In this document: in pieces, positions 1 through 64,000 of the stretch | How the letters are laid out: each line of letters begins with the position of its first letter | Numbering within the stretch: the first letter of the stretch is position 1 | IMG/VR virus record: IMGVR_UViG_3300042367_000228 | Coordinates: 186,001-250,000 of that record | Strand: one strand, 5' to 3' | Length of the DNA: 64,000 nucleotides | Translations under genes and position numbers: made by a program | Notes under the pieces: generated by a model | The model's input: only the letters and a program-made list of their open reading frames with translations | Database searches by the model: none | What the model was told of the DNA's origin: nothing

Positions 1-120
1 AGGAATGCTTTTTTGTTCAAGCCAACTGCGTATTTGTTGTTGTTGTTTTTCATCTTTAAAAACATACCCGTCAATAGTTGACGGACGATAAGATTCGACC
101 CATAATGATTTTGTTGCCAT
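1..120 (-). CDS. Sliding-clamp loader large subunit (RFC/T4 gp44-like), N-terminal part, runs off the window
   Basis: ATG at 120 after RBS AAGG; translation MATKSLWVESYRPSTIDGYVF contains the RFC-family LWVEKYRP motif. Confidence 0.8.
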   Translation of the reverse strand, partial: MATKSLWVESYRPSTIDGYVFKDEKQQQQIRSWLEQKSIP

Positions 121-150
121 ATTAATGCCTTTTGTTTAAGTTAAAAGTGT

Positions 151-179
151 ATTATAGAGTAAAAGACACAACATGTCAA
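151..179 (-). promoter_or_regulatory. sigma70-type early promoter
   Basis: TTGACA-17 nt-TATAAT on the - strand upstream of the clamp loader. Confidence 0.8.
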
Positions 180-198
180 ATGCTGTGTCTTCAAATGA

Positions 199-579
199 TT
201 AGTACATCGGTTGACTAAAGTCAAACTCTTGTACAGTTGATGCGTTTGATGCGCCTAAATTAATGTCTGTAGGTCGATGATCTGATACTGCTAAAATTGA
301 CTTAGTTTCAACTCGTCTAACGGTGAATACAGTATTATTATCTTCTACTTGAACACCACGTGTCCACCGTCCGTGTTCAACTAAGATCCAATCACCAATT
401 TTTACATCGTGTTGATCAGGACCGATTTTATAAACTTTACCCCAACGAGGTTTAATTCCTTCAGTTTTTCCATTATCGCTACTAACAATAATACCGCTAG
501 CGGTTACTTGTTCTTCAAAATTCATATCCGAAACAAGTACATTATCATGAATAGTTTCTAATTGTTCTGTTATAATCAT
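199..579 (-). CDS. Divergent GroES/Cpn10-like co-chaperonin
   Basis: HDNVLV..EQVTASGIIV..GKVYKIGP..VKIGDWIL pattern of Cpn10. Confidence 0.75.
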   Translation of the reverse strand: MIITEQLETIHDNVLVSDMNFEEQVTASGIIVSSDNGKTEGIKPRWGKVYKIGPDQHDVKIGDWILVEHGRWTRGVQVEDNNTVFTVRRVETKSILAVSDHRPTDINLGASNASTVQEFDFSQPMY

Positions 580-902
580 TGTTTACCTTTATAGTTGCTA
601 GGCTTTTCTGATTCTTTTACAATCGGGTCGATTAGTGTATCGACTATCGGTGCTGGCTTTATTAATGCCGGTTGCACTCTTTGTTCAACAACTGGTTCAG
701 TTACTATATGACGTTCAACTGGAATTCCAGTTGATGGAACATGTGGAATGTCTGATTGTTTACGAATAATCTGTCCACCTGGACCTAATATATCGCCCCG
801 TGCATTAATTTGCACATTACTAACTGCGACTGCAAGTTCATTTTGACTTACTAGTCTGCCCATATCAATTGTTTTACCTTTAGCTGATTTATATATTGCC
901 AT
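576..902 (-). CDS. Hypothetical protein
   Basis: 108-aa ORF, GGAG RBS, overlaps downstream gene. Confidence 0.7.
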   Translation of the reverse strand: MAIYKSAKGKTIDMGRLVSQNELAVAVSNVQINARGDILGPGGQIIRKQSDIPHVPSTGIPVERHIVTEPVVEQRVQPALIKPAPIVDTLIDPIVKESEKPSNYKGKQ

Positions 903-922
903 GTTGTTCTCCTTTATTCTAC

Positions 923-1432
923 TTATCTTAAAAAGTCACGCCAATCTAAATTATATTTAATACTGTTAATCTTATGAACGTCTAACAAATATAAAACAAA
1001 ACTAGAAACACTGGATCCTCGACCTACACCCCATATTATATTTTCTTGTAAACACGTATCTACAAAAAATTTAAGCCATTGTAGCACTCGAATCATTTTT
1101 CTTTTTTCAAATTCTAACAATTCGTCTTTTACTCTAGATTCTTCAAAAGGTGAATTACATTTTGAAATACAATAAGCGTATACATCAAAGGAATAGTATT
1201 CCGTTGGCATAAACCATAAATCTTGTGCGTTGCTATCAAACTCGTCAATTGATAAATCATATAAAGATGGATCAATTTTAGCAAAATTTAATTCTGCAAT
1301 GTTAGCAAGCTGTGAAAGTTCGTAGGTATCTTCAACTACGATATCTGATAAAGCTGTTTGATGTCCTGAGTACAAGACATCAAATATGTCAGCTTCGTTA
1401 AAAATTGGGTTTGCAAATTTATCTAATTTCAT
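923..1432 (-). CDS. Small stand-alone DNA polymerase III alpha (DnaE)-like fragment
   Basis: WGVGRGSSVSSFVLYLLDV matches the DnaE GxGRGSxxGSLVxYxLxI motif; only 169 aa. Confidence 0.7.
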   Translation of the reverse strand: MKLDKFANPIFNEADIFDVLYSGHQTALSDIVVEDTYELSQLANIAELNFAKIDPSLYDLSIDEFDSNAQDLWFMPTEYYSFDVYAYCISKCNSPFEESRVKDELLEFEKRKMIRVLQWLKFFVDTCLQENIIWGVGRGSSVSSFVLYLLDVHKINSIKYNLDWRDFLR

Positions 1433-1441
1433 GCATGTATT

Positions 1442-1672
1442 TTAACTTACATTTATTAGTTTGTCAAGTCCTTTATTCCTCGATTCCATAACTTTATTCC
1501 ATTCTTCACGTTGTCTGTTACTTAATTCTTCTTTGTAAGCATCTAACATGTTAGTAATTTGAGATTGCACTTCAAAATTTGAAGTCATAAAGTATTTTTT
1601 AGTTAAATCGTTTATTTTTGCTTCAATTTCAGCAGTTTTTAACTCTGATAAATTATATATTAGTGGATGCAT
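1442..1672 (-). CDS. Hypothetical coiled-coil protein
   Basis: 76-aa ORF in operon context. Confidence 0.65.
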   Translation of the reverse strand: MHPLIYNLSELKTAEIEAKINDLTKKYFMTSNFEVQSQITNMLDAYKEELSNRQREEWNKVMESRNKGLDKLINVS

Positions 1673-1675
1673 AAA

Positions 1676-2284
1676 TTACGGAATAGCATAACGACCTAAA
1701 TACTTCACAAATACAGTAGCACCACCGTCATAAGTATAAGCTTCAATAGCATGATATGCTGAATTGTCAATTTCAATTGCCGGAAATGACGCTTCACGGA
1801 TAACAACACCAGCATTAGCTGACGATATTGCAGTTAATTCATGTGAAGACACACCTAAACCAATTAAATGAACTCTTATAGAAGCGTAAACTCCTCTTGC
1901 GTTAACTGGCCAGTTACTAAAACGAAGAGTCGAAGCACGAGCAACTGAAAATAATTGAAAAACGCCGTTATATAATGATGCTTCGAGTATATTATCTCCA
2001 GTATCAGTTAAACTTTGTGAATAAGTAGAACGCACACCGTAAAACTTATTATATCCGCCATTTAAAATTACTCCTTCGCCTAAATCACTTGTAACTGCAG
2101 TAGCAGTGTCACCAATTGACGATTTTAATACTGCTTTATTTTGCAATTCTTCAATTTCAACCTTAGCTACTTGTAATGCAGTTTTGATTGCACCGAAGTT
2201 ATTTCGAAAACCGGCACTATCATTGTCTTGCCCTGCAACCGGATAAAGGGCGTTGATTGTTGTTGTTGTTATATCACTACTCAT
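1676..2284 (-). CDS. Putative virion structural protein
   Basis: N-terminal YPVAGQDNDSAGFRNNF plus coiled coil, typical of baseplate/tail-associated proteins; follows baseplate-like gene. Confidence 0.55.
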   Translation of the reverse strand: MSSDITTTTINALYPVAGQDNDSAGFRNNFGAIKTALQVAKVEIEELQNKAVLKSSIGDTATAVTSDLGEGVILNGGYNKFYGVRSTYSQSLTDTGDNILEASLYNGVFQLFSVARASTLRFSNWPVNARGVYASIRVHLIGLGVSSHELTAISSANAGVVIREASFPAIEIDNSAYHAIEAYTYDGGATVFVKYLGRYAIP

Positions 2285-4914
2285 TGGAGGTTCCTATTAT
2301 TAAATACAATATATTTATCGGAATCTTCACCGATAATTTTGTTTATTATAAATCTGTCAACTGTATAATCTACCAGTTTAAAATCAAAATTGCTATTTTT
2401 AATGTTTAGCATAACAGTATCTGCACTTCCTACTTTACAAAAACATAAAGGAACTGCTAATATAAATCCTAGTTCCATTCTAGAATCAGATTGGACAGAT
2501 CTCATCCATAATGGAAGATAATCCCATTTTATTTCTCCTAGATTTGAAATTTGAGATCGCCACGAGTTAACGTTATTTTTATTAGATGATGTTTGATACA
2601 TTAACGGGTCAATCATTTTAATGTATATTACTTCGTACACTGGAGTTTTAGTTCCTGGAAGATATGCGGTTGCTTTGTATACATCTTCAAATTGAAACCG
2701 TTTAATAGAATTATTAGTTAATGAACTATAATCTGATAATAATTTTGTTTCAATACCGGCATAAATTAACATTGATAACGAATCCTGAACTCCAAATGAA
2801 GTATCGTATGGTCGATATATCGATGATGATGTAAAAATATCCAAGTTGTTAATAAATTTAGACCAGATATCTCTATGAGTTAGTGTCATAAAAGGTTTAA
2901 CGTATATATTACTGTAATTAAGCTTATTTGGAGTATCAACTGTTATTAAAAACTCACGATTTGAAATTCCTAGTTGATATTGATCAGATGCGGCAACTGT
3001 AAATTTATACACTCGGTCGATTGTAGTAGTGTTGTTATCAAATGTAGTATATTGAGGTAACCGTAAGTCAAATGTTAACAGTCCGACTTTTTTAATTGTA
3101 TCATTAAATGTTGTAAAATATGCCGGTGTAAATGTTGTTAGATTATTATCAAAAATTCGTAACTCTGTTACATTGATTTCAGTTGTATCGTAAAATCTAG
3201 TTAGTAACGTATCTGCTTTTAAAATAGATGTTCCGAATGTTGTAAGGCTTGAATCAAATACGCAGTTATTATTATCAAATGACACATAGTGTATTAATGG
3301 ATTAGAGTCAAATACTGTAGTGTAATTATCAAAGCTAAGATGATTAGAATATTGAGATATCGTTCCGGTAATTTCACCGTCGTATTCTAATTTTAATCCA
3401 GGTGGTAATTTCCCATCAACTATCGTATAAACAACAATTGCATTAGAAAGAGTGGTAGTTGCGTTAATACTTAACACCGAGCTGTATCCTGCATTAATAC
3501 GTCCTAAGTCAGTTGCGGTGCTCCATTGGATGACACTGTCGATTTCACCAATTATATCAACAGTAAACACACGAGAAACACTATTAGTTTCGTCTGTATC
3601 GTTATCTCCAATTCGAATTGCTGTTACTGTAAAGTTGTAAGTATTTGTAATAGCTGATTGTGCAGGAACTCTTCCAAATACATCACCGGTGATACTATCA
3701 AAACTCATCCCTAACGGAAGTTCGCTTTTTGTTCCAATAAAGAATCTAGTACCATTAGCAATATTAACATCTAATGGAGACGACATGGTCAATGTGTATT
3801 CAGTTGAATTGCTTATTGATACTTGAGTGACCTGATTGTATATATTAGACCCGTTAAATTTTATATAATGGCCGACTTGTGGCGCCTTAGTAGTCGATGT
3901 AGTTGATACTGTGTAACTACCAATTCGATTGTCTTGTAACGTTTTTCGATTAGCAATTGCAATTGAATTTGCGTTGACTAATTCTAATTTGTAATATATT
4001 AGCTTAGTATCAAATACATCTAATACAAATGTAAGGTAATTGTTAGCGCGATGTGTTCCTAGATTAGACGGAGTAATCCAAACTGGCTGTTGATTATAGG
4101 TTACGTCTGCTGTAAAGATATTCGAGTTTGAAATTAACGATTCTGAATCAGCTCTAAAATACATTGGATTAATAACATATAATTGAAACTTGCGGTAAGG
4201 CGGAGATAATGTATCACCGTCTGTAACTGCAACTACAAAATCGTAAATTCTATTAAGAGCTCTAGGCTGAGATATAGTAAAATAATCATATCCAAGACCT
4301 GCATAATCATACTTTAAAACATCGTACCCATTTTGTGCTTGTGGGCTTGCAAAATCGTATGGTCCGACACCATAAAAACCGTGATCATATGATCCGTTTC
4401 CTTCTTCAAGCCGTAATGTTGTTACTGAATTAACTTCACCATAAATCACTCCGTCAGGTGTAAGCGATAACCCAGGCGGCAATACTCCTTCTGTTATAAA
4501 ATAAGTTAATGATTGTCCAGCAAGCGTATCAGTATCTATTGCGGTTAGTTGATAGTTAACAACTGAGTTATCAACTACAAATAATTGTTGGTAAGGTCCA
4601 ACGTCTAATAACCCTGTAGGTGTTAAAATTACTGGCGCGTCTGCACCGCTAACAGTAATAGTAAATGTTCTGTCAGCAATTTGATTATTCTTAGTTGCTC
4701 TGATACAGAAAGAAAAATCAGTATCTCGAGCAACTTCAAATGGCGACCCGAGTATATAATCGTTATATAACCATAATCCGCCAGGGAGCTTTCCAGAAAT
4801 AACTGAATATTTGACCTCGTTATCGGGATTAACAGGTAGTTGTAAATTAAAATTAGAGCCTTCTTGGAATATACCAAGAGACCCGGATGGTTGTGTCCAA
4901 ACAGTTAGTGCCAT
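2281..4914 (-). CDS. Baseplate wedge-like protein with repeated Ig-like (LPPGLxL) domains
   Basis: 877 aa; repeated GxLPxGLxL motifs and FDNNxTTFD repeats; late-promoter-like TATAAATA upstream. Confidence 0.6.
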   Translation of the reverse strand: MALTVWTQPSGSLGIFQEGSNFNLQLPVNPDNEVKYSVISGKLPGGLWLYNDYILGSPFEVARDTDFSFCIRATKNNQIADRTFTITVSGADAPVILTPTGLLDVGPYQQLFVVDNSVVNYQLTAIDTDTLAGQSLTYFITEGVLPPGLSLTPDGVIYGEVNSVTTLRLEEGNGSYDHGFYGVGPYDFASPQAQNGYDVLKYDYAGLGYDYFTISQPRALNRIYDFVVAVTDGDTLSPPYRKFQLYVINPMYFRADSESLISNSNIFTADVTYNQQPVWITPSNLGTHRANNYLTFVLDVFDTKLIYYKLELVNANSIAIANRKTLQDNRIGSYTVSTTSTTKAPQVGHYIKFNGSNIYNQVTQVSISNSTEYTLTMSSPLDVNIANGTRFFIGTKSELPLGMSFDSITGDVFGRVPAQSAITNTYNFTVTAIRIGDNDTDETNSVSRVFTVDIIGEIDSVIQWSTATDLGRINAGYSSVLSINATTTLSNAIVVYTIVDGKLPPGLKLEYDGEITGTISQYSNHLSFDNYTTVFDSNPLIHYVSFDNNNCVFDSSLTTFGTSILKADTLLTRFYDTTEINVTELRIFDNNLTTFTPAYFTTFNDTIKKVGLLTFDLRLPQYTTFDNNTTTIDRVYKFTVAASDQYQLGISNREFLITVDTPNKLNYSNIYVKPFMTLTHRDIWSKFINNLDIFTSSSIYRPYDTSFGVQDSLSMLIYAGIETKLLSDYSSLTNNSIKRFQFEDVYKATAYLPGTKTPVYEVIYIKMIDPLMYQTSSNKNNVNSWRSQISNLGEIKWDYLPLWMRSVQSDSRMELGFILAVPLCFCKVGSADTVMLNIKNSNFDFKLVDYTVDRFIINKIIGEDSDKYIVFNNRNLQ

Positions 4915-5000
4915 ATTTGTTCTCGTTTGCAGTATTTATAAGATTTCTGTGTGTCTGCTACTCGCCGTAATTATGATAAATATTAAAAAGAGACTTAATT

Positions 5001-6458
5001 ATGACACATTTATTTACTATTCAAGACAATACCGTTGTTATTGACAATTTAGTTGTTTCGCAGATTAATAGCGATATTACTATTAATGGAACTACCATAG
5101 CAAACGGTTCGGTTAAGATTACCGGTGATTTACAAACTGCTAATATTACAGCAGGAACTTTAAGAGTTAAGGAGTTAATTTCCGAAACTACTGAGTTTGG
5201 AAATTGGTCAGCAGCAACATTTAATGAACTTAATGGTAAAGGTATTACATGGACTTGCGACGAAGGCAACACTCAATTAATATATCGAACAGGTAATCGT
5301 ATTTGGACTTCAAGTAATGTTGATATTGCAGCCGAATCAACTTACATGATCGATAGCATTCCGGTGTTAAGTTCGACCACATTAGGACAAAGTATTACTA
5401 GAAGTAATCTTAGACAAGTCGGTGCGTTAACTGCATTATCAGTTATTGGCGCAGCATCGATAGGCGGATTTGCATACTTTGATAATAATACAAACCGATT
5501 TGGATTAGGTACATCAGAGCCAAACGCGTCAATTAGCATTGTTGATAACAATGTTGAAATTTCATTAGGAAGTCCTGCATATAATTTAGCAACTGTTGGA
5601 ACATATTCAAATCATGATTTTGCTATTATTACTGATAATACCGCTCGCATAACTGTAAAACAATCAGGTGAGGTTCATATTAGTGATGCAATTAGTAAGT
5701 CTGGAATTTTGCGAGTATATGGTTCAATATATGCAGATGAAATTGTTACAGATACAAGAGTTGCACGTACTTCGTCGTTAGAATTTAACGAAACTAGAGC
5801 AGATAGTATATACAATAAAGGTCTAGTATGGAAAACTGAAACTAGTACAAGACAACTATTGTTAATCAACAACCCGTCTAGAATATGGTCAAGTGAATCA
5901 TTTGATTTAGCTGCAGACAAATCATATTATATTAATGGTAGAGAAGTTATTACACAAACGGCATTAGGCGATACTATATTAAATTCTAGTTTAGAAACTG
6001 TTGGTATTTTAAAAGATTTAACAGTCGATGGCAATATAACAGTAAATGGTAACTTAAATTTAAATAATCCATTAGTTGTTAACTCTTTAGATTTAAATGA
6101 ATTAACATCAGCTAGCTCTATATCAATTAAAGCTGCAGAAACTGATGTATTTTATGCAAACGAATCTGAAATAATTGTTGGTTCAAAACAACAAAGTCGT
6201 CGTCCATTTAAAGTATTTGGGTCAGTATCTATCGGAATTACTAATCCGGATCCGTCAGTTAGTTTAGCTGTAAATGGAGATGTTAGTTTTAATAATAAAA
6301 GATTTATGAATGGTGTGGGAATACCGGTTACTGGTTCGTATGTAAAAGGAGATATCATATGGAGTGAAAATCCAGTAGAAGATGGTTATGTAGGTTGGGT
6401 TTGTATCCGCAGTGGCGCCCCAGGTGAATGGAGACCGTTTGGTGCTTTAGGAGCATGA
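5001..6458 (+). CDS. Structural/tail-fibre-like protein
   Basis: 485 aa, beta-rich internal repeat, GxGTSEP/IGITNP fibre motifs, C-terminal GWVCxxSGxPGEW; ATAAATA upstream. Confidence 0.55.
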   Translation: MTHLFTIQDNTVVIDNLVVSQINSDITINGTTIANGSVKITGDLQTANITAGTLRVKELISETTEFGNWSAATFNELNGKGITWTCDEGNTQLIYRTGNRIWTSSNVDIAAESTYMIDSIPVLSSTTLGQSITRSNLRQVGALTALSVIGAASIGGFAYFDNNTNRFGLGTSEPNASISIVDNNVEISLGSPAYNLATVGTYSNHDFAIITDNTARITVKQSGEVHISDAISKSGILRVYGSIYADEIVTDTRVARTSSLEFNETRADSIYNKGLVWKTETSTRQLLLINNPSRIWSSESFDLAADKSYYINGREVITQTALGDTILNSSLETVGILKDLTVDGNITVNGNLNLNNPLVVNSLDLNELTSASSISIKAAETDVFYANESEIIVGSKQQSRRPFKVFGSVSIGITNPDPSVSLAVNGDVSFNNKRFMNGVGIPVTGSYVKGDIIWSENPVEDGYVGWVCIRSGAPGEWRPFGALGA

Positions 6459-6850
6459 TAGAATATGATAACAGAATTAAAATAAAAGATCACACCAACA
6501 AGTTAGAGACGATTTATAAACAACGCAGGATGTGGTTATATTCTAGTTCACTAGTGTATACCGCTGTTATATTTTTAATTTTTGGGTGGAATTATTTAGA
6601 TGCTATGCATGATAGTAAAATTTGGTGGGTTGTTATTTCATTAAGTTTACTAATTAGTGTAAATTGGTGGTATTGGACAATGAAGTCATTATCAGAGTTA
6701 GCGAGTAGCATTGATAGTGAATACAAAATATTGTCTGATATAACAGATAGCATAGAACAGGTAAAGATAATATTAAAATGTAGAGAAGATAACAACACAA
6801 TTTGTAACAAATGTCCTGTTGTCGGTGGTTGTTCTAATAACAAGAAGTAG
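6455..6850 (+). CDS. Two-TM membrane protein with C-terminal Cys cluster
   Basis: Two hydrophobic segments; ATG at 6455 overlaps upstream stop (ATGA) with GGAG RBS. Confidence 0.6.
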   Translation: MIEYDNRIKIKDHTNKLETIYKQRRMWLYSSSLVYTAVIFLIFGWNYLDAMHDSKIWWVVISLSLLISVNWWYWTMKSLSELASSIDSEYKILSDITDSIEQVKIILKCREDNNTICNKCPVVGGCSNNKK

Positions 6851-6879
6851 TTGACTTCTTGAAGCAATGATTATATAAT
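6851..6879 (+). promoter_or_regulatory. sigma70-type promoter for queD
   Basis: TTGACT-17 nt-TATAAT. Confidence 0.7.
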
Positions 6880-6906
6880 ATAGCTTTTTAATAGACAGGC
6901 AATTAT

Positions 6907-7440
6907 ATGAAATGGGAAATAGATAAAGAGTTTCATTTTGAAATGGGACACAGAGTATGGGCACAAAAATTAAATCATGTTGAGTTAAGTATTTCAACTG
7001 ACTGTGCCTGCAAGCATTTACACGGACACAGCTATTCAATTAAAGTATTTTTAGGTTCTGATACGTTAGATCATTCAGAAATGGTTACAGACTTTAAGAA
7101 TTTAAACTTTATGAAACAATTTGTAGATGATGTGTTAGATCATAAGTTTATGATTGATATCAATGATCCAAACTTTAAGTTAATTACAGGTAACGAATGG
7201 AGCAAAGCCAAACACCCATTTGCAAACTTTACTAACTTAGGAAGTTACAACTGGGTTGGATTAACTGAAGGTGAACAATTACATTATAACAGTTTTGTAC
7301 TAGTAGATTTTGTACCAACTAGTGAAAACATTTGTAAGTATTTGTTTGAATATGCTCAATCACGTATAGGTGATGTAGCAAAGGTTACTGCAGTTGAGCT
7401 GTGGGAAACTCGCAAAAGCCATTGTAGATATACAGGATAA
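6907..7440 (+). CDS. queD: 6-carboxytetrahydropterin synthase (QueD/PTPS family)
   Basis: FEMGHRV, CKHLHGHSY, DFKNL, LDHKF, PTSENI, LWET motifs. Confidence 0.88.
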   Translation: MKWEIDKEFHFEMGHRVWAQKLNHVELSISTDCACKHLHGHSYSIKVFLGSDTLDHSEMVTDFKNLNFMKQFVDDVLDHKFMIDINDPNFKLITGNEWSKAKHPFANFTNLGSYNWVGLTEGEQLHYNSFVLVDFVPTSENICKYLFEYAQSRIGDVAKVTAVELWETRKSHCRYTG

Positions 7441-7441
7441 G

Positions 7442-7469
7442 AAAAAAGGCAGCGTAAGCTGCCTTTTTT
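7442..7469. terminator. Bidirectional intrinsic terminator
   Basis: AAAAAAGGCAGC-GTAA-GCTGCCTTTTTT between convergent queD and uvsE. Confidence 0.85.
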
Positions 7470-7474
7470 ATTGA

Positions 7475-8470
7475 TTACATAAATTCTTCTTTAAACTGGT
7501 CAAACAGTTCAAATGATGCTAGGTTCTTAGCTTTAGATTCCGCCATCATGTTACCCCATTCAAGATGTGTTAGTGCCCATCTGTTAATATCTTTATTTGT
7601 ATAAAAATCACTATGAGCTCGTAATTTACTTTTAGAAGTAGATTCAAGTAATGTTTCCATAGTTGTCATACCAGTACGAGGTATTAATTCTGATTTTGAT
7701 TGACTGTAATGGAATGTTGGTCTAACACCTTGCCAACTTTCAAGTACACCTTGTATTCTAGGATCAGATGCTTTTATATATTCGCCTGTTTTAATAAAAT
7801 GATGATGTATATCAAGCACGATACCAACCTTGTCTTTCAAAGCTAACAACTCATCTAACCCTTGTTGGTACTCGTCGTTCTCTAATGTTAAGCAGTTACG
7901 CAGTTCTGGACTCATTCGTTGCCATGCAGCATCAAAACCTGCTATACCACGTCTACCACTAACATGTACATTAATCTTAAAATCTAATTTAGACTGACCG
8001 AATCCCATAAATCTTGCCATGTCAGCGTGATATTCAAGTTCTTCCAAAGATCTAGTAATGACATCATCTCTGTCGCTAGCAATGCACACAAACTGACCAG
8101 GATGAAAACTGAGACGAATATTAGAATCTTTAGCATATTGTCCAATCTTAGATAAGTTTTGTTCGATAATTTTGATTCTTGATGGTTCTTGCCAAAAGCT
8201 GCGATATAAATCATGAGTATACATTGGAATAACATCAGACCCGATACGAACCATACGTAAATGTTCATCTAAAGTACCTACCTTTCTAATAAGATTAGAA
8301 GTTGCTGTGAGATTTTGCATAGCAATTTCCCACAGCTTTTTTTCTGCTACTTGTTTAGATTGACGACCTAGCCATGCAACTGTAGTTGCTCCCATGTTTA
8401 ATTCTTTAACATTTTCAAACCCGGTTTTAGTGCTGTCAACATACTTGCAAGCAAAGCCGATTTTTTTCAC
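7475..8470 (-). CDS. uvsE: UV-damage endonuclease (UvsE/UvdE)
   Basis: IGFACK, RIGSD, RLSFHPGQF, LENDE, LDIHHH, HYSQ, AHSDF, ESKAK motifs. Confidence 0.9.
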   Translation of the reverse strand: MKKIGFACKYVDSTKTGFENVKELNMGATTVAWLGRQSKQVAEKKLWEIAMQNLTATSNLIRKVGTLDEHLRMVRIGSDVIPMYTHDLYRSFWQEPSRIKIIEQNLSKIGQYAKDSNIRLSFHPGQFVCIASDRDDVITRSLEELEYHADMARFMGFGQSKLDFKINVHVSGRRGIAGFDAAWQRMSPELRNCLTLENDEYQQGLDELLALKDKVGIVLDIHHHFIKTGEYIKASDPRIQGVLESWQGVRPTFHYSQSKSELIPRTGMTTMETLLESTSKSKLRAHSDFYTNKDINRWALTHLEWGNMMAESKAKNLASFELFDQFKEEFM

Positions 8471-8531
8471 AGTAGCACCTCGTAGTTATTATAAAGTAGT
8501 ATAATAACATAATTGTGCAAATATTACAATA

Positions 8532-8861
8532 TTATACTTTGTCTTTCTTAGGACGACCTTTTTTCTTAACCGGTAACGGTTGAACAAGTTGAACAATCTT
8601 TGCAGGTTCGGCTTTTTCTGTAGGTTTTTTAGCAGCGGGTTTTTTAGTAGCAGGTTTAACACCTTTAGCTACAACTGGAGCTTCTACTGGTTTAACTTCT
8701 GTTAATTTAGTCACTTTTGGTTTAGCTTTTTTTGGTTTTACCTCTGCTAAAGCAACTTCTTTAATAACAATACTTTCATTGATGTCGGTATGCACTAGTA
8801 CTGGAGTAGATTGGTCTTCAGTAGTCTTTCTTTTAAATAACGATTTGATAAATTCAAACAT
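8532..8861 (-). CDS. Lys/Pro/Ala-rich basic protein (histone H1-like tail)
   Basis: KPATKKPAAKKP composition; C-terminal KKKGRPKK AT-hook-like motif. Confidence 0.6.
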   Translation of the reverse strand: MFEFIKSLFKRKTTEDQSTPVLVHTDINESIVIKEVALAEVKPKKAKPKVTKLTEVKPVEAPVVAKGVKPATKKPAAKKPTEKAEPAKIVQLVQPLPVKKKGRPKKDKV

Positions 8862-8880
8862 AAAATCTCCTTTCCCATAT

Positions 8881-9168
8881 TTATAATTGGTCTAATGTCT
8901 TTAAACTACTAACTGGCATTTCCCATATTTTTCTACGTTCAACACCTTTGGATTGTGCAAATTGTTTAGCATTACATTTACTACAAACATGATAAAATTG
9001 ATTAGTTAATCTTGCTGGATCCATTGATCCTTTATCACGATTAAATATCCGATTACAATTGTCGCACCTTAATACGATTACAGTTTTTTTTCGAAAGTAA
9101 GTGTGAGATTTTCCATATTTACTAATCCTTGTATACTCAGTAGTAACATATTCTGTAGAAATAATCAT
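8881..9168 (-). CDS. Small zinc-binding hypothetical protein
   Basis: CDNC...CSKC. Confidence 0.6.
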   Translation of the reverse strand: MIISTEYVTTEYTRISKYGKSHTYFRKKTVIVLRCDNCNRIFNRDKGSMDPARLTNQFYHVCSKCNAKQFAQSKGVERRKIWEMPVSSLKTLDQL

Positions 9169-9250
9169 ACAGTATTTACGTTAAGATTATAAAATTTATT
9201 TGATAAATACCGTATCAAACAACATTCTCACAAAAGGGGTGACACGTAAT

Positions 9251-12200
9251 ATGAAACAAGAAATTAAAATCGGTGTACAGGGTAACGACGGCACCGGTGA
9301 TAGTATACGCGATGCATTTCGTAAAGTTAACGAAAATTTTAATGAAGTTTATAGTATATTTGGAGAAGGCCGTATAACATTTTCCGAATTAGCTGATGGT
9401 TCTGATTATACAGGAAATCAGCTTATTATGGGCAATGCAGTCGGTGATAGCTTAACCGCAAGAACATTAACAGCAGGTGAAAATATTGCTATCGTAGTTA
9501 GCAGTTCTGCAGTAACTATTGCTTCTAAAGCATCGCAACTTTCAGAAGATACAACACCTCAGATTAAATATCCGTTTAACGTAAATTTAAAAGCAATTGG
9601 TCGTGTGCCGGAACCAAGCGAAGCATTAGTAGATGCGTTTAATGCGGCATGGATCGAACAAACTACACTTGATCAGTTACCAGTTAACGTTGGTTATGCA
9701 AATAAGACTTATCTAGCTGTATATAACGGTGTAATTGGGTATAAAGATAGTACCGGTAATGTAATTCAACCATCATTAACTACAGTTGAAGGACATCTTG
9801 ATACTACTAGTGAATTTTACGATCCAGCATTAACTGGTAATTATTTGTCAACATCAATAGTACCTCGTAAAGATTTAGTTTATCGAGGCGGTGATACGAT
9901 GTCAGGGCCGCTTTATTTGAATGATCATCCAAATGAGTTAGCTGGTATTGTTGGAACCGCAGATAGATCTGAATATCAAGCTGCTACTTCGTTTTATGTT
10001 GATAACAAAACATTTTCTAGTAACGTAAACCTATATGTTACTACAAGTGGTGATGATTTACAATTAACATCACCGCCAGGTAAAGAAGGAAGATTCTGGA
10101 ATTATTCATTTAATACTATCAGTGCAGCATTATTACATGCTGAATCGTTGATTAATGTAGCAAGTCAAGAACCCGGACCGTACACACAACGGGTTTCATA
10201 TTCACTTGGTCCTAATCGTTATTTTTCAAAAATACAAAAAGTTACATTAACTGGGGGCAACGCTGCTAATCCGGGATATGTTGCTGCATTTAACTTACTA
10301 CAAGCAAATAAAGAGTTTATTCAATCAGAAACAATTGCATATATTAATAAAAAATATGTTAATTCATTTTCATATGATCATGAAACATTAACTATTAAAA
10401 TTAACTCGTTATTATCTAATATCGGTGAAGATTTAGTATTAGGTGCAACTAGCCCAGATTCAGATACATCGAGTACTAACTATAATTCATATTGGGAAGG
10501 TGTAAGTTATATTCATGATAATCTTACTAGTGAAGGGTTAATTCAGTGGGTTGAAACTGTTAATTTTGTAAGAGATCAGATCATCGACTTTTCGTATAAT
10601 ACAACAGCATTACAAACATATACTGAGCAGATTATTAATGCACTACTATATGATATGTTGTTTAAAACAAATTACCTAAGTATCCAAACAGGTATAGCAT
10701 TTAAAGATGCAAATACTAAAGTAAGTGCTGAACAGTTAGCATCGATGTTAACAATTAATCCGATTACTATTACTGCAGCAGAGTGCAAAGACGGTAATGT
10801 GATATTGTCATTTAATACACAATCGTCTATTTTATTCCCAATAGGAAGTGAAATTTTACTCAATGCATCGTTTATTAGTAAAACAGTTAGTTCTACACCA
10901 GTAACTATTTCGTCATACAACAACGGAGCAGTTGTTTCGTTTAGTGTTATTGATTCATCTACTTCATCTGTAACATTATCAAACACTAGTCTTAGCTTAG
11001 TTGCTGATAAGTTTACAGTGTCAGGAACAATTGATCGTAAAAATTTAATTAATCAATTATTGTTAATTCCTGCAGTAAAATCTCTTCCGACTGAAACAAA
11101 AACTCTATGGATTATTTCAAACGTTAACATTATTAAAAATTATATTTTAAATGATACTTTGCCAACTGTAACTTTTCCAACTCCATCGAATCCGCTAGTT
11201 GGTTATAATGTAGTAGGTTATAATTCAGCAAAACAATTATTATTAGAAAATATTTCATTTATACAAGCAGAAACGTTATCATTTTTAAATTCAGAGTATC
11301 CGACTGTAATTTATGATAGAGATTTAATTATTCGAGATGTAAATTATATAATTTGGAGTTTAGTATATGATTTAACGTACGGTGGAAACAGTCAAAGTGT
11401 ATACATCGGTAAACACAATTGGGCCACATTATCTAATTTTGTTAATGCAGCTGAATTAGAAGCATGGGTTCAATCAATAAGACACATTAATATCTTAGCG
11501 CAGTCAATTATTACTAATGTGAAATCAGGAGTTACATATCAACAGTCGGTAAGACAATATAGAAATGATACATTAACTAATGGTAGTGTTGCTTCTACAT
11601 CAGTATCTACAAATATTACATTAATTGCAGACATTACATCTGATATTAATAATGTGCCTTCGTCAATTACGTATCCAACAATTACAATCGGTGTTACTGA
11701 ATGGCAATCTGTTTATACTAATACATCAAGAACTATATTTACTACCGGATCGACTACATCAACTTCTTGGTTTATGAACAAGTATTATCCAGTTATTGAT
11801 ACAGAAATTAAACAAACTAAAATTATAAAATTGTTTAAAGTTATAACTGATATTATCGAATCCGGGCAATTTCCGACAACATTGCCAACTTATCCGTTAC
11901 TGGCTCCGGCTATACGAGTTCATAGTGTATCAACAATTACACCAGCAATGACTGCCCAAGCAAGAGATTTATTACCATTATCAGTTATAACTAATATTGC
12001 AACAAATACTAATGCGTATGTTCTAACAACCTATTCTTCTATTACGTATGATCAAACATTGTTTATTAAAGAATTAAAAAGTTTGTTAATTGCGTTATGC
12101 TATGATATAACGTTTGGTGGAACTACTGCATTGTACCGTGCATCTAGTAAATTTACTAAAATTAGTGTTAATTCTACGGTAATTCAAAACATATTTGAAC

Positions 12201-15200
12201 ATGCAAAAACTGTTACAGTTTCTTACATTACTGGTCATATTACAGGTGATACTGTGTCAAATACTGTAGCAGCATTAATTAACTCAAAATTTGATAAAAT
12301 CGTTTATTTTTTAACAACATCGTCAGCAACTAATACATTAGTTCCTATTAGTGTCTTTACAAACAACGATACTAACGATATGTATAGTAATGCAATAAAA
12401 TTAAAAAATCTTATTATAGATAACTCTTCGTTAATTATAAGTAACACTATTTCGTTTGTTGATACTACATTATCAGGTGGGTTTGTATACGACGAGTCGT
12501 TATGTTATAGAGATATTGGATTACTTGTTGATGCAATGTCGATAGACTTGATAACAGGCGGGACATGGCAGGCAATTACATCGGGTAAAAGTTTTTACAA
12601 AAATTCTAGTGCAAGAACAGTTACAGTTGGCGGATCTCATTATATACAATCTTTAGATGGAATCGAGTTTGCTAGAAAAGTTGGTTTACAAGTATTAAAT
12701 AAACAAACTGCGGTTAGATTCCAATCATTACAACAAACAGTAAGTTTTTCATCATTAAATAGCTTGCCATCTACGGGAATTAATATAACAGGTAGCACAT
12801 CAGCAGTTGTTACAGTATCGCAAACAGTAACATTTACTGATTCGGGTAACACTGTTACATTGGCAAATCATGGATTTGCCAATGGTACTACGATAGTATT
12901 TTCTTCTATCACATCAACTACTGGAATTACAACTAATACACCGTATTATATAATTAATTCAGCAACAGATACGTTTAAGTTATCAACTTCGTTAGGCGGT
13001 AGTGCAATTACACTAACAACTAACGGTTCTGGTATTATATATGATCCAATTACGAAATTTACTGAAAGTTTCCAATCAGTCATTGACATCTTAAATTATG
13101 GTATTAGTGTAGCAGCTACACCGTCGTATGGTACAGGATTATGGCATATTGCAATTGATAATGGTGGCAATGGGTACGTTGAACAAGGTGCATCAAACAA
13201 CAATGACTTATTCCCGTCTAAGATTGTAGTCGGGGTCGGATCAACTAATGTTACTGCATCTAATGCACATGGTAGTATTGTAAAATACATTTCGGCTACA
13301 GATACTTCAGGTACGTCGACAGTATTATCAAATGTTGATACTTTACAATTACAATTAACAACTCCGGGGTTTTTCAAAATCTATGAAGAAATTGAATTTG
13401 GTGAGCCAGTTAATGGATTAAACTTTACGATTTTTGTTGAAAGTGGTATTTATTACGAAGATTACCCAATGAGAATCCCGCCAAACGTTACACTTAAAGG
13501 CGATGATGCAAGAAGAACAATTGTTCGACCAAAAGACAGAGCAAGTCAAAGTTCGTGGAAACGTATATTCTTCTATCGAGATTCAATTATCGATTCGATG
13601 GAAATAGGTAATGTTAATTATACTGCTACTTATAGCAGTAGCAATAACCATGCTCCAGCAATCGTAGACAATATTTCAGCTACACTAGACAATACTACTG
13701 GATCTGTAGTAGTTACATTGAGTGGAAACTATCAAGCACCACTTTCATGGATTGGTTTAATATTTGCTGATAATATTACTAGCGGTTTTGGGACAAATTT
13801 AACAGAACGAGGTCGAGCTGTTGTTGATTCAGTTAGTGGTAATACACTAAACTGTACAGTAATTTATCCATTCTCAGCAAGCGGAGTAAAAGCAGCTGGA
13901 TCTTGGTACTTATTTGATTCTCAAAATTACGGATACCATTACTTAACTAATCCTGCCGATATTACAAGTACAGCTAAGAACAATAAAGAACTTGATGTAT
14001 TCTTGTGTAATGAAGGTGTAAGAATTGTTGGATTTACATTCCAAGGACACGGTGGATTTATAATGGTATTAGATCCGACTGGGAATGTTAAAGCAAAATC
14101 ACCATATATTCAGGAATGTACAAGTTTTGCACAGAGCATTAATTCTAAAAGATTTGCCGGAGCTCAATTTATCGACGGTTTTGCAGGAAGATTATACGGA
14201 ACTCTTACTGCAGTAGCAGATGGAGGTATTACTGTTACAGTAACCGGTGGATCAACTAGTGGTTTACATTTACGACCACCTCAACCACCATGTTCGTTTT
14301 ATGTATCAGGTGTTCGCTATCAAATAGACCAAGTATTATCTCATACTATTAATACAACAACTGCAGTATCTGGAATTGCAGCACCAAACGGAACAGTTGT
14401 ATTAAGGTTAGATACAACAACACCATATGCAGGTGCTACAGGTATTGGTATTAACATTGAAACAGGCGGTAACCGTTCAATGTTAGCAAACAATTTATCA
14501 ATGTTTAACGATTTAGGGTACGGTGTTATTGTAACCAATGGTGGTTTCTCTGAACAAGTATGTTCGTTTACATATTATGCTTACACAGGGTATTGGGCAA
14601 ATAACGGTGGTAACATAAGAGCAGTAGGGTGTTCAAATACATTTGGAAAATATGGTTTAAGAGCATCTGGATATGACGTAACTGAGTTACCTGATTCGGT
14701 ATCACTTGTAAATAACCTAGTACAGACTGCAAGGGTTTATAAAACAGGTGCAACTGCATCTGAGATGGCAGCAAATGCAATCAATATTTGGATTAGCGAT
14801 TATGATTATATTCCAACTAATGTATCTGAATTAGAAATTAATCATATTACATCTGGCGGGACAATTACACAGTATTCTGTTTCGTCGGTAACTACAACGT
14901 CGATTACCGTTAACAGTAAACTTGTATTAATGTTAACGTTAAACACATCGGGTAGAACTAATTCTGTTGGTTCTACAGGATTAACTTACCCGTTGTATCA
15001 TGACCAGTTACTTATAATTCGAATTTCTCAAAACTTTAAATTTTCAGGAATTGACAATGTTAAACCAACTAGACCGTCAACTGCTTTACAATTTGTTGAT
15101 AAGTTAAATGAAGTTTATCGTATCGGTTCGTATAATTTAGTCGATTCGTTAGGTACGCAATTACCTGCAAACACATCTATTTTACAAAGTGATGTAAATT

Positions 15201-18200
15201 TCTCATATTATAAATTTTACACTGATACTACTAATATTACAACAACTGATACCGGTAGTAAAACATGTGGTTCAAAAATTGGTGATACTAAGATTGCTAT
15301 TCTTGCACTAAGTTTAACTGAAGATGTTGCTACAATTAACCAACTTGCAAAAGGTACATATATTGTAGCATGGAATGGTAGAATCCATAAAGTATTATCA
15401 TACGGTACAACACCAGTACCACATTTATTAATCGATAGCACTCCGGTATTGGATAATGCGTCAAATTCAATTTCATCGTTAACGTTAACATTTGTATCTA
15501 CTTCGTCAGGTACAGTAATTGGATCACAATATGCAGTATTTTCGTTCGCATCAGGAACTGCTCCGTTAGTTGATACGTTTATGGTGTTAACTGGCAATGC
15601 ACGATATAGTGGAACATACCAAGTTACTGGAAGTACTACGACCAGTGTAACATTATATTATCCAGCTGGTGTTGGTAGTTCAGGTACAGGTACGATTACT
15701 GCATCAAGCAATAATAATACTGGTATTAGTTTAGCATTTGATCCAACTACTGCAACAATATTAAAAGTTGGTTATGCAGCAAATGCACCAGCTATTGTTA
15801 CTACTCGAATTAGTACTTGCCGTGCAACCGGTCATGATTTTTGTGATATCGGTACAGGAAGTTATAGTACAACGAATATTCCATATTCGATTTATGGTGA
15901 CCCAACTAACCCACGTGATTCAACACTTGAAGTATTAGAGCAAGGTGTGGGTCGGTGTTTTTATGTATCTACTAACCAAGACGGTATATTTAGAGTCGGT
16001 AGATTCTTTTCAGTTGACCAAGGAACAGGAACAGTTTCGTTTAGCTCAAAAATTGCATTAACAAACGTTCAAGGTTTAGGGTTTGATCGAGGCGTAATTG
16101 TAAGTGAGTTTAGTGCGGATTCGTCGTTTAACAACAATGCATCTGATGTTGTTCCTGTTATAAGTGCAATTAGAGGATATATTGATAAAAGATTAGGTAT
16201 TACTCATTCTGGTTCAGTCTTATTGCAACCATCAAGAGTAGGTCCGGGGTTTGTTGCATTAAACGGAAGCACACCGATCGAAGGTTCGCTAGCAATGCAA
16301 GGAAATCTAATTACTGGATTAGGCAATCCAGTAAGCGATCAAGATGCTGCAACTAAATGGTTTGTAGTAAATCAAGTTTCATCAAGAGATGCTGTTTCAA
16401 AATTAGGTGATGTTAAAATTGGAACTTCACAATCTGCAGAAGTATTAACTTATTCACTTGGTCCAACAGATAGTGGTTCATCAACTGAGTATAAATGGCG
16501 TAATAAAACATTAAATGGAGATGTAACACTTTCTGTAGTGTACGATGCACCGTCATTATCTTATAATTTAACATCGACTATCGGTTCTGGTAAAATTCTT
16601 AATAGCATGGTAAGTAGCTCGGCAGCGATTGCACAAAGTAAATTATCTTTATCATATGCTACTACAAGAGCATCGGCTGATGGTGTCCTGCAGGAAAATT
16701 TAGGAGTTGCTAGTTTTAACGATAAAATATTTACATCAACAAGCGGTTGGGTAGATTTAGTTGATTCATCGTCAACTAGTACAGGTGTATTATTAACTAA
16801 ACTTCAGTATATTGCAAAATCTACAATTTTAGGTAATATAGATGCCGGAACAGGATCCGGTATAGTAAAAGCATTAACTCCATTATCGGTTGTCCAAGCC
16901 GGTGACGGTATTACAAATTCGTTATTTACGTCATCTGGTGTGTTAACTGTTGCATATAGTTCGTCAACTACTAATAACGTTTATAGTGTTACCGCTGTAA
17001 CTACATCTGCATCGTCTACTGACGGTGGTAAATTAGTAAAAACTAAATCAAGTGGCGAAATCGATGTAGCGCAACTACAAATTGATACCTATAAAATTAT
17101 CGATACAGTTGCAGGAACAGGAACAGCATCAACTGCAAAAGTAGTGTTTACTACACCAGGACAGTCAGAATTCTTAACTGCTACTGGTGGTTCTGATAAT
17201 GCAATTGTTGTTAAAGTATCTGGAACTTTAGATGTAACAGGTACTAATAATAGTTTAAAAACTACATCGATTACAACAGGCAGTTCAACAACAACAGGTG
17301 AACTTATTGGTTCATGGACAGTTCCTGCAGGCAGTGAGTTAAAAGTACCAGGTGGTATTAATGCGTCAGGTGAAGGATTAACAGCAAGTTCACTAAGACC
17401 ATTAATAAAACCATTAGTATTATTTGATTTTGCTAATGCAAAAACATTGGATCCTAGAATTACATTTGCTCGCAATTCGATAGGCACATATTATAATTCT
17501 GCAGGAATATTAACAACTGCGATTGCTAACCAACCTAGATTTAATTTTAATCCAACTACAAAAATATCAGAAGGATTACTAGTTGAAGAATCGCGTAGAA
17601 ATTGGATAGTTTCGTCGGCTGCATTTGCAACATCCGGTGGATCACAAAACTGGACTTATACAAACGTAACTAGATCAACATCAACTACTATTGCACCTGA
17701 CGGTACCACTGCATATCAATTTACATCAACAAGTGCAATGGCAACAATGATGTTTGCTGGAGGGACGTCAACTGGGCCTACCTTAAGAACATTTTCAGTA
17801 TGGATGAAACGTATTAATGGTTCAGGTAATATTAAGTTTACTATGGATTCTAATACTCCGGTAGTAGCTGGTATTTCATCACCAACATGGTATACAATTC
17901 CAGTAACAACTACATTAACACGACATGTATTTACAAATGCAACATCAGATCATGTAGGTATACGAATTGAAACATCCGGTGATGTTGTAGTAATATGGGG
18001 TGCGCAATTAGAAGATGGCGGTATGGAAACAAGTTATATTCCAACTACAACTACTGATGTATTAAGAGCTGCTGACACAGTTTATGTAGATAGTACTAAT
18101 TTCTCAAGATGGTATAATCAAAATGAAGGAACTATTTTAATTTCGCATGCAGTAACTGCAGTTGACACAACGACTGATCCAAGAGACTATGGTGGATTTG

Positions 18201-18580
18201 TTGTTATAAATTCTACACCAACTTCATCAATGGGGGTAAGATGTTATTCAAACGGTGCAAGTGGAATAACATTCGATGCGTACTCTTCGATATCGGGATC
18301 CACTCAGTTTGATTTTACTGGATTAACATTTCCATTTCCGCCTACTCTTCAAAATCCGCGAGTAAATACATTTGTTACTCATGCATTAGCGTATTCAACT
18401 AATTCATGTTCACATAGTTATAACAATATAACAGCAGAAGTAGATTCAGTTGCAACAATATCAACTGATATGATTAGATTAAACATAGGTAATGAAATTG
18501 GTACGCAAACGATTGCTAAAATTGCATATTACCCAATAAGATTAAGCAATACAGAAATACAAACGATTACAACTCAATAA
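9251..18580 (+). CDS. Very large baseplate/tail-fibre protein (~3110 aa)
   Basis: N-terminal IKIGVQGNDGTGDSIRDAFRKVNENF resembles the T4 gp9/gp10 baseplate N-terminal motif; C-terminal GLLVEESRRN..WGAQLEDG..TSYIPT lectin-like fibre domain; ATAAATA late promoter at ~9203. Confidence 0.75.
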   Translation: MKQEIKIGVQGNDGTGDSIRDAFRKVNENFNEVYSIFGEGRITFSELADGSDYTGNQLIMGNAVGDSLTARTLTAGENIAIVVSSSAVTIASKASQLSEDTTPQIKYPFNVNLKAIGRVPEPSEALVDAFNAAWIEQTTLDQLPVNVGYANKTYLAVYNGVIGYKDSTGNVIQPSLTTVEGHLDTTSEFYDPALTGNYLSTSIVPRKDLVYRGGDTMSGPLYLNDHPNELAGIVGTADRSEYQAATSFYVDNKTFSSNVNLYVTTSGDDLQLTSPPGKEGRFWNYSFNTISAALLHAESLINVASQEPGPYTQRVSYSLGPNRYFSKIQKVTLTGGNAANPGYVAAFNLLQANKEFIQSETIAYINKKYVNSFSYDHETLTIKINSLLSNIGEDLVLGATSPDSDTSSTNYNSYWEGVSYIHDNLTSEGLIQWVETVNFVRDQIIDFSYNTTALQTYTEQIINALLYDMLFKTNYLSIQTGIAFKDANTKVSAEQLASMLTINPITITAAECKDGNVILSFNTQSSILFPIGSEILLNASFISKTVSSTPVTISSYNNGAVVSFSVIDSSTSSVTLSNTSLSLVADKFTVSGTIDRKNLINQLLLIPAVKSLPTETKTLWIISNVNIIKNYILNDTLPTVTFPTPSNPLVGYNVVGYNSAKQLLLENISFIQAETLSFLNSEYPTVIYDRDLIIRDVNYIIWSLVYDLTYGGNSQSVYIGKHNWATLSNFVNAAELEAWVQSIRHINILAQSIITNVKSGVTYQQSVRQYRNDTLTNGSVASTSVSTNITLIADITSDINNVPSSITYPTITIGVTEWQSVYTNTSRTIFTTGSTTSTSWFMNKYYPVIDTEIKQTKIIKLFKVITDIIESGQFPTTLPTYPLLAPAIRVHSVSTITPAMTAQARDLLPLSVITNIATNTNAYVLTTYSSITYDQTLFIKELKSLLIALCYDITFGGTTALYRASSKFTKISVNSTVIQNIFEHAKTVTVSYITGHITGDTVSNTVAALINSKFDKIVYFLTTSSATNTLVPISVFTNNDTNDMYSNAIKLKNLIIDNSSLIISNTISFVDTTLSGGFVYDESLCYRDIGLLVDAMSIDLITGGTWQAITSGKSFYKNSSARTVTVGGSHYIQSLDGIEFARKVGLQVLNKQTAVRFQSLQQTVSFSSLNSLPSTGINITGSTSAVVTVSQTVTFTDSGNTVTLANHGFANGTTIVFSSITSTTGITTNTPYYIINSATDTFKLSTSLGGSAITLTTNGSGIIYDPITKFTESFQSVIDILNYGISVAATPSYGTGLWHIAIDNGGNGYVEQGASNNNDLFPSKIVVGVGSTNVTASNAHGSIVKYISATDTSGTSTVLSNVDTLQLQLTTPGFFKIYEEIEFGEPVNGLNFTIFVESGIYYEDYPMRIPPNVTLKGDDARRTIVRPKDRASQSSWKRIFFYRDSIIDSMEIGNVNYTATYSSSNNHAPAIVDNISATLDNTTGSVVVTLSGNYQAPLSWIGLIFADNITSGFGTNLTERGRAVVDSVSGNTLNCTVIYPFSASGVKAAGSWYLFDSQNYGYHYLTNPADITSTAKNNKELDVFLCNEGVRIVGFTFQGHGGFIMVLDPTGNVKAKSPYIQECTSFAQSINSKRFAGAQFIDGFAGRLYGTLTAVADGGITVTVTGGSTSGLHLRPPQPPCSFYVSGVRYQIDQVLSHTINTTTAVSGIAAPNGTVVLRLDTTTPYAGATGIGINIETGGNRSMLANNLSMFNDLGYGVIVTNGGFSEQVCSFTYYAYTGYWANNGGNIRAVGCSNTFGKYGLRASGYDVTELPDSVSLVNNLVQTARVYKTGATASEMAANAINIWISDYDYIPTNVSELEINHITSGGTITQYSVSSVTTTSITVNSKLVLMLTLNTSGRTNSVGSTGLTYPLYHDQLLIIRISQNFKFSGIDNVKPTRPSTALQFVDKLNEVYRIGSYNLVDSLGTQLPANTSILQSDVNFSYYKFYTDTTNITTTDTGSKTCGSKIGDTKIAILALSLTEDVATINQLAKGTYIVAWNGRIHKVLSYGTTPVPHLLIDSTPVLDNASNSISSLTLTFVSTSSGTVIGSQYAVFSFASGTAPLVDTFMVLTGNARYSGTYQVTGSTTTSVTLYYPAGVGSSGTGTITASSNNNTGISLAFDPTTATILKVGYAANAPAIVTTRISTCRATGHDFCDIGTGSYSTTNIPYSIYGDPTNPRDSTLEVLEQGVGRCFYVSTNQDGIFRVGRFFSVDQGTGTVSFSSKIALTNVQGLGFDRGVIVSEFSADSSFNNNASDVVPVISAIRGYIDKRLGITHSGSVLLQPSRVGPGFVALNGSTPIEGSLAMQGNLITGLGNPVSDQDAATKWFVVNQVSSRDAVSKLGDVKIGTSQSAEVLTYSLGPTDSGSSTEYKWRNKTLNGDVTLSVVYDAPSLSYNLTSTIGSGKILNSMVSSSAAIAQSKLSLSYATTRASADGVLQENLGVASFNDKIFTSTSGWVDLVDSSSTSTGVLLTKLQYIAKSTILGNIDAGTGSGIVKALTPLSVVQAGDGITNSLFTSSGVLTVAYSSSTTNNVYSVTAVTTSASSTDGGKLVKTKSSGEIDVAQLQIDTYKIIDTVAGTGTASTAKVVFTTPGQSEFLTATGGSDNAIVVKVSGTLDVTGTNNSLKTTSITTGSSTTTGELIGSWTVPAGSELKVPGGINASGEGLTASSLRPLIKPLVLFDFANAKTLDPRITFARNSIGTYYNSAGILTTAIANQPRFNFNPTTKISEGLLVEESRRNWIVSSAAFATSGGSQNWTYTNVTRSTSTTIAPDGTTAYQFTSTSAMATMMFAGGTSTGPTLRTFSVWMKRINGSGNIKFTMDSNTPVVAGISSPTWYTIPVTTTLTRHVFTNATSDHVGIRIETSGDVVVIWGAQLEDGGMETSYIPTTTTDVLRAADTVYVDSTNFSRWYNQNEGTILISHAVTAVDTTTDPRDYGGFVVINSTPTSSMGVRCYSNGASGITFDAYSSISGSTQFDFTGLTFPFPPTLQNPRVNTFVTHALAYSTNSCSHSYNNITAEVDSVATISTDMIRLNIGNEIGTQTIAKIAYYPIRLSNTEIQTITTQ

Positions 18581-18648
18581 GGAATTAATATGAGACAAAA
18601 TTATAATTTTTTAAAAAATACAAACACATTTTCTAAGGAGTTGCAATA

Positions 18649-21600
18649 ATGAGTAGTTTTATTGGAACAGGTCCAAATCAAGTACCATCTAATAGTGATC
18701 TTGGCCGATTAGCGTATTTAGATTATACAGGATTGCAAGATGTAGGTACATATATACCTACAATTGCATCAGCAACTAGTATTTCACCGTTAACTGAAAT
18801 TGTATTTGTTTCTGGTACTACTACTATTACCACAATTGTTCCCCCTCCATTATTTGTAAATGGTGGCCGTATTACATTAATACCAACTGCAAAATTTAGT
18901 ATTGCAGCGACCGATAACGTTGCTATTGCAATATCTGCAGAGGTATCAAAACCTATTATACTAACGTATGTTGCATCACAAAGCAAATGGTATCCAAGTT
19001 ATGGAAACACTGTTAATCGTGTTACAGTTACAGCTCCTGCTACTGGATCAACATTAACTATTGCAGATAATAAAACACTAACAGTTAATAATACATTAAC
19101 ATTTTCAGGAACTGATAGTAAAACATTAACTGTAAATAAAAATGTTACACTAGACGGTGTAGATGGTAAAACATTAACTTTAAATGCTGGTATAACGGTT
19201 AACACTACTTCTAGTAATGCAGTAATAGTTGACTTTGTTACAGGTGGAACAGTAGTGTTTGCAACGGCAGGGATAAATCAGTTTGCTGCTTCGTCAACAA
19301 CGTCAGCCCAGTTAGCAGGTGTTATGTCAGATAAAACTGGAACTGGCTCATTAGTATTTGGAACTAGTCCAGCATTTACTACGTCAATAACTACTGCATC
19401 TACTAGTTTTGATTTGTTTAATACTGGTGCTACTACGTTAAACATAGGCGGTGCTGCTACTACTTTAAAATTGGGAGCAAGTTCTGGCAGTACTTATATC
19501 GGTAATTCAATGTTAGTCGGTGCTTCAACTGGCACAATAACTGGTAAATTACACTTAGTAACTCCTGCTCTTACTGGTGCTGTTGGTGATCGACAAACTA
19601 TAGCAAGATTCCAAACTACTCAAAGCGGGAACACTTCATTGTTAGATATCTCAAGTTTTAGAGATTCTACTAGTGTAATTGGAACAAACGGTACTGTAGC
19701 TGTAGGTGATTGGGTTACTGCTGGCACTCGAATTCAACAACAAATTGATAGTACCTGGATGGCGTGGCAGCAATTTAATGGAACACTTAATCCACAAGGA
19801 ATTGCGTGGGGCACTGGAAATAGCACAGTATCACCTCAAGCTGTTACAGAGAAAATGCGATTAGATAATAACGGTACTTTAGGACTTGGTACTGGTAGTT
19901 CAACACTTGCAACTAGTGTAACACATTTGCAATTGCCAACCGGTGCAGTTATTACTGCGTCAACTGGGAACCAGTTGACGATAGGTTCAAACGCAGTATG
20001 GAATTCCGCATGGAAATATGCAACTACATCAGCTGCTGCATATTATCAAGTGTATAACGGCGGCCATTCTTGGACTACTGCAGCATCTGGAACTGCAGGT
20101 TCAAATATAACGTTCAACGAAATAATGAAACTTGATTCTAGCGGAAATTGTTACCATATTGGGTCAGCTTTAGAACTTCGCCAAATTAATAATAGTCTAA
20201 GAATACGGGCAGTAAATTCAAGTTCAGAAACAACTAGATATCCAGGTCTAGAAGCATTTAACTATTCAGGTAATTTAGCAGCAACTGCCGATAATGGCGG
20301 GTTTCCAGTATTAGAATTGTACAGAAGTAGAGGTACTGAGGCAGCAAAACTTCCAGTAGCAATTAACGATACATTAGGAAGTATGACCGGATGGGGTTGG
20401 GATACATCAGTGTTTAACGATGTATGTCGAATAAATTTCTTAGCAGACAATACATTCAGTGCAGCTGATGCACGTGGTAGAATTGAATTCCAAACACAGA
20501 CCGGTACTACACTATCTACTAAAATGATTATCGATTCTAGTGGTAATGTTGGTATCGGAACCACCGGGTCTTTATCTCCTAAATTTCAAGTTGTAGGTTC
20601 GTCAACTTTCTCTAGTCAACCAAATGTTGCAGCAGTTTTCGGATCAGCAGTTACATCTGATTTGCTTTTAGGTTCAATTAATGGTAATGCTCCGTTTATT
20701 GCATCACAAGGTGCATATCCGTTATTGATGTATACTAATGCAACAGAACGAGTACGTATTGATTCTACCGGTAATGTTGGTATTGGAACAACTACACCAG
20801 GTTATAAACTTGATGTTGTTACAACTGGGGTTAGATTTCAAAGCGGTACTGCTGAAACTAATATTATATTAGGACCTCAAACTAATCAAGGATATGTGTA
20901 TGGTAATAGCACACAAATTGGATTTTATAGCGCAACTACTAGCGCCAATTTTTCAGTAAGCAAAGATTCTGCTAACCCTGGAATTGGCATAAATTCCGGA
21001 ACAAATGGCGATATAACATTTTCTTCTTCTAATACTACTAGAGCTAGAATAGTTGGAACAAATGGTAATTTTTTAATTGGCACAAATACTGATGGCGGTT
21101 ACAAACTTCAAGTAAACGGTACATTTAATGTTAATAACACAGTAACATTTACCGCAACTACTACTGCAACAAGCACTTCAACTGGCGCACTTCGAGTATC
21201 AGGTGGTGTTGGTATTGCTGAAAATGTATATGCTGGTGGTTCTATATCTGCAGTTGGTACTATTTATTCAGGAAGTAGTGCTACGATTAGTACGGATTTA
21301 AGTGTTGGAGGCAGATCATTATTGGCAGTAACGCCAAAATATATTAATTCATTTACAATTGGAGCAAACGACACCACTTGGTGGCGAATTGCGTCAATGG
21401 ATGGAAATAACCAACCTAGGTATTCGAGGTTTATATTATCTACTACTAACCATTTAAATATGGAATTTATTTTCTCTAACGGTGCAGGTGGTGATAATGG
21501 CCATGTTGAAGTTAGAGTCCGAGGGCATTATTCATATTGGTCATCATATCCATGGTATGTTAGATACAATCCAACAGGAACTAATTTACCATCGTATGTA

Positions 21601-22674
21601 GAGATAAAAATGCCATCTAGCAATGTTGAAAATACATTTAGCATGTATGAATTAGAATCATATGCAGACAGTGATATTTATGTAACATATCCAATAGCAA
21701 CAACTAACAGTTCAGCTGCTGCATTAAATGGAACTAATTTACAATTCTTTAATAGTACTTCAATTTTACGTAGAGATGGATATCTAGGAGCTAGTGTTAC
21801 TAGAGAAATTTCTGTACCAGCTGCAGGAACTAGTGGTAATTTATTAACTAGTAATGGGTCAACATGGGTTAGTTCAGTAGCTCCAAAATCCGGTTTAGGA
21901 TCTACACCAATTAAAACATCAGTATCACCTGCTTATACTGCATCAGCATACGATTTAGTTAGATGCGACACTACAACTGCTGCATTTTCAATTACATTTC
22001 CAGCTTCCCCTACTGATGGTGATTTAATTGGGGTTGTTGATGTTGGTGGAACATTTGCTACAAAGAATTTAACAATTAATCGAGGAGGAACAACTACGAT
22101 TGAGGGCGATACTTCGGTTATATTAGATATTAGCAATGCGTATGTTGAATTTGTATATAACTCAACAGGCACTAATTGGAAATTATTAGAAACACCAGTT
22201 AACGTAGCAGGAGCAGTATCCACATCAGTTACGTTATCGAGTTTAACTAAAGGCACTGGATCAGTATTAACTAATGCAATAGCTGGAACAGATTATGTTG
22301 CACCTAATGTTGCAACGTTATTTACAAAACCACAACGTGCATCTTTATCAACTGAAACTGCACCTAGTTCCGGTACAGTTACATGGGATTTAACATCAGA
22401 TCAAGTTTTTAGGATTAACTTAAATTCTAATATTACTACATTTTCTGTAACTGGTACATTAAGTTCATTGATAGGGTATCAGTATCAAGTTATTGTTAGA
22501 TACAATGGAGGAACATCGATAGCGTGGAACAATAATATGAAATGGCCAAGTGGAGCTTCACCGATGCTAACTGGAATTTCTAATAAAGTTGATGTGTTAA
22601 CATTTATCGTAACTTCGATAGACGGTACTAACTATTATCTAGTTAATACCGGTATTAATCAGAATGTGGGGTAA
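18649..22674 (+). CDS. Long tail fibre protein
   Basis: 1341 aa, Thr/Gly/Ser rich, repeated RIDSxGNVGIGTT motifs; AAGGAG RBS. Confidence 0.8.
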   Translation: MSSFIGTGPNQVPSNSDLGRLAYLDYTGLQDVGTYIPTIASATSISPLTEIVFVSGTTTITTIVPPPLFVNGGRITLIPTAKFSIAATDNVAIAISAEVSKPIILTYVASQSKWYPSYGNTVNRVTVTAPATGSTLTIADNKTLTVNNTLTFSGTDSKTLTVNKNVTLDGVDGKTLTLNAGITVNTTSSNAVIVDFVTGGTVVFATAGINQFAASSTTSAQLAGVMSDKTGTGSLVFGTSPAFTTSITTASTSFDLFNTGATTLNIGGAATTLKLGASSGSTYIGNSMLVGASTGTITGKLHLVTPALTGAVGDRQTIARFQTTQSGNTSLLDISSFRDSTSVIGTNGTVAVGDWVTAGTRIQQQIDSTWMAWQQFNGTLNPQGIAWGTGNSTVSPQAVTEKMRLDNNGTLGLGTGSSTLATSVTHLQLPTGAVITASTGNQLTIGSNAVWNSAWKYATTSAAAYYQVYNGGHSWTTAASGTAGSNITFNEIMKLDSSGNCYHIGSALELRQINNSLRIRAVNSSSETTRYPGLEAFNYSGNLAATADNGGFPVLELYRSRGTEAAKLPVAINDTLGSMTGWGWDTSVFNDVCRINFLADNTFSAADARGRIEFQTQTGTTLSTKMIIDSSGNVGIGTTGSLSPKFQVVGSSTFSSQPNVAAVFGSAVTSDLLLGSINGNAPFIASQGAYPLLMYTNATERVRIDSTGNVGIGTTTPGYKLDVVTTGVRFQSGTAETNIILGPQTNQGYVYGNSTQIGFYSATTSANFSVSKDSANPGIGINSGTNGDITFSSSNTTRARIVGTNGNFLIGTNTDGGYKLQVNGTFNVNNTVTFTATTTATSTSTGALRVSGGVGIAENVYAGGSISAVGTIYSGSSATISTDLSVGGRSLLAVTPKYINSFTIGANDTTWWRIASMDGNNQPRYSRFILSTTNHLNMEFIFSNGAGGDNGHVEVRVRGHYSYWSSYPWYVRYNPTGTNLPSYVEIKMPSSNVENTFSMYELESYADSDIYVTYPIATTNSSAAALNGTNLQFFNSTSILRRDGYLGASVTREISVPAAGTSGNLLTSNGSTWVSSVAPKSGLGSTPIKTSVSPAYTASAYDLVRCDTTTAAFSITFPASPTDGDLIGVVDVGGTFATKNLTINRGGTTTIEGDTSVILDISNAYVEFVYNSTGTNWKLLETPVNVAGAVSTSVTLSSLTKGTGSVLTNAIAGTDYVAPNVATLFTKPQRASLSTETAPSSGTVTWDLTSDQVFRINLNSNITTFSVTGTLSSLIGYQYQVIVRYNGGTSIAWNNNMKWPSGASPMLTGISNKVDVLTFIVTSIDGTNYYLVNTGINQNVG

Positions 22675-22680
22675 TTGGAT

Positions 22681-25635
22681 ATGTTTACATTAATAGCAAA
22701 CGGTAAATTAAATGCTCCTTACGTAGACGATGTATTTTCAACTTATTTATATACTGGTACTGGTGCTGCAAACACTATTAATAACGGAATTAATTTATTA
22801 ACATACTCGGAATCTATTCAATTTAATACACCAACGACAATGAACAATTCTACTTCGGCTGTAACACTAAATTCAGTAGCATATAGTGCGAGCCTAAATA
22901 TATTTGTTGCTGTTGGATATAATGGTGCAAATTATCCAGTGTTTGCAACATCAACCGATGGGTCTACTTGGACTACTCCGGCATTAATGAATGGTTCTAC
23001 TACAATTGCATATTTAAGAGCTGTATCATTTACTTATGGTATATTTATTGCTGTTGGTTTTAACAACAGCACTATGCCAGTATATGCAACGTCAGCTAAC
23101 GGAACTTCGTGGACAACTCCGGCTTCTTGGGGAACCATAGCTGACAACGGAGCTGCTAGAGCAATTGCAGTAAATAGCTCTGGTAAGATGGTTGTAGTTG
23201 GGTCTAATTCTATGGGAGAACCTGTATTTTCAACATCTGTTAACGGAACTTCGTGGACAACAATGGCACGAATGAACGGTTCTACTACGGCAGCAACTAT
23301 GAGGTCAGTAGCTGTTAATAGTGCTGGTAAATTTGTTGCTGTTGGGTATGATAATTCAAGTTATCCAGTTTTTGCAACATCAACCGATGGGTCTACTTGG
23401 ACTACACCAGCAACAATAAATGGTACAACTACAGTTACATACATGTTTTCAGTAACATACAGTTCAGTGTTAAATAAATTTGTCGCAGTTGGAAGAAATT
23501 CAACAATGCAACCAATGTTTGCAACATCAACTGATGGGTCTACTTGGACTACGCCGGCAGTGATGAATAATTATAGTTTATCTGCATCTATGATGTCGGT
23601 AATAGTTAATAGTGCTGGTAAATTTGTTGCTGTTGGGTTTAATAATTCAACTTATCCAGTTTTTGCAACATCAACCGATGGTTCTACGTGGACAACGCCA
23701 ACTGTGTTTTCTTCTTCTACATTAGCTGTAAGTTCTGCTGTATTAAAAACTGGATATAATGATATTGTTGTTGTAGGAGTTACTACTCAATCATATCCTG
23801 CAGTAACAATCGGAACTTACCCTTCACTTGGTACGTATTCTGGAGGATTAGTTTGGATTAAAGATAGATCACGTGCAACAGCTGGTCATGTATTATATGA
23901 TACTATAAAAGGTGGTGGTTATTTTTTAACACCATCTGGAAGTCCTAATGGGTCAATCGCAAGTACTGCGGCATATAGTTATGGTGCAGGTAGTACAGAT
24001 ATTAGCTTTACGTCATCCGGTTTTAAACTTGGTACTGATACAGCATGGGCAGTTAATAACTATTACACTAGTGATCAATATGTCTCATGGACATTTCGCA
24101 AAGCCGCAAAGTTTTTTGATATAGTAACTTATACAGGGGATGGAACAATAAGCAAATTACTCAACCATTCACTTACAGTTGCTCCAGGAATGGTTATTAT
24201 AAAAAATATAAGTACAACTTCAAATTGGGGCGTATGGCATGCTCAAGGTCGAGGTGCAGGGTTGGATGGAGCGTTAGCATTAAATTTAATAGATGCTGCA
24301 ATCATACCATCGTTTAGCGTATCTGAAACTACATTTAGAGTGTACCAAGGTACATCTAATTTTAAAATGGACGCTAACATTTCTGGGAATACTTACGTCG
24401 CCTACTTATTCGCTCACGACACGTCAGCTAATGGGGTCATTCAGTGTGGGTCGTTTACTACGGGGGTGGCAGGAACTACAACTTCAGTGAATTTAGGATG
24501 GGAACCACAATACGTTCTAATAAAAGGCGTCGGCGCGTCAAATTGGTTAATTATTGACGCGATGCGAGGATGGTCAAACTCTTTAAATGCAGACCAAATG
24601 ATTCAAGCCAATAGTAGCGGTGCAGAAAATGTAGGGAATGAATACGGTAATCCGACTGCTGTTGGTTTTGATTTGCCAGTTTCATCTTTTGGTGCTGCTA
24701 CGACATGGATCTACATGGCAATCCGTCGCCCAAACAAGCCGCCTACAACGGGGACGCAGGTGTTTAACGCAGTGTCATGTTCATCATCCGCTCAAGTTGT
24801 ATTAAGCGGGTTTCCGATTGACACGGCTTTTTGGAAGGCAACTAATATTAGCGAACTATTTGCTTTTATGGATAGGTTAAGAGGGAGTAATGTGACACTT
24901 GCGTCAAATTCAAGTCAAAGTGAAGCAGATTTAGCTTATTTCACACCGGCAGGATATTATGGGTTTGACCAAAGCAATGGGTTTAGACGAGGACTTGGTT
25001 CTGGGAGTTACATCAATTATTTCTTCAAACGCGCCCCCGGATTCTTTGATGTGGTTTGTTATACAGCGACTGCAACTACTGTAAAATCTCATTCACTTGG
25101 AGTTCCTCCTGAATTCGTACTAGTTAAAAATAGATCACAAATCTCAAATTGGTCTGTTGCTCATTTTGGTTCTGATAAAGCATTATATTTAGAAAGTAAT
25201 ATAGCATCTTACGGTTTAGCATCAGCTACTGGAATATCTACACCAACTGCATCATCTATAACCTTAGCATATAGTGCAGTCAATAATGTTGGGGATAATT
25301 ACGTCGCCTACCTATTCGCCACACTCGCTGGTATCAGCAAAGTGGGTTCTTATACGGGTAATGGAACAAGTCAGAATATTAATTGTGGATTTGCAGCAGG
25401 CTCAAGATTTGTCCTAATAAAACGTACAGATTCTACTGGTGACTGGTATGTTTGGGACACAGCTCGTGGCATTGTAACAGCAAACGATCCACATCTTTCA
25501 TTAAATACTACCACAGCCGAAGTAACTACAGACGATTCAATTGATCCATATTCTGCAGGATTCACAGTAAACCAAGTAGCAGCAACCAATATTAACGTCA
25601 CATCAGCAACATATATCTATCTAGCAATATCATAA
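22681..25635 (+). CDS. Tail fibre/receptor-binding protein with BNR-like repeats and duplicated C-terminal domain
   Basis: About six ATSTDGSTWTTP repeats; two FFDxVxYTG..HSLxVxP..YVAYLFA units. Confidence 0.75.
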   Translation: MFTLIANGKLNAPYVDDVFSTYLYTGTGAANTINNGINLLTYSESIQFNTPTTMNNSTSAVTLNSVAYSASLNIFVAVGYNGANYPVFATSTDGSTWTTPALMNGSTTIAYLRAVSFTYGIFIAVGFNNSTMPVYATSANGTSWTTPASWGTIADNGAARAIAVNSSGKMVVVGSNSMGEPVFSTSVNGTSWTTMARMNGSTTAATMRSVAVNSAGKFVAVGYDNSSYPVFATSTDGSTWTTPATINGTTTVTYMFSVTYSSVLNKFVAVGRNSTMQPMFATSTDGSTWTTPAVMNNYSLSASMMSVIVNSAGKFVAVGFNNSTYPVFATSTDGSTWTTPTVFSSSTLAVSSAVLKTGYNDIVVVGVTTQSYPAVTIGTYPSLGTYSGGLVWIKDRSRATAGHVLYDTIKGGGYFLTPSGSPNGSIASTAAYSYGAGSTDISFTSSGFKLGTDTAWAVNNYYTSDQYVSWTFRKAAKFFDIVTYTGDGTISKLLNHSLTVAPGMVIIKNISTTSNWGVWHAQGRGAGLDGALALNLIDAAIIPSFSVSETTFRVYQGTSNFKMDANISGNTYVAYLFAHDTSANGVIQCGSFTTGVAGTTTSVNLGWEPQYVLIKGVGASNWLIIDAMRGWSNSLNADQMIQANSSGAENVGNEYGNPTAVGFDLPVSSFGAATTWIYMAIRRPNKPPTTGTQVFNAVSCSSSAQVVLSGFPIDTAFWKATNISELFAFMDRLRGSNVTLASNSSQSEADLAYFTPAGYYGFDQSNGFRRGLGSGSYINYFFKRAPGFFDVVCYTATATTVKSHSLGVPPEFVLVKNRSQISNWSVAHFGSDKALYLESNIASYGLASATGISTPTASSITLAYSAVNNVGDNYVAYLFATLAGISKVGSYTGNGTSQNINCGFAAGSRFVLIKRTDSTGDWYVWDTARGIVTANDPHLSLNTTTAEVTTDDSIDPYSAGFTVNQVAATNINVTSATYIYLAIS

Positions 25636-25645
25636 AGGAAATAAA

Positions 25646-26128
25646 ATGGAAATTATATTCACAAAAACACAACAAGTAGTTTCTGAACAAGAATTTAGAA
25701 ACATGTATCCAAATACAAGTTTTCCATCGGTGTTAACAGCTGATGTATTAGCTGATTACGAAGCAGAGTCAGTTTTTGAAGGAAAACAAGTTAATCCATT
25801 ACCGCCATATGAATATTCATTTCGTAACGGAGTTGAAAAAATTAATGGTAAGTATTTTACTAAGTACAGTATAGGACCAATTTTTATAGATACTGATGAT
25901 AAAACTGCAGACGATCAACAAGCAGAATACAAAGCAACAATAGATGCGCAATTAGCATCTGGCATTAGAAATACTAGAAATCAATTATTAAAAGATAGTG
26001 ATTGGACTCAGATTTCGGATGCAACGGTTGATAAAGATGCATGGTTAGCATATAGATGTCAGTTAAGAGATATCACATTACAAAAAGGGTTCCCATTAAC
26101 TGTAAAGTGGCCAGCTGAACCAGTTTAA
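25646..26128 (+). CDS. Tail fibre assembly chaperone
   Basis: C-terminal RNQLLKDSDWTQ..W..YR..LRDI..WP motif. Confidence 0.8.
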   Translation: MEIIFTKTQQVVSEQEFRNMYPNTSFPSVLTADVLADYEAESVFEGKQVNPLPPYEYSFRNGVEKINGKYFTKYSIGPIFIDTDDKTADDQQAEYKATIDAQLASGIRNTRNQLLKDSDWTQISDATVDKDAWLAYRCQLRDITLQKGFPLTVKWPAEPV

Positions 26129-26156
26129 GTATAACAAAAATTTATAAGGAATAATA

Positions 26157-26753
26157 ATGGCAAAATCACTTTCAACACTTTTAGGTGCAACACCGGCTTC
26201 GTCGATATTAGTATCGTCACTTGCTGCTACTGGGACAAGAGATGCTACAACATACTTAGCAGGCGACGGTACATGGAAATCTTTATCGTTTGCTAATATT
26301 GCTGTAACAGGTACAAGAGATGCTACAACATACTTAGCAGGTGATGGTACTTTAAAATCGACTAAAGAAACATCTTATACAGTTAATGGAACCGGATCCG
26401 GAGCAATTTCTTTTAACGTAGATTTATCAGCAATAAATAATAGTACTACAATTATTATTAATTTAGCATCCGGCGTTACTGGAGCTACTATTACATTTAC
26501 TAATTTAACAACCCAAGCAACAAGTGGAACAGTGTTTTCATTTTCGGTAATTTTATCTCATGTAACTGCATTAACAACTACTGCATCGGTTGTATTTAAA
26601 CATGGTGCAGCAGTACTACCAAAATGGACTGGAAATATTGTTCCGCCTAGTACAGTTACTGCAAATGCAATCGACATATGGACATTTTTTACTTATGATG
26701 CAGGGACGTCATTAGTAGGTAGTTTATCAATGGCTGATGTTAGAAATGCATAA
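26157..26753 (+). CDS. Tail fibre-associated protein
   Basis: Tandem TGTRDATTYLAGDGT repeats; C-terminal WTGN.PP..T.NAIDIWTFFTYD domain. Confidence 0.6.
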   Translation: MAKSLSTLLGATPASSILVSSLAATGTRDATTYLAGDGTWKSLSFANIAVTGTRDATTYLAGDGTLKSTKETSYTVNGTGSGAISFNVDLSAINNSTTIIINLASGVTGATITFTNLTTQATSGTVFSFSVILSHVTALTTTASVVFKHGAAVLPKWTGNIVPPSTVTANAIDIWTFFTYDAGTSLVGSLSMADVRNA

Positions 26754-26762
26754 GGACATATA

Positions 26763-27563
26763 ATGTTTAAGAATTTTATTAAAAATTTATTTAAAGAACC
26801 GACAAATGTTGCTGATATTAGTCCGGTTACATTTAATTCTCCCGGAACATATAATCCTAGGTATGGAAAAGCAAAAGTAAAGTTTGTTGGTAGAGGCGGT
26901 TCTGGAAGTTACTCTCCAGGCTACCTAACTGGTTATTATAATACTTCTACTCAAAATGTAAATCAAACTACAAATTATATATCAGATGTTACATTCGTTG
27001 GCCACGCTAGTATAATTGCATATACTGCAAATGGTGTAGTTGCATATACAGACAGTGTTAATTCAAATCCAGGATCGATTGGAGCTCAAGCTGCTACTGG
27101 CGCCACAACAAATTCCGGTAACTGGGGACTGTATTATAGTTGGCCAAATGCTACTCCTGCAGCAGCTATAAATACAAGTAGTGTATGGACAATAACGTAT
27201 ACTAATAATGGTAATTCATCAATTGTATTCACACCCGGTTATTCAAATTCAAACTTTCCTAATGGTGGAAGGCTTGATCAAACTATTTCTGTTAATGTTG
27301 CATCTGCAGTACCACCTATTTCGATAGTACTAGGTGGAAATCCGGGAAATTGGAACCCATCTACTTTTGTACCAACTGGGTATCAACCAGAATCGGCATA
27401 TACCGGGGCGGCTTACACGTTTGACGGTATATCTGTTCCCGGTGGGTACGGTGGACAAGCTACTGATATTTCTATGGTTTCATTACCATATCGCGATTTA
27501 TGGTTGTCAACAACCGTAACTATCCCTAGTGGCGGTTATGCCACTATAAATTTTTCATTATAA
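26763..27563 (+). CDS. Gly/Thr-rich structural protein (fibre tip-like)
   Basis: 266-aa ORF in tail operon. Confidence 0.55.
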   Translation: MFKNFIKNLFKEPTNVADISPVTFNSPGTYNPRYGKAKVKFVGRGGSGSYSPGYLTGYYNTSTQNVNQTTNYISDVTFVGHASIIAYTANGVVAYTDSVNSNPGSIGAQAATGATTNSGNWGLYYSWPNATPAAAINTSSVWTITYTNNGNSSIVFTPGYSNSNFPNGGRLDQTISVNVASAVPPISIVLGGNPGNWNPSTFVPTGYQPESAYTGAAYTFDGISVPGGYGGQATDISMVSLPYRDLWLSTTVTIPSGGYATINFSL

Positions 27564-27572
27564 GGAGCTTTT

Positions 27573-27776
27573 ATGATAAAATATATTTTGTTTAATGAAG
27601 ATAATACAGAAGTTATTAATACAATTTTGTGTGACTACGAGTTAGATAACGCTACATTTGATGTAACTAGATTAGTTAAACTTCAATCAACCGAGCACTG
27701 GGATCAAACTACATCTACTATAGAAACGTCTATAAGACTAACAACGGCTGTTGCTACATCTGATACTCCTAGATAA
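27573..27776 (+). CDS. Hypothetical protein
   Basis: 67-aa ORF with AAGGAG RBS. Confidence 0.6.
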   Translation: MIKYILFNEDNTEVINTILCDYELDNATFDVTRLVKLQSTEHWDQTTSTIETSIRLTTAVATSDTPR

Positions 27777-27878
27777 TATCCTATGTAAAATAATATTAAT
27801 AAATATAGTACATGTCTATTAGACATGTACTATGCATGTTTAGGTAAGCATGCATTACCTACATTTTAAGTAAAAATT

Positions 27879-28478
27879 ATGTTTACAATACCAGATATAC
27901 ACTCAGCACTTGAGCCACTAGTTTGTTGGTCAGGTGCATTTACAGATGAAGAAATTGAAGAAATTATTAATATTGGTGATAATTTAGAATTCCAGCAAGC
28001 TAAAGTTGGAAATAACGGATTAGGAGAGGAAGACTTAAAAGTTAGAAATAGTTCAATTTCATGGATTGCTCCTTCTGAACATACACGTTGGCTTTTTAAT
28101 AAGATGGCAGAAATCGTTGCTAGAGTTAATACAGATAAATTTCAATTTGATCTATCCTATATTGATTCGTTTCAATACACCACATATGAAGTAGGTGGCT
28201 ATTACAAATGGCATATTGACGGTGATGCAAAAGATACGTATGGACCACAACATCGAAAATTAGGAATATCAGTAGTTCTATCTGAACCAGAAACCGAGTT
28301 TACAGGCGGCGAGTTCCAGATCATACCATCGGGTAATCCTGAACAAATAAATAGTACAAAAGTTAAAAAAGGAGATATACTAATGTTTCCTGCATTTGTA
28401 CCGCATCAAGTAACTGAAATTTTATCAGGTAAACGTAAAAGTTTAGTATGTTGGGTACTCGGTCCAAAATTTAAATAA
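27879..28478 (+). CDS. 2OG-Fe(II) oxygenase (PKHD/prolyl-hydroxylase-like)
   Basis: YKWHID..RKLG..FTGGEF..HQVT..GKRKSLV (HxD...H...R). Confidence 0.85.
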   Translation: MFTIPDIHSALEPLVCWSGAFTDEEIEEIINIGDNLEFQQAKVGNNGLGEEDLKVRNSSISWIAPSEHTRWLFNKMAEIVARVNTDKFQFDLSYIDSFQYTTYEVGGYYKWHIDGDAKDTYGPQHRKLGISVVLSEPETEFTGGEFQIIPSGNPEQINSTKVKKGDILMFPAFVPHQVTEILSGKRKSLVCWVLGPKFK

Positions 28479-28493
28479 CACTCAGAAGGGTAT

Positions 28494-29213
28494 ATGCCAT
28501 TAATTTCTATTTTTAAATCACCAATAATTGAATTCTTAACAACAGCAGAATTTGCAGACGTATTAATACCTCCTGCACCTGCTAATAAGTTTATTCCAGA
28601 TTGGTACAAATCTATCCCGTCACATTCTAAATCTAAGAGAGATGTAACCGGTGCACTAGCAATGACTGCTAAAAAATGTTTACCAATGTTAGACGCTATG
28701 ACACACGGTTATATTATCCCGTTAGCAGGAGATGTTCATATTAGAACAAACGACGATGCGTCATTAATTGATATTACCGAAAATCAGTTTATTAAACAAA
28801 CAGAAGAACATTCACAAGAGCAAGTAAGTCCTAATTTTCCATTTCCTAAAAAGCATTTAGTTAAGTTTATTAATCATTTTGTGATTAAAACTCCTCCCGG
28901 ATATTCATGTTTGTTTGTTTCTCCTATTAATCATTTAGAAACAAGATTTACAACATTAGGTGCAGTAGTTGATACTGATAAGTATGATAGAGAAATAAAT
29001 TTTCCTACAGTATGGATGGCTAATAATTATGATGACACTGTGCTAGCCGGAACTCCTATAATTCAATGTATTCCATTTAAACGTAGTACAACAATTGAAA
29101 AATATGAAGTACGACCATATACACCTGCAGAATGGCATAATCGAGAAGTTACACGATTAAAACAATCAAATCAATTGAGTTATTATGTTAAAAATCTTAG
29201 AGTAAAAAAATAA
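28494..29213 (+). CDS. Conserved phage hypothetical protein (beta-barrel, AGTP motif)
   Basis: KKCLPMLDAMTHGYIIP..KTPPGYS..AGTPIIQCIPFKR; paralogue of next gene. Confidence 0.7.
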   Translation: MPLISIFKSPIIEFLTTAEFADVLIPPAPANKFIPDWYKSIPSHSKSKRDVTGALAMTAKKCLPMLDAMTHGYIIPLAGDVHIRTNDDASLIDITENQFIKQTEEHSQEQVSPNFPFPKKHLVKFINHFVIKTPPGYSCLFVSPINHLETRFTTLGAVVDTDKYDREINFPTVWMANNYDDTVLAGTPIIQCIPFKRSTTIEKYEVRPYTPAEWHNREVTRLKQSNQLSYYVKNLRVKK

Positions 29214-29965
29214 TGCCAATATTATCTAGTATTAAATCAATGATTGTTGATATAGTAAATCCTCAACCTATGATTAAATTTAAATGCGATGTACCGGGAT
29301 ACGAAATTGGACAACCGGTTTGCCGTGCGATGGACGTAAAACCTGAATGGCTAGTTAATCAGATTAAAACTGCTGAAAAAAACAAGACTGTTAAATTTTC
29401 AGCATGTCCCGGAATGCATGATTATTATCGAGCTGGGTATATTATTCCAGCATGGGAAGATTTTGAAATTATAGTTACTAATAAAAAAGCAAATATTATT
29501 ATCGGAACCGGACACAATGCAGTATCTAAATCATTCGAACAAATGGACTACCGAGTAGTTGCAGGAGCTGCAAATATCGATGATGATATTGCGCATCATG
29601 CATTAAAGCTACCGTGCCCGTGGAAGGTATTTACTAAACCCGGGTATTCGGCATTTGTAATGCCTGCATTGTATCATTCTCCTTTTTTAAGAGATTTATT
29701 TTTATATCCCGGAATTAACGATTATGACGCGTATCACACTATTAACGTAATGTTTTCTCCATTAAGAGAAATGCATGTTAAGATATACGCAGGTACTCCA
29801 ATGTTGCAAGTAATCCCTTATAAACGAGAAACCATTACTGCCGAAGTTGGGTTAATCACTCAACAAGAAAATGGAATTGCAAATTTTACATACAGAACTA
29901 AAGCACCTGGGTTTTATAGAAAATGGCTTTATAAAAAGAAAACTACGGAAATTAATTACATTTAA
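29213..29965 (+). CDS. Conserved phage hypothetical protein, paralogue of 28494-29213
   Basis: CPGMHDYYRAGYIIP..TKPGYS..AGTPMLQVIPYKR. Confidence 0.7.
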   Translation: MPILSSIKSMIVDIVNPQPMIKFKCDVPGYEIGQPVCRAMDVKPEWLVNQIKTAEKNKTVKFSACPGMHDYYRAGYIIPAWEDFEIIVTNKKANIIIGTGHNAVSKSFEQMDYRVVAGAANIDDDIAHHALKLPCPWKVFTKPGYSAFVMPALYHSPFLRDLFLYPGINDYDAYHTINVMFSPLREMHVKIYAGTPMLQVIPYKRETITAEVGLITQQENGIANFTYRTKAPGFYRKWLYKKKTTEINYI

Positions 29966-31167
29966 CCAATCTTTAACAAAATAGTATCTTCATTAATGCG
30001 ACCGGTCAATTTAGTATCAGTTGCATTAATATCTTCTATAAACTTCCTTAACATTATTTTATTAGCAGCTTTAAACTCTTTAAGTTTTTCTTCTGGCTTA
30101 CGTATAGTCTTTTGAATACTCTTATGCTCATCATAACCTAAAATTGCAGCACCTTTTACAGTTAAAGGTCCTGTCATTTCATCTGCTATAAACTTACCTA
30201 ATTTTCTATTCTTAGTGTTGTATACCCATAATTCTTTAGCACCTATAATTTCTGTAGGATTAATAGAAACAAGTTTTAATGGTTCGAACGTTTTTAAGTA
30301 TTTTAATTTTTCAACTAGTTTATCTTTTGGTACAGATTTTTTAGCACGCGGTGCTTTGTTAACTTTACTTTCTTCAATTAACATAGTACACGCAGATTCG
30401 ACTTCTTTGTAAAATGCAATTAAACTTTTAATTTCTCGTTTACTTTTATGATTATATGCTTCTTGTAACTGTTCATACGCATCGTGCTTTTCTTCATCAG
30501 CAGGTTTACCAGCAGCAAGTTCTTCTAATTCCAACAAATTACGCGAGTACATGTCTTTAATAATACGTGCATGCGCTGCTTTTGCTTCCTTAGCTTTAAG
30601 CGCATTTATTACTTTAATAGCTTTAGGATCAAACGTAGCTGTGTTAGTTATCCATTGGTCTACAGCATCTTCAATGACTTCTGTCATACCAATTGCGGCT
30701 TCTTTTACACGAGCTTGTATATTAATAACTGCAGCTGGCTTTTTAACTTCACTTTCTTCATCTGGTTCAATGTCTACTTCACCTGCTTCAATTGTAGCAG
30801 CAATAGCATCTCTTAGCCAAGCAGCCGCATCTCTTCCGTTATTAAAAGTGTCATGAACAGCTGGCATACCTCTGAGGAGACAAGAAGCAATAGAACCCAT
30901 AGTAGTACTTGTGCGCCAATCTTTAGTAGCTTTATAAGTGTTAATATATTCTGTGTTACAGCCATTTAGTGTCATCCATTTAACAACTGCAGGTTTTAAA
31001 TCTTTTACGCTAAACTGCAGGTTATAGTATTGCATAGCGTTATGCCATTTTTTTCTATATTCAGTAGGCGTCCAATCTTCCCAGTTGTCCCAAACAGGAC
31101 TGCTATCCTTTTTAGCATTTTCACGTATTGTAACAGAGGTTACTTTTGTTTTTTTCTTAAGTGCCAT
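29962..31167 (-). CDS. Hypothetical protein (401 aa)
   Basis: Long ORF with RBS; no recognisable motif. Confidence 0.75.
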   Translation of the reverse strand: MALKKKTKVTSVTIRENAKKDSSPVWDNWEDWTPTEYRKKWHNAMQYYNLQFSVKDLKPAVVKWMTLNGCNTEYINTYKATKDWRTSTTMGSIASCLLRGMPAVHDTFNNGRDAAAWLRDAIAATIEAGEVDIEPDEESEVKKPAAVINIQARVKEAAIGMTEVIEDAVDQWITNTATFDPKAIKVINALKAKEAKAAHARIIKDMYSRNLLELEELAAGKPADEEKHDAYEQLQEAYNHKSKREIKSLIAFYKEVESACTMLIEESKVNKAPRAKKSVPKDKLVEKLKYLKTFEPLKLVSINPTEIIGAKELWVYNTKNRKLGKFIADEMTGPLTVKGAAILGYDEHKSIQKTIRKPEEKLKEFKAANKIMLRKFIEDINATDTKLTGRINEDTILLKIG

Positions 31168-31174
31168 ATTATTC

Positions 31175-31975
31175 CTATGTCCACATGTGATGTCTAACTT
31201 TAATGAGTCTAATCATCATATCTTCGTCTTCTTGTTCTTGTGCTAATTCAATATCATTACTAAGCATTAATAATTTTAATGATTTTTCTTCTTCCTCTTT
31301 AGTACGGTTATTGTTAAACATTGTACCATACTTTTCTTCTTCGTAATTGTAAAAATCACCAAGACCTGATTCGTCTATTGGATCTTTACGTTTAGGATAT
31401 TCTTCAGTCCACCATAAGTACAATTTTTTTATTTCAATTGCAGCAAGTGCTTGTGGAGATAGATCATAATGTGTTTTATCTTTATTTTCGTAAACTAACT
31501 CTGATGCCCAATCTAAGTAATCTAAACCAGCTTGTTTACTACGCCATGATCTCCAATGAAAGTTTGGAACATTGTACTTTTCGTATTGTGCTTTATCATC
31601 CCAACGAATAAAATTCCAAGCAAGTTCAACTTCAACAAAGTCAACTAGTTCATTAAACATACAAGGTAAAAATCTATAACCAACATCACACCAGTCACCT
31701 GGTTTAATGTCTTTAGGATGTGCAGTTAACCCGTGTGTACGACTAACCCATCTGTTTTCAACATAATATTTAATATTGTAAAAAGTATCTGATGGAAACA
31801 TAACAATATCTTGAAGTTTATCAAGTAGTTCTTCTGCAATCCAAAAGCGAAGTGGGTGGGTGGCCTTTGCAAGTTTTTGAATAGAGACCCACCCTTCACT
31901 AGACTCATATTCTGGATATTTTGTACCGCGGATCCAATCCGCAAAATCACCGCATGACCAATAGTTACTTCTCAT
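31175..31975 (-). CDS. Hypothetical Trp-rich protein
   Basis: 266-aa ORF in operon. Confidence 0.7.
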   Translation of the reverse strand: MRSNYWSCGDFADWIRGTKYPEYESSEGWVSIQKLAKATHPLRFWIAEELLDKLQDIVMFPSDTFYNIKYYVENRWVSRTHGLTAHPKDIKPGDWCDVGYRFLPCMFNELVDFVEVELAWNFIRWDDKAQYEKYNVPNFHWRSWRSKQAGLDYLDWASELVYENKDKTHYDLSPQALAAIEIKKLYLWWTEEYPKRKDPIDESGLGDFYNYEEEKYGTMFNNNRTKEEEEKSLKLLMLSNDIELAQEQEDEDMMIRLIKVRHHMWT

Positions 31976-31979
31976 TTGT

Positions 31980-32348
31980 TTATCCTCTTGTTAAAAATGG
32001 TGTTAGTTCAGGAGCGGAATATGTAGCTGGTTTTAGAACCTTGCCATCTTCCCTTTTAATAACTTTACCAGTCGCTGGATCTACTTTAGACATATTTGAT
32101 CTAATTACTTCATTCCATGCACCTTCGGCATCTGCACCTAATGAATGTAACGCGCCTACAACTACAACTAAAATATCAATCAATGCATCAAGTTGTTCAA
32201 CTTTATCATCTTGATCAACTGCGTCCTGTAGTTCTTGTACTTCTTCTTTGATTAAGTCTAAGTACATATTATATTGTGATTTGTTATAATTGTCAACTGT
32301 TTGATCACCGGCAATCATAAATTTTTCTTGGTCTTTGAAAATAGACAT
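31980..32348 (-). CDS. MazG-like nucleoside triphosphate pyrophosphohydrolase (PRA-PH family)
   Basis: LIKEEVQEL..DALIDILVV..EVIRSNMSK..REDGKVLKP; GAGG RBS before ATG 32348 (an in-frame upstream start near 32495 is also possible). Confidence 0.8.
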   Translation of the reverse strand: MSIFKDQEKFMIAGDQTVDNYNKSQYNMYLDLIKEEVQELQDAVDQDDKVEQLDALIDILVVVVGALHSLGADAEGAWNEVIRSNMSKVDPATGKVIKREDGKVLKPATYSAPELTPFLTRG

Positions 32349-32491
32349 AGTGTTCCTCTTGGTTTGTTTTTGTATCTGCTTTATTTTTTCTTGTGTTGCT
32401 CGTAAATCTTCTATAATTAATTTATCTAGTTCGTAAGTTATCTCTTTTTTTAGATCTTTTAATATACGTTCTTCAATAGTTGGTTTACGTT

Positions 32492-32686
32492 TCATCTTCT
32501 TACGTTGTCTGTGAATGCCCAGCCTAAGCAAATAATCCATATTACTACAGACCAGCCGGCTAAGAAGTTAAAAATAAAAATTGGCATAAAATTATTATGT
32601 CCACGTTCGCTTGCTATAAGTGTCGGAGCAAAGTATATAAAAAATGTCAATATTGCCGCAAACAGGATTATAATATCAATCATCAT
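32492..32686 (-). CDS. imm: Superinfection immunity (Imm-family) membrane protein
   Basis: YFAPTLIA..RGH.N...IF.FN.LAGWSVV.W...L.WA pattern. Confidence 0.8.
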   Translation of the reverse strand: MMIDIIILFAAILTFFIYFAPTLIASERGHNNFMPIFIFNFLAGWSVVIWIICLGWAFTDNVRR

Positions 32687-32766
32687 CTTCCGGTTCCATT
32701 GCTGAGTATATTAACGCGCATTCTTCTAACATTTTAAATTCTCTTTGCATACTTGTCAATTCTTCT

Positions 32767-32961
32767 TCATTCATTTTTAATGTCTTTAGTTAGGGTTGGT
32801 GTAACACATCCAACTGGTTTAGGTCGGACGTATGGTTCTTTTATAAACTCTACGTGGCAATCCACGCATATAAACATATCCCTAGATACTATTATTAGCA
32901 TCCCAGCGCCGCAACGCGGACACTGGTTCCCTGTTACTTCATCATATGACTGTGTGGTCAT
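32767..32961 (-). CDS. Small zinc-ribbon protein
   Basis: CPRC...CVDC. Confidence 0.55.
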   Translation of the reverse strand: MTTQSYDEVTGNQCPRCGAGMLIIVSRDMFICVDCHVEFIKEPYVRPKPVGCVTPTLTKDIKNE

Positions 32962-34316
32962 TTAGTCTTTCCCATTGCACTATCAAACTGATCCTGAACT
33001 CTTTCTAATGAATCAGCTTCTGTTTTGTCTTTACGGAATTCTACAAATCTTGGTAAAAACAAACTGTAATACACATTGCTTGATGTTGGCGGCATAATGT
33101 TGTTGGATCTAACTGTTACAATTGTTCCATATAATTCATCTTTGCGATTAAAGATGTCTTTACGTAAATCATCTGTAAATCCTGATACGTTAACTACTAA
33201 CTTGCTATCTGATGATTGACATGTAATAGATCCAAACAATGCAGCATTCTTACCATTACCTTCTGTAAATGCTACAATTTCTAAATCAACATCTACTTCA
33301 AGTTTAAGTTTAACTTGATCTTTGCTTGTACCGTCACGCCATTTAGCATCTGGACGTTTAATAATAGTACCTTCAAGTCCTTGTTCTACTAACTCAAGAT
33401 AATGGTTAAATGCTTCTTCCCATGAAAACACTAATTTTGTTTCAATCATTTGTACATGTTGTGGATCAGTTACTGCTTGCGATGCAACTTGATTTTTTAA
33501 TGGATAGTATCTATCAGCATATTCTACAGTGCCTTTACCTTTTGGTACAGCTTCAGATAACGGAATTTGATCCCATATTAAAAATAAAGGTTCTTCATTT
33601 TCAGCAAACGAACCACCATCTGCTATACTGTTTAAGATACCATTGCCTATTTCACGTGGCAAAATAACACCATCACGCTTTACAACAAGTTCACCATGTG
33701 TTTGTGTATTACAATGCATTTTACGTTGCATGTAATCAATGATGTTTTTAAACGGTTCTAATGGCATTGGATTACCACTTCTGCTTAATAACTCAATAGA
33801 CAAGTCTTCATAGAAGTTAGCATTGATATACATGCCATCTGCTTTTAACTGTGAATACACGCCTTTAGACCATGGCCAAGTATCAAGTTTAACATGTTTA
33901 GGTAATGAGCAACGTTGATATGGAAACTCTGGAATTAATCCTTTCCATACTTTATTTACTGTAGCTGCTTGTACACCGCAACGTAAGTCTTTATTTATAA
34001 CTTTGATAACGACTTGTGCATCACTTTCTGTTACAGATTCTAAAATATTTTTAAGATGATCAATGCCTGCGTAACCTGTATAAGTACGGTCAGCTAATGC
34101 ATGTAAGTGAACAATAGCTTCGTCAAGAAGCATTGTAGGTGTTCCTGTATTAGGAATGTAATCAGGAATTTTTTTGATGTTAAAAGGAAGTAATTTATTA
34201 GTGGCACAAAAGCACACATCTTTCAATAATTCATTAGTGCTATTGTTTTTAAGAATGTCAATTTTGCTGTTAGTTTTTGGTTCATTAGCTAACTGTTCTA
34301 AAATTGCAGTGATCAT
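32958..34316 (-). CDS. ATP-dependent DNA ligase (T4 gp30-like)
   Basis: KADG motif I, HGEL, WDQI, EGTIIK, VKLK, SLFLPRFVEFRKDK. Confidence 0.92.
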   Translation of the reverse strand: MITAILEQLANEPKTNSKIDILKNNSTNELLKDVCFCATNKLLPFNIKKIPDYIPNTGTPTMLLDEAIVHLHALADRTYTGYAGIDHLKNILESVTESDAQVVIKVINKDLRCGVQAATVNKVWKGLIPEFPYQRCSLPKHVKLDTWPWSKGVYSQLKADGMYINANFYEDLSIELLSRSGNPMPLEPFKNIIDYMQRKMHCNTQTHGELVVKRDGVILPREIGNGILNSIADGGSFAENEEPLFLIWDQIPLSEAVPKGKGTVEYADRYYPLKNQVASQAVTDPQHVQMIETKLVFSWEEAFNHYLELVEQGLEGTIIKRPDAKWRDGTSKDQVKLKLEVDVDLEIVAFTEGNGKNAALFGSITCQSSDSKLVVNVSGFTDDLRKDIFNRKDELYGTIVTVRSNNIMPPTSSNVYYSLFLPRFVEFRKDKTEADSLERVQDQFDSAMGKTK

Positions 34317-34380
34317 GTGTACTCCTAGTAATTAATTAAAATGCTATTATACAACAGTACACATAACTTGTCAACTGATT

Positions 34381-35049
34381 TTACATATAATGTGCTCTAT
34401 GCACTGCATCTGTATAACCAACATCAATTACAACTGGTTTACCGTTAAATATACCCCAATTAGCTGTTCTTACGAAGTCAAATAACCCGATATTAAAATT
34501 AACTGCAAGCTCAGTTAATGCCTGTGCATATTCTTCGCATAACTCAACATCTTCGTCTGTGTAATTAAAGCGTTCTGATTGTAATTCACGGATAACTTCA
34601 TTGTGACTTAATATCAGACCTTTTGCATCGGTACTAGCTGCTGCCATTGAAACTAATAACTGTAATGTACCGCACTTCATTATGTTACACAATTGTTTTT
34701 CAGTAGCTTTCTGTGCTTTTTCCATATGAATCCAAACAGGAGCATCATGCGCTTCGTCATAATCAATAATTGGAATAGTAATACCTAATTGTTGCACATA
34801 ACCATCATCTAATATATTTGCTTCTGCTTTGTTTTGTGCCATGCCTTTTATATTATGGGCAACTTTAAGAACAGTAGTCCTACCTAGGTATTCTATTTCA
34901 AATGCAGTCCTTGATGAGCCCCTGCCTAACTTTTGAGCTCGTGCTGCAGTATAATCCATTCTTTTTTTGTAAGTGTTATCCGGAGTAAATACATTGCTAT
35001 CCCAATCCGGAGGTAAGGGAGCTTCGTTGAGTAATTCTGATATTTTCAT
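34381..35049 (-). CDS. Kinase-like hypothetical protein with MKISELLNE leader
   Basis: LGRGSSRTAF..VLKVA..E..D..NWG..PVVIDVG resembles a minimal kinase fold; TAAATA upstream. Confidence 0.55.
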   Translation of the reverse strand: MKISELLNEAPLPPDWDSNVFTPDNTYKKRMDYTAARAQKLGRGSSRTAFEIEYLGRTTVLKVAHNIKGMAQNKAEANILDDGYVQQLGITIPIIDYDEAHDAPVWIHMEKAQKATEKQLCNIMKCGTLQLLVSMAAASTDAKGLILSHNEVIRELQSERFNYTDEDVELCEEYAQALTELAVNFNIGLFDFVRTANWGIFNGKPVVIDVGYTDAVHRAHYM

Positions 35050-35167
35050 ACTATTATTTAGTCATCACAATCTAATAAAACCATTAATGTTATAATTGTA
35101 AAAATTATCGCAATCATTACTGCTCCAAATTCGTCTGCTATGTTAACCATACTTTTCCCCCTTAGAC

Positions 35168-35195
35168 AAGAAAGGGGACCTAAGTCCCCTTTCTT
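35168..35195. terminator. Intrinsic terminator hairpin
   Basis: AAGAAAGGGGAC-CTAA-GTCCCCTTTCTT. Confidence 0.75.
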
Positions 35196-35254
35196 AAAGT
35201 ACTTAACTATTAATATTTATTAAGCAGATAAGTCTTGTTTTAGAAATTTTGAAT

Positions 35255-35428
35255 TTATCTTTCTTTGTGATGTTCTAAAGGAAGATGATGTCCTGGATGT
35301 TTGTAGTGTCGCTTGTAGTAGTGATCAAAGTTACCATCACGTAAATACTCACGATGTACAGGCTGTTCAGTACAGCCTGTAGTTAAATATGCCGCTAAAA
35401 ATATACTAGCGACGAGTAATAATTTCAT
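35255..35428 (-). CDS. Small His-rich putative lipoprotein
   Basis: Signal peptide ending LTTGC. Confidence 0.5.
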
Positions 35429-35987
35429 CAACAAGTCCATAATCCACACTCTCTTGAGCACTCATAAAATAGTCACGACTCATATCTTGTTTGAGTTTAT
35501 CAAACGATTGACCAGTATTTTTTACATACACTTCTGTTAAGTAGGTATTTAACTTCAATGTTTCTTCAAGTGCAATTTGCATGTCAATAGCAGTACCGCG
35601 TGTACCTGAACTAACTTGATGGATCATGTGTCTTGCGCTTGGAAGAATTTTACGTTTACCTTTAGCACCTGAGCTAGCAAGTAAGCTACCCATGCTGCAT
35701 GCTTGACCCATTACAATAGTTGAAACATCAGGTTTGATAAAGTTCATTGTATCAAGAATAGCAAGTCCTGCCGTAACTGAACCGCCTGGACTGTTAATAA
35801 AGAAACTAATATCTTCGTTGCCTTGACTTTCTAAAAAAAGCAACTGAGCAACAATAATACTTGCAGAATGCTCGTTAACATCTGAATCAAGCATAAGAAT
35901 TCTATCTTTAAGCAATCGCGAATAAATGTCATAGGATCGTTCGCCTTTTGCTTCTGACTCTACAACCATTGGGATTAAAGCTGGCAT
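35406..35987 (-). CDS. clpP: ATP-dependent Clp protease proteolytic subunit
   Basis: [41 protein letters not shown]. Confidence 0.95.
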
Positions 35988-36051
35988 ATATGTATCTCCT
36001 TGTTAAGTAATAAAAATATAATTATACAGTAAATGTTACAGTTTGTCAACA

Positions 36052-36285
36052 CTAACGTTTAGCGTTGACAACCGTAATATCAGGTCCATTACTAACAAAA
36101 CTTAGTTGTCCCATATATCCTTCAAACTGATGACCATTCCACTCAAGATGTAATTTAACATTTTTATCAATTACTACGTTAAGGTGTTTCTTTTCCTTAA
36201 ACGATGCAACCTCTGCAACCATCTTTTTACCGTTATCTTCACAGATAATTTCGCATGTGTCATCTACATATTCTCGTCTTTGCAT
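36052..36285 (-). CDS. Hypothetical protein
   Basis: 77-aa ORF downstream of operon genes. Confidence 0.6.
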   Translation of the reverse strand: MQRREYVDDTCEIICEDNGKKMVAEVASFKEKKHLNVVIDKNVKLHLEWNGHQFEGYMGQLSFVSNGPDITVVNAKR

Positions 36286-36449
36286 TATTCCCCCGATACA
36301 GCGTTATGAAGTTCGACTAGTTGTGCTTCTAATGTTGCAATGTAGTTTTCAAGTTTATCAATGTGATCTGCAACTTGAGTTAAAAAAGTGTTAGTATTAG
36401 TTGATGTTGTTCTAATCATCTCACTAATTGAAATTTTTTCTTCTGTCAT
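36285..36449 (-). CDS. Small coiled-coil hypothetical protein (not in ORF track)
   Basis: AAGGA RBS; MTEEKISISEMIR...VSGE, stop overlaps next ATG. Confidence 0.55.
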   Translation of the reverse strand: MTEEKISISEMIRTTSTNTNTFLTQVADHIDKLENYIATLEAQLVELHNAVSGE

Positions 36450-36457
36450 AATATCCT

Positions 36458-36790
36458 TTATAGTTGAATGTTAAGTTCAGTTACTTTTTTAGTTATAGTA
36501 TTACGACCATACCCTAAAACTATAGCTGTTTCTTGACGTCTATTTTCATTAAACTCAAGTGCAGTTTTGATTAACACATGTTCTGCATCAGCTCCGATAT
36601 TTTTAATCGCAGGATCTTTATTAACTAACAATTGAATAACTTCGGCACGCAATAAATCTTTCCAAGATTTATTAGGACCGGTTACAAGTTGTTGATAGTC
36701 TTTTACTTGACTTTCGAGAGATTTAATTTTGTCTTCTAGCCCGTTAATATAATCGTCAATTTGTGCTAGAGTTAAATTTTTTGTATCCAT
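36458..36790 (-). CDS. Coiled-coil + Fis/NtrC-type HTH protein
   Basis: C-terminal EHVLIKTAL..RQETAIVLGYGRNTITKKVTEL closely follows the NtrC DNA-binding domain pattern. Confidence 0.75.
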   Translation of the reverse strand: MDTKNLTLAQIDDYINGLEDKIKSLESQVKDYQQLVTGPNKSWKDLLRAEVIQLLVNKDPAIKNIGADAEHVLIKTALEFNENRRQETAIVLGYGRNTITKKVTELNIQL

Positions 36791-36799
36791 AATAACTCC

Positions 36800-37579
36800 T
36801 TAAATAGTAATGTATTGTAACTTAAACTTATCATGCATGTGTTCTCCAGGATATCCTCTAGAATTGTTTAGCATAACACATTCGTTAACAATTGGTGTTT
36901 TTGGATCGTGTTGATGTCCAAAGAAAGCATAATCAAAATTAGTTAATAAATGATCTAAATTAGATCCAAACAACCCATTCATAATAGGATCATTTTTATA
37001 ATGATCAGCAGTTGTTTGCATCGATGGTGAATGATGAGTAATTAAAATATTGTTGTCATAACCAGCCTTGTCAACATGTTCCACCCATTTAACAAAGTGT
37101 TTATGACGTGCAAGTATGTCGGGTACACTAACACGAGCTTCGCCATTAAAAATAACTCGATAGTCATTTATTAATGTAGGTGCGCGTATTAATGTAAATG
37201 GATCTTCATTATTATAATCAGTCCATAATGTACCGCCTACAAACAAGTTATTATCGATGACTATATAGTCACCGTTGAGAATATGAAAGTTTTCGTATGG
37301 AAGTAATTCTTTCAATGTATCTATTGCTTCGTCAATCGACGAACCATAATATTCATGATTTCCCATAACCATAAGCACATGCTTAAACTTATCAGTAACA
37401 GTATCAAAGAAATTTGTAATATCGTCACCATCACTTGTTCTAGTTGATTCTGTAATTCTTTTAAATCTTGATACATTAAGTATATCTCCAGCTAAAATTA
37501 GCACATCTGCAGGTTCAATATCGTCTAAGATTAATGGTTCAAATTCAAAATGTAAATCTGATGCATAAGCAATTTTCAT
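36800..37579 (-). CDS. Calcineurin-like metallophosphoesterase
   Basis: SDLH, AGD, GNHE, THH, GHQH motifs. Confidence 0.88.
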   Translation of the reverse strand: MKIAYASDLHFEFEPLILDDIEPADVLILAGDILNVSRFKRITESTRTSDGDDITNFFDTVTDKFKHVLMVMGNHEYYGSSIDEAIDTLKELLPYENFHILNGDYIVIDNNLFVGGTLWTDYNNEDPFTLIRAPTLINDYRVIFNGEARVSVPDILARHKHFVKWVEHVDKAGYDNNILITHHSPSMQTTADHYKNDPIMNGLFGSNLDHLLTNFDYAFFGHQHDPKTPIVNECVMLNNSRGYPGEHMHDKFKLQYITI

Positions 37580-37587
37580 ATTCTCTC

Positions 37588-37806
37588 CTACAATCTATAA
37601 ACAACTCTACCCTTGTTAAGATCGTATGCGCTAACTTCGATCTTAACTTTGTCACCAGCAATAACTCTAATCTTGTGCCGTTTAAGCTTCCCGCTTGTAT
37701 AGCACACTAATTCATGTTCAGATTGATCTATTTTAACTCTAAACATGTTACCCGGTAACACTTCATTTACTTTTCCTGTAAATTCAATTATATCTTCTTT
37801 GCTCAT
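37588..37806 (-). CDS. infA: Translation initiation factor IF-1
   Basis: MSKEDIIEFTGKV.EVLP..FRV..SGK....IRV..GDKV.IE.S.YDL.KGR..YR. Confidence 0.92.
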   Translation of the reverse strand: MSKEDIIEFTGKVNEVLPGNMFRVKIDQSEHELVCYTSGKLKRHKIRVIAGDKVKIEVSAYDLNKGRVVYRL

Positions 37807-37818
37807 ATATCTCCAATG

Positions 37819-38148
37819 TTAGTATTTGTGAAAGCTGCCTTGAAAGCAATGACGAAGTTCATGTCCAAATGTCCAGTAGTCTGGAGTTCTTGATGTCATA
37901 ATAAGACATGAATCGCCAAATATTGTAGTAGTCCAAAATGAACACGCTTCGATCGGTTTAGGATAACCACTAAACCCTCGACGTTTACTTTCTTTGTCGC
38001 ACCCTGCTCTAATATCATCTACTTGAACCCATTTGACAGTTGTTTTATCTGTAAGATTAGTTTTTGCAGAAAACTTATCATATGGTGATTCAGCGGCAGT
38101 TGCAGTAATTGCAGTTAAGAACAATGTAGCAAAAAAAGCATGTTTCAT
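37819..38148 (-). CDS. Exported hypothetical protein with HExxH motif
   Basis: Signal peptide MKHAFFATLFLTAITATAA; GHELRHC. Confidence 0.6.
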   Translation of the reverse strand: MKHAFFATLFLTAITATAAESPYDKFSAKTNLTDKTTVKWVQVDDIRAGCDKESKRRGFSGYPKPIEACSFWTTTIFGDSCLIMTSRTPDYWTFGHELRHCFQGSFHKY

Positions 38149-38206
38149 AGTAGTTACCCCGTGTGCTGTAAATAAAGTAATATTATAGTACATTTTGTGT
38201 GCTACG

Positions 38207-38737
38207 TCAAACTTTATTTAGCTCTTTTACTTGTGCAATCATATCATTTAATAACACTGGTCTATAGTCATGATGCTCAACACAAACATTAACATATCTA
38301 GGATCAGGAACATCACCGTCCATTACTAGGTTACTATGCAAATGACCATGTAGCTGTCCGCTCCATCTATTCAGTTCACTTGGGTGAATTGGAATATGAC
38401 TCATTAACACATTTTGTTGAACATGGTATGCTCTAATATCTCTAAAGTAAGGAGTATACTCATTAAGTCTAAAGATATCGTGGTTGCCTTTGATAAGAAC
38501 CATATCTTTACAATGTAATCTTGCTAACGTTGACAACGCTCTGCGATTAATTGCAACATCACCAAGAATGTACAATTTGTCAGTTGGTTTAACAGTTTCG
38601 TTGAACCGTTTAATAAGTTCTTCATCCATCTCTTCGTAGTTATCCCACGGACGAACTGGTTTACCAGTTGATGATATAAATTTACAAATTCCAACGTGTC
38701 CAAAGTGAGGATCAGACGTTACCCATACATCTTGCAT
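38207..38737 (-). CDS. Metallophosphoesterase
   Basis: SDPHFGH, LGD, GNHD, SHIP, HGHLH. Confidence 0.85.
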   Translation of the reverse strand: MQDVWVTSDPHFGHVGICKFISSTGKPVRPWDNYEEMDEELIKRFNETVKPTDKLYILGDVAINRRALSTLARLHCKDMVLIKGNHDIFRLNEYTPYFRDIRAYHVQQNVLMSHIPIHPSELNRWSGQLHGHLHSNLVMDGDVPDPRYVNVCVEHHDYRPVLLNDMIAQVKELNKV

Positions 38738-38745
38738 TAGTTCTC

Positions 38746-39207
38746 CTATACATGCCAAATTTCAGCAAAGCCTTCTTCTTCAGATGGCATTTGAAAAATA
38801 CTAGTCATCGATGCAATAACTGCATCGGATATGTTTTTGCCTGGACGACTTGCTAATCGTCTTGTAAGTTCATCAGGGTCTGGTGTAGAAAATACTACAG
38901 CAATCTTTTTATAACATAGAAACAGTTTTAACTTGTTAGCTCGCGACTTAACTGTTAAATTAGTTTGATCCCATATTGCATCGGTTTCTGCCACATTTGT
39001 AGTGATTGCTCGTTTGTTTAATAGTTGAGTTGCAGTTTTAACATAATCATCAAAAACTTCATTGTATGTTTTTCCAACTGACACTGCATACTCCTCTATA
39101 AACTTGTCTGAGCTAAGATACACACAATTCTTAGCCCAACTTTGATTGTTAACCCATGTAGACTTACCTGAACCAGGTACACCTACTAACATATAAAGTG
39201 TATTCAT
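38746..39207 (-). CDS. Polynucleotide kinase-like P-loop protein (AAA_33)
   Basis: GVPGSGKST, SSD, DQTNL, RxxxR lid. Confidence 0.8.
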   Translation of the reverse strand: MNTLYMLVGVPGSGKSTWVNNQSWAKNCVYLSSDKFIEEYAVSVGKTYNEVFDDYVKTATQLLNKRAITTNVAETDAIWDQTNLTVKSRANKLKLFLCYKKIAVVFSTPDPDELTRRLASRPGKNISDAVIASMTSIFQMPSEEEGFAEIWHV

Positions 39208-39216
39208 GTTTATTCC

Positions 39217-39645
39217 TTATTGTTTTTTTAATTCCCAAGTTTCCATTGCTAGCTTTGTTGTAACAGGAGACTTACCGTGAATAAAATTAAGTTGGTTACC
39301 GCTATCACTTACAACAAAGTATAATGGATCAGCATTACCGCCCATTTGGCCAACACACGATGTATTATCAAACACATATAATGTTGAACCTGTTACATCA
39401 GGTTGTGCTGGACGTCCGTTACCAGTTGCAGCAAAATACGATCTTACTACAACCATATTAGTATTAGTTACAGTTACCGACATAATTTGACTTTCCATAT
39501 AACCAATAACCGGGATCTTGTTAATAAATTGTTGTTCAGTATATTGGCCGTAGCCTACATATTTACCAATTATTGTTTTAGGACAAGTTGCATGTGCAGT
39601 TAATGTAGTTAATCCAAGTGTTGCTGCTAAAAGTAAACGTTTCAT
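39217..39645 (-). CDS. Exported hypothetical protein
   Basis: N-terminal signal peptide; GGAG RBS; sigma70-like promoter upstream. Confidence 0.6.
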   Translation of the reverse strand: MKRLLLAATLGLTTLTAHATCPKTIIGKYVGYGQYTEQQFINKIPVIGYMESQIMSVTVTNTNMVVVRSYFAATGNGRPAQPDVTGSTLYVFDNTSCVGQMGGNADPLYFVVSDSGNQLNFIHGKSPVTTKLAMETWELKKQ

Positions 39646-39718
39646 GTGCGCTCCTGTGTAGTTATTAAGTATGCATATATTATATTATTGTACATTGCAA
39701 TTGTCAATAAATATTTAC

Positions 39719-40027
39719 ATGAAACCACGAGATTTAAACATCATACTTAATAGATTAAGACAGTCTGCTAAAAAACGCGGAATTGAATTTAATTTAAAAA
39801 CTACTGATTTAGACGAAATTGGAATTCCAATCTCATGTCCTATTTTAGGAATACCGTTACATTGGCATAATGGAAAAGCTGAAGACGATTCTTATTCTAT
39901 TGATAGAATAGATTCAAATAAAGGATATGTGAAAGATAATATACAGTTTATGTCTGTAAAGGCAAATCGCGCCAAAAACAACTTAACAAGCGCAGAACTA
40001 AAGTTACTTAGTACATACTATAAATAA
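39719..40027 (+). CDS. Small HNH-like nuclease domain protein
   Basis: AKKRGIEF.L, CPILG, SIDRIDSNKGY..DN....S..AN..KN; ATAAATA immediately upstream. Confidence 0.7.
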   Translation: MKPRDLNIILNRLRQSAKKRGIEFNLKTTDLDEIGIPISCPILGIPLHWHNGKAEDDSYSIDRIDSNKGYVKDNIQFMSVKANRAKNNLTSAELKLLSTYYK

Positions 40028-40098
40028 AAAAATGCGCTTGTTACAGCGCATTTAAATGTTGTTAAATTATAATTATTTTATATGTGTTTACGTTACGC

Positions 40099-40992
40099 TT
40101 ACGGCGCAACATAAAATGCAACATCAGTTGTTTCTAATACAGCGACACCAGTTAACTGGATTGCAAAGTCTGCGACTGTATTGGATGTTGTACTTCCGTA
40201 TAAAATACTTGTATCAGTATCAAACCAGACTTTATGAGCAGCAGGAGAGTTATCAGAACTGAAACCTAACAAGGTAGTAATACCACTTAGATCAATCTTA
40301 TCTTTTTGTGAGTGATTAAAATCAGTGATTACATCACGAGTAGCATTAGTATTAGTTGATGTAATTGAATTAGCAAATACAAATGTATCAGAACCTAATC
40401 CGCCAGTTAACTTATCTAATATCATAGTACTTGTTAAAATATCGTTAGCTGCTGATGTTTGTTTGCTATATGTAATAAATCCAGTTGATTTTGTTTCAGA
40501 TTCTGCATATCCTAATTTATCAGTATAAGACACTGTTAAATTGATATAATTATACGAATTTGCATAATCAGCCGGTTTTACTTTATAGGTCATTTTATCG
40601 CCTAACGTCTCTCCAGCACTGTTTGTCCATTTATAAGACAACGTTCCTAATCCGTCTGCATCTTTAAGACTAGTTGCTGCAGTTAAGGTGTTACCAACGG
40701 TTGTTGCACCATTAATTGATACGGTGCCGGTATGAACGTGATTAAAAATATGAGATGTAGTTGATGTAGTCGGAGTTCCATCTGAATGAACATATAATGC
40801 AGTTACTGAAATATCAGTTTTAAGATCGGCTGCAGTTAAAATATAAGACGAATTAGTTGATAACACAGTATTACCACTTTTCCATTCATATGTAAGATTG
40901 TATATGCCATTGCTATCTGCAAGTGTTCCCGGAGCAACAGTTAATGTACTACCTGCAGTTTTTTTCCCAGTGATTTTTAATGTTCCTGTCAT
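40099..40992 (-). CDS. Ig-like repeat protein with RTX/serralysin-type C-terminal (T1SS) domain
   Basis: Two GxTLT..L.DxxG...LxYxW repeats; DKLTGGLGSDTFVF..DVITDF....DKIDLS..ADFAIQLTG. Confidence 0.7.
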   Translation of the reverse strand: MTGTLKITGKKTAGSTLTVAPGTLADSNGIYNLTYEWKSGNTVLSTNSSYILTAADLKTDISVTALYVHSDGTPTTSTTSHIFNHVHTGTVSINGATTVGNTLTAATSLKDADGLGTLSYKWTNSAGETLGDKMTYKVKPADYANSYNYINLTVSYTDKLGYAESETKSTGFITYSKQTSAANDILTSTMILDKLTGGLGSDTFVFANSITSTNTNATRDVITDFNHSQKDKIDLSGITTLLGFSSDNSPAAHKVWFDTDTSILYGSTTSNTVADFAIQLTGVAVLETTDVAFYVAP

Positions 40993-41026
40993 AGTTTTCC
41001 TTATTGGTGTATTTGTTAATAAAAGT

Positions 41027-41135
41027 GTAGTTGTTCTTTTGTGTCAGGTACAACTACTAAACCCCGTGAGAGCAGCCCATTCCAGTCATTTCGCTTCAGC
41101 CGACGCAGAGTACTTAAAGTAAGTGCTGGATCTGC
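41027..41135 (-). ncRNA. Structured intergenic element (hairpin + H-type pseudoknot) downstream of TROVE gene
   Basis: GC-rich; pairings GGGT/ACCT and GTAGTTGT/ACAACTAC interleaved. Confidence 0.4.
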
Positions 41136-41142
41136 AGAATTG

Positions 41143-42555
41143 TTAGACCGCGTAGCGATCGTTCATAATTGTTTGTAACATAATTGCTTGTGGAGTAAAG
41201 TCATCCATATCAGCTGCAAGTACACTTGTCATAATACTTGGACTAAATCCACTTACTAATGCTGCACCTTTTGCATTATACTTAACTGGCACATTGTCAT
41301 GTGAGTTTAAGTTCCAAAATACAACTTGTGGTACTGTATACCCTGCATCTTCATACTTACGACGAATCATTTTTATTGCAGAATCATCATGTGTTACACA
41401 AGCATCAAATTGCATATCAGATAATATTAAAAGTATCTGTGGCATTTCTTCAACAGGTACATTACCATTAACTGCAACTTCTAAAATCTTAGAAAAAGCT
41501 GCATGTAAGTTAGTGCCCATTTGCCAATCACTTTTTGACATCTGCGCATACTTCTCAACTATATTACCTTTTAGTGTAACTAACTCTGGTTTAGAGCTAA
41601 ATGTTAAGAATGTGTCTTTAAACTTACCAGCATTTTTATCTGCTAAGTATATTCCTAAAGATAATGAAACATCCATACATGTAACAGTTTTGCTTTTACC
41701 TGCAGGACAGCCCATAGAACCTGATACATCAACTAATGGTAAAATACTTGCATCACCGACATAGTTAGGTAACGCGTCCCATTGTGCAATAATGTGTTGT
41801 TTTTCAAGTAGTGATGGTTGAGACCACCAACCACCTAACCCCTTAACAATTTCATATGGATAGATCGCACCTGCGTTAACTTTAACAGTTGGATCATCAC
41901 CTTTAACTAATTTAGCAATGTATTCAGCATACTTATCAGTGTGACGAGCAAATGCTTTTTTGTAGCGTGAAGAAGCTACAGATGGAACATGGCTAAAGTT
42001 AATAGCGTCCCATTGGTTAGCACACATTTGTGTTTCAACTACTTTAGTAAGTGAAACAAGTGTTTTGCGATAACGTTTTGGAGACCAACCTAAGTAGTTA
42101 CGTAATTGTACAGCAGTATCTCCTTTACGTGGAATCCATTTAGCAGCAAGTCCATTTTGCGCTTCTAATGCATCTTTAATTAATCCAAATGCATAGTCCT
42201 TTAAGTTTTGTGTTTTGAACACAAGTAAGTCATCGTAGCGACCGAGTTCAGGAACTTTAGCTGCAAGTTTTTTAGCAGCATCTGGATCTGAGTTTTCAAG
42301 ATGTAATAAAATATCTCTAAACAACTGACGTTCACCTGCACCGCCACGTACATCACGTACCCAAGCTGCAATACGTAATGCAAGATCTCTATCTTCTACA
42401 TAAGCAGCAACAAACTCTGGGGTGATGTTTTTCCCACGTGATGCACCTGCCTTAAAGAAGAGATCAACTAATGCACTTGAGGTTGATTTACGTGCTTTCA
42501 TACCGTTTTCAGTACGTGCTTCTTGATTTGCTATTGCTTCAATAAATGTTGACAT
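41143..42555 (-). CDS. TROVE/vWA-domain protein (Ro60/Rsr-like, DUF2828-type)
   Basis: N-terminal TENG..VDLFF..RDVRGGAGER..GRYDDL..AAKWIPR helical region; C-terminal vWA with MIDAS DVSGS, T (MGTN) and SDMQFD. Confidence 0.8.
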   Translation of the reverse strand: MSTFIEAIANQEARTENGMKARKSTSSALVDLFFKAGASRGKNITPEFVAAYVEDRDLALRIAAWVRDVRGGAGERQLFRDILLHLENSDPDAAKKLAAKVPELGRYDDLLVFKTQNLKDYAFGLIKDALEAQNGLAAKWIPRKGDTAVQLRNYLGWSPKRYRKTLVSLTKVVETQMCANQWDAINFSHVPSVASSRYKKAFARHTDKYAEYIAKLVKGDDPTVKVNAGAIYPYEIVKGLGGWWSQPSLLEKQHIIAQWDALPNYVGDASILPLVDVSGSMGCPAGKSKTVTCMDVSLSLGIYLADKNAGKFKDTFLTFSSKPELVTLKGNIVEKYAQMSKSDWQMGTNLHAAFSKILEVAVNGNVPVEEMPQILLILSDMQFDACVTHDDSAIKMIRRKYEDAGYTVPQVVFWNLNSHDNVPVKYNAKGAALVSGFSPSIMTSVLAADMDDFTPQAIMLQTIMNDRYAV

Positions 42556-42566
42556 ATTATTCTCCT

Positions 42567-42601
42567 CAGTTTATGTTGTGTTTTGTGCTGTTAATAAACT
42601 T
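42567..42601 (-). promoter_or_regulatory. Payload-less Y-like stem element in the 5' UTR of the TROVE gene
   Basis: AGTTTAT-TA-ACAGCAC..ATAAACTG directly followed by AGGAG RBS and ATG. Confidence 0.6.
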
Positions 42602-42617
42602 ATTGTTTATGCTGTGT

Positions 42618-42645
42618 ATTATACACTAAAAAAAGTATTTGTCAA
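42618..42645 (-). promoter_or_regulatory. sigma70-type promoter of TROVE gene
   Basis: TTGACA-16 nt-TATAAT. Confidence 0.8.
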
Positions 42646-42683
42646 CTATTTTTTAGAGAATAAAAAACCGCGTATTAAGCGGT

Positions 42684-42854
42684 TTATTCTTCTTCAAATT
42701 CAAATTCCCAACCTTCTGGCATGTTACTTCCTATCCAGTTAGCTTTTTCTAATGTAATCTCACCGGATGCTAATTTTTGTTGAGTTGTTGCAAAAATTTC
42801 TGCAAGATTATCTGGGTCAAGTGTAAAAAATACATCGTCGTCTTTATCGGACAT
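42684..42854 (-). CDS. Small acidic hypothetical protein (not in ORF track)
   Basis: GAGG RBS; MSDKDDDVFF...EFEEE; followed by terminator-like hairpin 42665-42685. Confidence 0.55.
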   Translation of the reverse strand: MSDKDDDVFFTLDPDNLAEIFATTQQKLASGEITLEKANWIGSNMPEGWEFEFEEE

Positions 42855-42889
42855 AATATACCTCTATAAATTGTTAGTGGAAGGAATAG

Positions 42890-43029
42890 CAGGATAGTTT
42901 GGGCGTTTAGTTGTTTATTTTACAGTCGAGCATTGCCCCTCGACTGATGCTTGCACAATGACTGCTAGTGCAAGCTAATTAGAAAGCTAGTTCTTAGACC
43001 AGCAAATTCTGTTTGCTGAACCTATCCTA
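42890..43029 (-). ncRNA. Y-like RNA with multi-hairpin payload
   Basis: TAGGATAG-GT-TCAGCAA..CTATCCTG; internal hairpins GCTTGCAC/GTGCAAGC and CAGTCGAG/CTCGACTG. Confidence 0.65.
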
Positions 43030-43036
43030 TTTTTAA

Positions 43037-43135
43037 CGGTATAGTAGTTCTTACTTTTTTTATACTAGGTAAAGAGTCCTAGGGTTGTCTGTGACACCAC
43101 AGACCAGCCATAGTTGTGTTGCAGTATCTATACCA
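43037..43135 (-). ncRNA. Y-like RNA with two-hairpin payload
   Basis: TGGTATAG-AT-ACTGCAA..CTATACCG; hairpins GTCTGTG/CACAGAC and CTAGG/CCTAG. Confidence 0.65.
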
Positions 43136-43140
43136 AACTG

Positions 43141-43749
43141 TTAACCAACTTTCATTACAAAGTTGATTATAAATCTATTTTTATTAAATCTTGGATTTGA
43201 TGAAGCATGAAATCTATCTGATTCAAAAATTACTGCTCTGTTTCGTTTAGGTGTGACACGTTGATTAAGTGTTAATTGGGTTGGTGGTTGTCCACTAACT
43301 GGATCCCAGAATTCATTAAACAAGAATGTATCGCCGTCTGAATCGTTTACATAGTAAATCATACTGTAATGAGATCCAGTTTTATCATCAGTATGTGGAA
43401 AATTATAATGATCAGCTGATGCATTTGATTGTTTTAATAATAAGTTAACTTTAACTCGATCAACAGAACAAATATCTTTTTCAACGTGTTCACCTGCAGT
43501 AAATACTACTGCTTTAAGTCTTTCAAAATAATCTTTAAACTTAGATTCTTCAGTATATGACGAATTTAATAATGTACAAACAAACTGTCCATAGTCTTCA
43601 CAATTGTCATCTATAACAAATGATACATCACCGTATTGATCAGCTGATGATGTTTTTTCTTTGTATTTGTACATTAATTCAGTTTCAAGTTCATACTGAA
43701 TTTGATTAGCATACATTATTGGTAAAAAATTATCAATTACTTTAATCAT
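43141..43749 (-). CDS. 2OG-Fe(II) oxygenase-like protein
   Basis: PHTD..YYVNDSDGDT..PKRNR...F....FHAS....RFIIN. Confidence 0.75.
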   Translation of the reverse strand: MIKVIDNFLPIMYANQIQYELETELMYKYKEKTSSADQYGDVSFVIDDNCEDYGQFVCTLLNSSYTEESKFKDYFERLKAVVFTAGEHVEKDICSVDRVKVNLLLKQSNASADHYNFPHTDDKTGSHYSMIYYVNDSDGDTFLFNEFWDPVSGQPPTQLTLNQRVTPKRNRAVIFESDRFHASSNPRFNKNRFIINFVMKVG

Positions 43750-44024
43750 TAACCGGTACGTTGAATTAAATGCCAACCAAACTGAGTTTGTACTGGTTTA
43801 CTAAAGTTACCAATGCCTAACGAAAATGCTGCTTCTTCAAATGGTTGAACCATTTGTCCTCGACCAAATGCGCCTAAGTTTCCACCACTTTGACCACTTG
43901 GACATTTACTATTGGTTAATGCTAACGCACCGAAATCTGCACCTTCGTTAACAATTTTATTGTATAAGTCATTTGCTTGTTCTTCAGTTTCTACTAAAAT
44001 GTGTTTTGCTTGAATTGATGTCAT
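43749..44024 (-). CDS. ppiC: Parvulin-type peptidyl-prolyl isomerase
   Basis: AKHILV, SKCPSG..GG.LG.F.RGQMV.PFE.AAF, PVQTQFGWHLI. Confidence 0.92.
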   Translation of the reverse strand: MTSIQAKHILVETEEQANDLYNKIVNEGADFGALALTNSKCPSGQSGGNLGAFGRGQMVQPFEEAAFSLGIGNFSKPVQTQFGWHLIQRTG

Positions 44025-44035
44025 ATTATTTCTCT

Positions 44036-44605
44036 TTAAAATTCGTAATATAAGTTAAAAGTATTAATACCGGTTTCTAATTGATTATTTTGAAAGTCAG
44101 TTTTCTCATTATATATAGGAGTTGATGCCATTTCTTGTAATGAGCTAACTTCATATGTCCACCACTTGCTAGTTTGACGATATGGAGTTCCGTAGGAGTC
44201 AAATGGAATCTCAATAGTTGATCCGCTGTTTTCGTATGCAAATCTTGGAATTACAAAATAATAAAACTTATCAAAAATTCTATCATAAACTTGTACACGT
44301 AATCCGCCAGTTTTATTTTTAAAAGAACTTATAGGAGCACTATAAGTAGTATTAAAGTTTCGACGTCTAACTGTAACCATTTTGCAATCAGAACCATCGG
44401 ATAAATCTGCAAAATCTTTTGATATTACAGTTTGTCCTCCAAGATTTGCTACTGCATATTCTAATGCAGTTGATACTTGAATTAACCCGTAACTTTGCAA
44501 AATACCAAAAGTTTTTTTGCACATTTCTTCCCACTGTGGAAGAAACTCTTTAATATTATCAAGATGTGCATTTTCTAACTCAAGATTTTCTAACTTATTT
44601 GCCAT
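44036..44605 (-). CDS. Hypothetical protein, possible PD-(D/E)XK nuclease
   Basis: E..V...DLSDGSDCK pattern. Confidence 0.55.
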   Translation of the reverse strand: MANKLENLELENAHLDNIKEFLPQWEEMCKKTFGILQSYGLIQVSTALEYAVANLGGQTVISKDFADLSDGSDCKMVTVRRRNFNTTYSAPISSFKNKTGGLRVQVYDRIFDKFYYFVIPRFAYENSGSTIEIPFDSYGTPYRQTSKWWTYEVSSLQEMASTPIYNEKTDFQNNQLETGINTFNLYYEF

Positions 44606-44630
44606 ATGTTGCCTATATGTAATAGTTAAT

Positions 44631-44662
44631 TGGAGCGGGAGACTAGTGTTATCTAGTATCCC
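44631..44662 (-). pseudogene. Remnant 3' end of a tRNA-Gly-like gene
   Basis: ...CTAGTCTCCCGCTCCA (Gly-type acceptor 3' strand, U73, CCA) with no 5' half. Confidence 0.5.
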
Positions 44663-44684
44663 TAAGTTATGTATAAATAATAGC

Positions 44685-45437
44685 ATGAATCTATTATTTT
44701 GTCAATGCTGTAATGCATCTTTTATTCCAAAAGCAGGATCTCTTGGAAAGTTTTGTTCTTTATCATGCTCGTCTCGGCATAATAACAAACTTAGTACTGA
44801 AAAGAAAATTTCTAAATACATGTTAAATCCTCTAGCATGCAACTGTTGTAATAAATCGTTAGCATATGAAAAACGTAAAAATAAATTTTGTTCTAATCGA
44901 TGCGCTGCTATAGTTTCTAATAAGGTTGAACGAAAACGTGGACCAACACCTAAAGAAAAACTACTATATTCAAAAGTAAAATTTTATTTATGTACACATA
45001 CTAACAAGTGGTATGTAAATCGAAATCCTAACGGTACTGTGCGTCGTTCATCGCCATATATTAAATCCGAAAAAGAAAAATATTACGCTGCATCAAGATT
45101 TAAATTTAACGTGTATCACTTTCCTAACGAGTTTAATTTGTCTTTAATCGAAACTCACGGGTGGTATACGTGCCCAGGTAAAAAACGATCAACCTTCCCT
45201 AAAAACTTATTAGGTGTAAGCAGAGATCACATTATATCAGTTAGCTACGGATTTGCAAATAATATCGATCCTGCTATTATATCGCATCCTGCTAATTGTA
45301 GAATTGTTCTACAATCAGATAATAAGAAAAAACATTCTACTTGTGATATAACTTTATCTGAACTATTACAAAAAATTATTATATGGGATCAAAAATACAG
45401 TGAGCGACGTACCGGGCTCGAACCGGTCTTGTTCTAA
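44685..45437 (+). CDS. Free-standing HNH-family endonuclease with N-terminal Zn fingers
   Basis: KFCSxxC repeats; SRDHIISV..HPANCRI...DN.KK; TATAAATA directly upstream; 3' end overlaps tRNA-Gly antisense. Confidence 0.7.
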   Translation: MNLLFCQCCNASFIPKAGSLGKFCSLSCSSRHNNKLSTEKKISKYMLNPLACNCCNKSLAYEKRKNKFCSNRCAAIVSNKVERKRGPTPKEKLLYSKVKFYLCTHTNKWYVNRNPNGTVRRSSPYIKSEKEKYYAASRFKFNVYHFPNEFNLSLIETHGWYTCPGKKRSTFPKNLLGVSRDHIISVSYGFANNIDPAIISHPANCRIVLQSDNKKKHSTCDITLSELLQKIIIWDQKYSERRTGLEPVLF

Positions 45438-45476
45438 CTTGGAAGGATAGTGCCATACCTACTAGGCGAACGTCGC
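45403..45476 (-). tRNA. tRNA-Gly(UCC), CCA not encoded
   Basis: Acceptor GCGACGT/ACGTCGC, loop CT-TCC-AA, T arm ACCGG-TTCGAGC-CCGGT; one mismatch in anticodon stem. Confidence 0.8.
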
Positions 45477-45501
45477 TCACTGTACTCTTTTTCTAAAATA
45501 A

Positions 45502-45557
45502 CTGGATGCATTTTAAATTTCATGGAAAGAAAGTTTAAAGTTGCAGTTAGCATCCAA
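45502..45557 (-). ncRNA. Y-like RNA carrying a Gly(UCC)-like anticodon stem-loop
   Basis: TTGGATGC-TA-ACTGCAA..GCATCCAG; TTTC-TTTCCAT-GAAA. Confidence 0.65.
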
Positions 45558-45581
45558 AACTGTTGTATGCAAATACTATAA

Positions 45582-45632
45582 CTGAATGCATTAAATTCAC
45601 CATTGAAAGTAATAATTGCTGTTAGCATTCAA
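45582..45632 (-). ncRNA. Y-like RNA carrying a Glu(UUC)-like anticodon stem-loop
   Basis: TTGAATGC-TA-ACAGCAA..GCATTCAG; TTATTA-CTTTCAA-TGGTGA (weak, GU-rich stem). Confidence 0.62.
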
Positions 45633-45657
45633 AAACTATAGTATTCGCGTACTATGT

Positions 45658-45734
45658 TGGTCGGGATAACACGATTCGAACATGCGACCTGACCGCCCCA
45701 AACGGCCCGCTCTACCAAACTGAGCTACATCCCG
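45658..45734 (-). tRNA. tRNA-Pro(UGG)
   Basis: Full cloverleaf CGGGATG..TT-TGG-GG..TATCCCG-A-CCA. Confidence 0.92.
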
Positions 45735-45770
45735 GTAATTTGTTTAAACTGTTGTTTAACTAATGCGTGT

Positions 45771-45798
45771 ATTATACATTGTTTTATGTATTTGTCAA
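45771..45798 (-). promoter_or_regulatory. sigma70-type promoter for tRNA-Pro / Y-like RNAs / tRNA-Gly
   Basis: TTGACA-16 nt-TATAAT. Confidence 0.75.
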
Positions 45799-45822
45799 CT
45801 ATTAATTAAACCTTTTTGTATT

Positions 45823-45907
45823 TGGAGCCAGGTAGGAGACTCGAACTCCTGATGGGTTTCCCCGACGGATTACAAATCCGTTGCAATGGCCACTATGCGA
45901 ACCTGGC
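45823..45907 (-). tRNA. tRNA-Thr(UGU) with long variable arm
   Basis: GCCAGGT/ACCTGGC-T-CCA; ACGGA-TTTGTAA-TCCGT; variable arm GGG-GAAA-CCC. Confidence 0.8.
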
Positions 45908-46011
45908 AAATATAACTATTACTAAAACACTTGATATTTAGTGCTTTAGTAATAGCTATCATTTAAAAATGACAACTACTACACTTTCGTTAATGGAGAA
46001 AGTTTTCTGTT

Positions 46012-46315
46012 GTTTAATGGTGTGCTTTTACGCTAAAGACCTGTCTGCGACATCCTAATTAACTCTCGGACATGTTAAGTTTAACTATTAGGAAAAACAT
46101 CCTTAACATTAGGGGGTACCTCCCTCATCCGTTTAATATAGCAATCACTTTAGACTCGTAACAGCCATTAAGGCATATTGCCGGACTCTATATTAACGCA
46201 GTTACATACACTTACAGGTTGCTTTCGCACTGCCGTAAGTTTAAGTATCACTTTAGCAAAGTTTGCGGGTCACTCTTTAAATGATGGCTGCTTATAAGCC
46301 TACATCCCAATAAAC
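46012..46315 (-). ncRNA. 23S rRNA L11-binding domain (H43/H44) mimic with ~238-nt insertion
   Basis: GGATGTAGGCTTATAAGCAGCCATCATTTAAAGAGT ... GCGTAAAAGCACAC closed by GTTTATTGG/CCATTAAAC. Confidence 0.75.
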
Positions 46316-46639
46316 TTATGTTAATGCAATCAATCTATCAATGTTTTGTTCCATTAATAGCTTGATTCTATCTTTATCAAAATTGTTATTTTGTAAACAG
46401 TTTTGATGTTGTAATCTAAACAAAGTTTCTTTTGCTTCGTCATATATTGATAATGCCCATATCTGCGTACCACAAAACCCACTTGCAGCTAACTTGATCA
46501 TTTGCCATCCGTCACCTTTGATAAACGAATGTTTTCGTTCAAGTTCAGGACCAACATATTTTCTTAGAAACTCATGTGTATCTGATATTCTATTTTCATA
46601 GTCTTCATTATACATTACATTTCCATATATTACTAACAT
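46316..46639 (-). CDS. Hypothetical protein
   Basis: 107-aa ORF with AAGG RBS. Confidence 0.6.
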   Translation of the reverse strand: MLVIYGNVMYNEDYENRISDTHEFLRKYVGPELERKHSFIKGDGWQMIKLAASGFCGTQIWALSIYDEAKETLFRLQHQNCLQNNNFDKDRIKLLMEQNIDRLIALT

Positions 46640-46693
46640 TAGAAACCTTTGTTTAAATTGTTAAATGGGGTAACTGCCTTTACGGTAGCATCC

Positions 46694-47344
46694 TTATTTG
46701 TTATATGTTATTTTTCTACCTTTATACCATCCTTCTGGAATATTAGTAGTTTTAGGAATGGATTTATTTTCAATTCCGTTTGTAATCCACATTTTACCAT
46801 ATTGAGAATTTTTATTTCCTTTTTGATGAATAGAACTTTTTTCACCAATAAGTTTCTTAGTATGTTCAGAATGTGTTTTACCATTAAATGTACCAGACCT
46901 ACCTTTTAATGAATCTGATATTTTTTTAGATATTAACGCAGCAAAAACTGGATCTTCTTTTTTGCGATTTTCAAGAGTAATTTTCCCTCGTGCAAAGTTA
47001 TCTTTTACATTAGAAGTATATCCATTATTTCCATACAAATTCTTTTTATTGTTGTTTATATAATCAAAGCCGCCACGACCGCCTATTTTAATATTATAAG
47101 TTCTAGTACTAGCAACAAATGATTCGTTTACTATTTCAGCTTCTTTATCATACATTTCTTTTGAATTATTAAAAACATGCAATATTTGTTTACTAAACTT
47201 TTCAATACCGTATTTTATTTTAGCTCGATTTAAAATCTTACCTGATCCCATATAATCATCATTTATGTCTAATGTTTTATGACAACCTATATAGATTTTA
47301 TTATTAATGATATTTGTAATTTTGTATATTATGTAATAAGTCAT
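46694..47344 (-). CDS. GIY-YIG homing endonuclease (Seg-like) with NUMOD3
   Basis: YIIYKITN.INNKIYIG.H..Y.GSG; TYN.K.GG.GG; GKTHSEHTK. Confidence 0.85.
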   Translation of the reverse strand: MTYYIIYKITNIINNKIYIGCHKTLDINDDYMGSGKILNRAKIKYGIEKFSKQILHVFNNSKEMYDKEAEIVNESFVASTRTYNIKIGGRGGFDYINNNKKNLYGNNGYTSNVKDNFARGKITLENRKKEDPVFAALISKKISDSLKGRSGTFNGKTHSEHTKKLIGEKSSIHQKGNKNSQYGKMWITNGIENKSIPKTTNIPEGWYKGRKITYNK

Positions 47345-47457
47345 GCATTTAGTGTTAGTAAGGTGTTAACACCTTACTAATCCAATTATTCTTTTAGGAT
47401 AATGATTTAACGTGCGGAACTTTTATAAAGCATCCTAAACCACACAAACATACTAAT

Positions 47458-47532
47458 TGGCGTCGCTACGGGGAATTGAACCCCGGTTGCAAGGATGAAA
47501 ACCTTGTGTCCTAACCACTAGACGATAGCGAC
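47458..47532 (-). tRNA. tRNA-Glu(UUC)
   Basis: GTCGCTA/TAGCGAC-G-CCA; CAAGG-TTTTCAT-CCTTG. Confidence 0.92.
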
Positions 47533-47538
47533 ATATAT

Positions 47539-47622
47539 TGGTGGAGATCCCTGGATTCGAACCAGGTGCCCAGAGGGCATGGATTTACAGTCCACTGCAG
47601 TCGCCAATGCCGCTCGACCTCC
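47539..47622 (-). tRNA. tRNA-Tyr(GUA)
   Basis: GGAGGTC/GATCTCC-A-CCA; GTGGA-CTGTAAA-TCCAT; long variable arm. Confidence 0.9.
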
Positions 47623-47634
47623 GACGTTCTTTAT

Positions 47635-47868
47635 TTATACAAGTTCTGCATGATTAGTTGTAGTTGTGACTAAATCTAACACACCTATTTTTTTAGCACG
47701 ATTTTCTAAAAGTACAATTCTGTTACGAATTTTATTTTTATCACGTCCACGACCTGCTTTTTCAAGTGCTGTCTTAGCTTGAGCTAAGTTTAGCAATTTA
47801 AGTCTAGGTCTGCCATTACGTGTTACTTTTGGATCTGCAGTTCTATTTGCTTTACTGATGTTCGCCAT
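47635..47868 (-). CDS. Small basic hypothetical protein
   Basis: AAGGA RBS; Arg/Lys rich. Confidence 0.6.
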   Translation of the reverse strand: MANISKANRTADPKVTRNGRPRLKLLNLAQAKTALEKAGRGRDKNKIRNRIVLLENRAKKIGVLDLVTTTTNHAELV

Positions 47869-48034
47869 CTTGTGTTCCTTTATCTAAATTTTCGTTATTA
47901 GCATGACTGCCGTGTGAGTTTGAAATGATTTCTGTTTTGGGTTCTTCTTTCTTACCAAAAATCTTATCCCAGTTATCATCAAACTGAGATTTGCTAACGC
48001 TTAATGGTCTTGCTCTACTGCCTTTACCTGCCAT
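47852..48034 (-). CDS. Small conserved phage hypothetical protein
   Basis: MAGKGSRARP..FDDNWDKIF; AGGAG RBS. Confidence 0.65.
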   Translation of the reverse strand: MAGKGSRARPLSVSKSQFDDNWDKIFGKKEEPKTEIISNSHGSHANNENLDKGTQDGEHQ

Positions 48035-48050
48035 AATAATCTCCTTTTGT

Positions 48051-48154
48051 TATATTAGAACACACTACAATAACGGAGTCGAACCGTATACTAAATTGCG
48101 ATTTAGTAGTGAACCGCACTACGTTGATCAGACGCTGTAGTATGCTTTAATATA
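48051..48154 (-). ncRNA. tRNA-like RNA on a long closing stem
   Basis: Three hairpins including T-arm ACGG-TTCGACT-CCGT inside a ~20-bp terminal helix; no CCA. Confidence 0.5.
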
Positions 48155-48164
48155 ACAACTTTAA

Positions 48165-48250
48165 CAGAATAGCTTGCTCACCATTGAGCATTATCGCTAA
48201 GATAGCAATAATGGAATCGAACCATTAAATAATTTGCTGTGACTATTCTA
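48165..48250 (-). ncRNA. YrlA-like RNA (permuted tRNA domain)
   Basis: TAGAATAG-TC-ACAGCAA; T arm ATGG-TTCGATT-CCAT; closed acceptor TATTGCTA/TAGCGATA; D arm GCTC-AATGGT-GAGC; CTATTCTG. Confidence 0.8.
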
Positions 48251-48257
48251 AAATTAA

Positions 48258-48317
48258 CAGGATAGAATTTACTTTTAGATTAAGAGTCCAATGTAAATTG
48301 TTGCTGTTACTATCCTA
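48258..48317 (-). ncRNA. Y-like RNA carrying a Lys(CUU) anticodon stem-loop
   Basis: TAGGATAG-TA-ACAGCAA; AATTTAC/GTAAATT; TTGGA-CTCTTAA-TCTAA; CTATCCTG. Confidence 0.72.
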
Positions 48318-48323
48318 AAACTG

Positions 48324-48536
48324 TTAAGTCCAAACCAATCTTGCTATTGTAGCTTGCTTTGGATCTTTAAATTGAAATATTATTATGTGAGTAGTGTCTG
48401 TTCGTCCACAATGATATTTATAATCAACTTCGTGTACTAAATTGCGTTCCTTGCACCATTTTGATATTTCAAATGCTCTTTTTACATCCCCTGTAAATGT
48501 AGCAAATCCTTCTGCATGTGCGTAATCTGTATTCAT
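48324..48536 (-). CDS. Small hypothetical protein (C-terminal F..L.W family)
   Basis: AAGG RBS; ends FKDPKQATIARLVWT. Confidence 0.6.
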   Translation of the reverse strand: MNTDYAHAEGFATFTGDVKRAFEISKWCKERNLVHEVDYKYHCGRTDTTHIIIFQFKDPKQATIARLVWT

Positions 48537-48555
48537 AGTTACCTTATGTGTTTAT

Positions 48556-48679
48556 CAGAATGCATTTTATTTACCAGTGCGTCTACTCTTTCGCCAAATG
48601 CAATATTGCATTGCAGGACTTGCACCTGCACATCGTTAGATACCGGTTTCCATTAAATTATGATGCAGTTAGCATTCTA
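48556..48679 (-). ncRNA. YrlA-like RNA (permuted class II/Leu-like tRNA domain)
   Basis: TAGAATGC-TA-ACTGCAT; ACCGG/CTGGT stem; short variable hairpin; GCAGG-TGCAAGT-CCTGC; AATGCAA/TTGCATT; GGCGAAAGAGTAGACGC D arm; GCATTCTG. Confidence 0.8.
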
Positions 48680-48686
48680 AATATAG

Positions 48687-48805
48687 CAGGATCCGTTTAA
48701 TATACGCGCTCTAACCGTTAAGCTAACTGTTATTACTAACAGTGTAGGATTCGAACCTACATCACGTGCTTCAAATGCAAATTATTTTATGCTGTTTAGA
48801 TCCTA
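48687..48805 (-). ncRNA. YrlA-like RNA (permuted tRNA domain)
   Basis: TAGGATCT-AA-ACAGCAT; GTAGG-TTCGAAT-CCTAC; ACTGTTA-GTAA-TAACAGT; TA-GCTT-AACGGTTA-GAGC; GGATCCTG. Confidence 0.82.
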
Positions 48806-48818
48806 AAACTTTTAAAAC

Positions 48819-49061
48819 TTATTAAAAAGAACCTTGTAAAGTTTTGGTTTCATCGAGCTGATGCGGTCAACGTTTTACAGACGCCCTTTACTAGTTCCGC
48901 CAACATGACTACCATAGTAACTAGAATCAAAGCACTGTAATTGCCTGAAACTCTCACTCATTACAACTTGCAGTCTATAACTACCCACTGTGCCCCTTCC
49001 GGAGAACACGTTGTGCTTGCTTGCGCAAAAGTTTTTTCAGTAGTTGGGTTCTTTTTAATAA
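48819..49061 (-). ncRNA. Unknown ~240-nt structured RNA
   Basis: Perfect 15-bp terminal stem TTATTAAAAAGAACC/GGTTCTTTTTAATAA around a GC-richer ORF-free core. Confidence 0.55.
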
Positions 49062-49070
49062 ACTTTTTAA

Positions 49071-49147
49071 CAGGTTCCACATAGTGTTACAAATATGTAC
49101 GGAACATCTTTTCCGCACTTCTGCAATGTATTGCTGTAGGAAACCTA
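49071..49147 (-). ncRNA. Y-like RNA with single-hairpin payload
   Basis: TAGGTTTC-CT-ACAGCAA..GTGCGGAA/TTCCGTAC..GGAACCTG. Confidence 0.68.
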
Positions 49148-49160
49148 AAAAACTATTTAA

Positions 49161-49215
49161 CAGAATGTATTTTAGTCATATTCAAAAATGATGTTAAGTT
49201 GCTGTTAACATTCTA
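49161..49215 (-). ncRNA. Short Y-like RNA (possible Gln(UUG)-like loop)
   Basis: TAGAATGT-TA-ACAGCAA..TCAT-TTTTGAAT-ATGA..ACATTCTG. Confidence 0.65.
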
Positions 49216-49220
49216 AAACT

Positions 49221-49249
49221 ATTGTACTACGTAACTAACTGCTTGTCAA
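49221..49249 (-). promoter_or_regulatory. sigma70-type promoter starting at the first base of a Y-like RNA
   Basis: TTGACA-17 nt-TACAAT; predicted +1 falls at ~49214. Confidence 0.75.
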
Positions 49250-49282
49250 CACTTTTTTTTTAATTTTTTTAAGGAGTTTTAA

Positions 49283-49396
49283 CAGGTTTCACAATTTTGA
49301 TCAATTACTCTACCAACTGAGCTAATGTTACAAGTAACATGCAGGAATCGAACCTGCGACACACTGAGATATTAAATTGTTGCTGTAGGAAACCTA
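49283..49396 (-). ncRNA. YrlA-like RNA (permuted tRNA domain, Lys/Asn-like arms)
   Basis: TAGGTTTC-CT-ACAGCAA; TCAGT/ATTGA; GCAGG-TTCGATT-CCTGC; ATGTTAC/GTAACAT; TA-GCTC-AGTTGGTA-GAGT; GAAACCTG. Confidence 0.85.
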
Positions 49397-49407
49397 TTTT
49401 CTTTTTG

Positions 49408-49713
49408 CTAATCTCTTAGGATAGCTAATACTTCATCTTCACGCATAATGATAACTTCATCATCATGTAATTTAATAGGCTCTCCAGCGTGCTTTCCGTA
49501 TAACACTTTATCGCCAATTGCAACTTTTATTTCTCGGAACTGACCATTATCCATATGTTTCCCTGTTCCTATTGCTAGTACTGTTCCAATTACAGATTTC
49601 TCTTTTGAAACAGGTGCAATTAAAATACCACCTTCCGTTATACTTTCTGCAGGATCTTGTCTTACAACAATACGATCGTGCAAAGGAATTACGTTTTCTT
49701 GTGTTACTGCCAT
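49408..49713 (-). CDS. groES: Co-chaperonin GroES
   Basis: PLHDRIVV, TEGGILI, GTVLAIGTG, VAIGDKVLYGK, IMREDEVLAI. Confidence 0.92.
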   Translation of the reverse strand: MAVTQENVIPLHDRIVVRQDPAESITEGGILIAPVSKEKSVIGTVLAIGTGKHMDNGQFREIKVAIGDKVLYGKHAGEPIKLHDDEVIIMREDEVLAILRD

Positions 49714-50038
49714 GTTGTGTACCTTTGTTGTTTAGTATGTGCATATTATACACTAATAAAATTGTTTGTCAAGTGTTTTTTATTCTTTTGGATATAACAT
49801 TTCACCAATAAGTAAACAACCAAACGATAATATTAAGTAATCAATAGGTGACAACAGGTATCCACTATCATGTATATACATTAATAAAGTTACATAAAAC
49901 AATATACCTGCTGCTAACCCTTTATTGATCATTTCTTTAACTCATCCAGTCTTTGTATCTCCTTGAAAGCTGCAACTGTTTTAGTAATTGCAATTCCAAA
50001 TAAAGTTCCTACTGCTAACGCTATCGGTACTAGTGGCA

Positions 50039-50272
50039 TTATTTTTCTCCTTTTAGTAAATTATATAGTATTTCAAATGGATAATATATTCCAAATGCTA
50101 TAATTAAAAAGAGTGATAGTGGCCAACAAAAGAATCCTATCACAATAAAGTAGTTGCGAAACGGACTATGCTTAACAACTGGTGCATTTGATAAAATTGT
50201 AGCACACCCGGCCCCTAATATTAAGTATGAAATACTTAGCATTCCTATCACAATTACATCTGTTGATACCAT
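50039..50272 (-). CDS. Small membrane protein
   Basis: Two hydrophobic segments. Confidence 0.55.
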   Translation of the reverse strand: MVSTDVIVIGMLSISYLILGAGCATILSNAPVVKHSPFRNYFIVIGFFCWPLSLFLIIAFGIYYPFEILYNLLKGEK

Positions 50273-50424
50273 TACTTAACATCTCCACATTACTACTGGC
50301 CAAAAGACCATGCGGTGTGTCCATGACACTAAACTTCCAGCATCATCACTGTTATCAAATGACAACGTTGCAAAAAGTGCACCTGCTATGTAGTACGCTA
50401 TTGCTATCATTATTAAAAATTCCA

Positions 50425-51528
50425 TTACATTTCCTCTTGGGCTAAAAACCATGTACGTGCTACATATTTAACTCTTGTTATTACATCTTTGATTTCTAGA
50501 TGGCTAGCAACAAGTGTATCAGTTTCTTCTTTAACAACATCGTCTGCAATCCATTTTAAGAATACAGGAGTGCTTTTAGGTTCAATACTGATGTTGTTTA
50601 CTTTTAAGTATTCTAAACCTTGAGTAAGTCTAGATTCAGTAACTACTGTATCAGCAAACTCGTTAATGGAGTTAACTTTTTCTACATCAACACTTGCTAG
50701 TGTTTTAACTTTAGATGAACTGTGTTTTTCACCTTTAACTTTAAACATAAATCGTGATTGTTCATAACCAGGAGTAACACATTTCCAAACAATACCTTCA
50801 CCTACACCTTCAACACCAAAGTGTTGAGCAATTGGACATTGTTGTTCTACTGCAACAGTAAGATCCGCAAGCTTGTTTTGCGCAAGCTCAGGTTCGTTAA
50901 AGTTGATATCCATTGTGTATGTTTGGAAGTCATAAATTGTAAATAAATTTTCAGGCCATGCTTCGGTATTAAAACCTGCAATTTCTTTAGCATACGCAAT
51001 AGTATGCTTAAACTCAGTTGGAGTAAAATAAACGCGTTGAACATCTTCGTCTTCATTTTTACCAGCTGACCATGCAACAATGCCAAAGATAATAAACATT
51101 TTAGGAACATTACTAATTCCTACACCTTTTTGAACACCTTGCCCGCACCATTCGCCAAAGATAGAATAATGTGTTAAGTTGTAATCAACTTTGTGATGTG
51201 CAGCTGAAGTTAATAAGTTAATAAACGTTTCTTTATGTTGTTGTGCATATTTTGCCCAACCATAATTGTCATCATCTATTGTTAAAATACGTTCACGTGA
51301 TTGCGCCCAAAATTCATTATATTTAGGAAACTCGCAAGCAACGCTAGCATTAGTGCCATGTGCCTTAACAGAACCTTCAAACGTTAAAGTTGGCATAGGT
51401 GCAAATGGATCAAAGGTTGGTGCACCATTGTCATCTAACCCTTTAAAGGTAGCACGACTTTTAACTTCTCTAACTACTTGTCTAAATTGATTAATGCTGG
51501 GCCATGATTTGTGTACTTGTTTTGACAT
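50425..51528 (-). CDS. RNA ligase, Rnl2 family
   Basis: KAHGTN (motif I), QSR, FGEWCG (III), FG (IIIa), EGIVW (IV), FKVK (V) plus C-terminal Rnl2 domain. Confidence 0.85.
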   Translation of the reverse strand: MSKQVHKSWPSINQFRQVVREVKSRATFKGLDDNGAPTFDPFAPMPTLTFEGSVKAHGTNASVACEFPKYNEFWAQSRERILTIDDDNYGWAKYAQQHKETFINLLTSAAHHKVDYNLTHYSIFGEWCGQGVQKGVGISNVPKMFIIFGIVAWSAGKNEDEDVQRVYFTPTEFKHTIAYAKEIAGFNTEAWPENLFTIYDFQTYTMDINFNEPELAQNKLADLTVAVEQQCPIAQHFGVEGVGEGIVWKCVTPGYEQSRFMFKVKGEKHSSSKVKTLASVDVEKVNSINEFADTVVTESRLTQGLEYLKVNNISIEPKSTPVFLKWIADDVVKEETDTLVASHLEIKDVITRVKYVARTWFLAQEEM

Positions 51529-51585
51529 TGCGTACTCCTGTGTTAGTTAAATAAAAATATATTATATAATAAGTGTTAGCACTTG

Positions 51586-51807
51586 TCAAACTTTATTAAC
51601 AAGTAATTGTGCCGCATCACTTTTCCTTAGTGTTAATGAAAACCCACGTAGCTTAATTTCAATCGGATCTCCTAATGGCGCAACTCTAACTACTTGTACT
51701 TCTGTATTACGAGTAAGTCCCATGGCTAGTAGTTGCTTACGAGATGTTTTGCCTACATATCCAGTAACAACACCAACTTCATTAACCTTTAAGAGATCTA
51801 GTGTCAT
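51586..51807 (-). CDS. feoA: FeoA ferrous iron transport protein A
   Basis: LLAMGL..V.VVRVAPLGDPIEI..RG..L.LRK.DA. Confidence 0.9.
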   Translation of the reverse strand: MTLDLLKVNEVGVVTGYVGKTSRKQLLAMGLTRNTEVQVVRVAPLGDPIEIKLRGFSLTLRKSDAAQLLVNKV

Positions 51808-52451
51808 TAGTGTAATTGTGAAATACGTGTTTCGTTAATGTTAATATGTTCTAGATTGTCAAAGTATCCAGTCCATGGCAGATAGCTAAAGTTAATAGAT
51901 TGGCCATCTGAAGTATGTAAATACATTTTAATTTTCCCATGGGAGGTACCTTCATCTGGAATAAACTCATAAGTAACATTGTGCGGCTGATTAACTTCGC
52001 TAATAAGTTTTTCAGCTTGGTACTTAGTTATGCGCCATGCAGATACAATTTTATCATAATATCCCGAAGCTTCTAAAAACGATTCTAATTCAGCTGCTGA
52101 TTTATAATCTTTAAATACAGCAATTGGTTCAGATGAACCGCAATGTGCTGATCCAAATGAATTTCCAGTGGACCACTCAACCCATACTACAATCACGTCA
52201 TCGCCTGCTCTAACATCTAATGTTGTAACGATGTCCGGCATATGATCAGTAAGTTTTACAGTAGATAACATGTTTATATAAGATTCACTCCACTCACCAA
52301 ATTCTTCTTCAGACTGATAATGGTTAGTACAAGTTCTGTTAATCTCAATACTTAAACCAATATTAACTGGTTTGTCTTCAATTTTATGAATATCATAATC
52401 ATCTAATGATGGATCAATATATTCTTCGTGTTCGCCTGTGTACGCTGTCAT
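51807..52451 (-). CDS. Hypothetical protein
   Basis: GAGG RBS before ATG 52451; WSTGNSFG..PWTGYFD. Confidence 0.65.
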   Translation of the reverse strand: MTAYTGEHEEYIDPSLDDYDIHKIEDKPVNIGLSIEINRTCTNHYQSEEEFGEWSESYINMLSTVKLTDHMPDIVTTLDVRAGDDVIVVWVEWSTGNSFGSAHCGSSEPIAVFKDYKSAAELESFLEASGYYDKIVSAWRITKYQAEKLISEVNQPHNVTYEFIPDEGTSHGKIKMYLHTSDGQSINFSYLPWTGYFDNLEHININETRISQLH

Positions 52452-52669
52452 ACTTGCCTCTCTATAAAATTGTGTTGTGGTATTGAAAACCAATCTTTGC
52501 TGCAATAGCATTTTGGATTTATAGTTTGTCCTTGTGTTGGTATCGGCTGATTTGGCATATAATCAAATGCATCTCCGTACTGGTCTGAAAAACCTAACTC
52601 TCTATTAGTAATTGCAACTAAATGTCCTGAAGGACAAAATATAAAAGTACTACGAGGAACATATTTCAT
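52448..52669 (-). CDS. Small zinc-binding hypothetical protein
   Basis: CPSGH...CYC; overlaps both neighbours by ATGA. Confidence 0.55.
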   Translation of the reverse strand: MKYVPRSTFIFCPSGHLVAITNRELGFSDQYGDAFDYMPNQPIPTQGQTINPKCYCSKDWFSIPQHNFIERQV

Positions 52670-53112
52670 TCAAGTCTCACAATAACTACATCTCTATCAA
52701 TTGACCATTCAGAAAGAATTCGCATTATCTTAATTGGATCGCCACCTGCTAATCCGCAACCTATCATTGGAAATCCAAACTTAGTTTCTTTAGGAAAGTG
52801 TTTTCCTATATTATGTAATACATCTTCAAATGCTTGGTAATCAAATGGGGGACCAAATTTTTGTCCGTAATGATACTGTGTATAAGCATTAACTACTTTA
52901 CAACAAGGAGTTTCTGCAACAGTGAATGTTCCGAGCTTGGCTTTGTCAGCCATGTTAGTAGCACGATCAACTTCTGCAACTTGTGGCCATCGTATTGCAA
53001 GTTGTTTAGCAATACCTGCGCCCATTGTATTAAAACAATTACAACCATGCACAATAACATCAAATCGTTCTTGCAATGCTAGTTGTATTAAATCGCCATT
53101 TATTACTCTCAT
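52666..53112 (-). CDS. Macro domain protein (ADP-ribose binding/hydrolase)
   Basis: GDL, VHGCNC..MGAGIA, FPMIGCGLAGG. Confidence 0.88.
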   Translation of the reverse strand: MRVINGDLIQLALQERFDVIVHGCNCFNTMGAGIAKQLAIRWPQVAEVDRATNMADKAKLGTFTVAETPCCKVVNAYTQYHYGQKFGPPFDYQAFEDVLHNIGKHFPKETKFGFPMIGCGLAGGDPIKIMRILSEWSIDRDVVIVRLE

Positions 53113-53345
53113 AATTCCTCACATACATAAAAAGATTCAGGGGAATCAACTTCCCCTTCATTGTCCTCTAAGTAAAAATCATATAAGTCATATTCTAATT
53201 CCGGAATATGTTCTTTCTTAGGTTGATGTACTCCTCCTTTACCTAATATAGGCGCAGGATTATGTCCTCTTATGTAATGCGCTTTCATGATAACTCCTTA
53301 TGTAAATAATATTTTTGCGTATTATATAATGTACTTATAATAAAG

Positions 53346-54023
53346 TCAAGGTTTAAGTTTGCAATTATTTCCGTGATATCGTTTCATGCCATTAGATTTT
53401 CCTAATTTATTGCAATAAGGGCATATAATTATCTCCATCGGCGATGTTTGAAAAACTTTACCTTTTCTTACAGCACTCATTTTATTGCGAGTCTCTATAG
53501 ATGGAGATTTGCCTTTATTAGGAGGTATCCTTCCTTTATTTGAATTGCTGATTTTAGATTTGTGTTCTTCTGATAAAGGTTTTCCTTTTTTAGCTACAGA
53601 TAATTTAGATTTATACTCTATAGACATGTTTTCTTTAGCTTTACTAATTTTACTTCGAGTTTCGGATGTATGAGTTTTTCCTGTATTTGCTATAGCAATT
53701 TTAGATTTGTGTTCTTCTGATAAAGGTTTTCCTTTATGCATTACACTAACTGCTTTAGCAAATTCTTTTCTAATCCAACCATAACTTTTATTAGTAGCGC
53801 GACCAACTGACATCATATGTGCTGCTTTAATTAATTTATGATTATTTGGATATATCTTTATAAGTACTTGATGTGCTACATAATGAGCTTCAGGTGTTAA
53901 CTTTACTATATTAGTTGCATGATTAGTACCTCCCATACATTTGGGAATGATATGATGCTTTTCTGTATAATCTGCAATCATATCTTTTGCAGTTAATTGT
54001 TCGTATATTTTTTGATAATTCAT
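53346..54023 (-). CDS. HNH homing endonuclease with NUMOD3 repeats
   Basis: EKHHIIPKCMGG.N...N...LT..AH..AH; repeated KGKPLSEEHKSKI. Confidence 0.88.
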   Translation of the reverse strand: MNYQKIYEQLTAKDMIADYTEKHHIIPKCMGGTNHATNIVKLTPEAHYVAHQVLIKIYPNNHKLIKAAHMMSVGRATNKSYGWIRKEFAKAVSVMHKGKPLSEEHKSKIAIANTGKTHTSETRSKISKAKENMSIEYKSKLSVAKKGKPLSEEHKSKISNSNKGRIPPNKGKSPSIETRNKMSAVRKGKVFQTSPMEIIICPYCNKLGKSNGMKRYHGNNCKLKP

Positions 54024-54154
54024 TTAAATTCCATTTAAGTATAAAAGGCTAAAGCCTAAAACATTCAAAGCTCATATTCACTAACGTTCATATTCACTTA
54101 TCATGTTTTTATTTTATTTCTTTTTTAATAATGAATAATTATGAATGCTTTTTA

Positions 54155-54555
54155 TATTCATGTAGATTCTTTGTGTCAATATGATACCTAAAACCGGTAT
54201 CATAAGAAAGGTTTTCATGTGAGTTCCTCTTAGCCTTTTTTTAGATAACGGGTATTTTGTTGTGAATTCTGTTGTTTGGCTCTGTCCTTACCATTCCCGC
54301 GACTATTTTTAAGAGCACCTCGTATCATTGTGCTCATACAACATTTAATGAATTCTGTGAATATAACATTCACAACTAATATCACTATTAGTTAACCTAT
54401 TCCAACTACACTAACGTTATCAGTCAAAGGACTGTCGTTTTAAGGCATCTCTAAGAGGTAGAGTGTAGAGGCCTGACTATAGCAATCAGAACTAGCTACC
54501 ATCACACATCAGAATGGATTCACTAACGGTATTACGATTGGCCCGTCAACCTTAA
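54155..54555 (-). ncRNA. Candidate large structured ncRNA (~400 nt)
   Basis: ORF-free, many hairpins, promoter-like ATGACT-17-TATACT at ~54571-54599. Confidence 0.45.
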
Positions 54556-54631
54556 GCTATAATTTCAACTAGTATACACTCACTGTTTTCAAAAGTCATC
54601 TTTCATTTTACCAAACGATAAATATATTACT

Positions 54632-55021
54632 ATGAAAATACATGAATTATTAGAAAACCACCATGGCTCGTTAGCACGGGATAACGGTGATGTAATCACA
54701 ATCGGTGATGCAAGAATTGATATCGATACTAAAGCACAGTTTTCACCAAGACCACAATCTGTTATTGAATTCTTAGTTCCTAAAGAATTACGCGGACAAG
54801 GAATCGGAACACAGTTACTAACAAAAGCTGTAGCAAAGTATCCAATGTTAGGCGGACAAGTAAGCTCTATAGCATCGTTAAAAGTATTTTGGAATTTAGG
54901 GTTTAGAAATCCAAGAATGCCAGAAGCATCGTTTCAAGATCATGCTGATAGAATGAATGAATACAGTTCAGTGTTTATGGCACGTACTAACGAACACGGA
55001 GTTCCATATGAAAATACATGA
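54632..55021 (+). CDS. GNAT acetyltransferase with MKIHELLE leader
   Basis: VPKELRGQGIGTQLL acetyl-CoA motif, FWNLGF; ATAAATA upstream. Confidence 0.75.
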   Translation: MKIHELLENHHGSLARDNGDVITIGDARIDIDTKAQFSPRPQSVIEFLVPKELRGQGIGTQLLTKAVAKYPMLGGQVSSIASLKVFWNLGFRNPRMPEASFQDHADRMNEYSSVFMARTNEHGVPYENT

Positions 55022-55412
55022 AATAATCTCTGAAGAAATTAAAACAAGACTTGATGCCAAATGCTGGAAAGGCAAACATAAAGAAGGTACTAAAGTAAAA
55101 GGTGGTACTAGAGTTAACAACTGTGTGCCAAATGAATCAGTAGATGAAGCAGCAGCATGGCAAAAGAAATCAGGAAAGAACAAAAACGGTGGATTGAATG
55201 CTAAAGGTGTTGCTAGTTATCGTAAAGAACATCCTGGAAGTAAATTACAAACTGCAGTAACTACTAAACCGAGTAAACTTAAACCTGGAAGTAAAGATGC
55301 AAAACGCCGTAAAAGTTTTTGTGCAAGAATGGGCGGTATGGAAGGACCTATGAAAGACGAAAAAGGCAAACCAACTAGAAAAGCATTAGCATTGAGAAAA
55401 TGGAATTGCTAA
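55008..55412 (+). CDS. Basic conserved phage protein with MKIHEIISEE leader
   Basis: CWKG..NNCV module and GGLNAKG..RRKSFCARM..ALRKWNC module. Confidence 0.7.
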   Translation: MKIHEIISEEIKTRLDAKCWKGKHKEGTKVKGGTRVNNCVPNESVDEAAAWQKKSGKNKNGGLNAKGVASYRKEHPGSKLQTAVTTKPSKLKPGSKDAKRRKSFCARMGGMEGPMKDEKGKPTRKALALRKWNC

Positions 55413-55421
55413 ATTAAAATT

Positions 55422-56615
55422 ATGAAAATACAAGAAATTATAAGCGAAGCAATATCAGGTGCTCACTGGATACACGGATTGCACAATGGGTTAAATGATA
55501 TTTTAGAACAACCGTTAGGACTTACATTTAACTTAGAAACTATAAATGGATTTAATGCCATTGCAGTATACCTTAAAGATATGTCCGACGGCAGGATATG
55601 TAGTTTTTATGAGAAAATGCAACCTAGTGATATTATTTACATGTTAGAAGAGATAGTAAAGATAGCACATTATGTTATACAGCAGAAATATGCTAAAGTG
55701 TGCGCGGATGTAAGTGGAACAAACTTTTCTCATATTCAAATTCTACCTCAGTCTAATAATCCAGGAGCCCTCGCCTCGGCTGGTTATGACTATGTAACAT
55801 TCTATGAAACTGATAAGAATGCTTTCCAACATCGAGATATAGATATGCTAAAAGACTTGTTATATAGTACAGAAGCAATGACTGATGTTAACAGAGGATG
55901 GAGTAATGCTGAACAAAAGAATCTATATGTGCCTGTGATAACTGATATGTTTCAAATCGAACCTGCATTTAGAAATTTGAAACTAGGTGATTTTAGTTTA
56001 GCTGAATTCTTCTTAGACACTAAAAACATAGATACTATGGTTCACGAATTAGTACATATTAGACAACACGCACCTCAATCTAGATATAAAACTAAACGAG
56101 TATTTGATAAAGATACTAAACAGCACAAATTGGTTACTAAACAAGGCACTGAATTTAGAAGTAAAGTAGAGCCAAATCAAGAAAAGTTTTATAATGCAAT
56201 TAGAGATTTAGATAAGTCGCCTGAAAACTATAAAATATATAGTTCGTCGTTACAAGAAATACCAGCACATGCGCATGATGCAGCAGTTAGCGTTATACGT
56301 CATTTAGATTTTGCATGGGGCGGTTCGGTTGATGAATATGGCAGAGACGTGTCACATTTAAAATCTCAAGTAAAAGCACTTAAATTGATTATTGCTAATT
56401 TGTCTAATGGACCAACCGCGTTAAAAGATGTTTATGGTCACCCGATTAAAATTAGAAGATTTGAATATTTCAGTAAGACATTTAATCATCCTAACGATAA
56501 AAAGTTATATCCGGTATATAAAAAATTTGTAAAAATAATGAGTCAAGAATTAATCAATTATTACAATTATTGGAATGAAAAACTTATTAACCTTAGTAAA
56601 TCAAATGGTCAATAA
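55422..56615 (+). CDS. Hypothetical protein with HExxH motif and MKIQEIISE leader
   Basis: VHELVHIRQ followed by Y....QEIPAH (zincin-like). Confidence 0.65.
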   Translation: MKIQEIISEAISGAHWIHGLHNGLNDILEQPLGLTFNLETINGFNAIAVYLKDMSDGRICSFYEKMQPSDIIYMLEEIVKIAHYVIQQKYAKVCADVSGTNFSHIQILPQSNNPGALASAGYDYVTFYETDKNAFQHRDIDMLKDLLYSTEAMTDVNRGWSNAEQKNLYVPVITDMFQIEPAFRNLKLGDFSLAEFFLDTKNIDTMVHELVHIRQHAPQSRYKTKRVFDKDTKQHKLVTKQGTEFRSKVEPNQEKFYNAIRDLDKSPENYKIYSSSLQEIPAHAHDAAVSVIRHLDFAWGGSVDEYGRDVSHLKSQVKALKLIIANLSNGPTALKDVYGHPIKIRRFEYFSKTFNHPNDKKLYPVYKKFVKIMSQELINYYNYWNEKLINLSKSNGQ

Positions 56616-56638
56616 AAAAGCTGCCCTAAGGCAGCTTT
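56615..56638. terminator. Intrinsic terminator between tmRNA and convergent CDS
   Basis: AAAAAAGCTGCC-CTAA-GGCAGCTTT. Confidence 0.8.
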
Positions 56639-56641
56639 AGT

Positions 56642-56983
56642 TGTATTTTGGTTAATAAGGCATACATGCCCCAGAGGGGTAGGTTATTAAGCTACCATGT
56701 CAGCTGCTTCCAAAGAGAAGTCAACTGTCATATACTCGAATTTAGATGCTTTTGCGTCTATAAGTTTTGCGCTGTTTAGGACAGTCACCTCACCTGTTGC
56801 CGTCTCCATTATCTCACCAAGTCGAATCCAATTCATCCCCATTATAAAACACACTATCACTTCCCATTTGAGGGGCAGGAAGTCTACGGCTGTTGCCCCA
56901 CTCCGATACCTCTAATGTGTTTTATGGTGGAGATGTGGGGTTTCGAACCCCAGTGTTTGATGCCGTCACTTTGAAGGAATTAC
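56642..56983 (-). ncRNA. ssrA: Permuted two-piece tmRNA
   Basis: Acceptor piece ends GGGGTTCGAAACCCCACATCTCCACCA (56925); coding piece starts GGGGATGAATTGGATTCGAC (56840); G3.U70 pair; tag frame 56755-56687 AKASKFEYMTVDFSLEAADMVA followed by two TAA stops. Confidence 0.88.
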
Positions 56984-57039
56984 AACAATAATAAACACAC
57001 TAAAATATTTAATGTGCTTATTATTGTTAACTTGTGCAT

Positions 57040-57067
57040 ATTATAACATAAAAATAATATTTGTCAA
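57040..57067 (-). promoter_or_regulatory. sigma70-type promoter of tmRNA
   Basis: TTGACA-16 nt-TATAAT. Confidence 0.78.
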
Positions 57068-57149
57068 GTGTTAATGATAAATAAAAATGTAGTTCACGAT
57101 GCGCTAACATCTAACTACTCTAAACATTTTTAACTTTTAAGGAACAACA

Positions 57150-57947
57150 ATGTCCAGCAACATTATTTATACCAAACCAATCTGCGCCTGTATTATTTGT
57201 AAAAAAGAATTTTCTATTTACGGAATTCATACACATTTTGAACGTGCGCACGGAACACCTGAACAAAAACAAAAATATCCATCTGGTAATCATGGAAGAT
57301 ATAATGATGAATCATATCTTCAAAAAATAAAAACCCCTCGGCATGTAATTACTGATACATGTAAACAGTGTGGTAACACATTTACTTATGAAAAATTAGT
57401 GTCTAATACATATAAGAAAGGTTGTAGTAAATCCTGCATAACAAGTTTAAATAATAAAGCAAGAATTAACAATGGGTTTGTGCAACCTAAACATTCTTCC
57501 GAAGCAAGAAAACAAGCCTCAGAACGATCAAAAGCATTATGGCAAAATTCTGAATACGCTAAAAAAGTAATGTCGCAATCAAAACGATTTACATCAAAAA
57601 ATGAAGTCTTAATAAGAGATCATTTTATAAACACTCATCCAGAAGATGAATGGACATTTGGCGGCGGCTTAAAACATAATGGAGAAACAATTGTACGTGA
57701 TTTATTTTCTAAAAAATTAAAGATATGTTTTGAATATGACGGCATATGGCATTTTAAAGAAGTGCATGGCCAACTTGCTCGTAAGCAGTTAAAGGATAAG
57801 TTATTAGAGGAATGGTGTATTGAAAATAAATATTCTCTAATAAGACTTGATGAAAATAAGTTCAACAGTAGTTCAATTGCTGAACTAACTAAAATATTTT
57901 ATTCATTAGATAAACCTACAATTTTAAAAATTGGTGATAGGTACTAA
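57150..57947 (+). CDS. Free-standing endonuclease (Zn fingers + Vsr/DUF559-like PD-(D/E)XK domain)
   Basis: CIIC..H...H, CKQC..CSKSC; SKNE..RDLF....KICFEYDGIWHF..D..L. Confidence 0.7.
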   Translation: MSSNIIYTKPICACIICKKEFSIYGIHTHFERAHGTPEQKQKYPSGNHGRYNDESYLQKIKTPRHVITDTCKQCGNTFTYEKLVSNTYKKGCSKSCITSLNNKARINNGFVQPKHSSEARKQASERSKALWQNSEYAKKVMSQSKRFTSKNEVLIRDHFINTHPEDEWTFGGGLKHNGETIVRDLFSKKLKICFEYDGIWHFKEVHGQLARKQLKDKLLEEWCIENKYSLIRLDENKFNSSSIAELTKIFYSLDKPTILKIGDRY

Positions 57948-58154
57948 TTACTCCCATCTTAAAACAAACCATGCATGATTAGATTTAACTTGGAATACAT
58001 GTACGCCAGTGCTACAATATTGTAATAAGAATTCTTTACATTTATTCCTTAACATCCAAGTTAACACTTCATTGTAATCGTCAGATGTATTACACCTGTA
58101 TACAGGATAGTTATTCCAACCTGGATAAGTTGTTCTTGTTACTTGTTTCTTCAT
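57948..58154 (-). CDS. Small hypothetical protein (F.L.W family)
   Basis: Ends AWFVLRWE; GAGG RBS. Confidence 0.6.
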   Translation of the reverse strand: MKKQVTRTTYPGWNNYPVYRCNTSDDYNEVLTWMLRNKCKEFLLQYCSTGVHVFQVKSNHAWFVLRWE

Positions 58155-58164
58155 GTTACCTCAG

Positions 58165-58389
58165 TTAAATGCTTAATAAGAACCAGGCTAAATCTTTTTC
58201 AGATTCAAATGTTATGTGACCAAAACCTACATCCATGTTAAGATCACCTTTAAACTTATCTTTAACAAAATTTTTTGTTCTAGGTACTGATGTAACATTT
58301 TCAGGTAAGTAAACCTTATCGTGTGTTGCAATATATTGCCATTGTTTAAATGTTAGTTTATGTACTATCAAAATATCTCCCCCGCCCAT
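58165..58389 (-). CDS. Small hypothetical protein (F.L.W family)
   Basis: Ends FESEKDLAWFLLSI. Confidence 0.55.
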   Translation of the reverse strand: MGGGDILIVHKLTFKQWQYIATHDKVYLPENVTSVPRTKNFVKDKFKGDLNMDVGFGHITFESEKDLAWFLLSI

Positions 58390-58592
58390 AGCAAAGTAAA
58401 TACAAAGAAATCATCTTTATCCATATACCAATAACCAGATTGGTCACGACTTGTTTCATTGGTTATAACAAACTTTGCTGATGTGTAGCCTTGCTGTCTC
58501 ATAAATTCGTCACACAGCAATTTAGCATCAGGATCTCTGCTCCATAATTCATAAAACTCAGGATAATTATCGTATAAATCTTTTATCTTCAT
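58368..58592 (-). CDS. Small hypothetical protein (F.L.W family)
   Basis: Ends DFFVFTLLWAGEIF. Confidence 0.55.
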   Translation of the reverse strand: MKIKDLYDNYPEFYELWSRDPDAKLLCDEFMRQQGYTSAKFVITNETSRDQSGYWYMDKDDFFVFTLLWAGEIF

Positions 58593-58781
58593 TTAACCCC
58601 ACTTCAACACAAACCAGTTACGATCTTTCTCTTCTTTAAATTGAATAGTGTAATATAGCATAAACCATCTGCTGTTACTTGTTAATCCAGCAGATGGTCC
58701 AAACGTTTCAGTACACCATTCGTTAACTTCTACCTTACTTACACTGTGAGGCAGCCGTGCAGCATACCGTAACCCGCTCAT
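58593..58781 (-). CDS. Small hypothetical protein (F.L.W family)
   Basis: EWC.ETFG..FKEEKDRNWFVLKWG. Confidence 0.6.
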   Translation of the reverse strand: MSGLRYAARLPHSVSKVEVNEWCTETFGPSAGLTSNSRWFMLYYTIQFKEEKDRNWFVLKWG

Positions 58782-59053
58782 TACGAAACAGTAAGATACT
58801 TAATCTGGAACATCATAAAGCGTTTTTTGTCACTAACATCATAGTTCATAGTGTAGTAACCATCGTCATTTTTTAACATGATAACGCCGTACACTTTATC
58901 AATCCAATCTTGGAATGGCATTTGGGTAACTGCTTCAGATGCTAAAAACTCTTCTCTTGAATTACGTAACGCATTGCGATAACGATCACGGTGTTCAGTA
59001 GTTAGTTCTTCTTTTTTAGTTACAACTGGTTCTTGTTCAAGTAATAAAGACAT
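58781..59053 (-). CDS. Small hypothetical protein (F.L.W-like family)
   Basis: AGGAG RBS; ends DKKRFMMFQIKY. Confidence 0.6.
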   Translation of the reverse strand: MSLLLEQEPVVTKKEELTTEHRDRYRNALRNSREEFLASEAVTQMPFQDWIDKVYGVIMLKNDDGYYTMNYDVSDKKRFMMFQIKYLTVS

Positions 59054-59273
59054 ATAGTTCTCCTATAAAATTAAAAAAAAGTAAAATAGCAACACACTAA
59101 TGAATAATATATTAAGCTACAGATATGTAGCGGTTTGGTGTTCAATCTTGAGCAAATGTTATACAATGCTTTAAGTGTGTTGCGTATGTTGTATATTATA
59201 GCAGTATTTTAAATAATGTCAAACTTTATTAAACCTGTATTTAAATAAATACAATATACAGAGGAGTGCAAGG

Positions 59274-59555
59274 ATGCATGAAGTATTTAAACTTATAGGT
59301 GAGTTAGGCTTTCCTATCGCAGTAGCATTTGCTGGTGGGTATTTCGTATACCTAACCATTAAGCTATTGTTAGGTGGAGTGTTAGGAAGTATCAAAGGAA
59401 TGGCTGGAATCATTGTAGCATTAGATAACCGCGTTAAGACAATGAATCATGACGTCATCCGCATCGACACGATTGTATCAAATGCATTAGGGTTAAAACC
59501 AGATGTAGAACGTATATCGCGTGCTGATGGGAAAAATGATGCTCGTCGGGACTAA
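59274..59555 (+). CDS. Single-TM + coiled-coil membrane protein
   Basis: GFPIAVA TM segment; LDNRVKTMNHDVIRI. Confidence 0.65.
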   Translation: MHEVFKLIGELGFPIAVAFAGGYFVYLTIKLLLGGVLGSIKGMAGIIVALDNRVKTMNHDVIRIDTIVSNALGLKPDVERISRADGKNDARRD

Positions 59556-59566
59556 AAGGAATTAGT

Positions 59567-59764
59567 ATGCATTATTTAGATTATGTGTGGCAGTTATTTG
59601 AATTTGGAATGATCTTAGATGAAGAAATTGATCTTGATAGTTTAGGATGGGAAGATGGTTCTTATTTTAGATTAGACCGTACAACTGATGGTAGTCGTCC
59701 AGTTTTAAGAAAAGTTAAAGTAATTAAAAAATATACCCCGGGGGAAGAGAATGGATCCGAGTGA
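59567..59764 (+). CDS. Hypothetical protein (AbrB-like pattern)
   Basis: LDSLGWEDG motif. Confidence 0.55.
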   Translation: MHYLDYVWQLFEFGMILDEEIDLDSLGWEDGSYFRLDRTTDGSRPVLRKVKVIKKYTPGEENGSE

Positions 59765-60140
59765 ATTAGCTGGAGTTGTAAATAAGTACGGTTTTCCTAT
59801 TGTTATGGCAGTCGGAATGGGACTAATTATAAAATACGTGTGGGAATGGGCAACTAAAGAAGTTAAGCCGGTTATTAGTGAAGCTAATACTGTATTAATT
59901 GCTCTTATTGATCGTATTCGTATGTTAGATAATGATTTAATTAGATTAACTCAAAAGGTAAATACCGTATTACATTTACGTGGTAAGATTATTGAAAGTG
60001 ATCGTGTACTTGAACAAGTTAAAGTAGAGCGTGAAGCATCTAAACAATTTGACAAAGCTGTTCGTATGGACGATCCTAAACCGCCAAAGAAAAAAGCAAA
60101 ATCTGAAGATGATAATACTGCAGCAGCTGGAGAAAGTTAA
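59751..60140 (+). CDS. Single-TM + coiled-coil membrane protein, paralogue of 59274-59555
   Basis: YGFPIVMA TM; LIDRIRMLDNDLIRL. Confidence 0.65.
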   Translation: MDPSELAGVVNKYGFPIVMAVGMGLIIKYVWEWATKEVKPVISEANTVLIALIDRIRMLDNDLIRLTQKVNTVLHLRGKIIESDRVLEQVKVEREASKQFDKAVRMDDPKPPKKKAKSEDDNTAAAGES

Positions 60141-60142
60141 TA

Positions 60143-60385
60143 ATGAGAGTAAGTGAGATATTAGAAGGTATTGAGTTAGATGAAGCAAGAATACCTACTA
60201 GTAAAGAATTAAAAAGTGCGTTAATAAAGAAAGGATACACACCGAGTGAAGGTGGAGAACATATGAAGTTTCATGCACCTGATAAATCTCATCATATATC
60301 AATGCCTCGCGGGCCAAAACCATTAAGTATTGGCCTTGCAAGGTCTGTTATGAAAAAAGCTGGAATTACTGACGCTGATTTATAG
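60143..60385 (+). CDS. HicA-like protein with MRVSEILE leader
   Basis: KEL...L...GY....GGEH.KF......ISMP....L..GL...VMKKAG HicA pattern; no adjacent HicB. Confidence 0.65.
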   Translation: MRVSEILEGIELDEARIPTSKELKSALIKKGYTPSEGGEHMKFHAPDKSHHISMPRGPKPLSIGLARSVMKKAGITDADL

Positions 60386-60386
60386 C

Positions 60387-62435
60387 TTACTTTTCGTAAG
60401 CTATAAATTCTCCTTGCCACGAATCACCTAAGTCTTGTTGTTTCATAAACTCACAACGTTCAATCCACATTTTATAGTACTTGTCCATCTGTCCGCCAAA
60501 ACTACCTTTCATTGTTTTACAAATAGCAGCAGCATCATCAAATCTTTTTAGTTTGTATAAAATATGCATCATATCATGTTGATCTTTATCTGCACTGTAG
60601 TCGGCACCTTTAGTACGTAATGCAGTATAGATTAAATCTGCAACAGTTTTACCTTTTGGTTGTAAGTTGTCTAACATTAAGTAGAAGAAATCATCTTTAG
60701 TTCTATTATATGTTTCTGCACCTATAATACACAGTACACCATATGCTTTACAACGTGCTTCTAAACGAGCAGCAGTTGAAACCATATCGCCTAAGATATC
60801 ATAACTGTGTCTATCAGTAGAACCCATCTCTCCAATAAAGCCAATACCACTGTTACAACCCCAACCCATTGCTGCTGGAGGTAAACCTTGAGCTTCCATG
60901 ATCTTAGTATATTCGTCTACTGCGTCTAACATTTGTAAACCAACTTTAACAATAGTACGAGCATGATAGTCGTCATCAATAGGAGCACCGTGTATATGCA
61001 TAGATGCATCGCCTACGTATTTAATAACCATACCGTTGTTATCCATAATTGGTCTACTAATGCTATCCATGTATCCGTTCATGTATTTGCCAAGTCCTGC
61101 AACATCATCACCGTAGTGTTCACCAATTGGCGTAAAGCCGCGTAAATCAGAAAATAGCACCGATACATCTTTACGCACACCACGTTTAATTAGTTCTGGA
61201 TCTTTTTGTAGCATTTCGACTACTTCTTTAGAGCAGTAACCTGCAAATTGTTTTTTGATAGCTAGTTTTTGTGTTAGTTCAGAAACAAACTTAACAGTAT
61301 AAGCATGAGCATACACAAGGCCAAATCCAGACACAACAAACGTTGCATCCAGTAAAATGCTATAATTGGTGAAAACATAGCTAGCAGCATAAGGAATGCC
61401 GCCGATAAACATAATAATAGGAATAAAGCCATAACGCCACCTCGTTAAAAATATAGAACCTATTGCTAATACAATAAATGCTAATAGTTCTGCACCGTCT
61501 GCATAGTCTGGTCTAACAATGTTAGTACCAGATACTAGTGTATCTAATACAGCACTTTGAAGTTCATGAGGAAACCGTTCCCCTGTAGCTGTTGCCACTG
61601 GGTTGTTGAGTCCTCTTGCGGTAAGACCAACAATAACGATTCGTCCCTCAAAGGAGTCTGGAAGACTAGTGATTGAATAGCTTGTGGGCTTATGTGACCA
61701 GTCAATCCAAATTCTACTGTACGGGTCGGTTGCAATTTTTCCAAACTTAGGAATTCTGACAGCTTCAACTCCAAGCTCTGAGATTTTAACTTGGAAACTT
61801 GGATCTCCACTCGCGACTCGTAAAGTGTCAAGTCCAAGTGACGGGTATAACTTTCCTTTTGATGATACAACCATTGGCATTCTTCGTACAACGCCATCGA
61901 GTTCTGGGAAAGTGTTAACAATACCAGCACCTGCAGTAACATCGTTAAGTTGTTTAGTATTTGCTTGTATGTTTTCATAATTTACAGTAAATGGTTGATC
62001 TTCATTTCCTATTACACTAACACCTGGGCGAAATGCAATAGTATCTAATTTTACAGGTTCGTTAGTTGCGGTCTGCGGTAGTACAACAGGAGAAATTGAA
62101 ATAACGTTAGCTAAGTCTGCATCTCTTTTAAATCTATCTGCATCTGGCATAAAGATATTAAACACTACTAATCCTGCACCTCTAGCATATAAGTCTTCAA
62201 TTATCTGTGCGTATATGTCGCGAGAGAACGGAAATTGCCCATACTTCTCTAATGCAGCATCGTCAATGTTTACTGTAGTAACTGATGAGTCTTGTATTGG
62301 TTTACTTGTAATTAATGTATCAAAGTATCTTAGTCGCATACTTTCTACAAATGACGGATCTGCTATACGTACACCCGCTACTAACATAACTGTTAGTAGC
62401 GCAGTCCAGGGGTTTAATAATATTTTTTTAATCAT
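60387..62435 (-). CDS. CHASE2-domain class III adenylate/guanylate cyclase
   Basis: VNIDD..GQFPFSR, DGVVRR (CHASE2), 3 TM, FSDLRGFT, KYVGD, GDMVSTAARLE. Confidence 0.9.
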   Translation of the reverse strand: MIKKILLNPWTALLTVMLVAGVRIADPSFVESMRLRYFDTLITSKPIQDSSVTTVNIDDAALEKYGQFPFSRDIYAQIIEDLYARGAGLVVFNIFMPDADRFKRDADLANVISISPVVLPQTATNEPVKLDTIAFRPGVSVIGNEDQPFTVNYENIQANTKQLNDVTAGAGIVNTFPELDGVVRRMPMVVSSKGKLYPSLGLDTLRVASGDPSFQVKISELGVEAVRIPKFGKIATDPYSRIWIDWSHKPTSYSITSLPDSFEGRIVIVGLTARGLNNPVATATGERFPHELQSAVLDTLVSGTNIVRPDYADGAELLAFIVLAIGSIFLTRWRYGFIPIIMFIGGIPYAASYVFTNYSILLDATFVVSGFGLVYAHAYTVKFVSELTQKLAIKKQFAGYCSKEVVEMLQKDPELIKRGVRKDVSVLFSDLRGFTPIGEHYGDDVAGLGKYMNGYMDSISRPIMDNNGMVIKYVGDASMHIHGAPIDDDYHARTIVKVGLQMLDAVDEYTKIMEAQGLPPAAMGWGCNSGIGFIGEMGSTDRHSYDILGDMVSTAARLEARCKAYGVLCIIGAETYNRTKDDFFYLMLDNLQPKGKTVADLIYTALRTKGADYSADKDQHDMMHILYKLKRFDDAAAICKTMKGSFGGQMDKYYKMWIERCEFMKQQDLGDSWQGEFIAYEK

Positions 62436-63436
62436 TTTATTTTTGGCACCAAGTTGTCTTTAAATATTTCCCAACAATTTTCCCAAGTCCATCTAAATGA
62501 ACTTATATATACACGGTGTCTATCAAGTTTTAAACATTCTTCAATTGCTGTTTCTAAGTTAGTATCCATAATACCATTACGACCTTGTTCTATAATATCA
62601 ATAGGACCTGGCACTGGATATGCAGCAACTGGACAACCTAACGACATTGCTTCAATTATTACAATACCAAACGTATCAGCTGCACTTGGAAAAACAAATA
62701 CATCAGCATTAACATAATAATCAGCTAACTCTGATCCTGACTTGTATCCTACAAATTCTACTAATGGATATTTCTTTTCTAATCGTTTACGATAAGGACC
62801 ATCTCCTACAATTTGCACATGATACTTTTCGTTTTTAGATAATACACATAGATCATCTAATGATTTTTCTTTAGACACTCTGCCTACATATAGCAAAACA
62901 GTTTTGTCTGAATCTGCTTTGTGTGCAGTTGGTTGTAGTAATTCTCTATCAACACCGCGTGTCCATGGTATAACATTTGGTCTAAACTTATGTTCTTTAA
63001 GTTCTTCAACCATTGTTTGTGTAGTAGTTAATACTACAGTTGAATCTTTATGAAACCAACGCACGTATGCGTATGTAATCCATTTTGGTATTCCGTATAT
63101 TTTTTTAATAAACTCGGGAAACTTTGTATGATAGGACGTATTATAGTTAAACTTACGGTTGCGACAATATCCACGAGCTGCTAGCCCAATTGGCCCTTCT
63201 GTGCAAATATGAATATAATCTGGATTGATCCTGTCAATCATTTTTCTAATACCAGAGGTACGGCTAAGTTTTACTTCTGGATATTTTGGAGCATCTATAT
63301 AACGGAAATGACTAGGGTTTATAATTTCTATTTCATATCCGTTTAATTCTGCTTGTTTTTTTATATTAGTGAACGTAGTCACTACGCCGTTAACTTGATC
63401 AAACAAGTTGTCGGAAACTATTAAAATTTTTTTCAT
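62432..63436 (-). CDS. GT4 family glycosyltransferase
   Basis: NGVV, YVGRVSKEK, ADVFVFPS..DTFGIV..EAMSLG.PV. Confidence 0.9.
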   Translation of the reverse strand: MKKILIVSDNLFDQVNGVVTTFTNIKKQAELNGYEIEIINPSHFRYIDAPKYPEVKLSRTSGIRKMIDRINPDYIHICTEGPIGLAARGYCRNRKFNYNTSYHTKFPEFIKKIYGIPKWITYAYVRWFHKDSTVVLTTTQTMVEELKEHKFRPNVIPWTRGVDRELLQPTAHKADSDKTVLLYVGRVSKEKSLDDLCVLSKNEKYHVQIVGDGPYRKRLEKKYPLVEFVGYKSGSELADYYVNADVFVFPSAADTFGIVIIEAMSLGCPVAAYPVPGPIDIIEQGRNGIMDTNLETAIEECLKLDRHRVYISSFRWTWENCWEIFKDNLVPKIK

Positions 63437-64000
63437 TTGATTACCTTACAATTTTCAAAGTGCCAACGTTTCATAGAACTGTTTACTCCTGTTGTGTTGC
63501 AATGCGGGCAAGAGATATGTTGTCTATTTTGTTGAGAAGCAGACATTTTAGCTCTAGTTTCTATTGAGTGCGGTTTACCTGTATTATGTGCAGGTTTACC
63601 TGTTTTAATGCCTTTATTCCAAGCAGGCTTAGTTGCTTTGATTCCTTTATTTGGACCAGGTTTACCTTTCTTTGAATCACGTATTTTAGATTTAGTTTCT
63701 TCTGTACACGGTTTTCCTTGAACTGCTCCACTAATACCGTTTTCAGGTATTAAGTTAGCCCACTCTTTAGATTCTACTATATTATTTTCTTTTGAAAAGG
63801 TTAATGCAAATTCAGTTAACATAGTTTTATTTGTATATGGATCTGAAACCCAAATAGTTTCTACAAATTCCCTTCCGTGTGCAGTAATATGATTTTTCCA
63901 ATGTTTTCCTGATCCTAAATATCTTTTAGGATCTTGAGAAGTAGTTTTGCCGAAATATTTTAAACCTGTTACTGAATGTTGTTTGATATACAGATAAGTT
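63433..64000 (-). CDS. GIY-YIG-like homing endonuclease with NUMOD3 (5' end outside window)
   Basis: Frame stays open to window edge: YLYIKQH..TGLKYFGKT...Y.GSG; WANL.PENG; PAWNKG repeats. Confidence 0.75.
   Translation of the reverse strand, partial: TYLYIKQHSVTGLKYFGKTTSQDPKRYLGSGKHWKNHITAHGREFVETIWVSDPYTNKTMLTEFALTFSKENNIVESKEWANLIPENGISGAVQGKPCTEETKSKIRDSKKGKPGPNKGIKATKPAWNKGIKTGKPAHNTGKPHSIETRAKMSASQQNRQHISCPHCNTTGVNSSMKRWHFENCKVIK

What the first reader, a model, noticed from the sequence alone, without database searches (positions are those of the whole stretch)
45502..48317. Y-like RNAs that display bare anticodon stem-loops: candidate decoys for anticodon nucleases
Seen: three short copies enclose a hairpin with a 7-nt loop following the anticodon-loop rule Y-U-NNN-A-N. 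48258-48317 has TTGGA-CTCTTAA-TCTAA (Lys CUU). 45502-45557 has TTTC-TTTCCAT-GAAA (Gly UCC). 45582-45632 has TTATTA-CTTTCAA-TGGTGA (Glu UUC, weak stem). 49161-49215 may be a fourth (UUG) but is ambiguous. The phage also encodes intact tRNA-Gly(UCC) and tRNA-Glu(UUC). Known: anti-phage anticodon nucleases such as PrrC and RloC cut tRNA anticodon loops (Lys, Glu, Gln), and isolated stem-loops can be substrates. Inference: these RNAs are decoys or sensors for such nucleases, complementing the YrlA-type copies that lack the anticodon.
Basis: partly seen in the sequence, partly recalled or inferred. Interest (0 to 1): 0.85.

Follow-up and report, generated by a model that had tools for sequence, protein, structure and literature searches.

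The report
Phage Ro-partner RNAs displaying anticodon loops
A lake-water jumbo phage carries about ten small RNAs that look like partners of a phage Ro60-like protein, and at least two show only a copy of a tRNA anticodon arm, a design shared by well over a hundred uncultured phage contigs that may bait or sense the tRNA-cutting enzymes bacteria use against phages.

Summary
All the RNAs lie on the minus strand, inside a tRNA cluster. About ten copies share a closing helix, a 5' bulge UAACAGCAA and a 3' tail UGUU.

- **Copy D (48260-48315):** a solid anticodon-arm mimic, with a 5-bp stem and loop CUCUUAA.
- **Copy A (45504-45555):** plausible, with loop UUUCCAU.
- **Copy B:** not supported. Homologues put its "CUUUC" in a stem, and the loop has 6 nt.
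- **Copy H:** not an anticodon arm.

The design is not chance. Among 108 unique short homologues from uncultured phages, 57 carry a CU-NNN-AA loop of 7 nt on a stem of at least 4 bp. Shuffled sequences give 1.1. The stems covary. Positions 32, 33, 36, 37 and 38 are fixed, while 34 and 35 vary, with UUU (Lys) dominant.

Two new facts change the picture. The family is tied to a 470-aa DUF2828/DUF7788 protein (window 41143-42555), whose predicted fold matches Ro60. It also sits beside a polynucleotide-kinase-like gene, phosphoesterases, an RNA ligase and tRNA arrays.

So these are Y-RNA-like partners of a divergent phage Ro protein. The canonical Ro motif (GNCGAA) and the Rfam YrlA threshold are not met. 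The decoy function is plausible, biased towards known nuclease targets, and untested.

The parts
48260..48315 (-). Short copy D. Closing helix GGAUAG/CUAUCC, bulge UAACAGCAAC, 7-bp inner helix, then an anticodon-arm mimic UUGGA-CUCUUAA-UCUAA (Lys-CUU type).
   Evidence: Fold z = -2.6. A family of 46 aligned homologues shows covarying stem pairs and an invariant C32 U33 .. U36 A37 A38.
45504..45555 (-). Short copy A. Closing helix GGAUGC/GCAUCC, bulge UAACUGCAAC, inner helix UUUAAA/UUUAAA, hairpin UUUC-UUUCCAU-GAAA (Gly-UCC-like 7-nt loop).
   Evidence: Fold z = -3.5, 0 of 200 shuffles as good. Close relatives keep the hairpin but read UUUUUAU.
45584..45630 (-). Short copy B. It has the same closing helix and bulge, but its module belongs to the 'UGGUGAA' class. 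It is not a supported anticodon arm.
   Evidence: z = -0.9 with a 6-nt minimum-energy loop. Class alignment A3 shows only the closing helix as consensus structure.
49163..49213 (-). Short copy H (GAAUGU...ACAUUC). It resembles the copy that lies directly in front of the Ro-like gene in most related phages. No anticodon-like loop.
49285..49394 (-). Long copy I. Same closing helix and bulge (UACAGCAAC), with a tRNA-like module of T arm, extra hairpin and D arm in YrlA order.
   Evidence: Rfam YrlA (RF02553) gives 38.9 bits at 49288-49380, below the gathering score of 69. Fold.
48689..48803 (-). Long copy F, with a tRNA-like module.
   Evidence: Rfam YrlA gives 32.3 bits at 48676-48789, below threshold. 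Fold.
48167..48248 (-). Long copy C, carrying a T-arm-like hairpin (GGUUCGAUUCC) and two further hairpins.
48060..48146 (-). Long copy Z. A divergent closing helix of 9-10 bp that needs G-U pairs, which form only on the minus strand. ACAGC motif and a T-arm-like hairpin.
48558..48677 (-). Long copy E (120 nt), with bulge UAACUGCA and a complex module.
   Evidence: A weak Rfam tRNA match overlaps it at 48612-48726, 20 bits.
49073..49145 (-). Copy G (73 nt), with bulge UACAGCAA and a module that is an 8-bp hairpin with a 6-nt loop. Not tRNA-like.
41143..42555 (-). Ro60-like protein (470 aa; Pfam DUF2828 + DUF7788; PHROG 850 'RNA-binding protein'). It has an invariant DxSxS MIDAS motif. This is the likely protein partner of the RNAs.
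   Evidence: AlphaFold2 model with pLDDT 80 and pTM 0.73. The top five Foldseek PDB matches are all Ro60: 9l5y, 2nvo and 2i91, probability 1.00, TM about 0.5 over the full length.
42562..42645 (-). Promoter-like TTGACA-17-TATAAT (42618-42645), followed by a minimal copy of the motif (GUUUAU-UAACAGCAC-...-AUAAAC, 42569-42599) abutting the Shine-Dalgarno sequence of the Ro-like gene.
   Evidence: Its position matches the leader copies in 61-62 of 89 related loci. It is not stable on its own.
38746..39207 (-). P-loop kinase (AAA_33), like a polynucleotide kinase.
   Evidence: The same family is in 42 related loci.
38207..38758 (-). Phosphoesterase (PHROG 547), homologous to the calcineurin-like family found in 58 related loci.
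36800..37579 (-). Second metallophosphoesterase.
50425..51528 (-). RNA ligase (PF09414; PHROG 548).
45402..47622 (-). Five tRNA genes interleaved with the RNAs: Gly-UCC 45402-45476, Pro-UGG 45658-45734, Thr-UGU 45823-45907, Glu-UUC 47458-47532, Tyr-GUA 47539-47622.

Best explanation
What is shown. The short copies belong to a large, phage-specific family of small RNAs transcribed with tRNA arrays. Every member has a covarying closing helix with a conserved 5' bulge (UAACAGCAA) and a 3' tail (UGUU). The part enclosed by the helix is exchangeable. In the long copies it is a YrlA-like T-arm/D-arm domain. In the commonest short class, which includes window copy D, it is a faithful anticodon-arm mimic: a 4-5-bp stem and a 7-nt loop C32-U33-N-N-U36-A37-A38. 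The family is genomically tied to a protein whose predicted fold is that of Ro60, and to end-healing and sealing enzymes.

What is inferred. The Ro-like protein binds the closing helix and bulge, as Ro60 binds the 5' strand of the Y-RNA stem. This stabilises the RNAs, and through the copy in front of its own ribosome-binding site it regulates its own synthesis. The displayed anticodon arm then acts as bait. It looks like the tRNAs that anti-phage anticodon nucleases cut, chiefly tRNA-Lys(UUU), but also Arg-UCU, Lys-CUU, Thr, Ser, Ile, and Cys/Tyr/Trp. It therefore competes with real tRNAs for those nucleases. If it is cut, the neighbouring kinase, phosphoesterase and ligase could reseal it. 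Changes at positions 34-35 would retarget the bait.

My confidence in the identity part (Ro-like partner RNAs that display an anticodon-arm mimic) is about 0.85. My confidence in the bait/competitor mechanism is about 0.35-0.4.
For: Family and specificity. Only two of those 15 look genuine.

Orientation. For 197 of 197 elements with a tRNA gene within 300 nt, the tRNA is on the same strand.

Anticodon-arm mimicry. 57 of 108 unique short elements carry CU-NNN-AA on a stem of at least 4 bp, against 1.1 (maximum 4) in 300 dinucleotide shuffles. 75 fit YU-NNN-R-N against 7.7. Stem pairs covary, for example UA 37/CG 8, five pair types at the middle pair, and GC 32/AU 14. Overall 88.9% of cells are paired, against 30-47% when the partner is slid. 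The loop frame is almost fixed: C32 in 45/46, U33 in 45/46, and U36, A37 and A38 in 46/46. Positions 34 and 35 vary, and A34 never occurs. The loops are the same as those of the phages' own tRNA-Lys genes (72 of 72 read CUUUUAA), and up to 15 nt are identical to real tRNA-Lys arms.

Bias. UUU is shown by 24 of 108 elements, but Lys-UUU makes up only 72 of 2312 tRNA genes.

Ro link. The DUF2828/DUF7788 protein is in 87 of 194 loci, and a short copy lies 0-50 nt upstream of it in 61-62 of 89. Its fold matches Ro60. GenBank homologues are annotated 'Ro-like RNA binding protein'.

Repair context. Kinase, phosphoesterases and RNA ligase are in the window and across the loci.

Published background. 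Ro plus a tRNA-like partner has been called an RNA-repair platform in jumbo phages (PMC7824862). YrlA has been suggested as a competitive inhibitor of an anticodon nuclease that cuts Trp, Tyr, Cys and Phe tRNAs at A36/A37 (PMC7790460). Those are the same anticodons shown by a second class here (CUGCAAA, CUGUAAA, AUCCAAA).

Expression. Lake metatranscriptome contigs from related strains (mostly 90-99% identical) cover A+B, C+D, E and G-I, but not the homing-endonuclease gene.
Against: - No binding, cleavage or rescue data exist. The host and its nucleases are unknown.
- A cleavable bait is a poor inhibitor of a multiple-turnover nuclease unless it is abundant, binds tightly or is resealed. None of this is known.
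- The canonical Ro-binding motif GNCGAA is absent, so even the Ro-like/RNA pairing rests on gene linkage.
- The displayed anticodon shows no association, positive or negative, with the tRNA genes in the same locus.
- Variation at positions 34-35 may be relaxed constraint rather than retargeting.
- The homologues are related to one another, so the shuffle statistics overstate independence.
- About 30-45% of short copies, including window B and H, show no anticodon-like loop.
- The RNA-library contigs do not prove transcription, because DNA carry-over is possible.
Confidence: 0.45

Rival explanations
1. Tether or adaptor. As in the Ro/Y-RNA/PNPase machine, the exchangeable module recruits a partner protein to the Ro-like ring. 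The anticodon-arm module would recruit an enzyme that recognises anticodon arms: the neighbouring RNA ligase or kinase-phosphatase acting on broken tRNAs, or a tRNA-modifying enzyme such as the t6A or i6A machinery. This would specialise the complex for repair or disposal of damaged tRNAs rather than titrating a nuclease.
For: Y RNAs are known tethers (PMC4201824; PMC12135203). The conserved loop positions U36-A37-A38 and A36-A37-A38 are the ones I recall as determinants for t6A and i6A enzymes (from memory; loop data). The repair genes are the conserved neighbours.
Against: It gives no reason for the strong bias to Lys-UUU, or for anticodon changes between near-identical copies. No partner has been identified.
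Confidence: 0.25
2. Sentinel or regulator. The anticodon arm is a sacrificial sensor. When a host nuclease cuts it, the RNA no longer gates or sequesters the Ro-like protein. Where the copy is the mRNA leader, cutting changes translation and so switches on the repair programme.
For: A copy of the motif abuts the ribosome-binding site of the Ro-like gene in 61-62 of 89 loci and, in minimal form, in the window. In some loci that leader copy is a D-type anticodon-arm copy, for example L186 and L143. Y RNAs gate access to the Ro cavity (PMC4201824). tRNA fragments are known signals for the bacterial Ro/RtcB operon (PMC7790460).
Against: Most leader copies are not anticodon-like, having 9-10-nt loops. 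Window copies A, B and D are followed by other RNAs, not by a gene.
Confidence: 0.12
3. Processing or punctuation elements with relic hairpins. The closing helix is what matters, as a Ro-like or RNase site that helps mature the long tRNA transcripts. The anticodon-like hairpins are leftovers of tRNA genes with no function of their own.
For: The elements sit within 100 nt of tRNA genes in 179 of 286 cases and always on the same strand. The modules are very diverse, and some have no stable structure.
Against: Relics would decay. Instead the stem covaries, five loop positions are nearly invariant in 46 divergent sequences, and A34 is avoided. The rest of the element has no D or T arm remnants, and the anticodon stem is extended by a dedicated inner helix.
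Confidence: 0.12
4. Chance hairpins in AT-rich spacer DNA.
For: Copies B and H fold no better than shuffled sequence.
Against: Shuffle controls (57 observed against 1.1), covariation, strict strand bias and conserved gene linkage all argue against it.
Confidence: 0.02

Closest known systems
Bacterial and phage Y RNAs of the YrlA type with Ro60/Rsr (Salmonella rsr-yrlBA-rtcBA, mycobacteriophages, Thermus phage phiLo Yrl1/Yrl2)
   Same: Small RNAs encoded next to, and on the same strand as, a Ro60-fold protein. They have a stem formed by the 5' and 3' ends with a conserved 5'-strand element, plus an exchangeable module. The long copies have a T-arm/D-arm domain in YrlA order. They are linked to RNA-repair genes.
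   Different: The protein is the DUF2828/DUF7788 branch, which the Pfam TROVE model does not detect. The conserved RNA element is UAACAGCAA, not GNCGAA(N)G or CGAA. There are up to about ten copies per phage, embedded in tRNA arrays. The commonest short class shows an anticodon arm, the very part that YrlA lacks. Rfam scores are below threshold.
T4 tRNA repair against PrrC (Pnkp plus Rnl1), and replacement tRNAs carried by phages
   Same: Same conflict and same kind of neighbours: kinase, phosphoesterase, RNA ligase and phage tRNA genes. tRNA-Lys(UUU) is the main theme (PMC7824862).
   Different: Those are enzymes and functional tRNAs. Here an extra RNA shows only the target site and cannot be aminoacylated.
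Phage pseudo-ToxI RNA that neutralises the ToxN abortive-infection RNase (from memory)
   Same: A phage-encoded, repeated small RNA that mimics the natural RNA ligand of a host defence RNase.
   Different: Pseudo-ToxI mimics an antitoxin, not the toxin's target. No cognate toxin locus is present here, and the structure differs.
thrS operator and other mRNA leaders that mimic a tRNA anticodon arm (from memory)
   Same: A 7-nt anticodon-like loop on a 5-bp stem used as a protein-binding mimic. In some related loci a D-type copy lies directly in front of the ribosome-binding site of the Ro-like gene.
   Different: Window copies A, B and D are not leaders of any gene. The anticodon varies between phages, so no single synthetase would fit.

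Membership tests
Y RNA / YrlA (Rfam RF02553; Chen et al. 2014, PMC4201824) | Encoded adjacent to, and on the same strand as, a Ro60 orthologue | tested here: met
   A Ro60-fold protein lies at 41143-42555 (-), 3-7 kb downstream of the array on the same strand. In 61-62 of 89 related loci a copy lies 0-50 nt upstream of it. Caveat: the protein is not detected by Pfam TROVE, so orthology rests on predicted fold.
Y RNA / YrlA | 5' motif GNCGAAN0-1G (CGAA), the proposed Ro-binding element | tested here: not met
   The conserved 5'-strand element is UAACAGCAA (variants UACAGCAA, UAACUGCA). No GNCGAA is present.
Y RNA / YrlA | tRNA-like domain with T and D arms | tested here: not met
   Not met for the short copies of the finding (A, B, D, H). 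It is met in form by long copies I, F and C, and 30 of 52 unique long homologues carry a T-loop motif.
Y RNA / YrlA | Rfam gathering score of 69 bits | tested here: not met
   Best scores are 38.9 bits (I) and 32.3 bits (F). There are no matches for the short copies.
Y RNA / YrlA | Physical association with the Ro protein | not testable with these tools
   Needs immunoprecipitation or gel-shift assays.
tRNA anticodon stem-loop mimic | Stem of about 5 bp closing a 7-nt loop, supported by covariation | tested here: met
   Met for D and 45 homologues. Four stem pairs are 100% paired or nearly so, with 2-5 pair types each, and the loop length is constant. Copy A is met by fold only. Copy B is not met.
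tRNA anticodon stem-loop mimic | Pyrimidine 32, U33, purine 37 and no A34 | tested here: met
   C32 in 45/46, U33 in 45/46, A37 in 46/46, A38 in 46/46, A34 in 0/46. Family-wide, 75 of 108 fit YU-NNN-R-N against 7.7 in shuffles.
Decoy or competitor of anticodon nucleases | Bound or cut by a nuclease, and protects tRNA or phage growth | not testable with these tools
Decoy or competitor of anticodon nucleases | Displayed anticodons match known nuclease targets rather than the general tRNA repertoire | tested here: inconclusive
   Lys-UUU is strongly over-represented: 24 of 108 elements against 72 of 2312 tRNA genes. Arg-UCU, Tyr, Cys and Trp are also shown. However, the sequences are related to one another, and U-richness could contribute.
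Ro60 / TROVE protein family (for the partner protein) | HEAT-repeat ring plus a vWA domain with a MIDAS motif | tested here: met
   The Foldseek top five are all Ro60 (E from 2e-7 to 3e-5, 511-549 aligned columns), followed by vWA domains. DxSxS is invariant in 60 homologues. Sequence-level TROVE and PDB searches are negative.

The most novel reading that the evidence does not exclude
Phages field a modular Ro-like ribonucleoprotein whose RNA subunit carries a swappable anticodon-arm cassette. It would be a bait that can be retargeted (Lys, Arg, Thr, Ser, Cys, Tyr and others) to capture or absorb whichever anticodon nuclease the host deploys, and it would be kept intact by the adjacent healing and sealing enzymes. 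This would give Ro/Y RNPs a concrete counter-defence function. It would also explain why bacterial YrlA mimics tRNA.
Probability: 0.3. Interest if true: 0.88.

Novelty: new variant of a known kind. Interest (0 to 1): 0.72.

Why it matters
The function of bacterial and phage Ro/Y-RNA particles, and the reason YrlA mimics tRNA, are still open questions. This family gives a sharper handle than YrlA in several ways.

- The RNA shows exactly the site that anti-phage anticodon nucleases attack.
- That site changes between near-identical copies.
- The family sits among tRNA-repair genes.
- It occurs in well over a hundred uncultured phage contigs and in at least one cultured phage of a tractable host, Synechococcus phage BUCT-ZZ01 on S. 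elongatus PCC 7942.

If the bait idea holds, it is a new RNA-based counter-defence. If it fails, the family still defines the RNA partners and likely binding motif of the widespread, uncharacterised DUF2828 'RNA-binding protein' of phages. That protein has 705 GenBank phage records, including Felix O1-like, Listeria P100-like and mycobacteriophages.

Tried and rejected
- **Rfam.** At gathering and at permissive thresholds, nothing matched the short copies. There were only sub-threshold YrlA matches for two long copies.
- **BLAST against GenBank phages.** Neither the region nor copy D matched, except at the homing-endonuclease gene.
- **Pfam TROVE.** No hit in this genome or in five other large contigs that carry the element. 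This first looked like evidence against a Ro link, but the fold search overturned it.
- **Sequence searches of the Ro-like protein against PDB.** Empty for both the single sequence and the profile.
- **A loose whole-genome regular expression.** Too noisy to use. The stricter one showed the family is confined to 45.5-49.4 kb.
- **Pairing between the bulge UAACAG and the 3' tail CUGUUA.** Considered because copy A looks compensatory. Rejected as a general feature because B, E and L009 break it, and such a pseudoknot would have no connecting loops.
- **The conserved TTAACA as a -35 promoter box in leader copies.** Considered and rejected. The would-be -10 is not conserved and the closing helix covaries.
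- **Reading D-type copies as decayed tRNA genes.** Rejected because there are no D or T arm remnants, and a dedicated inner helix is present.
- **Association between the displayed anticodon and tRNA genes in the same locus.** None was found.
- **Other cultured phages.** Felix O1-like wV8, Aeh1 and Vibrio phage D482 carry the protein. The UAACAGCA motif was not found in the wV8 locus. The Aeh1 and D482 loci were only inspected by annotation, and no obvious intergenic RNA lies next to the gene there.
- **The G36-G37 loops of the UGGUGAA class as m1G-type mimics.** Considered, but left as too weak.

Full report
**Where the window comes from**

The window is bases 186001-250000 of a 372,016-bp phage genome from IMG/VR. 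It has direct terminal repeats and 35.6% G+C. Near-identical DNA occurs in many lake-water metagenomes. No close relative is in GenBank.

**Checking the observation**

The RNAs read on the minus strand, like the five tRNA genes among them: Gly-UCC, Pro-UGG, Thr-UGU, Glu-UUC and Tyr-GUA.

Reading the minus strand shows about ten copies of one design between 45.5 and 49.4 kb. Each has:
- a U-rich 5' flank ending in AG
- a 6-8-bp closing helix, usually G[GA]AUNN with its complement
- a conserved bulge, UAACAGCAA, on the 5' strand
- a variable module
- the tail UGUU

A stricter whole-genome scan found no other convincing copy. The exception is a minimal one in front of a gene described below.

Two long copies, I and F, match Rfam's YrlA model at 38.9 and 32.3 bits, well below the gathering score of 69. 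The short copies match nothing in Rfam.

The short copies fold as follows:
- **D:** closing helix, 10-nt bulge, 7-bp inner helix, then UUGGA-CUCUUAA-UCUAA. z = -2.6.
- **A:** the same plan, ending in UUUC-UUUCCAU-GAAA. z = -3.5.
- **B:** folds no better than shuffled sequence. Its best structure has a 6-nt loop.
- **H:** has no stable structure.

**Related sequences**

The two-ended pattern found only 15 places in one genome from each of 185,579 bacterial and archaeal species. Only two of those 15, both metagenome-assembled contigs, have tRNAs or the partner gene beside them. The family is therefore phage-specific and common in uncultured, mostly freshwater, phages.

Because the two-ended pattern ignores the module, the modules it retrieves are an unbiased sample. 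There were 108 unique short elements.
- 57 carry a 7-nt loop CU-NNN-AA on a stem of at least 4 bp. In 300 dinucleotide-preserving shuffles the mean is 1.1 and the maximum 4.

The sequences are related to one another, so these figures overstate independence. The next test does not depend on that.

**Covariation in the D-type class**

Forty-six D-type elements, including window copy D, were aligned (A1).
- The anticodon-like stem covaries. The pair types are UA 37/CG 8/UG 1; AU 24/UA 10/GC 7/GU 3/CG 2; and GC 32/AU 14. The closing A-U pair occurs in 45 of 46.
- 88.9% of cells are paired, against 30-47% when the 3' partner is slid by one to three columns.
- The outer helix covaries as well.

Within the loop, C32 and U33 each occur in 45 of 46, and U36, A37 and A38 in 46 of 46. 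Positions 34 and 35 vary, and A never occurs at 34, as in real tRNAs. Among pairs of elements that differ at three positions or fewer, position 35 is one of the most frequent differences. Some modules are identical apart from the anticodon, reading GAU, UGU or UUU.

The anticodons shown are UUU (24 unique elements), UCU (8), CUU (4-5), UGU (4), GCU (3) and GAU (2).

**Other short classes**

- A second class keeps one stem (UUUCA/UGAAA) and shows CUGCAAA, CUGUAAA, AUCCAAA, AUGCAAA, CUGUUAA or CUGAUAA. These are Cys, Tyr, Trp, Asn and Ile types.
- A third class, to which window copy B belongs, is defined by an invariant UGGUGAA. There 'CUUUUC' pairs with 'GAAAAG', and RNAalifold supports only the closing helix.
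- A-type copies occur only in close relatives, where the loop is UUUUUAU instead of UUUCCAU. The hairpin is kept, but the 'Gly' identity is not.

**Comparison with real tRNAs**

The loops are those of real tRNAs. All 72 tRNA-Lys(UUU) genes in the fetched loci have CUUUUAA. Some real arms share 15 consecutive bases with the mimics.

Lys-UUU is 3% of the 2312 tRNA genes in these loci, but 22% of the short elements. Whether a locus also holds the tRNA with the displayed anticodon is no different from background.

**What surrounds the family**

I clustered the open reading frames of 194 loci. The commonest families were:

| Family | Loci |
|---|---|
| 470-aa protein, Pfam DUF2828 + DUF7788 | 87 |
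| Cys-type (dual-specificity) phosphatase | 59 |
| Calcineurin-like phosphoesterase | 58 |
| AAA_33 kinase | 42 |

In 61-62 of 89 cases a short element lies 0-50 nt upstream of the 470-aa gene on the same strand, with the Shine-Dalgarno sequence straight after the 3' strand of the closing helix. Those leader copies mostly resemble window copy H and have 9-10-nt loops. In a few loci the leader is a D-type copy.

The loci are packed with tRNA genes: 2317 in 169 loci. Of 286 elements with a tRNA in the locus, 179 lie within 100 nt of one. All 197 elements with a tRNA within 300 nt share its strand.

**The same genes in the window**

- The 470-aa gene is at 41143-42555 (-), 64% identical to one from locus L186.
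- It is preceded by a TTGACA-17-TATAAT promoter-like site and a minimal copy of the motif (GUUUAU-UAACAGCAC-...-AUAAAC) next to its Shine-Dalgarno sequence.
- Downstream lie a polynucleotide-kinase-like gene (38746-39207) and two phosphoesterases (38207-38758 and 36800-37579).
- Upstream of the RNA array is an RNA ligase (50425-51528).

**The partner protein**

Pfam TROVE does not detect it, in this genome or in five other large contigs. Sequence searches of the PDB are empty.

An AlphaFold2 model built from 60 homologues has pLDDT 80 and pTM 0.73. Its five best Foldseek matches in the PDB are all Ro60: Thermus phage phiLo Ro60, Deinococcus Rsr and Xenopus Ro60. Each has probability 1.00, TM about 0.5 and 511-549 aligned columns. 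Isolated vWA domains follow. A DxSxS MIDAS motif is invariant.

PHROGs calls the family 'RNA-binding protein'. tblastn finds it in 705 GenBank phage records, some annotated 'Ro-like RNA binding protein'. A full-text search for DUF2828 returned only five papers, none of them about phages or RNA biology by title and abstract.

The closest cultured relative is Synechococcus phage BUCT-ZZ01, at 50% identity. It has three elements in front of the gene, with a variant of the motif (CUGCAGCAA). One is a short copy showing UUUCAA-CUUUUAC-UUGAAA, a Lys-UUU arm.

**Comparison with what is known**

Y RNAs of the YrlA type are defined by three things: location beside a Ro60 orthologue on the same strand, a 5' GNCGAA(N)G motif thought to contact Ro, and a tRNA-like T/D-arm domain (PMC4201824). 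The phiLo phage Ro60 binds two Y-like RNAs encoded upstream of its gene, which have a CGAA motif (PMC12135203). Jumbo phages were noted to carry a ROT/TROVE protein 'with a tRNA-like partner' as an RNA-repair platform (PMC7824862).

The present family shares the logic and the gene linkage. It fails the motif test and the Rfam threshold, and its short members lack the T/D domain. I therefore describe it as working like a Y RNA of a divergent Ro branch, not as a member of YrlA.

I found no description of Y-like RNAs that display an anticodon arm. The idea that YrlA might competitively inhibit an anticodon nuclease has been voiced. That Salmonella nuclease cuts Trp, Tyr, Cys and Phe tRNAs between A36 and A37 (PMC7790460). 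Three of those anticodons are the ones shown by the second class here.

**Mechanism**

Shown: the architecture, the mimicry, the strand and the gene linkage.

Inferred:
- The Ro-like protein binds the helix and bulge.
- The copy at its own ribosome-binding site gives feedback on its synthesis.
- The anticodon arm is bait for anticodon-loop-directed enzymes.

I rank a bait or competitor for anti-phage anticodon nucleases first. The reasons are the Lys-UUU bias, the fixed loop frame with a changing anticodon, and the repair neighbours. A tether for repair or modification enzymes, and a cleavage-sensing switch, remain live rivals. Nothing computed here separates them.

**Expression**

Four lake metatranscriptome runs hold contigs, mostly 90-99% identical to the window, that cover A+B (45496-45660), C+D (48114-48322), E, and G-I. 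They do not cover the homing-endonuclease gene. This is compatible with transcription but does not prove it, because these are assembled contigs and DNA carry-over cannot be excluded.

**Verdict**

The finding is real for D, and for A with less support. It is wrong for B and H. It opens onto a large, apparently undescribed family. The decoy reading is reasonable but unproven.

Noticed in passing
window 48821-49061 (-): A 240-nt non-coding stretch between copies F and G, conserved in close relatives at 83-100% identity. In two RNA libraries the contigs wrap around, running from 49061 back to 48821/48823, at depth up to 180. That is what a circular or head-to-tail RNA would give. In two other runs it is collinear with the genome. 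No Rfam match. Its ends can pair (GAACC...GGUUC).
   Followed up: partly
window 46018-46317 (-): Another conserved non-coding stretch of about 300 nt, between tRNA-Thr and a 107-aa ORF. Part of it (46146-46427) has the highest RNA-contig depth in two of the four runs, at 149-312. No Rfam match. It could be a further structured RNA.
   Followed up: partly
window 46318-47535: The segment holding a 107-aa ORF, a GIY-YIG/NUMOD3 homing endonuclease (46694-47344) and tRNA-Glu is replaced by 164 other bases in contigs of related strains. Most of it, including the endonuclease gene, has no counterpart in close relatives L012, L151 and L165. This is an endonuclease-linked insertion inside the tRNA/Y-like array.
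   Followed up: partly
window 48323-48548: RNA-library contigs of three runs join 48322 directly to 48549, skipping the 70-aa ORF between copies E and D. Relatives L012, L013, L027 and L151 keep the ORF in their DNA. Whether this is a strain difference or removal at the RNA level is not settled.
   Followed up: partly
window 56596-57017 (-): The phage encodes a permuted, two-piece-type tmRNA (Rfam tmRNA_permuted at 102 bits, beta_tmRNA at 90 bits) with tag peptide AKASKFEYMTVDFSLEAADMVA.
   Followed up: no
window 45823-45907 (-): tRNA-Thr(UGU) is 85 nt long, with a long extra arm that is unusual for a Thr tRNA.
   Followed up: no
window 49408-49713, 43749-44024, 43141-43776 (-): A GroES-like co-chaperonin, a parvulin-type prolyl isomerase and a 2OG-Fe(II) oxygenase flank the RNA array.
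   Followed up: no
L214 (Escherichia phage wV8, Felix O1-like), locus 5001-11226: The DUF2828 Ro-like gene is immediately followed by the phage's tRNA array, which contains three entries annotated 'tRNA-OTHER' (pseudo). These could be tRNA-like partner RNAs of that protein. The UAACAGCA motif was not found there.
   Followed up: partly
related loci, e.g. L082:1210-1680, L026:11200-11427: A dual-specificity (Cys-type) phosphatase in 59 loci and a small Rpb6/omega-like protein in 38 loci recur near the Ro-like gene in the uncultured phages. Neither was found in this genome by tblastn.
   Followed up: partly

Follow-up and report, generated by a model that had tools for sequence, protein, structure and literature searches.

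Organization of the locus

The window analyzed here, a 64-kb stretch of IMG/VR DNA from a giant phage of lake water, carries on its minus strand a 304-nt element that resembles, in two separated halves, the L11-binding, GTPase-associated domain of 23S rRNA (GAC; H42-H44, nt 1051-1108, the uL11 and thiostrepton site). The DNA surrounding the element is identical to a 372-kb IMG/VR contig. The element is flanked by a 107-aa ORF, the stop codon of which abuts the closing helix of the element (P1), and by a tRNA-Thr gene, and it lies within a same-strand cluster of five tRNA genes, with those for Gly, Pro and Thr downstream and those for Glu and Tyr upstream (47458-47622). A permuted tmRNA gene is found 10 kb from the element. 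The parts of the element and the gene that follows it are listed below.

46315..46012, minus strand: whole element, 304 nt
46308..46315, minus strand: 5' strand of P1, GUUUAUUG, extending the H42-like closing helix beyond G1055
46272..46307, minus strand: 5' half of the GAC mimic, equivalent to 23S rRNA 1055-1090 (assigned from the match to E. coli 23S rRNA and from covariation), with H43 and its 1067 loop, the 1082-1086 turn and G1087-U1090
46038..46271, minus strand: insert, 234 nt in the window copy, with closing stem GACC (46271-46268) / GGUC (46041-46038)
46053..46093, minus strand: sub-helix of the insert, UCCUAAU (46093-46087) / AUUAGGA (46059-46053), assigned from pair changes relative to a distant copy (L056)
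46034..46037, minus strand: UUUA linker from the insert to G1091 (family consensus UUUR)
46020..46033, minus strand: 3' half of the GAC mimic, equivalent to 23S rRNA 1091-1104 (assigned from 1092-1099 covariation and U1090-A1101), with the top of H44 and its GUAAAA loop (1093-1098), A1101 and C1102-C1104
46012..46019, minus strand: 3' strand of P1, CAUUAAAC, complementary to 46315-46308
45823..45907, minus strand: tRNA-Thr, the next gene downstream of the element (ARAGORN and Rfam)

The sequence-only reading from which this analysis started had quoted the element correctly (minus strand, 46315..46012). The two strands of P1 pair with a single U.U mismatch, and the sub-helix of the insert encloses a C-GAGA-G hairpin (46068-46063). 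Single-sequence folding of the element gives an MFE z-score of -1.06 and an MFE structure in which the core is mispaired, and a scan for promoters and terminators at the element returned nothing specific.

Relationship to 23S rRNA

Using the E. coli rrnH operon (16S, 23S and 5S) as the reference rRNA, window positions 46307..46274 were found to share 32 of 34 nucleotides with positions 1055-1088 of E. coli 23S rRNA; in 100 dinucleotide shuffles, no match to this segment with three or fewer mismatches arose. The E. coli 1051-1108 sequence given in the sequence-only reading proved exact when checked against rrnH. The same reading had stated that no other rRNA sequence flanks the element, and this holds for the entire window, a BLAST comparison of which with the E. 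coli rrn operon gives no further rRNA-like match. At the element, Rfam 15 returns neither an rRNA nor any other family at the gathering threshold or at E-values up to 10; the LSU rRNA model in particular gives no match at either the gathering or the E-value threshold, compared with a score of 2619 bits for a true 23S rRNA record (L004). Taken together, these searches and one of 16 other loci of the family described below, run at the gathering threshold, yielded only tRNA, tmRNA and chance noise of the kind seen with miRNA models.

The identity of the element as an LSU rRNA gene or fragment was consequently rejected, since it lacks both the flanking remainder of domain II and a match to the LSU model. 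A tRNA or tmRNA identity was also discarded, as neither ARAGORN nor the Rfam tRNA clan recognizes the element, and so was that of an intron in an rRNA-like exon, given that no intron model matches and that the inserts range from 22 to 365 nt and belong to several unrelated types.

The phage RNA and the 23S rRNA GAC are near-identical in sequence over 1055-1090 and 1091-1104 and have in common their helices, the 1082:1086 pair and the covariation of the 1072.(1092-1099) triple. Unlike the GAC, however, the phage RNA lies outside any rRNA and is phage-encoded among tRNA genes, its closing helix extends no more than about 8 bp below 1055, an insert followed by UUUR is always present between 1090 and 1091, position 1101 is A (rarely G), and A1067 is relaxed.

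Presence in RNA libraries

Metatranscriptome contigs from three runs in two studies extend from 46317 down to 46018, 46018 and 46009, respectively, thereby covering the whole element with its insert, and stop at the 3' end of the element. These are assembled contigs, not reads, and they differ from the window at 7-8 positions, corresponding to a close relative (97-98% identical). Word depth over the element is 44, 29 and 13, in libraries two of which amount to no more than 5 and 3 million letters. A sequence found in an RNA library need not have been transcribed; we read these contigs as transcription because contaminating DNA from a 372-kb phage could not account for such depth in libraries this small, and the element thus appears to be transcribed. 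The insert is uninterrupted in the RNA contigs and no contig contains a joint that skips it, so that there is no sign of the excision that the sequence-only reading had entertained; a minor spliced form is still compatible with these contigs.

In the 97-98% identical relative, 164 nt take the place of the upstream ORF and a GIY-YIG endonuclease gene (46316-47535 in the window), and they are all that separates the element from the tRNA-Tyr gene region upstream.

Members of the family

The search of phage genomes for the split motif proposed in the sequence-only reading identified at least 180 distinct copies in IMG/VR contigs, metagenome-assembled genomes (MAGs) and cultured phages, all with the same boundaries, the same insertion site and both halves conserved, and with covariation in the closing stem of the insert. 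The total of 182 is a lower bound, made up of 98 and 65 distinct viral members, counted after pairing both halves and removing duplicates, and 19 members in MAGs or isolate genomes. Exact-pattern scans of IMG/VR underlie the viral counts, with 14 loci for the 5' half, 56 for a looser 5' pattern, at least 120 for the 3' half with UUUR and at least 119 for a variant 3' half. A scan of MAG and isolate genome contigs gave 120 matches, of which 19, from many phyla, are real and the other 101 are chance matches of an 18-mer. Three matches to the 5' pattern (L141, L144 and L151) were likewise set aside as chance occurrences inside coding sequence.

Searches of phage genomes with blastn located the split architecture in three genomes that do not annotate it, those of Cronobacter phage GAP32, Pectobacterium phage CBB and Xanthomonas phage XaC1. 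Further cultured carriers are Yersinia phages fHe-Yen9-03 and fHe-Yen9-04, Aeromonas phage 4_4572, Pseudomonas phage pf16, Astolliot, Milchi, UNO-G1W1 and Xanthomonas phage XacN1. Paenibacillus phage Pd_22F and several short "phage" records (Staphylococcus, Listeria and E. coli) turned out to contain true 23S rRNA contamination and are not members.

Rfam 15 holds no family matching this RNA, a full-text literature search returned no description of such an RNA, which does not prove that none exists, and a 2017 catalogue of 224 RNA motifs makes no mention of 23S, L11 or GTPase. To our knowledge, no virus-encoded copy of an rRNA functional center has been described, and there is none in the literature searched. 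The element is part of a genuine family of phage non-coding RNAs that appears not to have been described before and whose structural identity is unusually clear.

Conserved architecture and covariation

All members present their parts in a constant order: P1, the 1055-1090 block, an insert placed immediately after U1090, UUUR, the 1091-1104 block and the P1 partner strand. The closing helix comprises 9 bp, namely 1055:1104 and eight pairs outside it; these eight positions accommodate up to six pair types each, and none of 2000 shuffles reached the observed pairing. The UUUR-GCGURNNAGC-ACAY arrangement is found in all 20 true members identified through the 5' pattern alone for which enough sequence is available, indicating that the UUUR linker is not an artefact of the search pattern, and the single ACAU among these 20 is accompanied by A1055, a compensatory change.

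In the main alignment of 148 members, pairs 1057:1081, 1058:1080, 1062:1076, 1063:1075 and 1064:1074 are canonical in 146-148 sequences and show compensatory changes. The first of these is A-U in 141 members and C-G in 7, and 1058:1080 is U-A in 79, G-C in 36, A-U in 24, C-G in 6 and G.U in 3. Pairs swap from G-C to C-G and from C-G to A-U or G-C at 1063:1075 and 1064:1074, the exchanges in H43 spanning AU, UA, GC and CG, and 1065:1073 is canonical in 130/148. The 1082:1086 pair is canonical in 144/148 members (U-A 108, C-G 27, A-U 9); in the earlier set of 87 members, the corresponding figure was 85/87, which none of 2000 shuffles reached. The U1090-A1101 pair is also kept, appearing as U.G in pf16 and UNO-G1W1 (G1101). 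The compensatory changes in the closing helix and the U1090-A1101 pair pointed out in the sequence-only reading are therefore seen across the family. Given 34 members with short inserts and no guidance, RNAalifold returns precisely P1, the two H43 stems, the stem of the insert and the top of H44; 17 of the 20 pairs that it predicts show compensatory double changes.

The covariation extends to a tertiary contact. Position 1072 and the 1092-1099 pair occur as C with C-G in 87 of the 148 aligned members, as U with U-A in 59 and as C with U-A in 2. Phage fHe-Yen9-04 illustrates the exchange, with U1092-A1099 in place of C-G together with U1072. A scan for the U-A form of the 3' half yielded 65 distinct members, 63 of them with U1072, and C1072 is present in 87/87 members with the C-G form; the 3' search pattern left position 1072 unconstrained. 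In work by Conn, Gutell and Draper, 1072.(1092-1099) is reported to be the rRNA base triple by which the H43 loop is locked to H44, and to covary in the same manner among rRNAs. Because 1072.(1092-1099) covaries as the rRNA triple does, the phage RNA is predicted to keep the three-dimensional fold of the GAC rather than its helices alone, and the covariation supports this putative tertiary fold. Moreover, U1060, A1077, A1085 and A1088 are invariant in the 148 members and position 1084 is A in 147; U1060 and A1088 make up the tertiary pair.

Not all of the features that the sequence-only reading drew from the window copy extend to its relatives. The A at position 1061 had been taken for a stabilizing adaptation; U is the most frequent nucleotide there among the 148 members (70), followed by A (52), G (17) and C (9), and even the closest relatives of the window copy differ at it. 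Since it varies freely, A1061 is not a family trait. The U at 1068 is peculiar to the window copy. A1067, which we take to be a key contact for factors and thiostrepton and to be invariant in bacterial rRNA, is replaced by G in 32/148 members (22%).

The principal claim of the sequence-only reading, that the element is a selected structural mimic of the L11-binding domain, is borne out by this family-wide covariation, the base triple included. We conclude that the RNA is almost certainly a structural mimic of the GAC maintained under selection.

The insert and a subclass with a sarcin-ricin-like hairpin

The sequence-only reading had also proposed that 1090 and 1091 are separated by a structured extra domain, and the family bears this out through a constant insertion site and a covarying closing stem. 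The shortest insert in the family has 22 nt and the longest 365 nt; in the 148 aligned members the median is about 155 nt, and the smallest inserts (22-36 nt) are plain hairpins. The first and last 3-4 nt form the closing stem, paired in 82-87 of 87 members at positions 1-3 and in 61/87 at the fourth; all six pair types occur at positions 2-4, and none of 2000 shuffles matched the observed pairing. Several types of insert, always located at the same site, can be distinguished by their closing motifs. The type present in the window is common to four other loci (L007, L044, L103 and L143) and, more distantly, to L056. Between the window type and L056, six of the seven pairs of the 7-bp sub-helix are changed on both sides and the seventh on one side. 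RNAalifold analysis of six window-type sequences mispaired the core and revealed one covarying helix in the insert.

When the inserts were compared with E. coli rRNAs, the only recurring site was 23S rRNA 2654-2665, the sarcin-ricin loop (SRL). A look-alike hairpin, AGUAC-GAGA-GGA(A/G/U), is found on a covarying stem in 15-16 of the 148 members (~10%), all of them with inserts of at least 297 nt. It matches the bulged-G motif and the tetraloop of the SRL, and in most cases UUAA comes next. A looser AGUAC...GGA pattern occurs 26 times in the inserts, against a shuffle mean of 13 and maximum of 24, and is not clearly above shuffles. The C-GAGA-G hairpin of the window copy was examined as an SRL and rejected, since it has no match to the SRL 14-mer with three or fewer substitutions. 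Judged from its sequences, the SRL subclass joins in one putative RNA both of the rRNA elements that form the binding site of the ribosome for translational GTPases.

Genomic context

A tRNA gene is detected by ARAGORN within 500 nt in 99 of the 182 members, in all 99 cases on the same strand. The gap from the 3' end of the upstream tRNA to the first nucleotide of P1 has a median of 5 nt, and many downstream gaps are of 0-12 nt. The element is thus spaced like one more tRNA in the array, which makes its release by tRNA-processing enzymes probable. The remaining 83 members have no tRNA within 500 nt and include those of GAP32, CBB, XaC1 and the fHe-Yen9 phages, where the element lies between small ORFs. 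An all-against-all BLAST of 3863 ORFs located within 6 kb on each side revealed no conserved neighbor protein, the best cluster covering 6 of 117 loci. Likewise, no homolog of L11 (rplK) was found in the cultured carrier phages, which suggests that the partner of the RNA would be a host protein.

Proposed function and alternative explanations

According to the model that we put forward, the element would encode a stable non-coding RNA that shares transcription and processing with the phage tRNAs. This RNA is predicted to fold as a free-standing L11-binding GAC (the top of H42, H43 and H44), in which the 5' strand of H44 accommodates a variable extra domain by way of a three-way junction with the UUUR linker. 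A GAC fragment of about 58 nt suffices for tight binding of uL11 in isolation, and the domain is in addition a contact site for thiostrepton, EF-G and other factors. Given that the rRNA tertiary fold appears to be reproduced, the RNA most likely recruits host uL11, and we regard this binding as probable. Off the ribosome, no RNA partner of uL11 is known to us.

Away from the ribosome, the RNA with uL11 may then stand in for the factor-binding platform as a decoy and capture a protein whose normal docking site is the GAC. The target that we favor would be a ribosome-inactivating host toxin or defense effector directed against the GAC and, in the case of the subclass with an SRL copy, against the SRL as well; we advance this decoy reading tentatively, by analogy. 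Stated more broadly, the RNA could be a miniature replica of the factor-docking site that shields ribosomes from toxins or effectors, or else traps RelA or translational GTPases, a proposal that we likewise consider plausible though short of probable. Phage tRNAs counter host defenses that cleave tRNAs. In addition, the bacterial toxin Tre23 ADP-ribosylates H44 at 1095-1098 and inactivates ribosomes (PMC8661411), and phage PhiTE is reported to evade a host suicide system by RNA mimicry through pseudo-ToxI (PMC3475682).

Several considerations weigh against such a decoy. It would compete with tens of thousands of ribosomes unless its binding were much tighter, and most members, the window copy included, lack the SRL module. 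We know of no antiphage system aimed at the GAC. The relaxation of A1067 to G is easier to reconcile with a role in the fold or in uL11 binding than with exact factor mimicry, against which the constant differences from rRNA (the insert, UUUR and A1101) also speak; a toxin could use these differences to distinguish the decoy from its target.

Activation of RelA requires uL11 at the GAC, and the RNA, together with uL11, might instead titrate uL11 or RelA, leaving infected cells incapable of raising (p)ppGpp, which was the main proposal of the sequence-only reading. The conservation of the uL11-binding fold, the expression of the RNA with translation-related RNAs and the presence of the family in phages of many bacterial phyla, as befits a universal target, are all consistent with such an anti-stringent device. 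We nonetheless consider it unlikely: uL11 is already in ribosomes, with little of it free, RelA also requires A-site tRNA and H38, both absent from the RNA, no link to an alarmone-hydrolase gene is seen nearby, and neither RelA nor uL11 alone would account for the SRL subclass. This subclass, by placing GAC and SRL in one RNA, would fit a sponge or modulator of translational GTPases (EF-G, EF-Tu, IF2, RF3, HflX or BipA) that retunes or stalls host translation. In work by Munishkin and Wool from 1997, oligonucleotides of the GAC and SRL sites reportedly bound EF-G in vitro, which would favor such a sponge. These factors, however, are very abundant and needed by the phage itself, about 90% of the members lack the SRL, A1067 is G in 22% and the RNA lacks the L10-L12 stalk site, by which the factors are recruited, since P1 stops about 8 bp below 1055, so that a sponge appears decidedly unlikely.

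The diversity of the insert raises another prospect, in which the compact GAC, perhaps capped by uL11, would be a nuclease-resistant handle displaying a variable, working insert. The presence of several structural classes, from 22 to 365 nt, at one fixed site, and the fact that these inserts are structured and covarying, with a recognizable SRL module in one class, would be expected of such a scaffold. Yet the core is equally conserved in members in which the insert is a plain hairpin of 22-36 nt, and the surface loops 1066-1073 and 1093-1098, the nucleotides of which we believe to be unnecessary for GAC stability, are strongly conserved, making this an improbable explanation for the family. 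The tight, same-strand spacing inside tRNA arrays would suit a cis-acting element of the tRNA operon, be it a processing, anti-termination or uL11-sensing signal controlling tRNA output. Against it stand the 83 of 182 copies without a tRNA within 500 nt, and we are aware of no tRNA-processing signal that requires an rRNA tertiary domain of 58 nt; we hold a cis-acting role to be very unlikely. Lastly, phage records do contain true rRNA contamination, as in Pd_22F and the short records mentioned above, and the element might by extension be a dead fragment of host rRNA acquired by chance or an assembly contaminant. This explanation is already contradicted by the covariation data, with the same boundaries, insertion site and UUUR recurring alongside compensatory changes in at least 180 diverse sequences, and by the occurrence of the element, free of flanking rRNA, in complete genomes of cultured phages, and we assign it a negligible probability.

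If the decoy reading is true, the RNA would represent a new class of viral counter-measure, adding rRNA mimicry to the anti-defense repertoire of phages, helping to explain the non-tRNA content of phage "tRNA islands" and predicting undiscovered host effectors aimed at the GAC and the SRL. Among its cultured carriers are phages of tractable hosts (Cronobacter, Pectobacterium, Yersinia, Pseudomonas putida, Aeromonas and Xanthomonas), and function is therefore directly testable. More generally, the family points to an undescribed viral way of interfering with host translation or defense.

Comparison with known RNA systems

The autoregulatory leaders of r-proteins, such as the uL1 site on the L11-operon leader and the L10(L12)4 leader, also imitate rRNA sites off the ribosome (PMC10931766). 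They reside in the 5' UTR of the operon that they regulate and bear a loose resemblance to rRNA, whereas the phage RNA is a near-exact version of a whole tertiary domain. The 2024 review of these leaders describes no leader or regulatory RNA that binds uL11 (PMC10931766). An identity as r-protein leader was rejected, since the neighbors of the element are tRNAs or unrelated small ORFs, with no r-protein gene close by, and the cultured carriers have no rplK.

GOLLD and ROOL are large, ornate RNAs of phages and prophages, of unknown function, found near tRNA islands (PMC12286853). Like the phage GAC RNA, they are phage-borne structured RNAs located in or beside tRNA arrays (PMC12286853); the GAC RNA is smaller, and its core is recognizably ribosomal. 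Neither of their Rfam models matches the window element or the 16 other member loci, and this identity was thus rejected. The pseudo-ToxI of PhiTE resembles the role proposed here in that a host RNA is mimicked by a phage-encoded one (PMC3475682). Pseudo-ToxI is reported to copy the repeat of an antitoxin and to be specific to one system, while the phage GAC RNA copies a universal rRNA domain and occurs across many phyla, with an anti-defense role that is conjectural.

The large-insert subclass contains the same two elements as the synthetic SRL and thiostrepton-region RNAs of the "ribosome in pieces" approach, which are reported to bind EF-G (Munishkin and Wool 1997). In the phage RNA these elements are natural and covalently linked by a scaffold of about 300 nt, in ~10% of the family and not in the window copy; under the decoy reading it would constitute a natural "ribosome in pieces". 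For structural work, the family further provides a GAC that is natural, minimal and diversified by evolution, together with an insertion-tolerant site in H44.

Sequence co-variation within the element

In the family alignment of 148 members of the GTPase-associated centre (GAC) mimic, numbered as in E. coli 23S rRNA, position 1056 is either G or A and varies in step with the 1082:1086 pair. G1056 occurs mostly with U-A at 1082:1086 (89 members), whereas with C-G at this pair A1056 is found in 22 members and G1056 in 5. This pattern of substitutions hints at an additional tertiary contact.

Genomic context of the element

The following features of the window, all on the - strand, accompany the element and its surrounding tRNA genes:

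Within 43141-44024: parvulin-type peptidyl-prolyl isomerase ORF (PF13616, E 5e-23)
Within 43141-44024, adjoining the isomerase ORF: 2OG-Fe(II) oxygenase ORF (PF13640)
45798-45771, downstream of the element, between tRNA-Thr and tRNA-Pro: perfect match to the sigma-70 promoter consensus (TTGACA, 16-nt spacer, TATAAT)
46694-47344, in the stretch that separates the element from the tRNA-Glu/Tyr genes: ORF with GIY-YIG and NUMOD3 motifs
56596-57039: permuted tmRNA of the two-piece type, tag peptide AKASKFEYMTVDFSLEAADMVA

Two other loci (L158 and L042) have a tmRNA as well, there adjoining the GAC mimic, and the presence of a tmRNA in the window phage and in these loci indicates that several translation-related RNAs are carried jointly by these phages. 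The GIY-YIG/NUMOD3 ORF is likely a homing endonuclease; a close relative, represented by metatranscriptome contigs, has 164 nt in place of window 46316-47535.

Occurrence and annotation in the phage collection

The searched phage collection contains numerous short "phage" records, as well as some Salmonella contigs, that consist of host rRNA or ribosomal protein DNA (matches H25, H26, H31, H32, H35-H49 and H57-H75), and represent contamination or mislabelling.

Among cultured phages, the published annotation of Pseudomonas phage UNO-G1W1 covers the element with a "hypothetical protein" CDS read from the other strand (L286 967-1074), and that of phage Milchi (H34) likewise has a "hypothetical protein" CDS over it; both calls are probably spurious, overlying an RNA gene. 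In Xanthomonas phage XacN1 (L285 230-880), the gene immediately upstream of the element carries the annotation 2'-5' RNA ligase and is thus an RNA-repair-type neighbour.

What the first reader, a model, noticed from the sequence alone, without database searches (positions are those of the whole stretch)
48165..49396. Four circularly permuted tRNA mimics (YrlA architecture) of independent tRNA origin
Seen: copies 48165-48250, 48556-48679, 48687-48805 and 49283-49396 have tRNA arms in the order T arm, acceptor stem closed by a short loop, D arm, with the handle replacing the anticodon loop. Their arms are unrelated in sequence. One has a Leu-like D arm (GGCGAAAGAGTAGACGC) and a variable hairpin. 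One has Lys/Asn-like arms (GCTCAGTTGGTAGAG, GTCGCAGGTTCGATTCCTGC). One lacks the anticodon-stem equivalent almost entirely. Known: this arm order defines bacterial YrlA RNAs. Inference: the phage repeatedly converted different tRNA genes into non-chargeable elbow mimics.
Basis: partly seen in the sequence, partly recalled or inferred. Interest (0 to 1): 0.85.

Follow-up and report, generated by a model that had tools for sequence, protein, structure and literature searches.

The report
Phage Y-like RNAs with tRNA mimics
A giant freshwater phage carries about a dozen small RNA genes built on one conserved "handle", four of which display rearranged tRNA shapes. That handle travels with a Ro60-like protein gene across phages, bacteria and archaea and matches the signature of the orphan Class I RNAs of Dictyostelium, which points to a widespread RNA-protein partnership that has not been described.

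Summary
The four permuted tRNA-like elements are real, at the stated coordinates, on the minus strand. They are a subset of a larger set. The same interval holds three more units without a tRNA module, and the window holds at least 11 units plus a mini-copy in a 5' UTR.

All share a handle:
- 5' UAG plus a 5-6 bp covarying stem
- an unpaired YUAACAGCAA
- the 3' stem, then CUGUU

The Rfam YrlA model hits two units at 39 and 32 bits, below its threshold of 69. The YrlA GNCGAA motif is absent.

The partner is probably the gene at 41143-42555 (Pfam DUF2828/DUF7788). Its AlphaFold model matches only Ro60/Rsr structures over its full length. Handle and gene co-occur on the same strand, usually adjacent, in IMG/VR phages, cultured Listeria, Synechococcus, Salmonella and mycobacterial phages, and bacterial and archaeal genomes. 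A motif-first search confirms the link: 32 of 56 closed handles lie near the gene, against 0 of 23 unclosed matches.

The handle equals the consensus of Dictyostelium Class I RNAs, which were reported as unique to dictyostelids.

The best reading is Y-RNA analogues of a divergent Ro60-like protein that display tRNA-shaped modules, set among RNA-repair genes. Binding and function are inferred. "Independent tRNA origin" cannot be shown.

The parts
49283..49396 (-). U1: handle RNA with a permuted class I tRNA-like module (anticodon-stem equivalent, T arm, 7-bp closed acceptor hairpin, D arm)
   Evidence: z -2.6; YrlA 38.9 bits; ARAGORN calls the re-permuted form; acceptor hairpin swapped compensatorily in L003 and L009
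49161..49215 (-). U2: 55-nt handle RNA without a tRNA module; a sigma-70-like promoter ends about 6 nt upstream
   Evidence: TTGACA-17-TACAAT at 49249-49221; CM 65.3 bits; Class I model 16.6 bits
49071..49147 (-). U3: 77-nt handle RNA carrying a long hairpin
   Evidence: z -3.5; CM 24.3 bits, E 0.008; Class I model 18.9 bits
48812..49060 (-). About 245-nt conserved structured RNA closed by AAGAACC/GGUUCUU with a 5' bulge YAACUACUG; possibly a divergent unit
   Evidence: 92% column identity in five relatives, one hairpin replaced in L009; no Rfam match
48687..48805 (-). U4: handle RNA with a permuted tRNA-like module (A15:U48, 7-bp acceptor hairpin with GUAA loop)
   Evidence: YrlA 32.3 bits; absent as a precise 135-nt cassette in related strains
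48556..48679 (-). U5: handle RNA with a permuted type II (Leu-like) tRNA module; unusual T loop UGCAAGU and a D loop without GG, both conserved in relatives
   Evidence: ARAGORN: long variable arm; orthologues in L003, L008, L009, L036
48258..48317 (-). U6: 60-nt handle RNA whose hairpin has an anticodon-loop-like 7-nt loop CUCUUAA
   Evidence: CM 72.9 bits
48165..48250 (-). U7: minimal handle RNA with T arm, closed acceptor hairpin and D arm, and no anticodon-stem equivalent
   Evidence: z -3.2; CM 30 bits, E 5e-4
45577..45636 (-). U8: short handle RNA between tRNA-Pro and tRNA-Gly; closing triplet UUG/CAG, a compensatory change of the A-U pair
   Evidence: CM 44.3 bits, E 3e-7; not in the training set
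45500..45560 (-). U9: short handle RNA, closing triplet UUG/CAG
   Evidence: CM 50.7 bits, E 1e-8; RNA-library contig 45496-45660 has the highest depth in X3
43037..43137 (-). U10: handle RNA (UGG/CCG closing, bulge AUACUGCAA) upstream of the Ro-like gene
42890..43029 (-). U11: 140-nt handle RNA (bulge GUUCAGCAA) with non-tRNA cargo like that of L008:7110-7272
42567..42601 (-). Mini-handle in the 5' UTR of the Ro-like gene; its 3' CUG abuts the Shine-Dalgarno AGGAG. Candidate autoregulatory site
   Evidence: equivalent short units end 40 nt or less before the ATG in 22 of 69 loci
41143..42555 (-). Ro60-fold protein (helical repeat ring plus vWA domain with a MIDAS motif); Pfam DUF2828+DUF7788, PHROG 850
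   Evidence: pLDDT 93, pTM 0.91; top six PDB hits are all Ro60/Rsr, E 3e-8 to 1e-6
50425..51528 (-). RNA ligase (Rnl2-type fold family) about 1 kb upstream of the array
   Evidence: PF09414; PHROG 548, 4e-58
38207..39207 (-). P-loop kinase (AAA_33, PHROG polynucleotide kinase) and phosphoesterase: candidate RNA end-healing pair
49745..49772 (-). Consensus sigma-70-like promoter before GroES. U1 follows the GroES stop codon directly, so it is probably co-transcribed
   Evidence: 12 of 12 matches; GroES

Best explanation
The interval is part of an array of small non-coding RNA genes that work like Y RNAs for a divergent Ro60-like protein.

Anatomy. Each RNA is closed by a conserved handle: three nearly invariant closing pairs (U.G, A-U, G-C from 5' UAG and 3' CUG), 5-6 covarying pairs, and an unpaired 5' bulge YUAACAGCAA. 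The handle is followed by a variable module and ends in CUGUU.

Inferred mechanism. The handle is the docking site for the Ro-like ring encoded at 41143-42555. The variable module is what the particle presents. In four units that module is a non-chargeable, circularly permuted tRNA body (elbow plus closed acceptor stem). In others it is a hairpin, sometimes with an anticodon-type loop, or a larger fold.

Presented on the ring, tRNA-shaped modules would recruit or titrate tRNA-recognising factors during infection. Candidates are host exonucleases such as PNPase, RNase P, tRNA-cleaving defence nucleases, or the phage's own ligase, kinase and phosphoesterases. A handle copy over the ribosome-binding site of the Ro-like mRNA would let the protein limit its own synthesis.

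Shown:
- the anatomy and the covariation
- the Ro60 fold of the protein
- the two-way genomic coupling of handle and gene
- presence in RNA libraries

Inferred:
- binding of the handle by the protein
- processing into separate RNAs
- the adaptor or decoy role
For: Handle:
- Seven strict units lie in the interval, all on the minus strand. Four more plus a UTR copy lie elsewhere in the window.
- A covariance model built from relatives finds the untrained U8 and U9 at E 3e-7 and 1e-8. Its nine best hits are all at predicted sites on the minus strand.
- In the stem, 4 of 8 pairs show double changes, 42 compensated cells against 13.6 in shuffles, and the three closing pairs are invariant. UAG/CUG becomes UUG/CAG in U8 and U9.

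Protein:
- AlphaFold pLDDT is 93.
- The top six Foldseek hits are all Ro60/Rsr over the full length. All further hits are vWA domains only or non-significant repeat-protein matches.
- The MIDAS residues are invariant in 116 homologues.

Coupling:
- In 70 loci fetched by the protein, 134 units lie on the gene's strand against 2 on the other.
- 45 of 69 loci have a unit within 1 kb upstream of the gene, and 22 have one ending 40 nt or less before the ATG.
- The reverse search used the RNA motif alone. Of 56 closed handles, 32 lie near a DUF2828 gene, all on the same strand. Of 23 unclosed matches, none do.
- The same handle sits next to the gene in Listeria phage LP-125, Synechococcus phage BUCT-ZZ01, Salmonella phage SP116 and mycobacteriophage Halena (the last with a permuted tRNA module). 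It also sits next to it in bacterial and archaeal genomes.

Expression:
- Metatranscriptome contigs cover the array at depth 72-87, against 7 for the ligase gene.
- A P100-like Listeria phage has three very abundant transcripts within 2 kb upstream of its Rsr-like gene (PMC12282133).

Context:
- tRNA genes, an RNA ligase, a kinase and phosphoesterases lie nearby.
- A Ro60-like protein of coliphage Bas63, encoded next to its tRNA cluster, counters a defence system (bioRxiv 10.1101/2024.10.10.617714).
Against: - No binding data exist for any member of this protein family.
- In this phage the main array lies 5.6-6.8 kb from the gene, with tRNAs and ORFs between. Only U10, U11 and the UTR copy are adjacent.
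- Seventeen of 69 loci show no unit with my scan. They may be diverged, or may truly lack one.
- RNA ends are unmapped. The RNA evidence comes from assembled contigs of related strains, which cannot prove transcription or strand.
- The many near-identical loci inflate the raw counts.
- In Dictyostelium the one protein shown to bind a Class I RNA directly is an RRM protein, not a Ro-like one.
- The adaptor or decoy role is an analogy with Y RNAs only.
Confidence: 0.65

Rival explanations
1. They are ordinary members of the bacterial YrlA family, bound by a canonical Rsr/TROVE protein through the usual Y RNA stem.
For: The arm order is the same. The YrlA model hits U1 and U4 and the Halena and L094 units at 38-40 bits. 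The Levitt pair covaries as reported for YrlA (G15:C48 in U1, A15:U48 in U4; PMC4201824). A Ro60-fold gene is on the same strand.
Against: All scores are about half the gathering score of 69. No GNCGAA motif lies near any 5' end. The protein does not match Pfam TROVE or any PDB sequence. The conserved element is a different handle, shared with units that have no tRNA module.
Confidence: 0.12
2. The handle is bound by some other factor (an RRM-type or host protein), or is a processing or stability signal that punctuates tRNA-operon transcripts. On this reading the Ro-like gene is merely a frequent neighbour.
For: Units are interleaved with tRNA genes here and in Felixounavirus. The array looks polycistronic, with few promoters and no terminators. 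In Dictyostelium the look-alike Class I RNA is bound directly by the RRM protein Rnp1A (PMC7919456).
Against: The two-way, same-strand, often abutting linkage to one gene family runs from Listeria phages to archaeal MAGs. The handle copy over the gene's own ribosome-binding site is hard to explain by neighbourhood alone. A 9-bp stem is too short for RNase III.
Confidence: 0.15
3. They are circularly permuted tRNA genes that are cut, ligated (an RNA ligase is encoded nearby) and matured into chargeable tRNAs.
For: The 3' half precedes the 5' half. Re-permuted U1 and U5 are accepted by ARAGORN. An RNA ligase lies 1 kb away. Units in distant phages carry full anticodon hairpins with loops such as CUUCUAA (L020:729-846).
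Against: The window units have no anticodon loop. The acceptor stems are closed by 3-4 nt with no discriminator or CCA. U7 has no anticodon stem at all. U5 lacks G18G19 and U55. Identical handles carry non-tRNA cargo. No bulge-helix-bulge signals or splicing endonuclease were seen.
Confidence: 0.04
4. They are DNA-level repeats: miniature mobile elements with terminal inverted repeats that spread in the tRNA region.
For: Each unit ends in inverted repeats. Units are present or absent as exact cassettes between strains (U4 and U2).
Against: Orientation is fixed relative to one gene (134 to 2). The inverted ends differ between units and change by compensatory substitutions, including G-U pairs. 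The conserved motif sits on one side only. No target duplications were seen.
Confidence: 0.03

Closest known systems
Bacterial YrlA-type Y RNAs with Rsr (Ro60) (Chen et al. 2014, PMC4201824; Rfam RF02553)
   Same: A terminal stem carries the protein site, and an internal module has T arm, closed acceptor-like stem and D arm with tRNA tertiary-pair nucleotides. The genes sit near, and on the strand of, a Ro60-fold protein. RNA repair genes are nearby. Several Y RNAs per locus, some without a tRNA module (YrlB-like).
   Different: The handle sequence differs (YUAACAGCAA bulge and UAG/CUG closure instead of GNCGAA). Scores are 32-40 bits against a gathering score of 69. The protein is DUF2828/DUF7788, about 12-17% identical to solved Ro60s. 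Arrays reach 11 or more units, and the cargo is much more varied.
Thermus phage phiLo Ro60 with Yrl1/Yrl2 (PMC12135203; PDB 9L5Y, 9KOP)
   Same: A phage-encoded Ro60 ring with small RNAs encoded just upstream. It is the best structural match of the window protein. It was shown to bind its RNAs and host PNPase.
   Different: The Yrl RNAs were picked by a CGAA motif and have no tRNA module. The protein belongs to another sequence family.
Dictyostelium Class I RNAs (Rfam RF01414; PMC7919456)
   Same: A 6-bp terminal stem kept by compensatory changes. An unpaired motif next to its 5' strand (model consensus CUUACAGCAA). A 5' (A/U)AG start and a 3' CUGU end. About 55-60 nt for the short units. The remainder is variable. 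Many copies per genome.
   Different: They are eukaryotic, nuclear-encoded genes with their own promoter element, and were reported as absent outside dictyostelids. No tRNA-like cargo has been described. The known direct binder is an RRM protein. The window units score only 17-19 bits, and the best prokaryotic unit scores 32.4 against a gathering score of 41.5. Common descent is not shown.
Ro60-like proteins of cultured phages with suspected RNAs: Bas63 gp130 (bioRxiv 10.1101/2024.10.10.617714) and Listeria phage CKA15_055 (PMC12282133)
   Same: Probably the same protein family, since Felixounavirus and P100-like phages are among the 705 tblastn hits, and it sits next to tRNA clusters. The authors suspected Y RNAs. 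Abundant upstream transcripts were seen in CKA15. An anti-defence phenotype was seen in Bas63.
   Different: Neither study defined the RNAs. Here the units and their shared handle are located, for example LP-125 L073:6664-6927 and SP116 L072:8755-8821 and about 8921-8978. I did not check directly that gp130 and CKA15_055 are DUF2828 members.
Circularly permuted tRNA genes of red algae and some archaea
   Same: The 3' half is encoded before the 5' half, with the acceptor ends joined by a short linker.
   Different: Those mature into normal tRNAs through a circular intermediate and keep an anticodon loop. Here the anticodon loop is replaced by a protein-type handle, or the molecule is opened between the D and anticodon arms.

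Membership tests
YrlA (Rfam RF02553) | Score at or above the curated gathering score (69 bits) | tested here: not met
   No hit at gathering threshold. U1 scores 38.9 bits and U4 32.3. U5 and U7 are not reported at E<=10.
YrlA (Rfam RF02553) | GNCGAA(N0-1)G motif near the 5' end, the proposed Rsr site (PMC4201824) | tested here: not met
   A regular-expression search over all 12 elements finds none near a 5' end. The only GGCGAA lies inside the U5 D arm.
YrlA (Rfam RF02553) | Internal tRNA-like domain: T arm, closed acceptor-like stem, D arm, with tertiary-pair nucleotides | tested here: met
   Met for U1, U4, U5 and U7. U5 deviates (no GG, G55). It is not met for the other seven or more units that share the handle.
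YrlA (Rfam RF02553) | Encoded next to, and on the strand of, a Ro60 (TROVE) orthologue | tested here: inconclusive
   Same strand. The four units lie 5.6-6.8 kb upstream, while U10, U11 and the UTR copy are adjacent. The protein has the Ro60 fold but does not match Pfam TROVE.
YrlA (Rfam RF02553) | Bound by Rsr in vivo; carries tRNA modifications | not testable with these tools
   This needs immunoprecipitation and modification mapping.
Ro60 / Rsr protein family | Helical-repeat ring plus C-terminal vWA domain with a MIDAS motif | tested here: met
   AlphaFold pLDDT 93.3, pTM 0.91. Foldseek hits over the full length are 9L5Y, 2NVO, 1YVR, 9NFA and 9NEN, TM 0.41-0.63, E 3e-8 to 1e-6. D276, S278, S280, T348 and D380 are invariant.
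Ro60 / Rsr protein family | Sequence membership (Pfam TROVE PF05731, or similarity to solved Ro60) | tested here: not met
   Pfam gives only DUF7788 and DUF2828. phmmer against PDB sequences gives no hit at E<=10.
Dictyostelium Class I RNA (Rfam RF01414) | Score at or above the gathering score (41.5 bits) | tested here: not met
   Window U3 scores 18.9 and U2 16.6 bits. The best related unit, L112:3815-3873, scores 32.4 bits.
Dictyostelium Class I RNA (Rfam RF01414) | Short terminal stem kept by compensatory changes, an unpaired 11-nt motif (..UUACAGCAA) beside its 5' strand, a conserved 5' G paired to the C of a 3' CUGU | tested here: met
   Model consensus. Units. L096-L098 read GGUUCCUUACAGCAA. 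True RNA ends were not mapped here.
Dictyostelium Class I RNA (Rfam RF01414) | Length 42-65 nt, upstream promoter element DUSE, dictyostelid host | tested here: not met
   Only U2, U6, U8 and U9 are in the size range. The genes have bacterial-type promoters. The host is a phage.
Permuted tRNA gene | Both halves present with an intact anticodon loop, and a removable linker after a discriminator/CCA site | tested here: not met
   There is no anticodon loop in U1, U4, U5 or U7. Acceptor hairpins are closed by 3-4 nt without CCA.

The most novel reading that the evidence does not exclude
The handle RNAs of phages, bacteria and archaea and the Class I RNAs of Dictyostelium are one ancient RNA family. 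Its universal partner is the DUF2828-type Ro60-like protein, a family that also exists in eukaryotes. On this reading the unknown-function protein DDB_G0281243, pulled down with Class I RNA DdR-21, or another amoebal protein, would be that partner. The interchangeable cargo (permuted tRNAs, anticodon-loop hairpins) would form a library of baits with which phages neutralise or repair the damage of tRNA-targeting defences.
Probability: 0.3. Interest if true: 0.92.

Novelty: new variant of a known kind. Interest (0 to 1): 0.85.

Why it matters
**An orphan protein family gets an RNA partner.** DUF2828/DUF7788 has more than 6,000 clusters at 50% identity and occurs in 705 cultured phage genomes, including Felix O1-like, P100-like and other Herelleviridae (Staphylococcus, Enterococcus), Campylobacter, Vibrio and mycobacterial phages. 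This work gives it a Ro60 fold, a defined RNA partner and a precise binding motif to test.

**Earlier observations become explicable.** It explains why two recent studies saw abundant unexplained RNAs, or an anti-defence phenotype, next to this gene.

**Y RNA-like particles look modular.** One constant handle carries swappable cargo, including complete but non-chargeable tRNA bodies. This suggests a general way for phages to present tRNA look-alikes to host enzymes.

[quoted passage not shown] It turns the question of what those RNAs do into a test: do they bind a Ro-like protein?

**Experiments are feasible now.** Several hosts are laboratory strains (E. coli, Salmonella, Listeria, M. smegmatis, Synechococcus PCC 7942).

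Tried and rejected
- **DNA similarity to deposited phages:** none.
- **Sequence search of the protein against the PDB:** none. Only the fold search was informative.
- **Isotype assignment:** I aligned the re-permuted units to 711 distinct tRNAs from the loci. No clear parent emerged, with top identities of 65-73% spread over several isotypes. I therefore make no claim on Lys/Asn or independent origins. RNA-library contigs also show that the U1 arms match real Thr- and Ala-type tRNAs of other organisms.
- **ARAGORN on re-permuted U4:** failed with the cuts tried. Its anticodon stem is only 4 bp and abuts the D stem.
- **Relaxed handle scans**: these pick up many chance hits (for example 18 in the window, 7 on the wrong strand). 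I rely on the strict scans, the covariance model and the closed-versus-unclosed control instead.
- **Cultured phages without a handle:** none was found with my scans in Aeromonas phage Aeh1 or the Staphylococcus phage locus. One doubtful hit was found in Vibrio phage D482.
- **Mobile-repeat, riboswitch and ribozyme readings:** no Rfam family covers the units in the window, in cultured phages or in bacterial loci.
- **Dictyostelium partner:** the protein atlas returned only viral clusters. The 2004 and 2011 Dictyostelium papers are not held. I therefore could not learn what DDB_G0281243 is, nor whether Dictyostelium has a DUF2828 protein.
- **Metatranscriptome evidence:** it comes from assembled contigs of related strains, not reads. 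I could obtain no RNA ends, strand or processing sites.
Full report
**1. What is at the coordinates**

Genes in this part of the window run on the minus strand. Each has a T arm, then a 7-8 bp hairpin closed by 3-4 nt that stands for a sealed acceptor stem, then a D arm.

- U1, U4 and U5 also have an anticodon-stem equivalent that opens into the rest of the RNA. U7 does not.
- U1 keeps U8, A14, G18G19, G53, the UUCGA T loop, C61 and G15:C48. U4 has A15:U48.
- U5 has a 3-bp D stem, a Leu-type D loop and a variable hairpin. It has an odd T loop (UGCAAGU) and no GG, and both oddities are conserved in relatives.
- After cutting the acceptor loop and bridging the anticodon stem in silico, ARAGORN accepts U1 (class I) and U5 (long variable arm). 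It does not accept U4 with my cuts, and accepts U7 only with a grafted anticodon arm.
- Rfam's YrlA model matches U1 at 38.9 bits (E 4e-6) and U4 at 32.3 bits (E 3e-4). Its curated threshold is 69, and nothing passes at gathering level.

**2.

All four elements begin ..UUUUAG, followed by a 5-6 nt stem strand and an unpaired YUAACAGCAA. They end with the complementary strand followed by CUGUUAA.

- A mechanical scan for this arrangement finds exactly seven units in the window. All are on the minus strand inside 48165-49396: the four above plus U2 (55 nt), U3 (77 nt) and U6 (60 nt), which carry only hairpins.
- Reading further afield gives U8 and U9 between tRNA-Pro and tRNA-Gly, with UUG/CAG in place of UAG/CUG, a compensatory change.
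- U10 and U11 lie just upstream of the gene at 41143-42555. A 35-nt mini-handle in that gene's 5' UTR has its CUG touching the Shine-Dalgarno sequence.
- A covariance model built from 30 short units of related phages, run unfiltered over both strands of the window, puts its nine best hits on these sites. They include the untrained U9 (50.7 bits, E 1e-8) and U8 (44.3 bits, E 3e-7).
- In the alignment of short units the three outer pairs never vary. Four inner pairs change on both sides, 42 compensated cells against 13.6 in shuffles. The units were selected for pairing, so only the covariation counts as evidence, not the percentage paired.
- A consensus promoter ends a few bases before U2, and another precedes GroES, whose stop codon abuts U1. 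No terminators separate the units. The array is therefore probably transcribed as precursors.

**3. The partner gene**

The 470-residue product of 41143-42555 matches Pfam DUF7788 (2e-47) and DUF2828 (1e-24) and PHROG 850, 'RNA-binding protein'. It matches no PDB sequence.

- With 115 diverse homologues, AlphaFold gives pLDDT 93 and pTM 0.91.
- Foldseek against the PDB returns as its six best hits only Ro60 proteins, aligned end to end: Thermus phage phiLo, Deinococcus Rsr, Xenopus and human (E 3e-8 to 1e-6, TM up to 0.63). All further hits are vWA domains only or non-significant repeat-protein matches.
- The MIDAS residues of the vWA domain are invariant.
- The family is very large: 6,160 clusters at 50% identity and 705 deposited phage genomes.

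**4. Coupling of handle and gene**

- In 70 IMG/VR loci fetched through the protein, the strict scan finds 134 units on the gene's strand and 2 on the other, giving 73 distinct sequences. Several loci are near-copies of the window phage, so these counts are not independent.
- A slightly relaxed scan gives 170 against 12. Of 69 loci, 45 have a unit within 1 kb upstream of the gene and 22 have one ending 40 nt or less before the start codon.
- The converse test used only the RNA's 5' motif to scan IMG/VR. Of the 79 returned loci examined, 56 have the closing stem, and 32 of these hold a DUF2828 gene in the roughly 10 kb held, always on the same strand. None of the 23 matches without a closing stem does.
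- The same handle lies directly before the gene in Listeria phage LP-125 (three units) and Synechococcus phage BUCT-ZZ01 (three units). It lies between the first tRNAs after the gene in Salmonella phage SP116. It lies just after the 'Ro-like RNA binding protein' of mycobacteriophage Halena, where it carries a permuted tRNA module with a 7-bp acceptor hairpin (YrlA model 39.8 bits).
- In 80 bacterial and archaeal genome loci, one to five tandem units precede the gene. There they close as AAG/CUU.

**5. Cargo**

Across loci the handle carries several kinds of module:
- short hairpins, some with 7-nt loops of anticodon form such as CUCUUAA, CUCAUAA and CUGUUAA
- permuted tRNA bodies
- complete permuted tRNAs with an anticodon hairpin, opened between the D and anticodon arms (for example L020:729-846)
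- folds of 150-260 nt

Orthologues of U1 exchange the whole acceptor hairpin while keeping it paired. Related strains in RNA libraries lack U4 or U2 as exact cassettes. The tRNA-like modules are therefore selected structures on a modular scaffold.

**6. Origin of the tRNA modules**

Re-permuted units were compared with 711 distinct tRNAs from the loci.
- U1 is closest to Asn (73%), but Phe, Arg and Thr follow at 66-72%.
- U1 and U4 are 72% identical to each other.
- U5 has no clear parent, with Cys and Leu at 65-69%.

Only the class I against class II difference is firm. The claim of repeated conversion of different tRNA genes by this phage cannot be decided, and the units predate the split from relatives whose protein is 80-89% identical.

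**7. Expression**

Assembled contigs from freshwater metatranscriptomes of related strains cover the array at word depth 72-87. They cover U8 and U9 at 81, GroES at 33-65 and the RNA ligase gene at about 7. Such unevenness suggests RNA instead of carried-over DNA, but contigs give no strand or ends.

Independent support comes from a P100-like Listeria phage. Cappable-seq there showed three very abundant transcripts within 2 kb upstream of its Rsr-like gene, and the authors wondered whether they were Y RNAs (PMC12282133). LP-125 has its three handle units, and also a ROOL-like RNA, in that position.

**8. Relation to known systems**

*Y RNAs.* Y RNAs with tRNA-like domains next to Ro60 are known in bacteria and 22 phages (PMC4201824). 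A phage Ro60 with two upstream Y-like RNAs has been solved and binds host PNPase (PMC12135203). The present RNAs share that logic and the arm order. They fail the family's tests: score, the GNCGAA motif, and a TROVE-type protein.

*Dictyostelium Class I RNAs.* The handle instead coincides with the Rfam model of these RNAs: a 6-bp terminal stem, CUUACAGCAA, a variable middle and a terminal CUG.
- The published description matches point for point: 42-65 nt, a stem kept by compensatory changes, an 11-nt motif beside the 5' strand, an AAG start and a CUGU end (PMC7919456).
- Some prokaryotic units read GGUUCCUUACAGCAA.
- Scores stay below threshold: 32.4 and 24.1 bits in an archaeal MAG, 18.9 and 16.6 in the window, against a gathering score of 41.5.
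- That paper concluded that Class I RNAs exist only in dictyostelids.
- Its preprint lists the proteins pulled down with one such RNA as GuaB, NdkC, the RRM protein CIBP, and DDB_G0281243 of unknown function.
- I could not determine whether any amoebal protein belongs to DUF2828. Plant members exist according to record annotations and the plant papers found by the DUF2828 term search.

**9. Mechanism proposed**

The handle is the docking site of the Ro-like ring, as the conserved bulged stem is in Y RNAs. The variable module is what the particle presents.

- The neighbourhood holds tRNA genes, an RNA ligase, a P-loop kinase of the polynucleotide-kinase type, phosphoesterases and a two-piece tmRNA. 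The same theme recurs in Listeria phage (RtcB, a second ligase, a phosphoesterase). It recalls the rsr-yrlA-rtcBA operon.
- A Ro60-like protein of coliphage Bas63, next to its tRNA cluster, counters a defence system.
- I therefore favour an RNP that brings tRNA-recognising enzymes to the ring or diverts them, for RNA quality control, repair or counter-defence.
- I also propose feedback control through the UTR handle.

All of these functional steps are inference.

**10. Verdict**

The YrlA filing is partly right as an analogy and wrong as a membership. The larger finding is an undescribed, very widespread handle-RNA family coupled to a divergent Ro60-like protein, with a possible link to an orphan eukaryotic RNA class.

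Noticed in passing
window 46266-46307 (-), within non-coding 45975-46315: A 42-nt stretch closed by GGG/CCC is a near copy of the 23S rRNA GTPase-associated centre hairpin (the L11/thiostrepton region, recognised from memory). rRNA contigs pile up there at 20,799x in one RNA library. It is conserved in all clade relatives, and one (L009) is still closer to the bacterial rRNA sequence. It may be a phage-encoded mimic of a ribosomal protein-binding site.
   Followed up: partly
window 56596-57017 (-): A two-piece (permuted) tmRNA gene (Rfam tmRNA_permuted, 101.9 bits; ARAGORN gives a tag peptide). Synechococcus phage BUCT-ZZ01 has one too, a few kb from its Ro-like gene (L071:2780-3076).
   Followed up: partly
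window 48812-49060 (-): An about 245-nt RNA-like element sits between U3 and U4. It is closed by a 7-bp stem with a 5' bulge YAACUACUG and is 92% conserved in relatives, with one hairpin replaced in L009. It has no Rfam match. It may be a divergent handle unit with large cargo.
   Followed up: partly
window 48060-48150 (-): A tRNA-like element in normal arm order has an 8-bp acceptor stem, a canonical T arm, a D-like arm without GG and two extra hairpins. Neither ARAGORN nor Rfam calls it. It is conserved next to tRNA-Glu in L009.
   Followed up: no
L073:5471-6022 (Listeria phage LP-125): A ROOL-like RNA (87 bits, gathering score 99) lies 1 kb upstream of the Ro-like gene and its three handle units. 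It could account for one of the abundant transcripts reported for the related phage CKA15.
   Followed up: no
window 48324-48536, 46316-47536, 49152-49256: Strain-level cassettes are visible in RNA-library contigs. The 70-aa ORF between U5 and U6 is missing in relatives. ORF107, the GIY-YIG homing endonuclease and tRNA-Glu are replaced by 164 nt holding another tRNA. U2 is replaced by 35 nt. An HNH endonuclease gene lies nearby (53346-54023).
   Followed up: partly
window 48556-48679 (U5); L036:1069-1187; L008 and L009 orthologues: One class of permuted tRNA module pairs an unusual T loop (U-G-C-R-A-N-U, with G at the place of U55) with a D loop lacking GG (..AAGAGUAG..). Both features are conserved together across distant phages, which suggests an alternative elbow contact.
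   Followed up: no
window 45434-45628 (-) and 48548-48700 (+): Mechanical ORFs of 64 and 50 aa overlap handle units U8/U9 and U4/U5. They are probably not genes.
   Followed up: no
loci L001-L077: The Ro-like gene sits in unusually tRNA-rich DNA. ARAGORN finds 1,002 tRNA genes in the 77 loci plus the window, many with encoded CCA.
   Followed up: no
window 45823-45907 (-): The tRNA-Thr(UGU) carries a 10-nt insertion in the variable region, although Thr is a class I tRNA.
   Followed up: no
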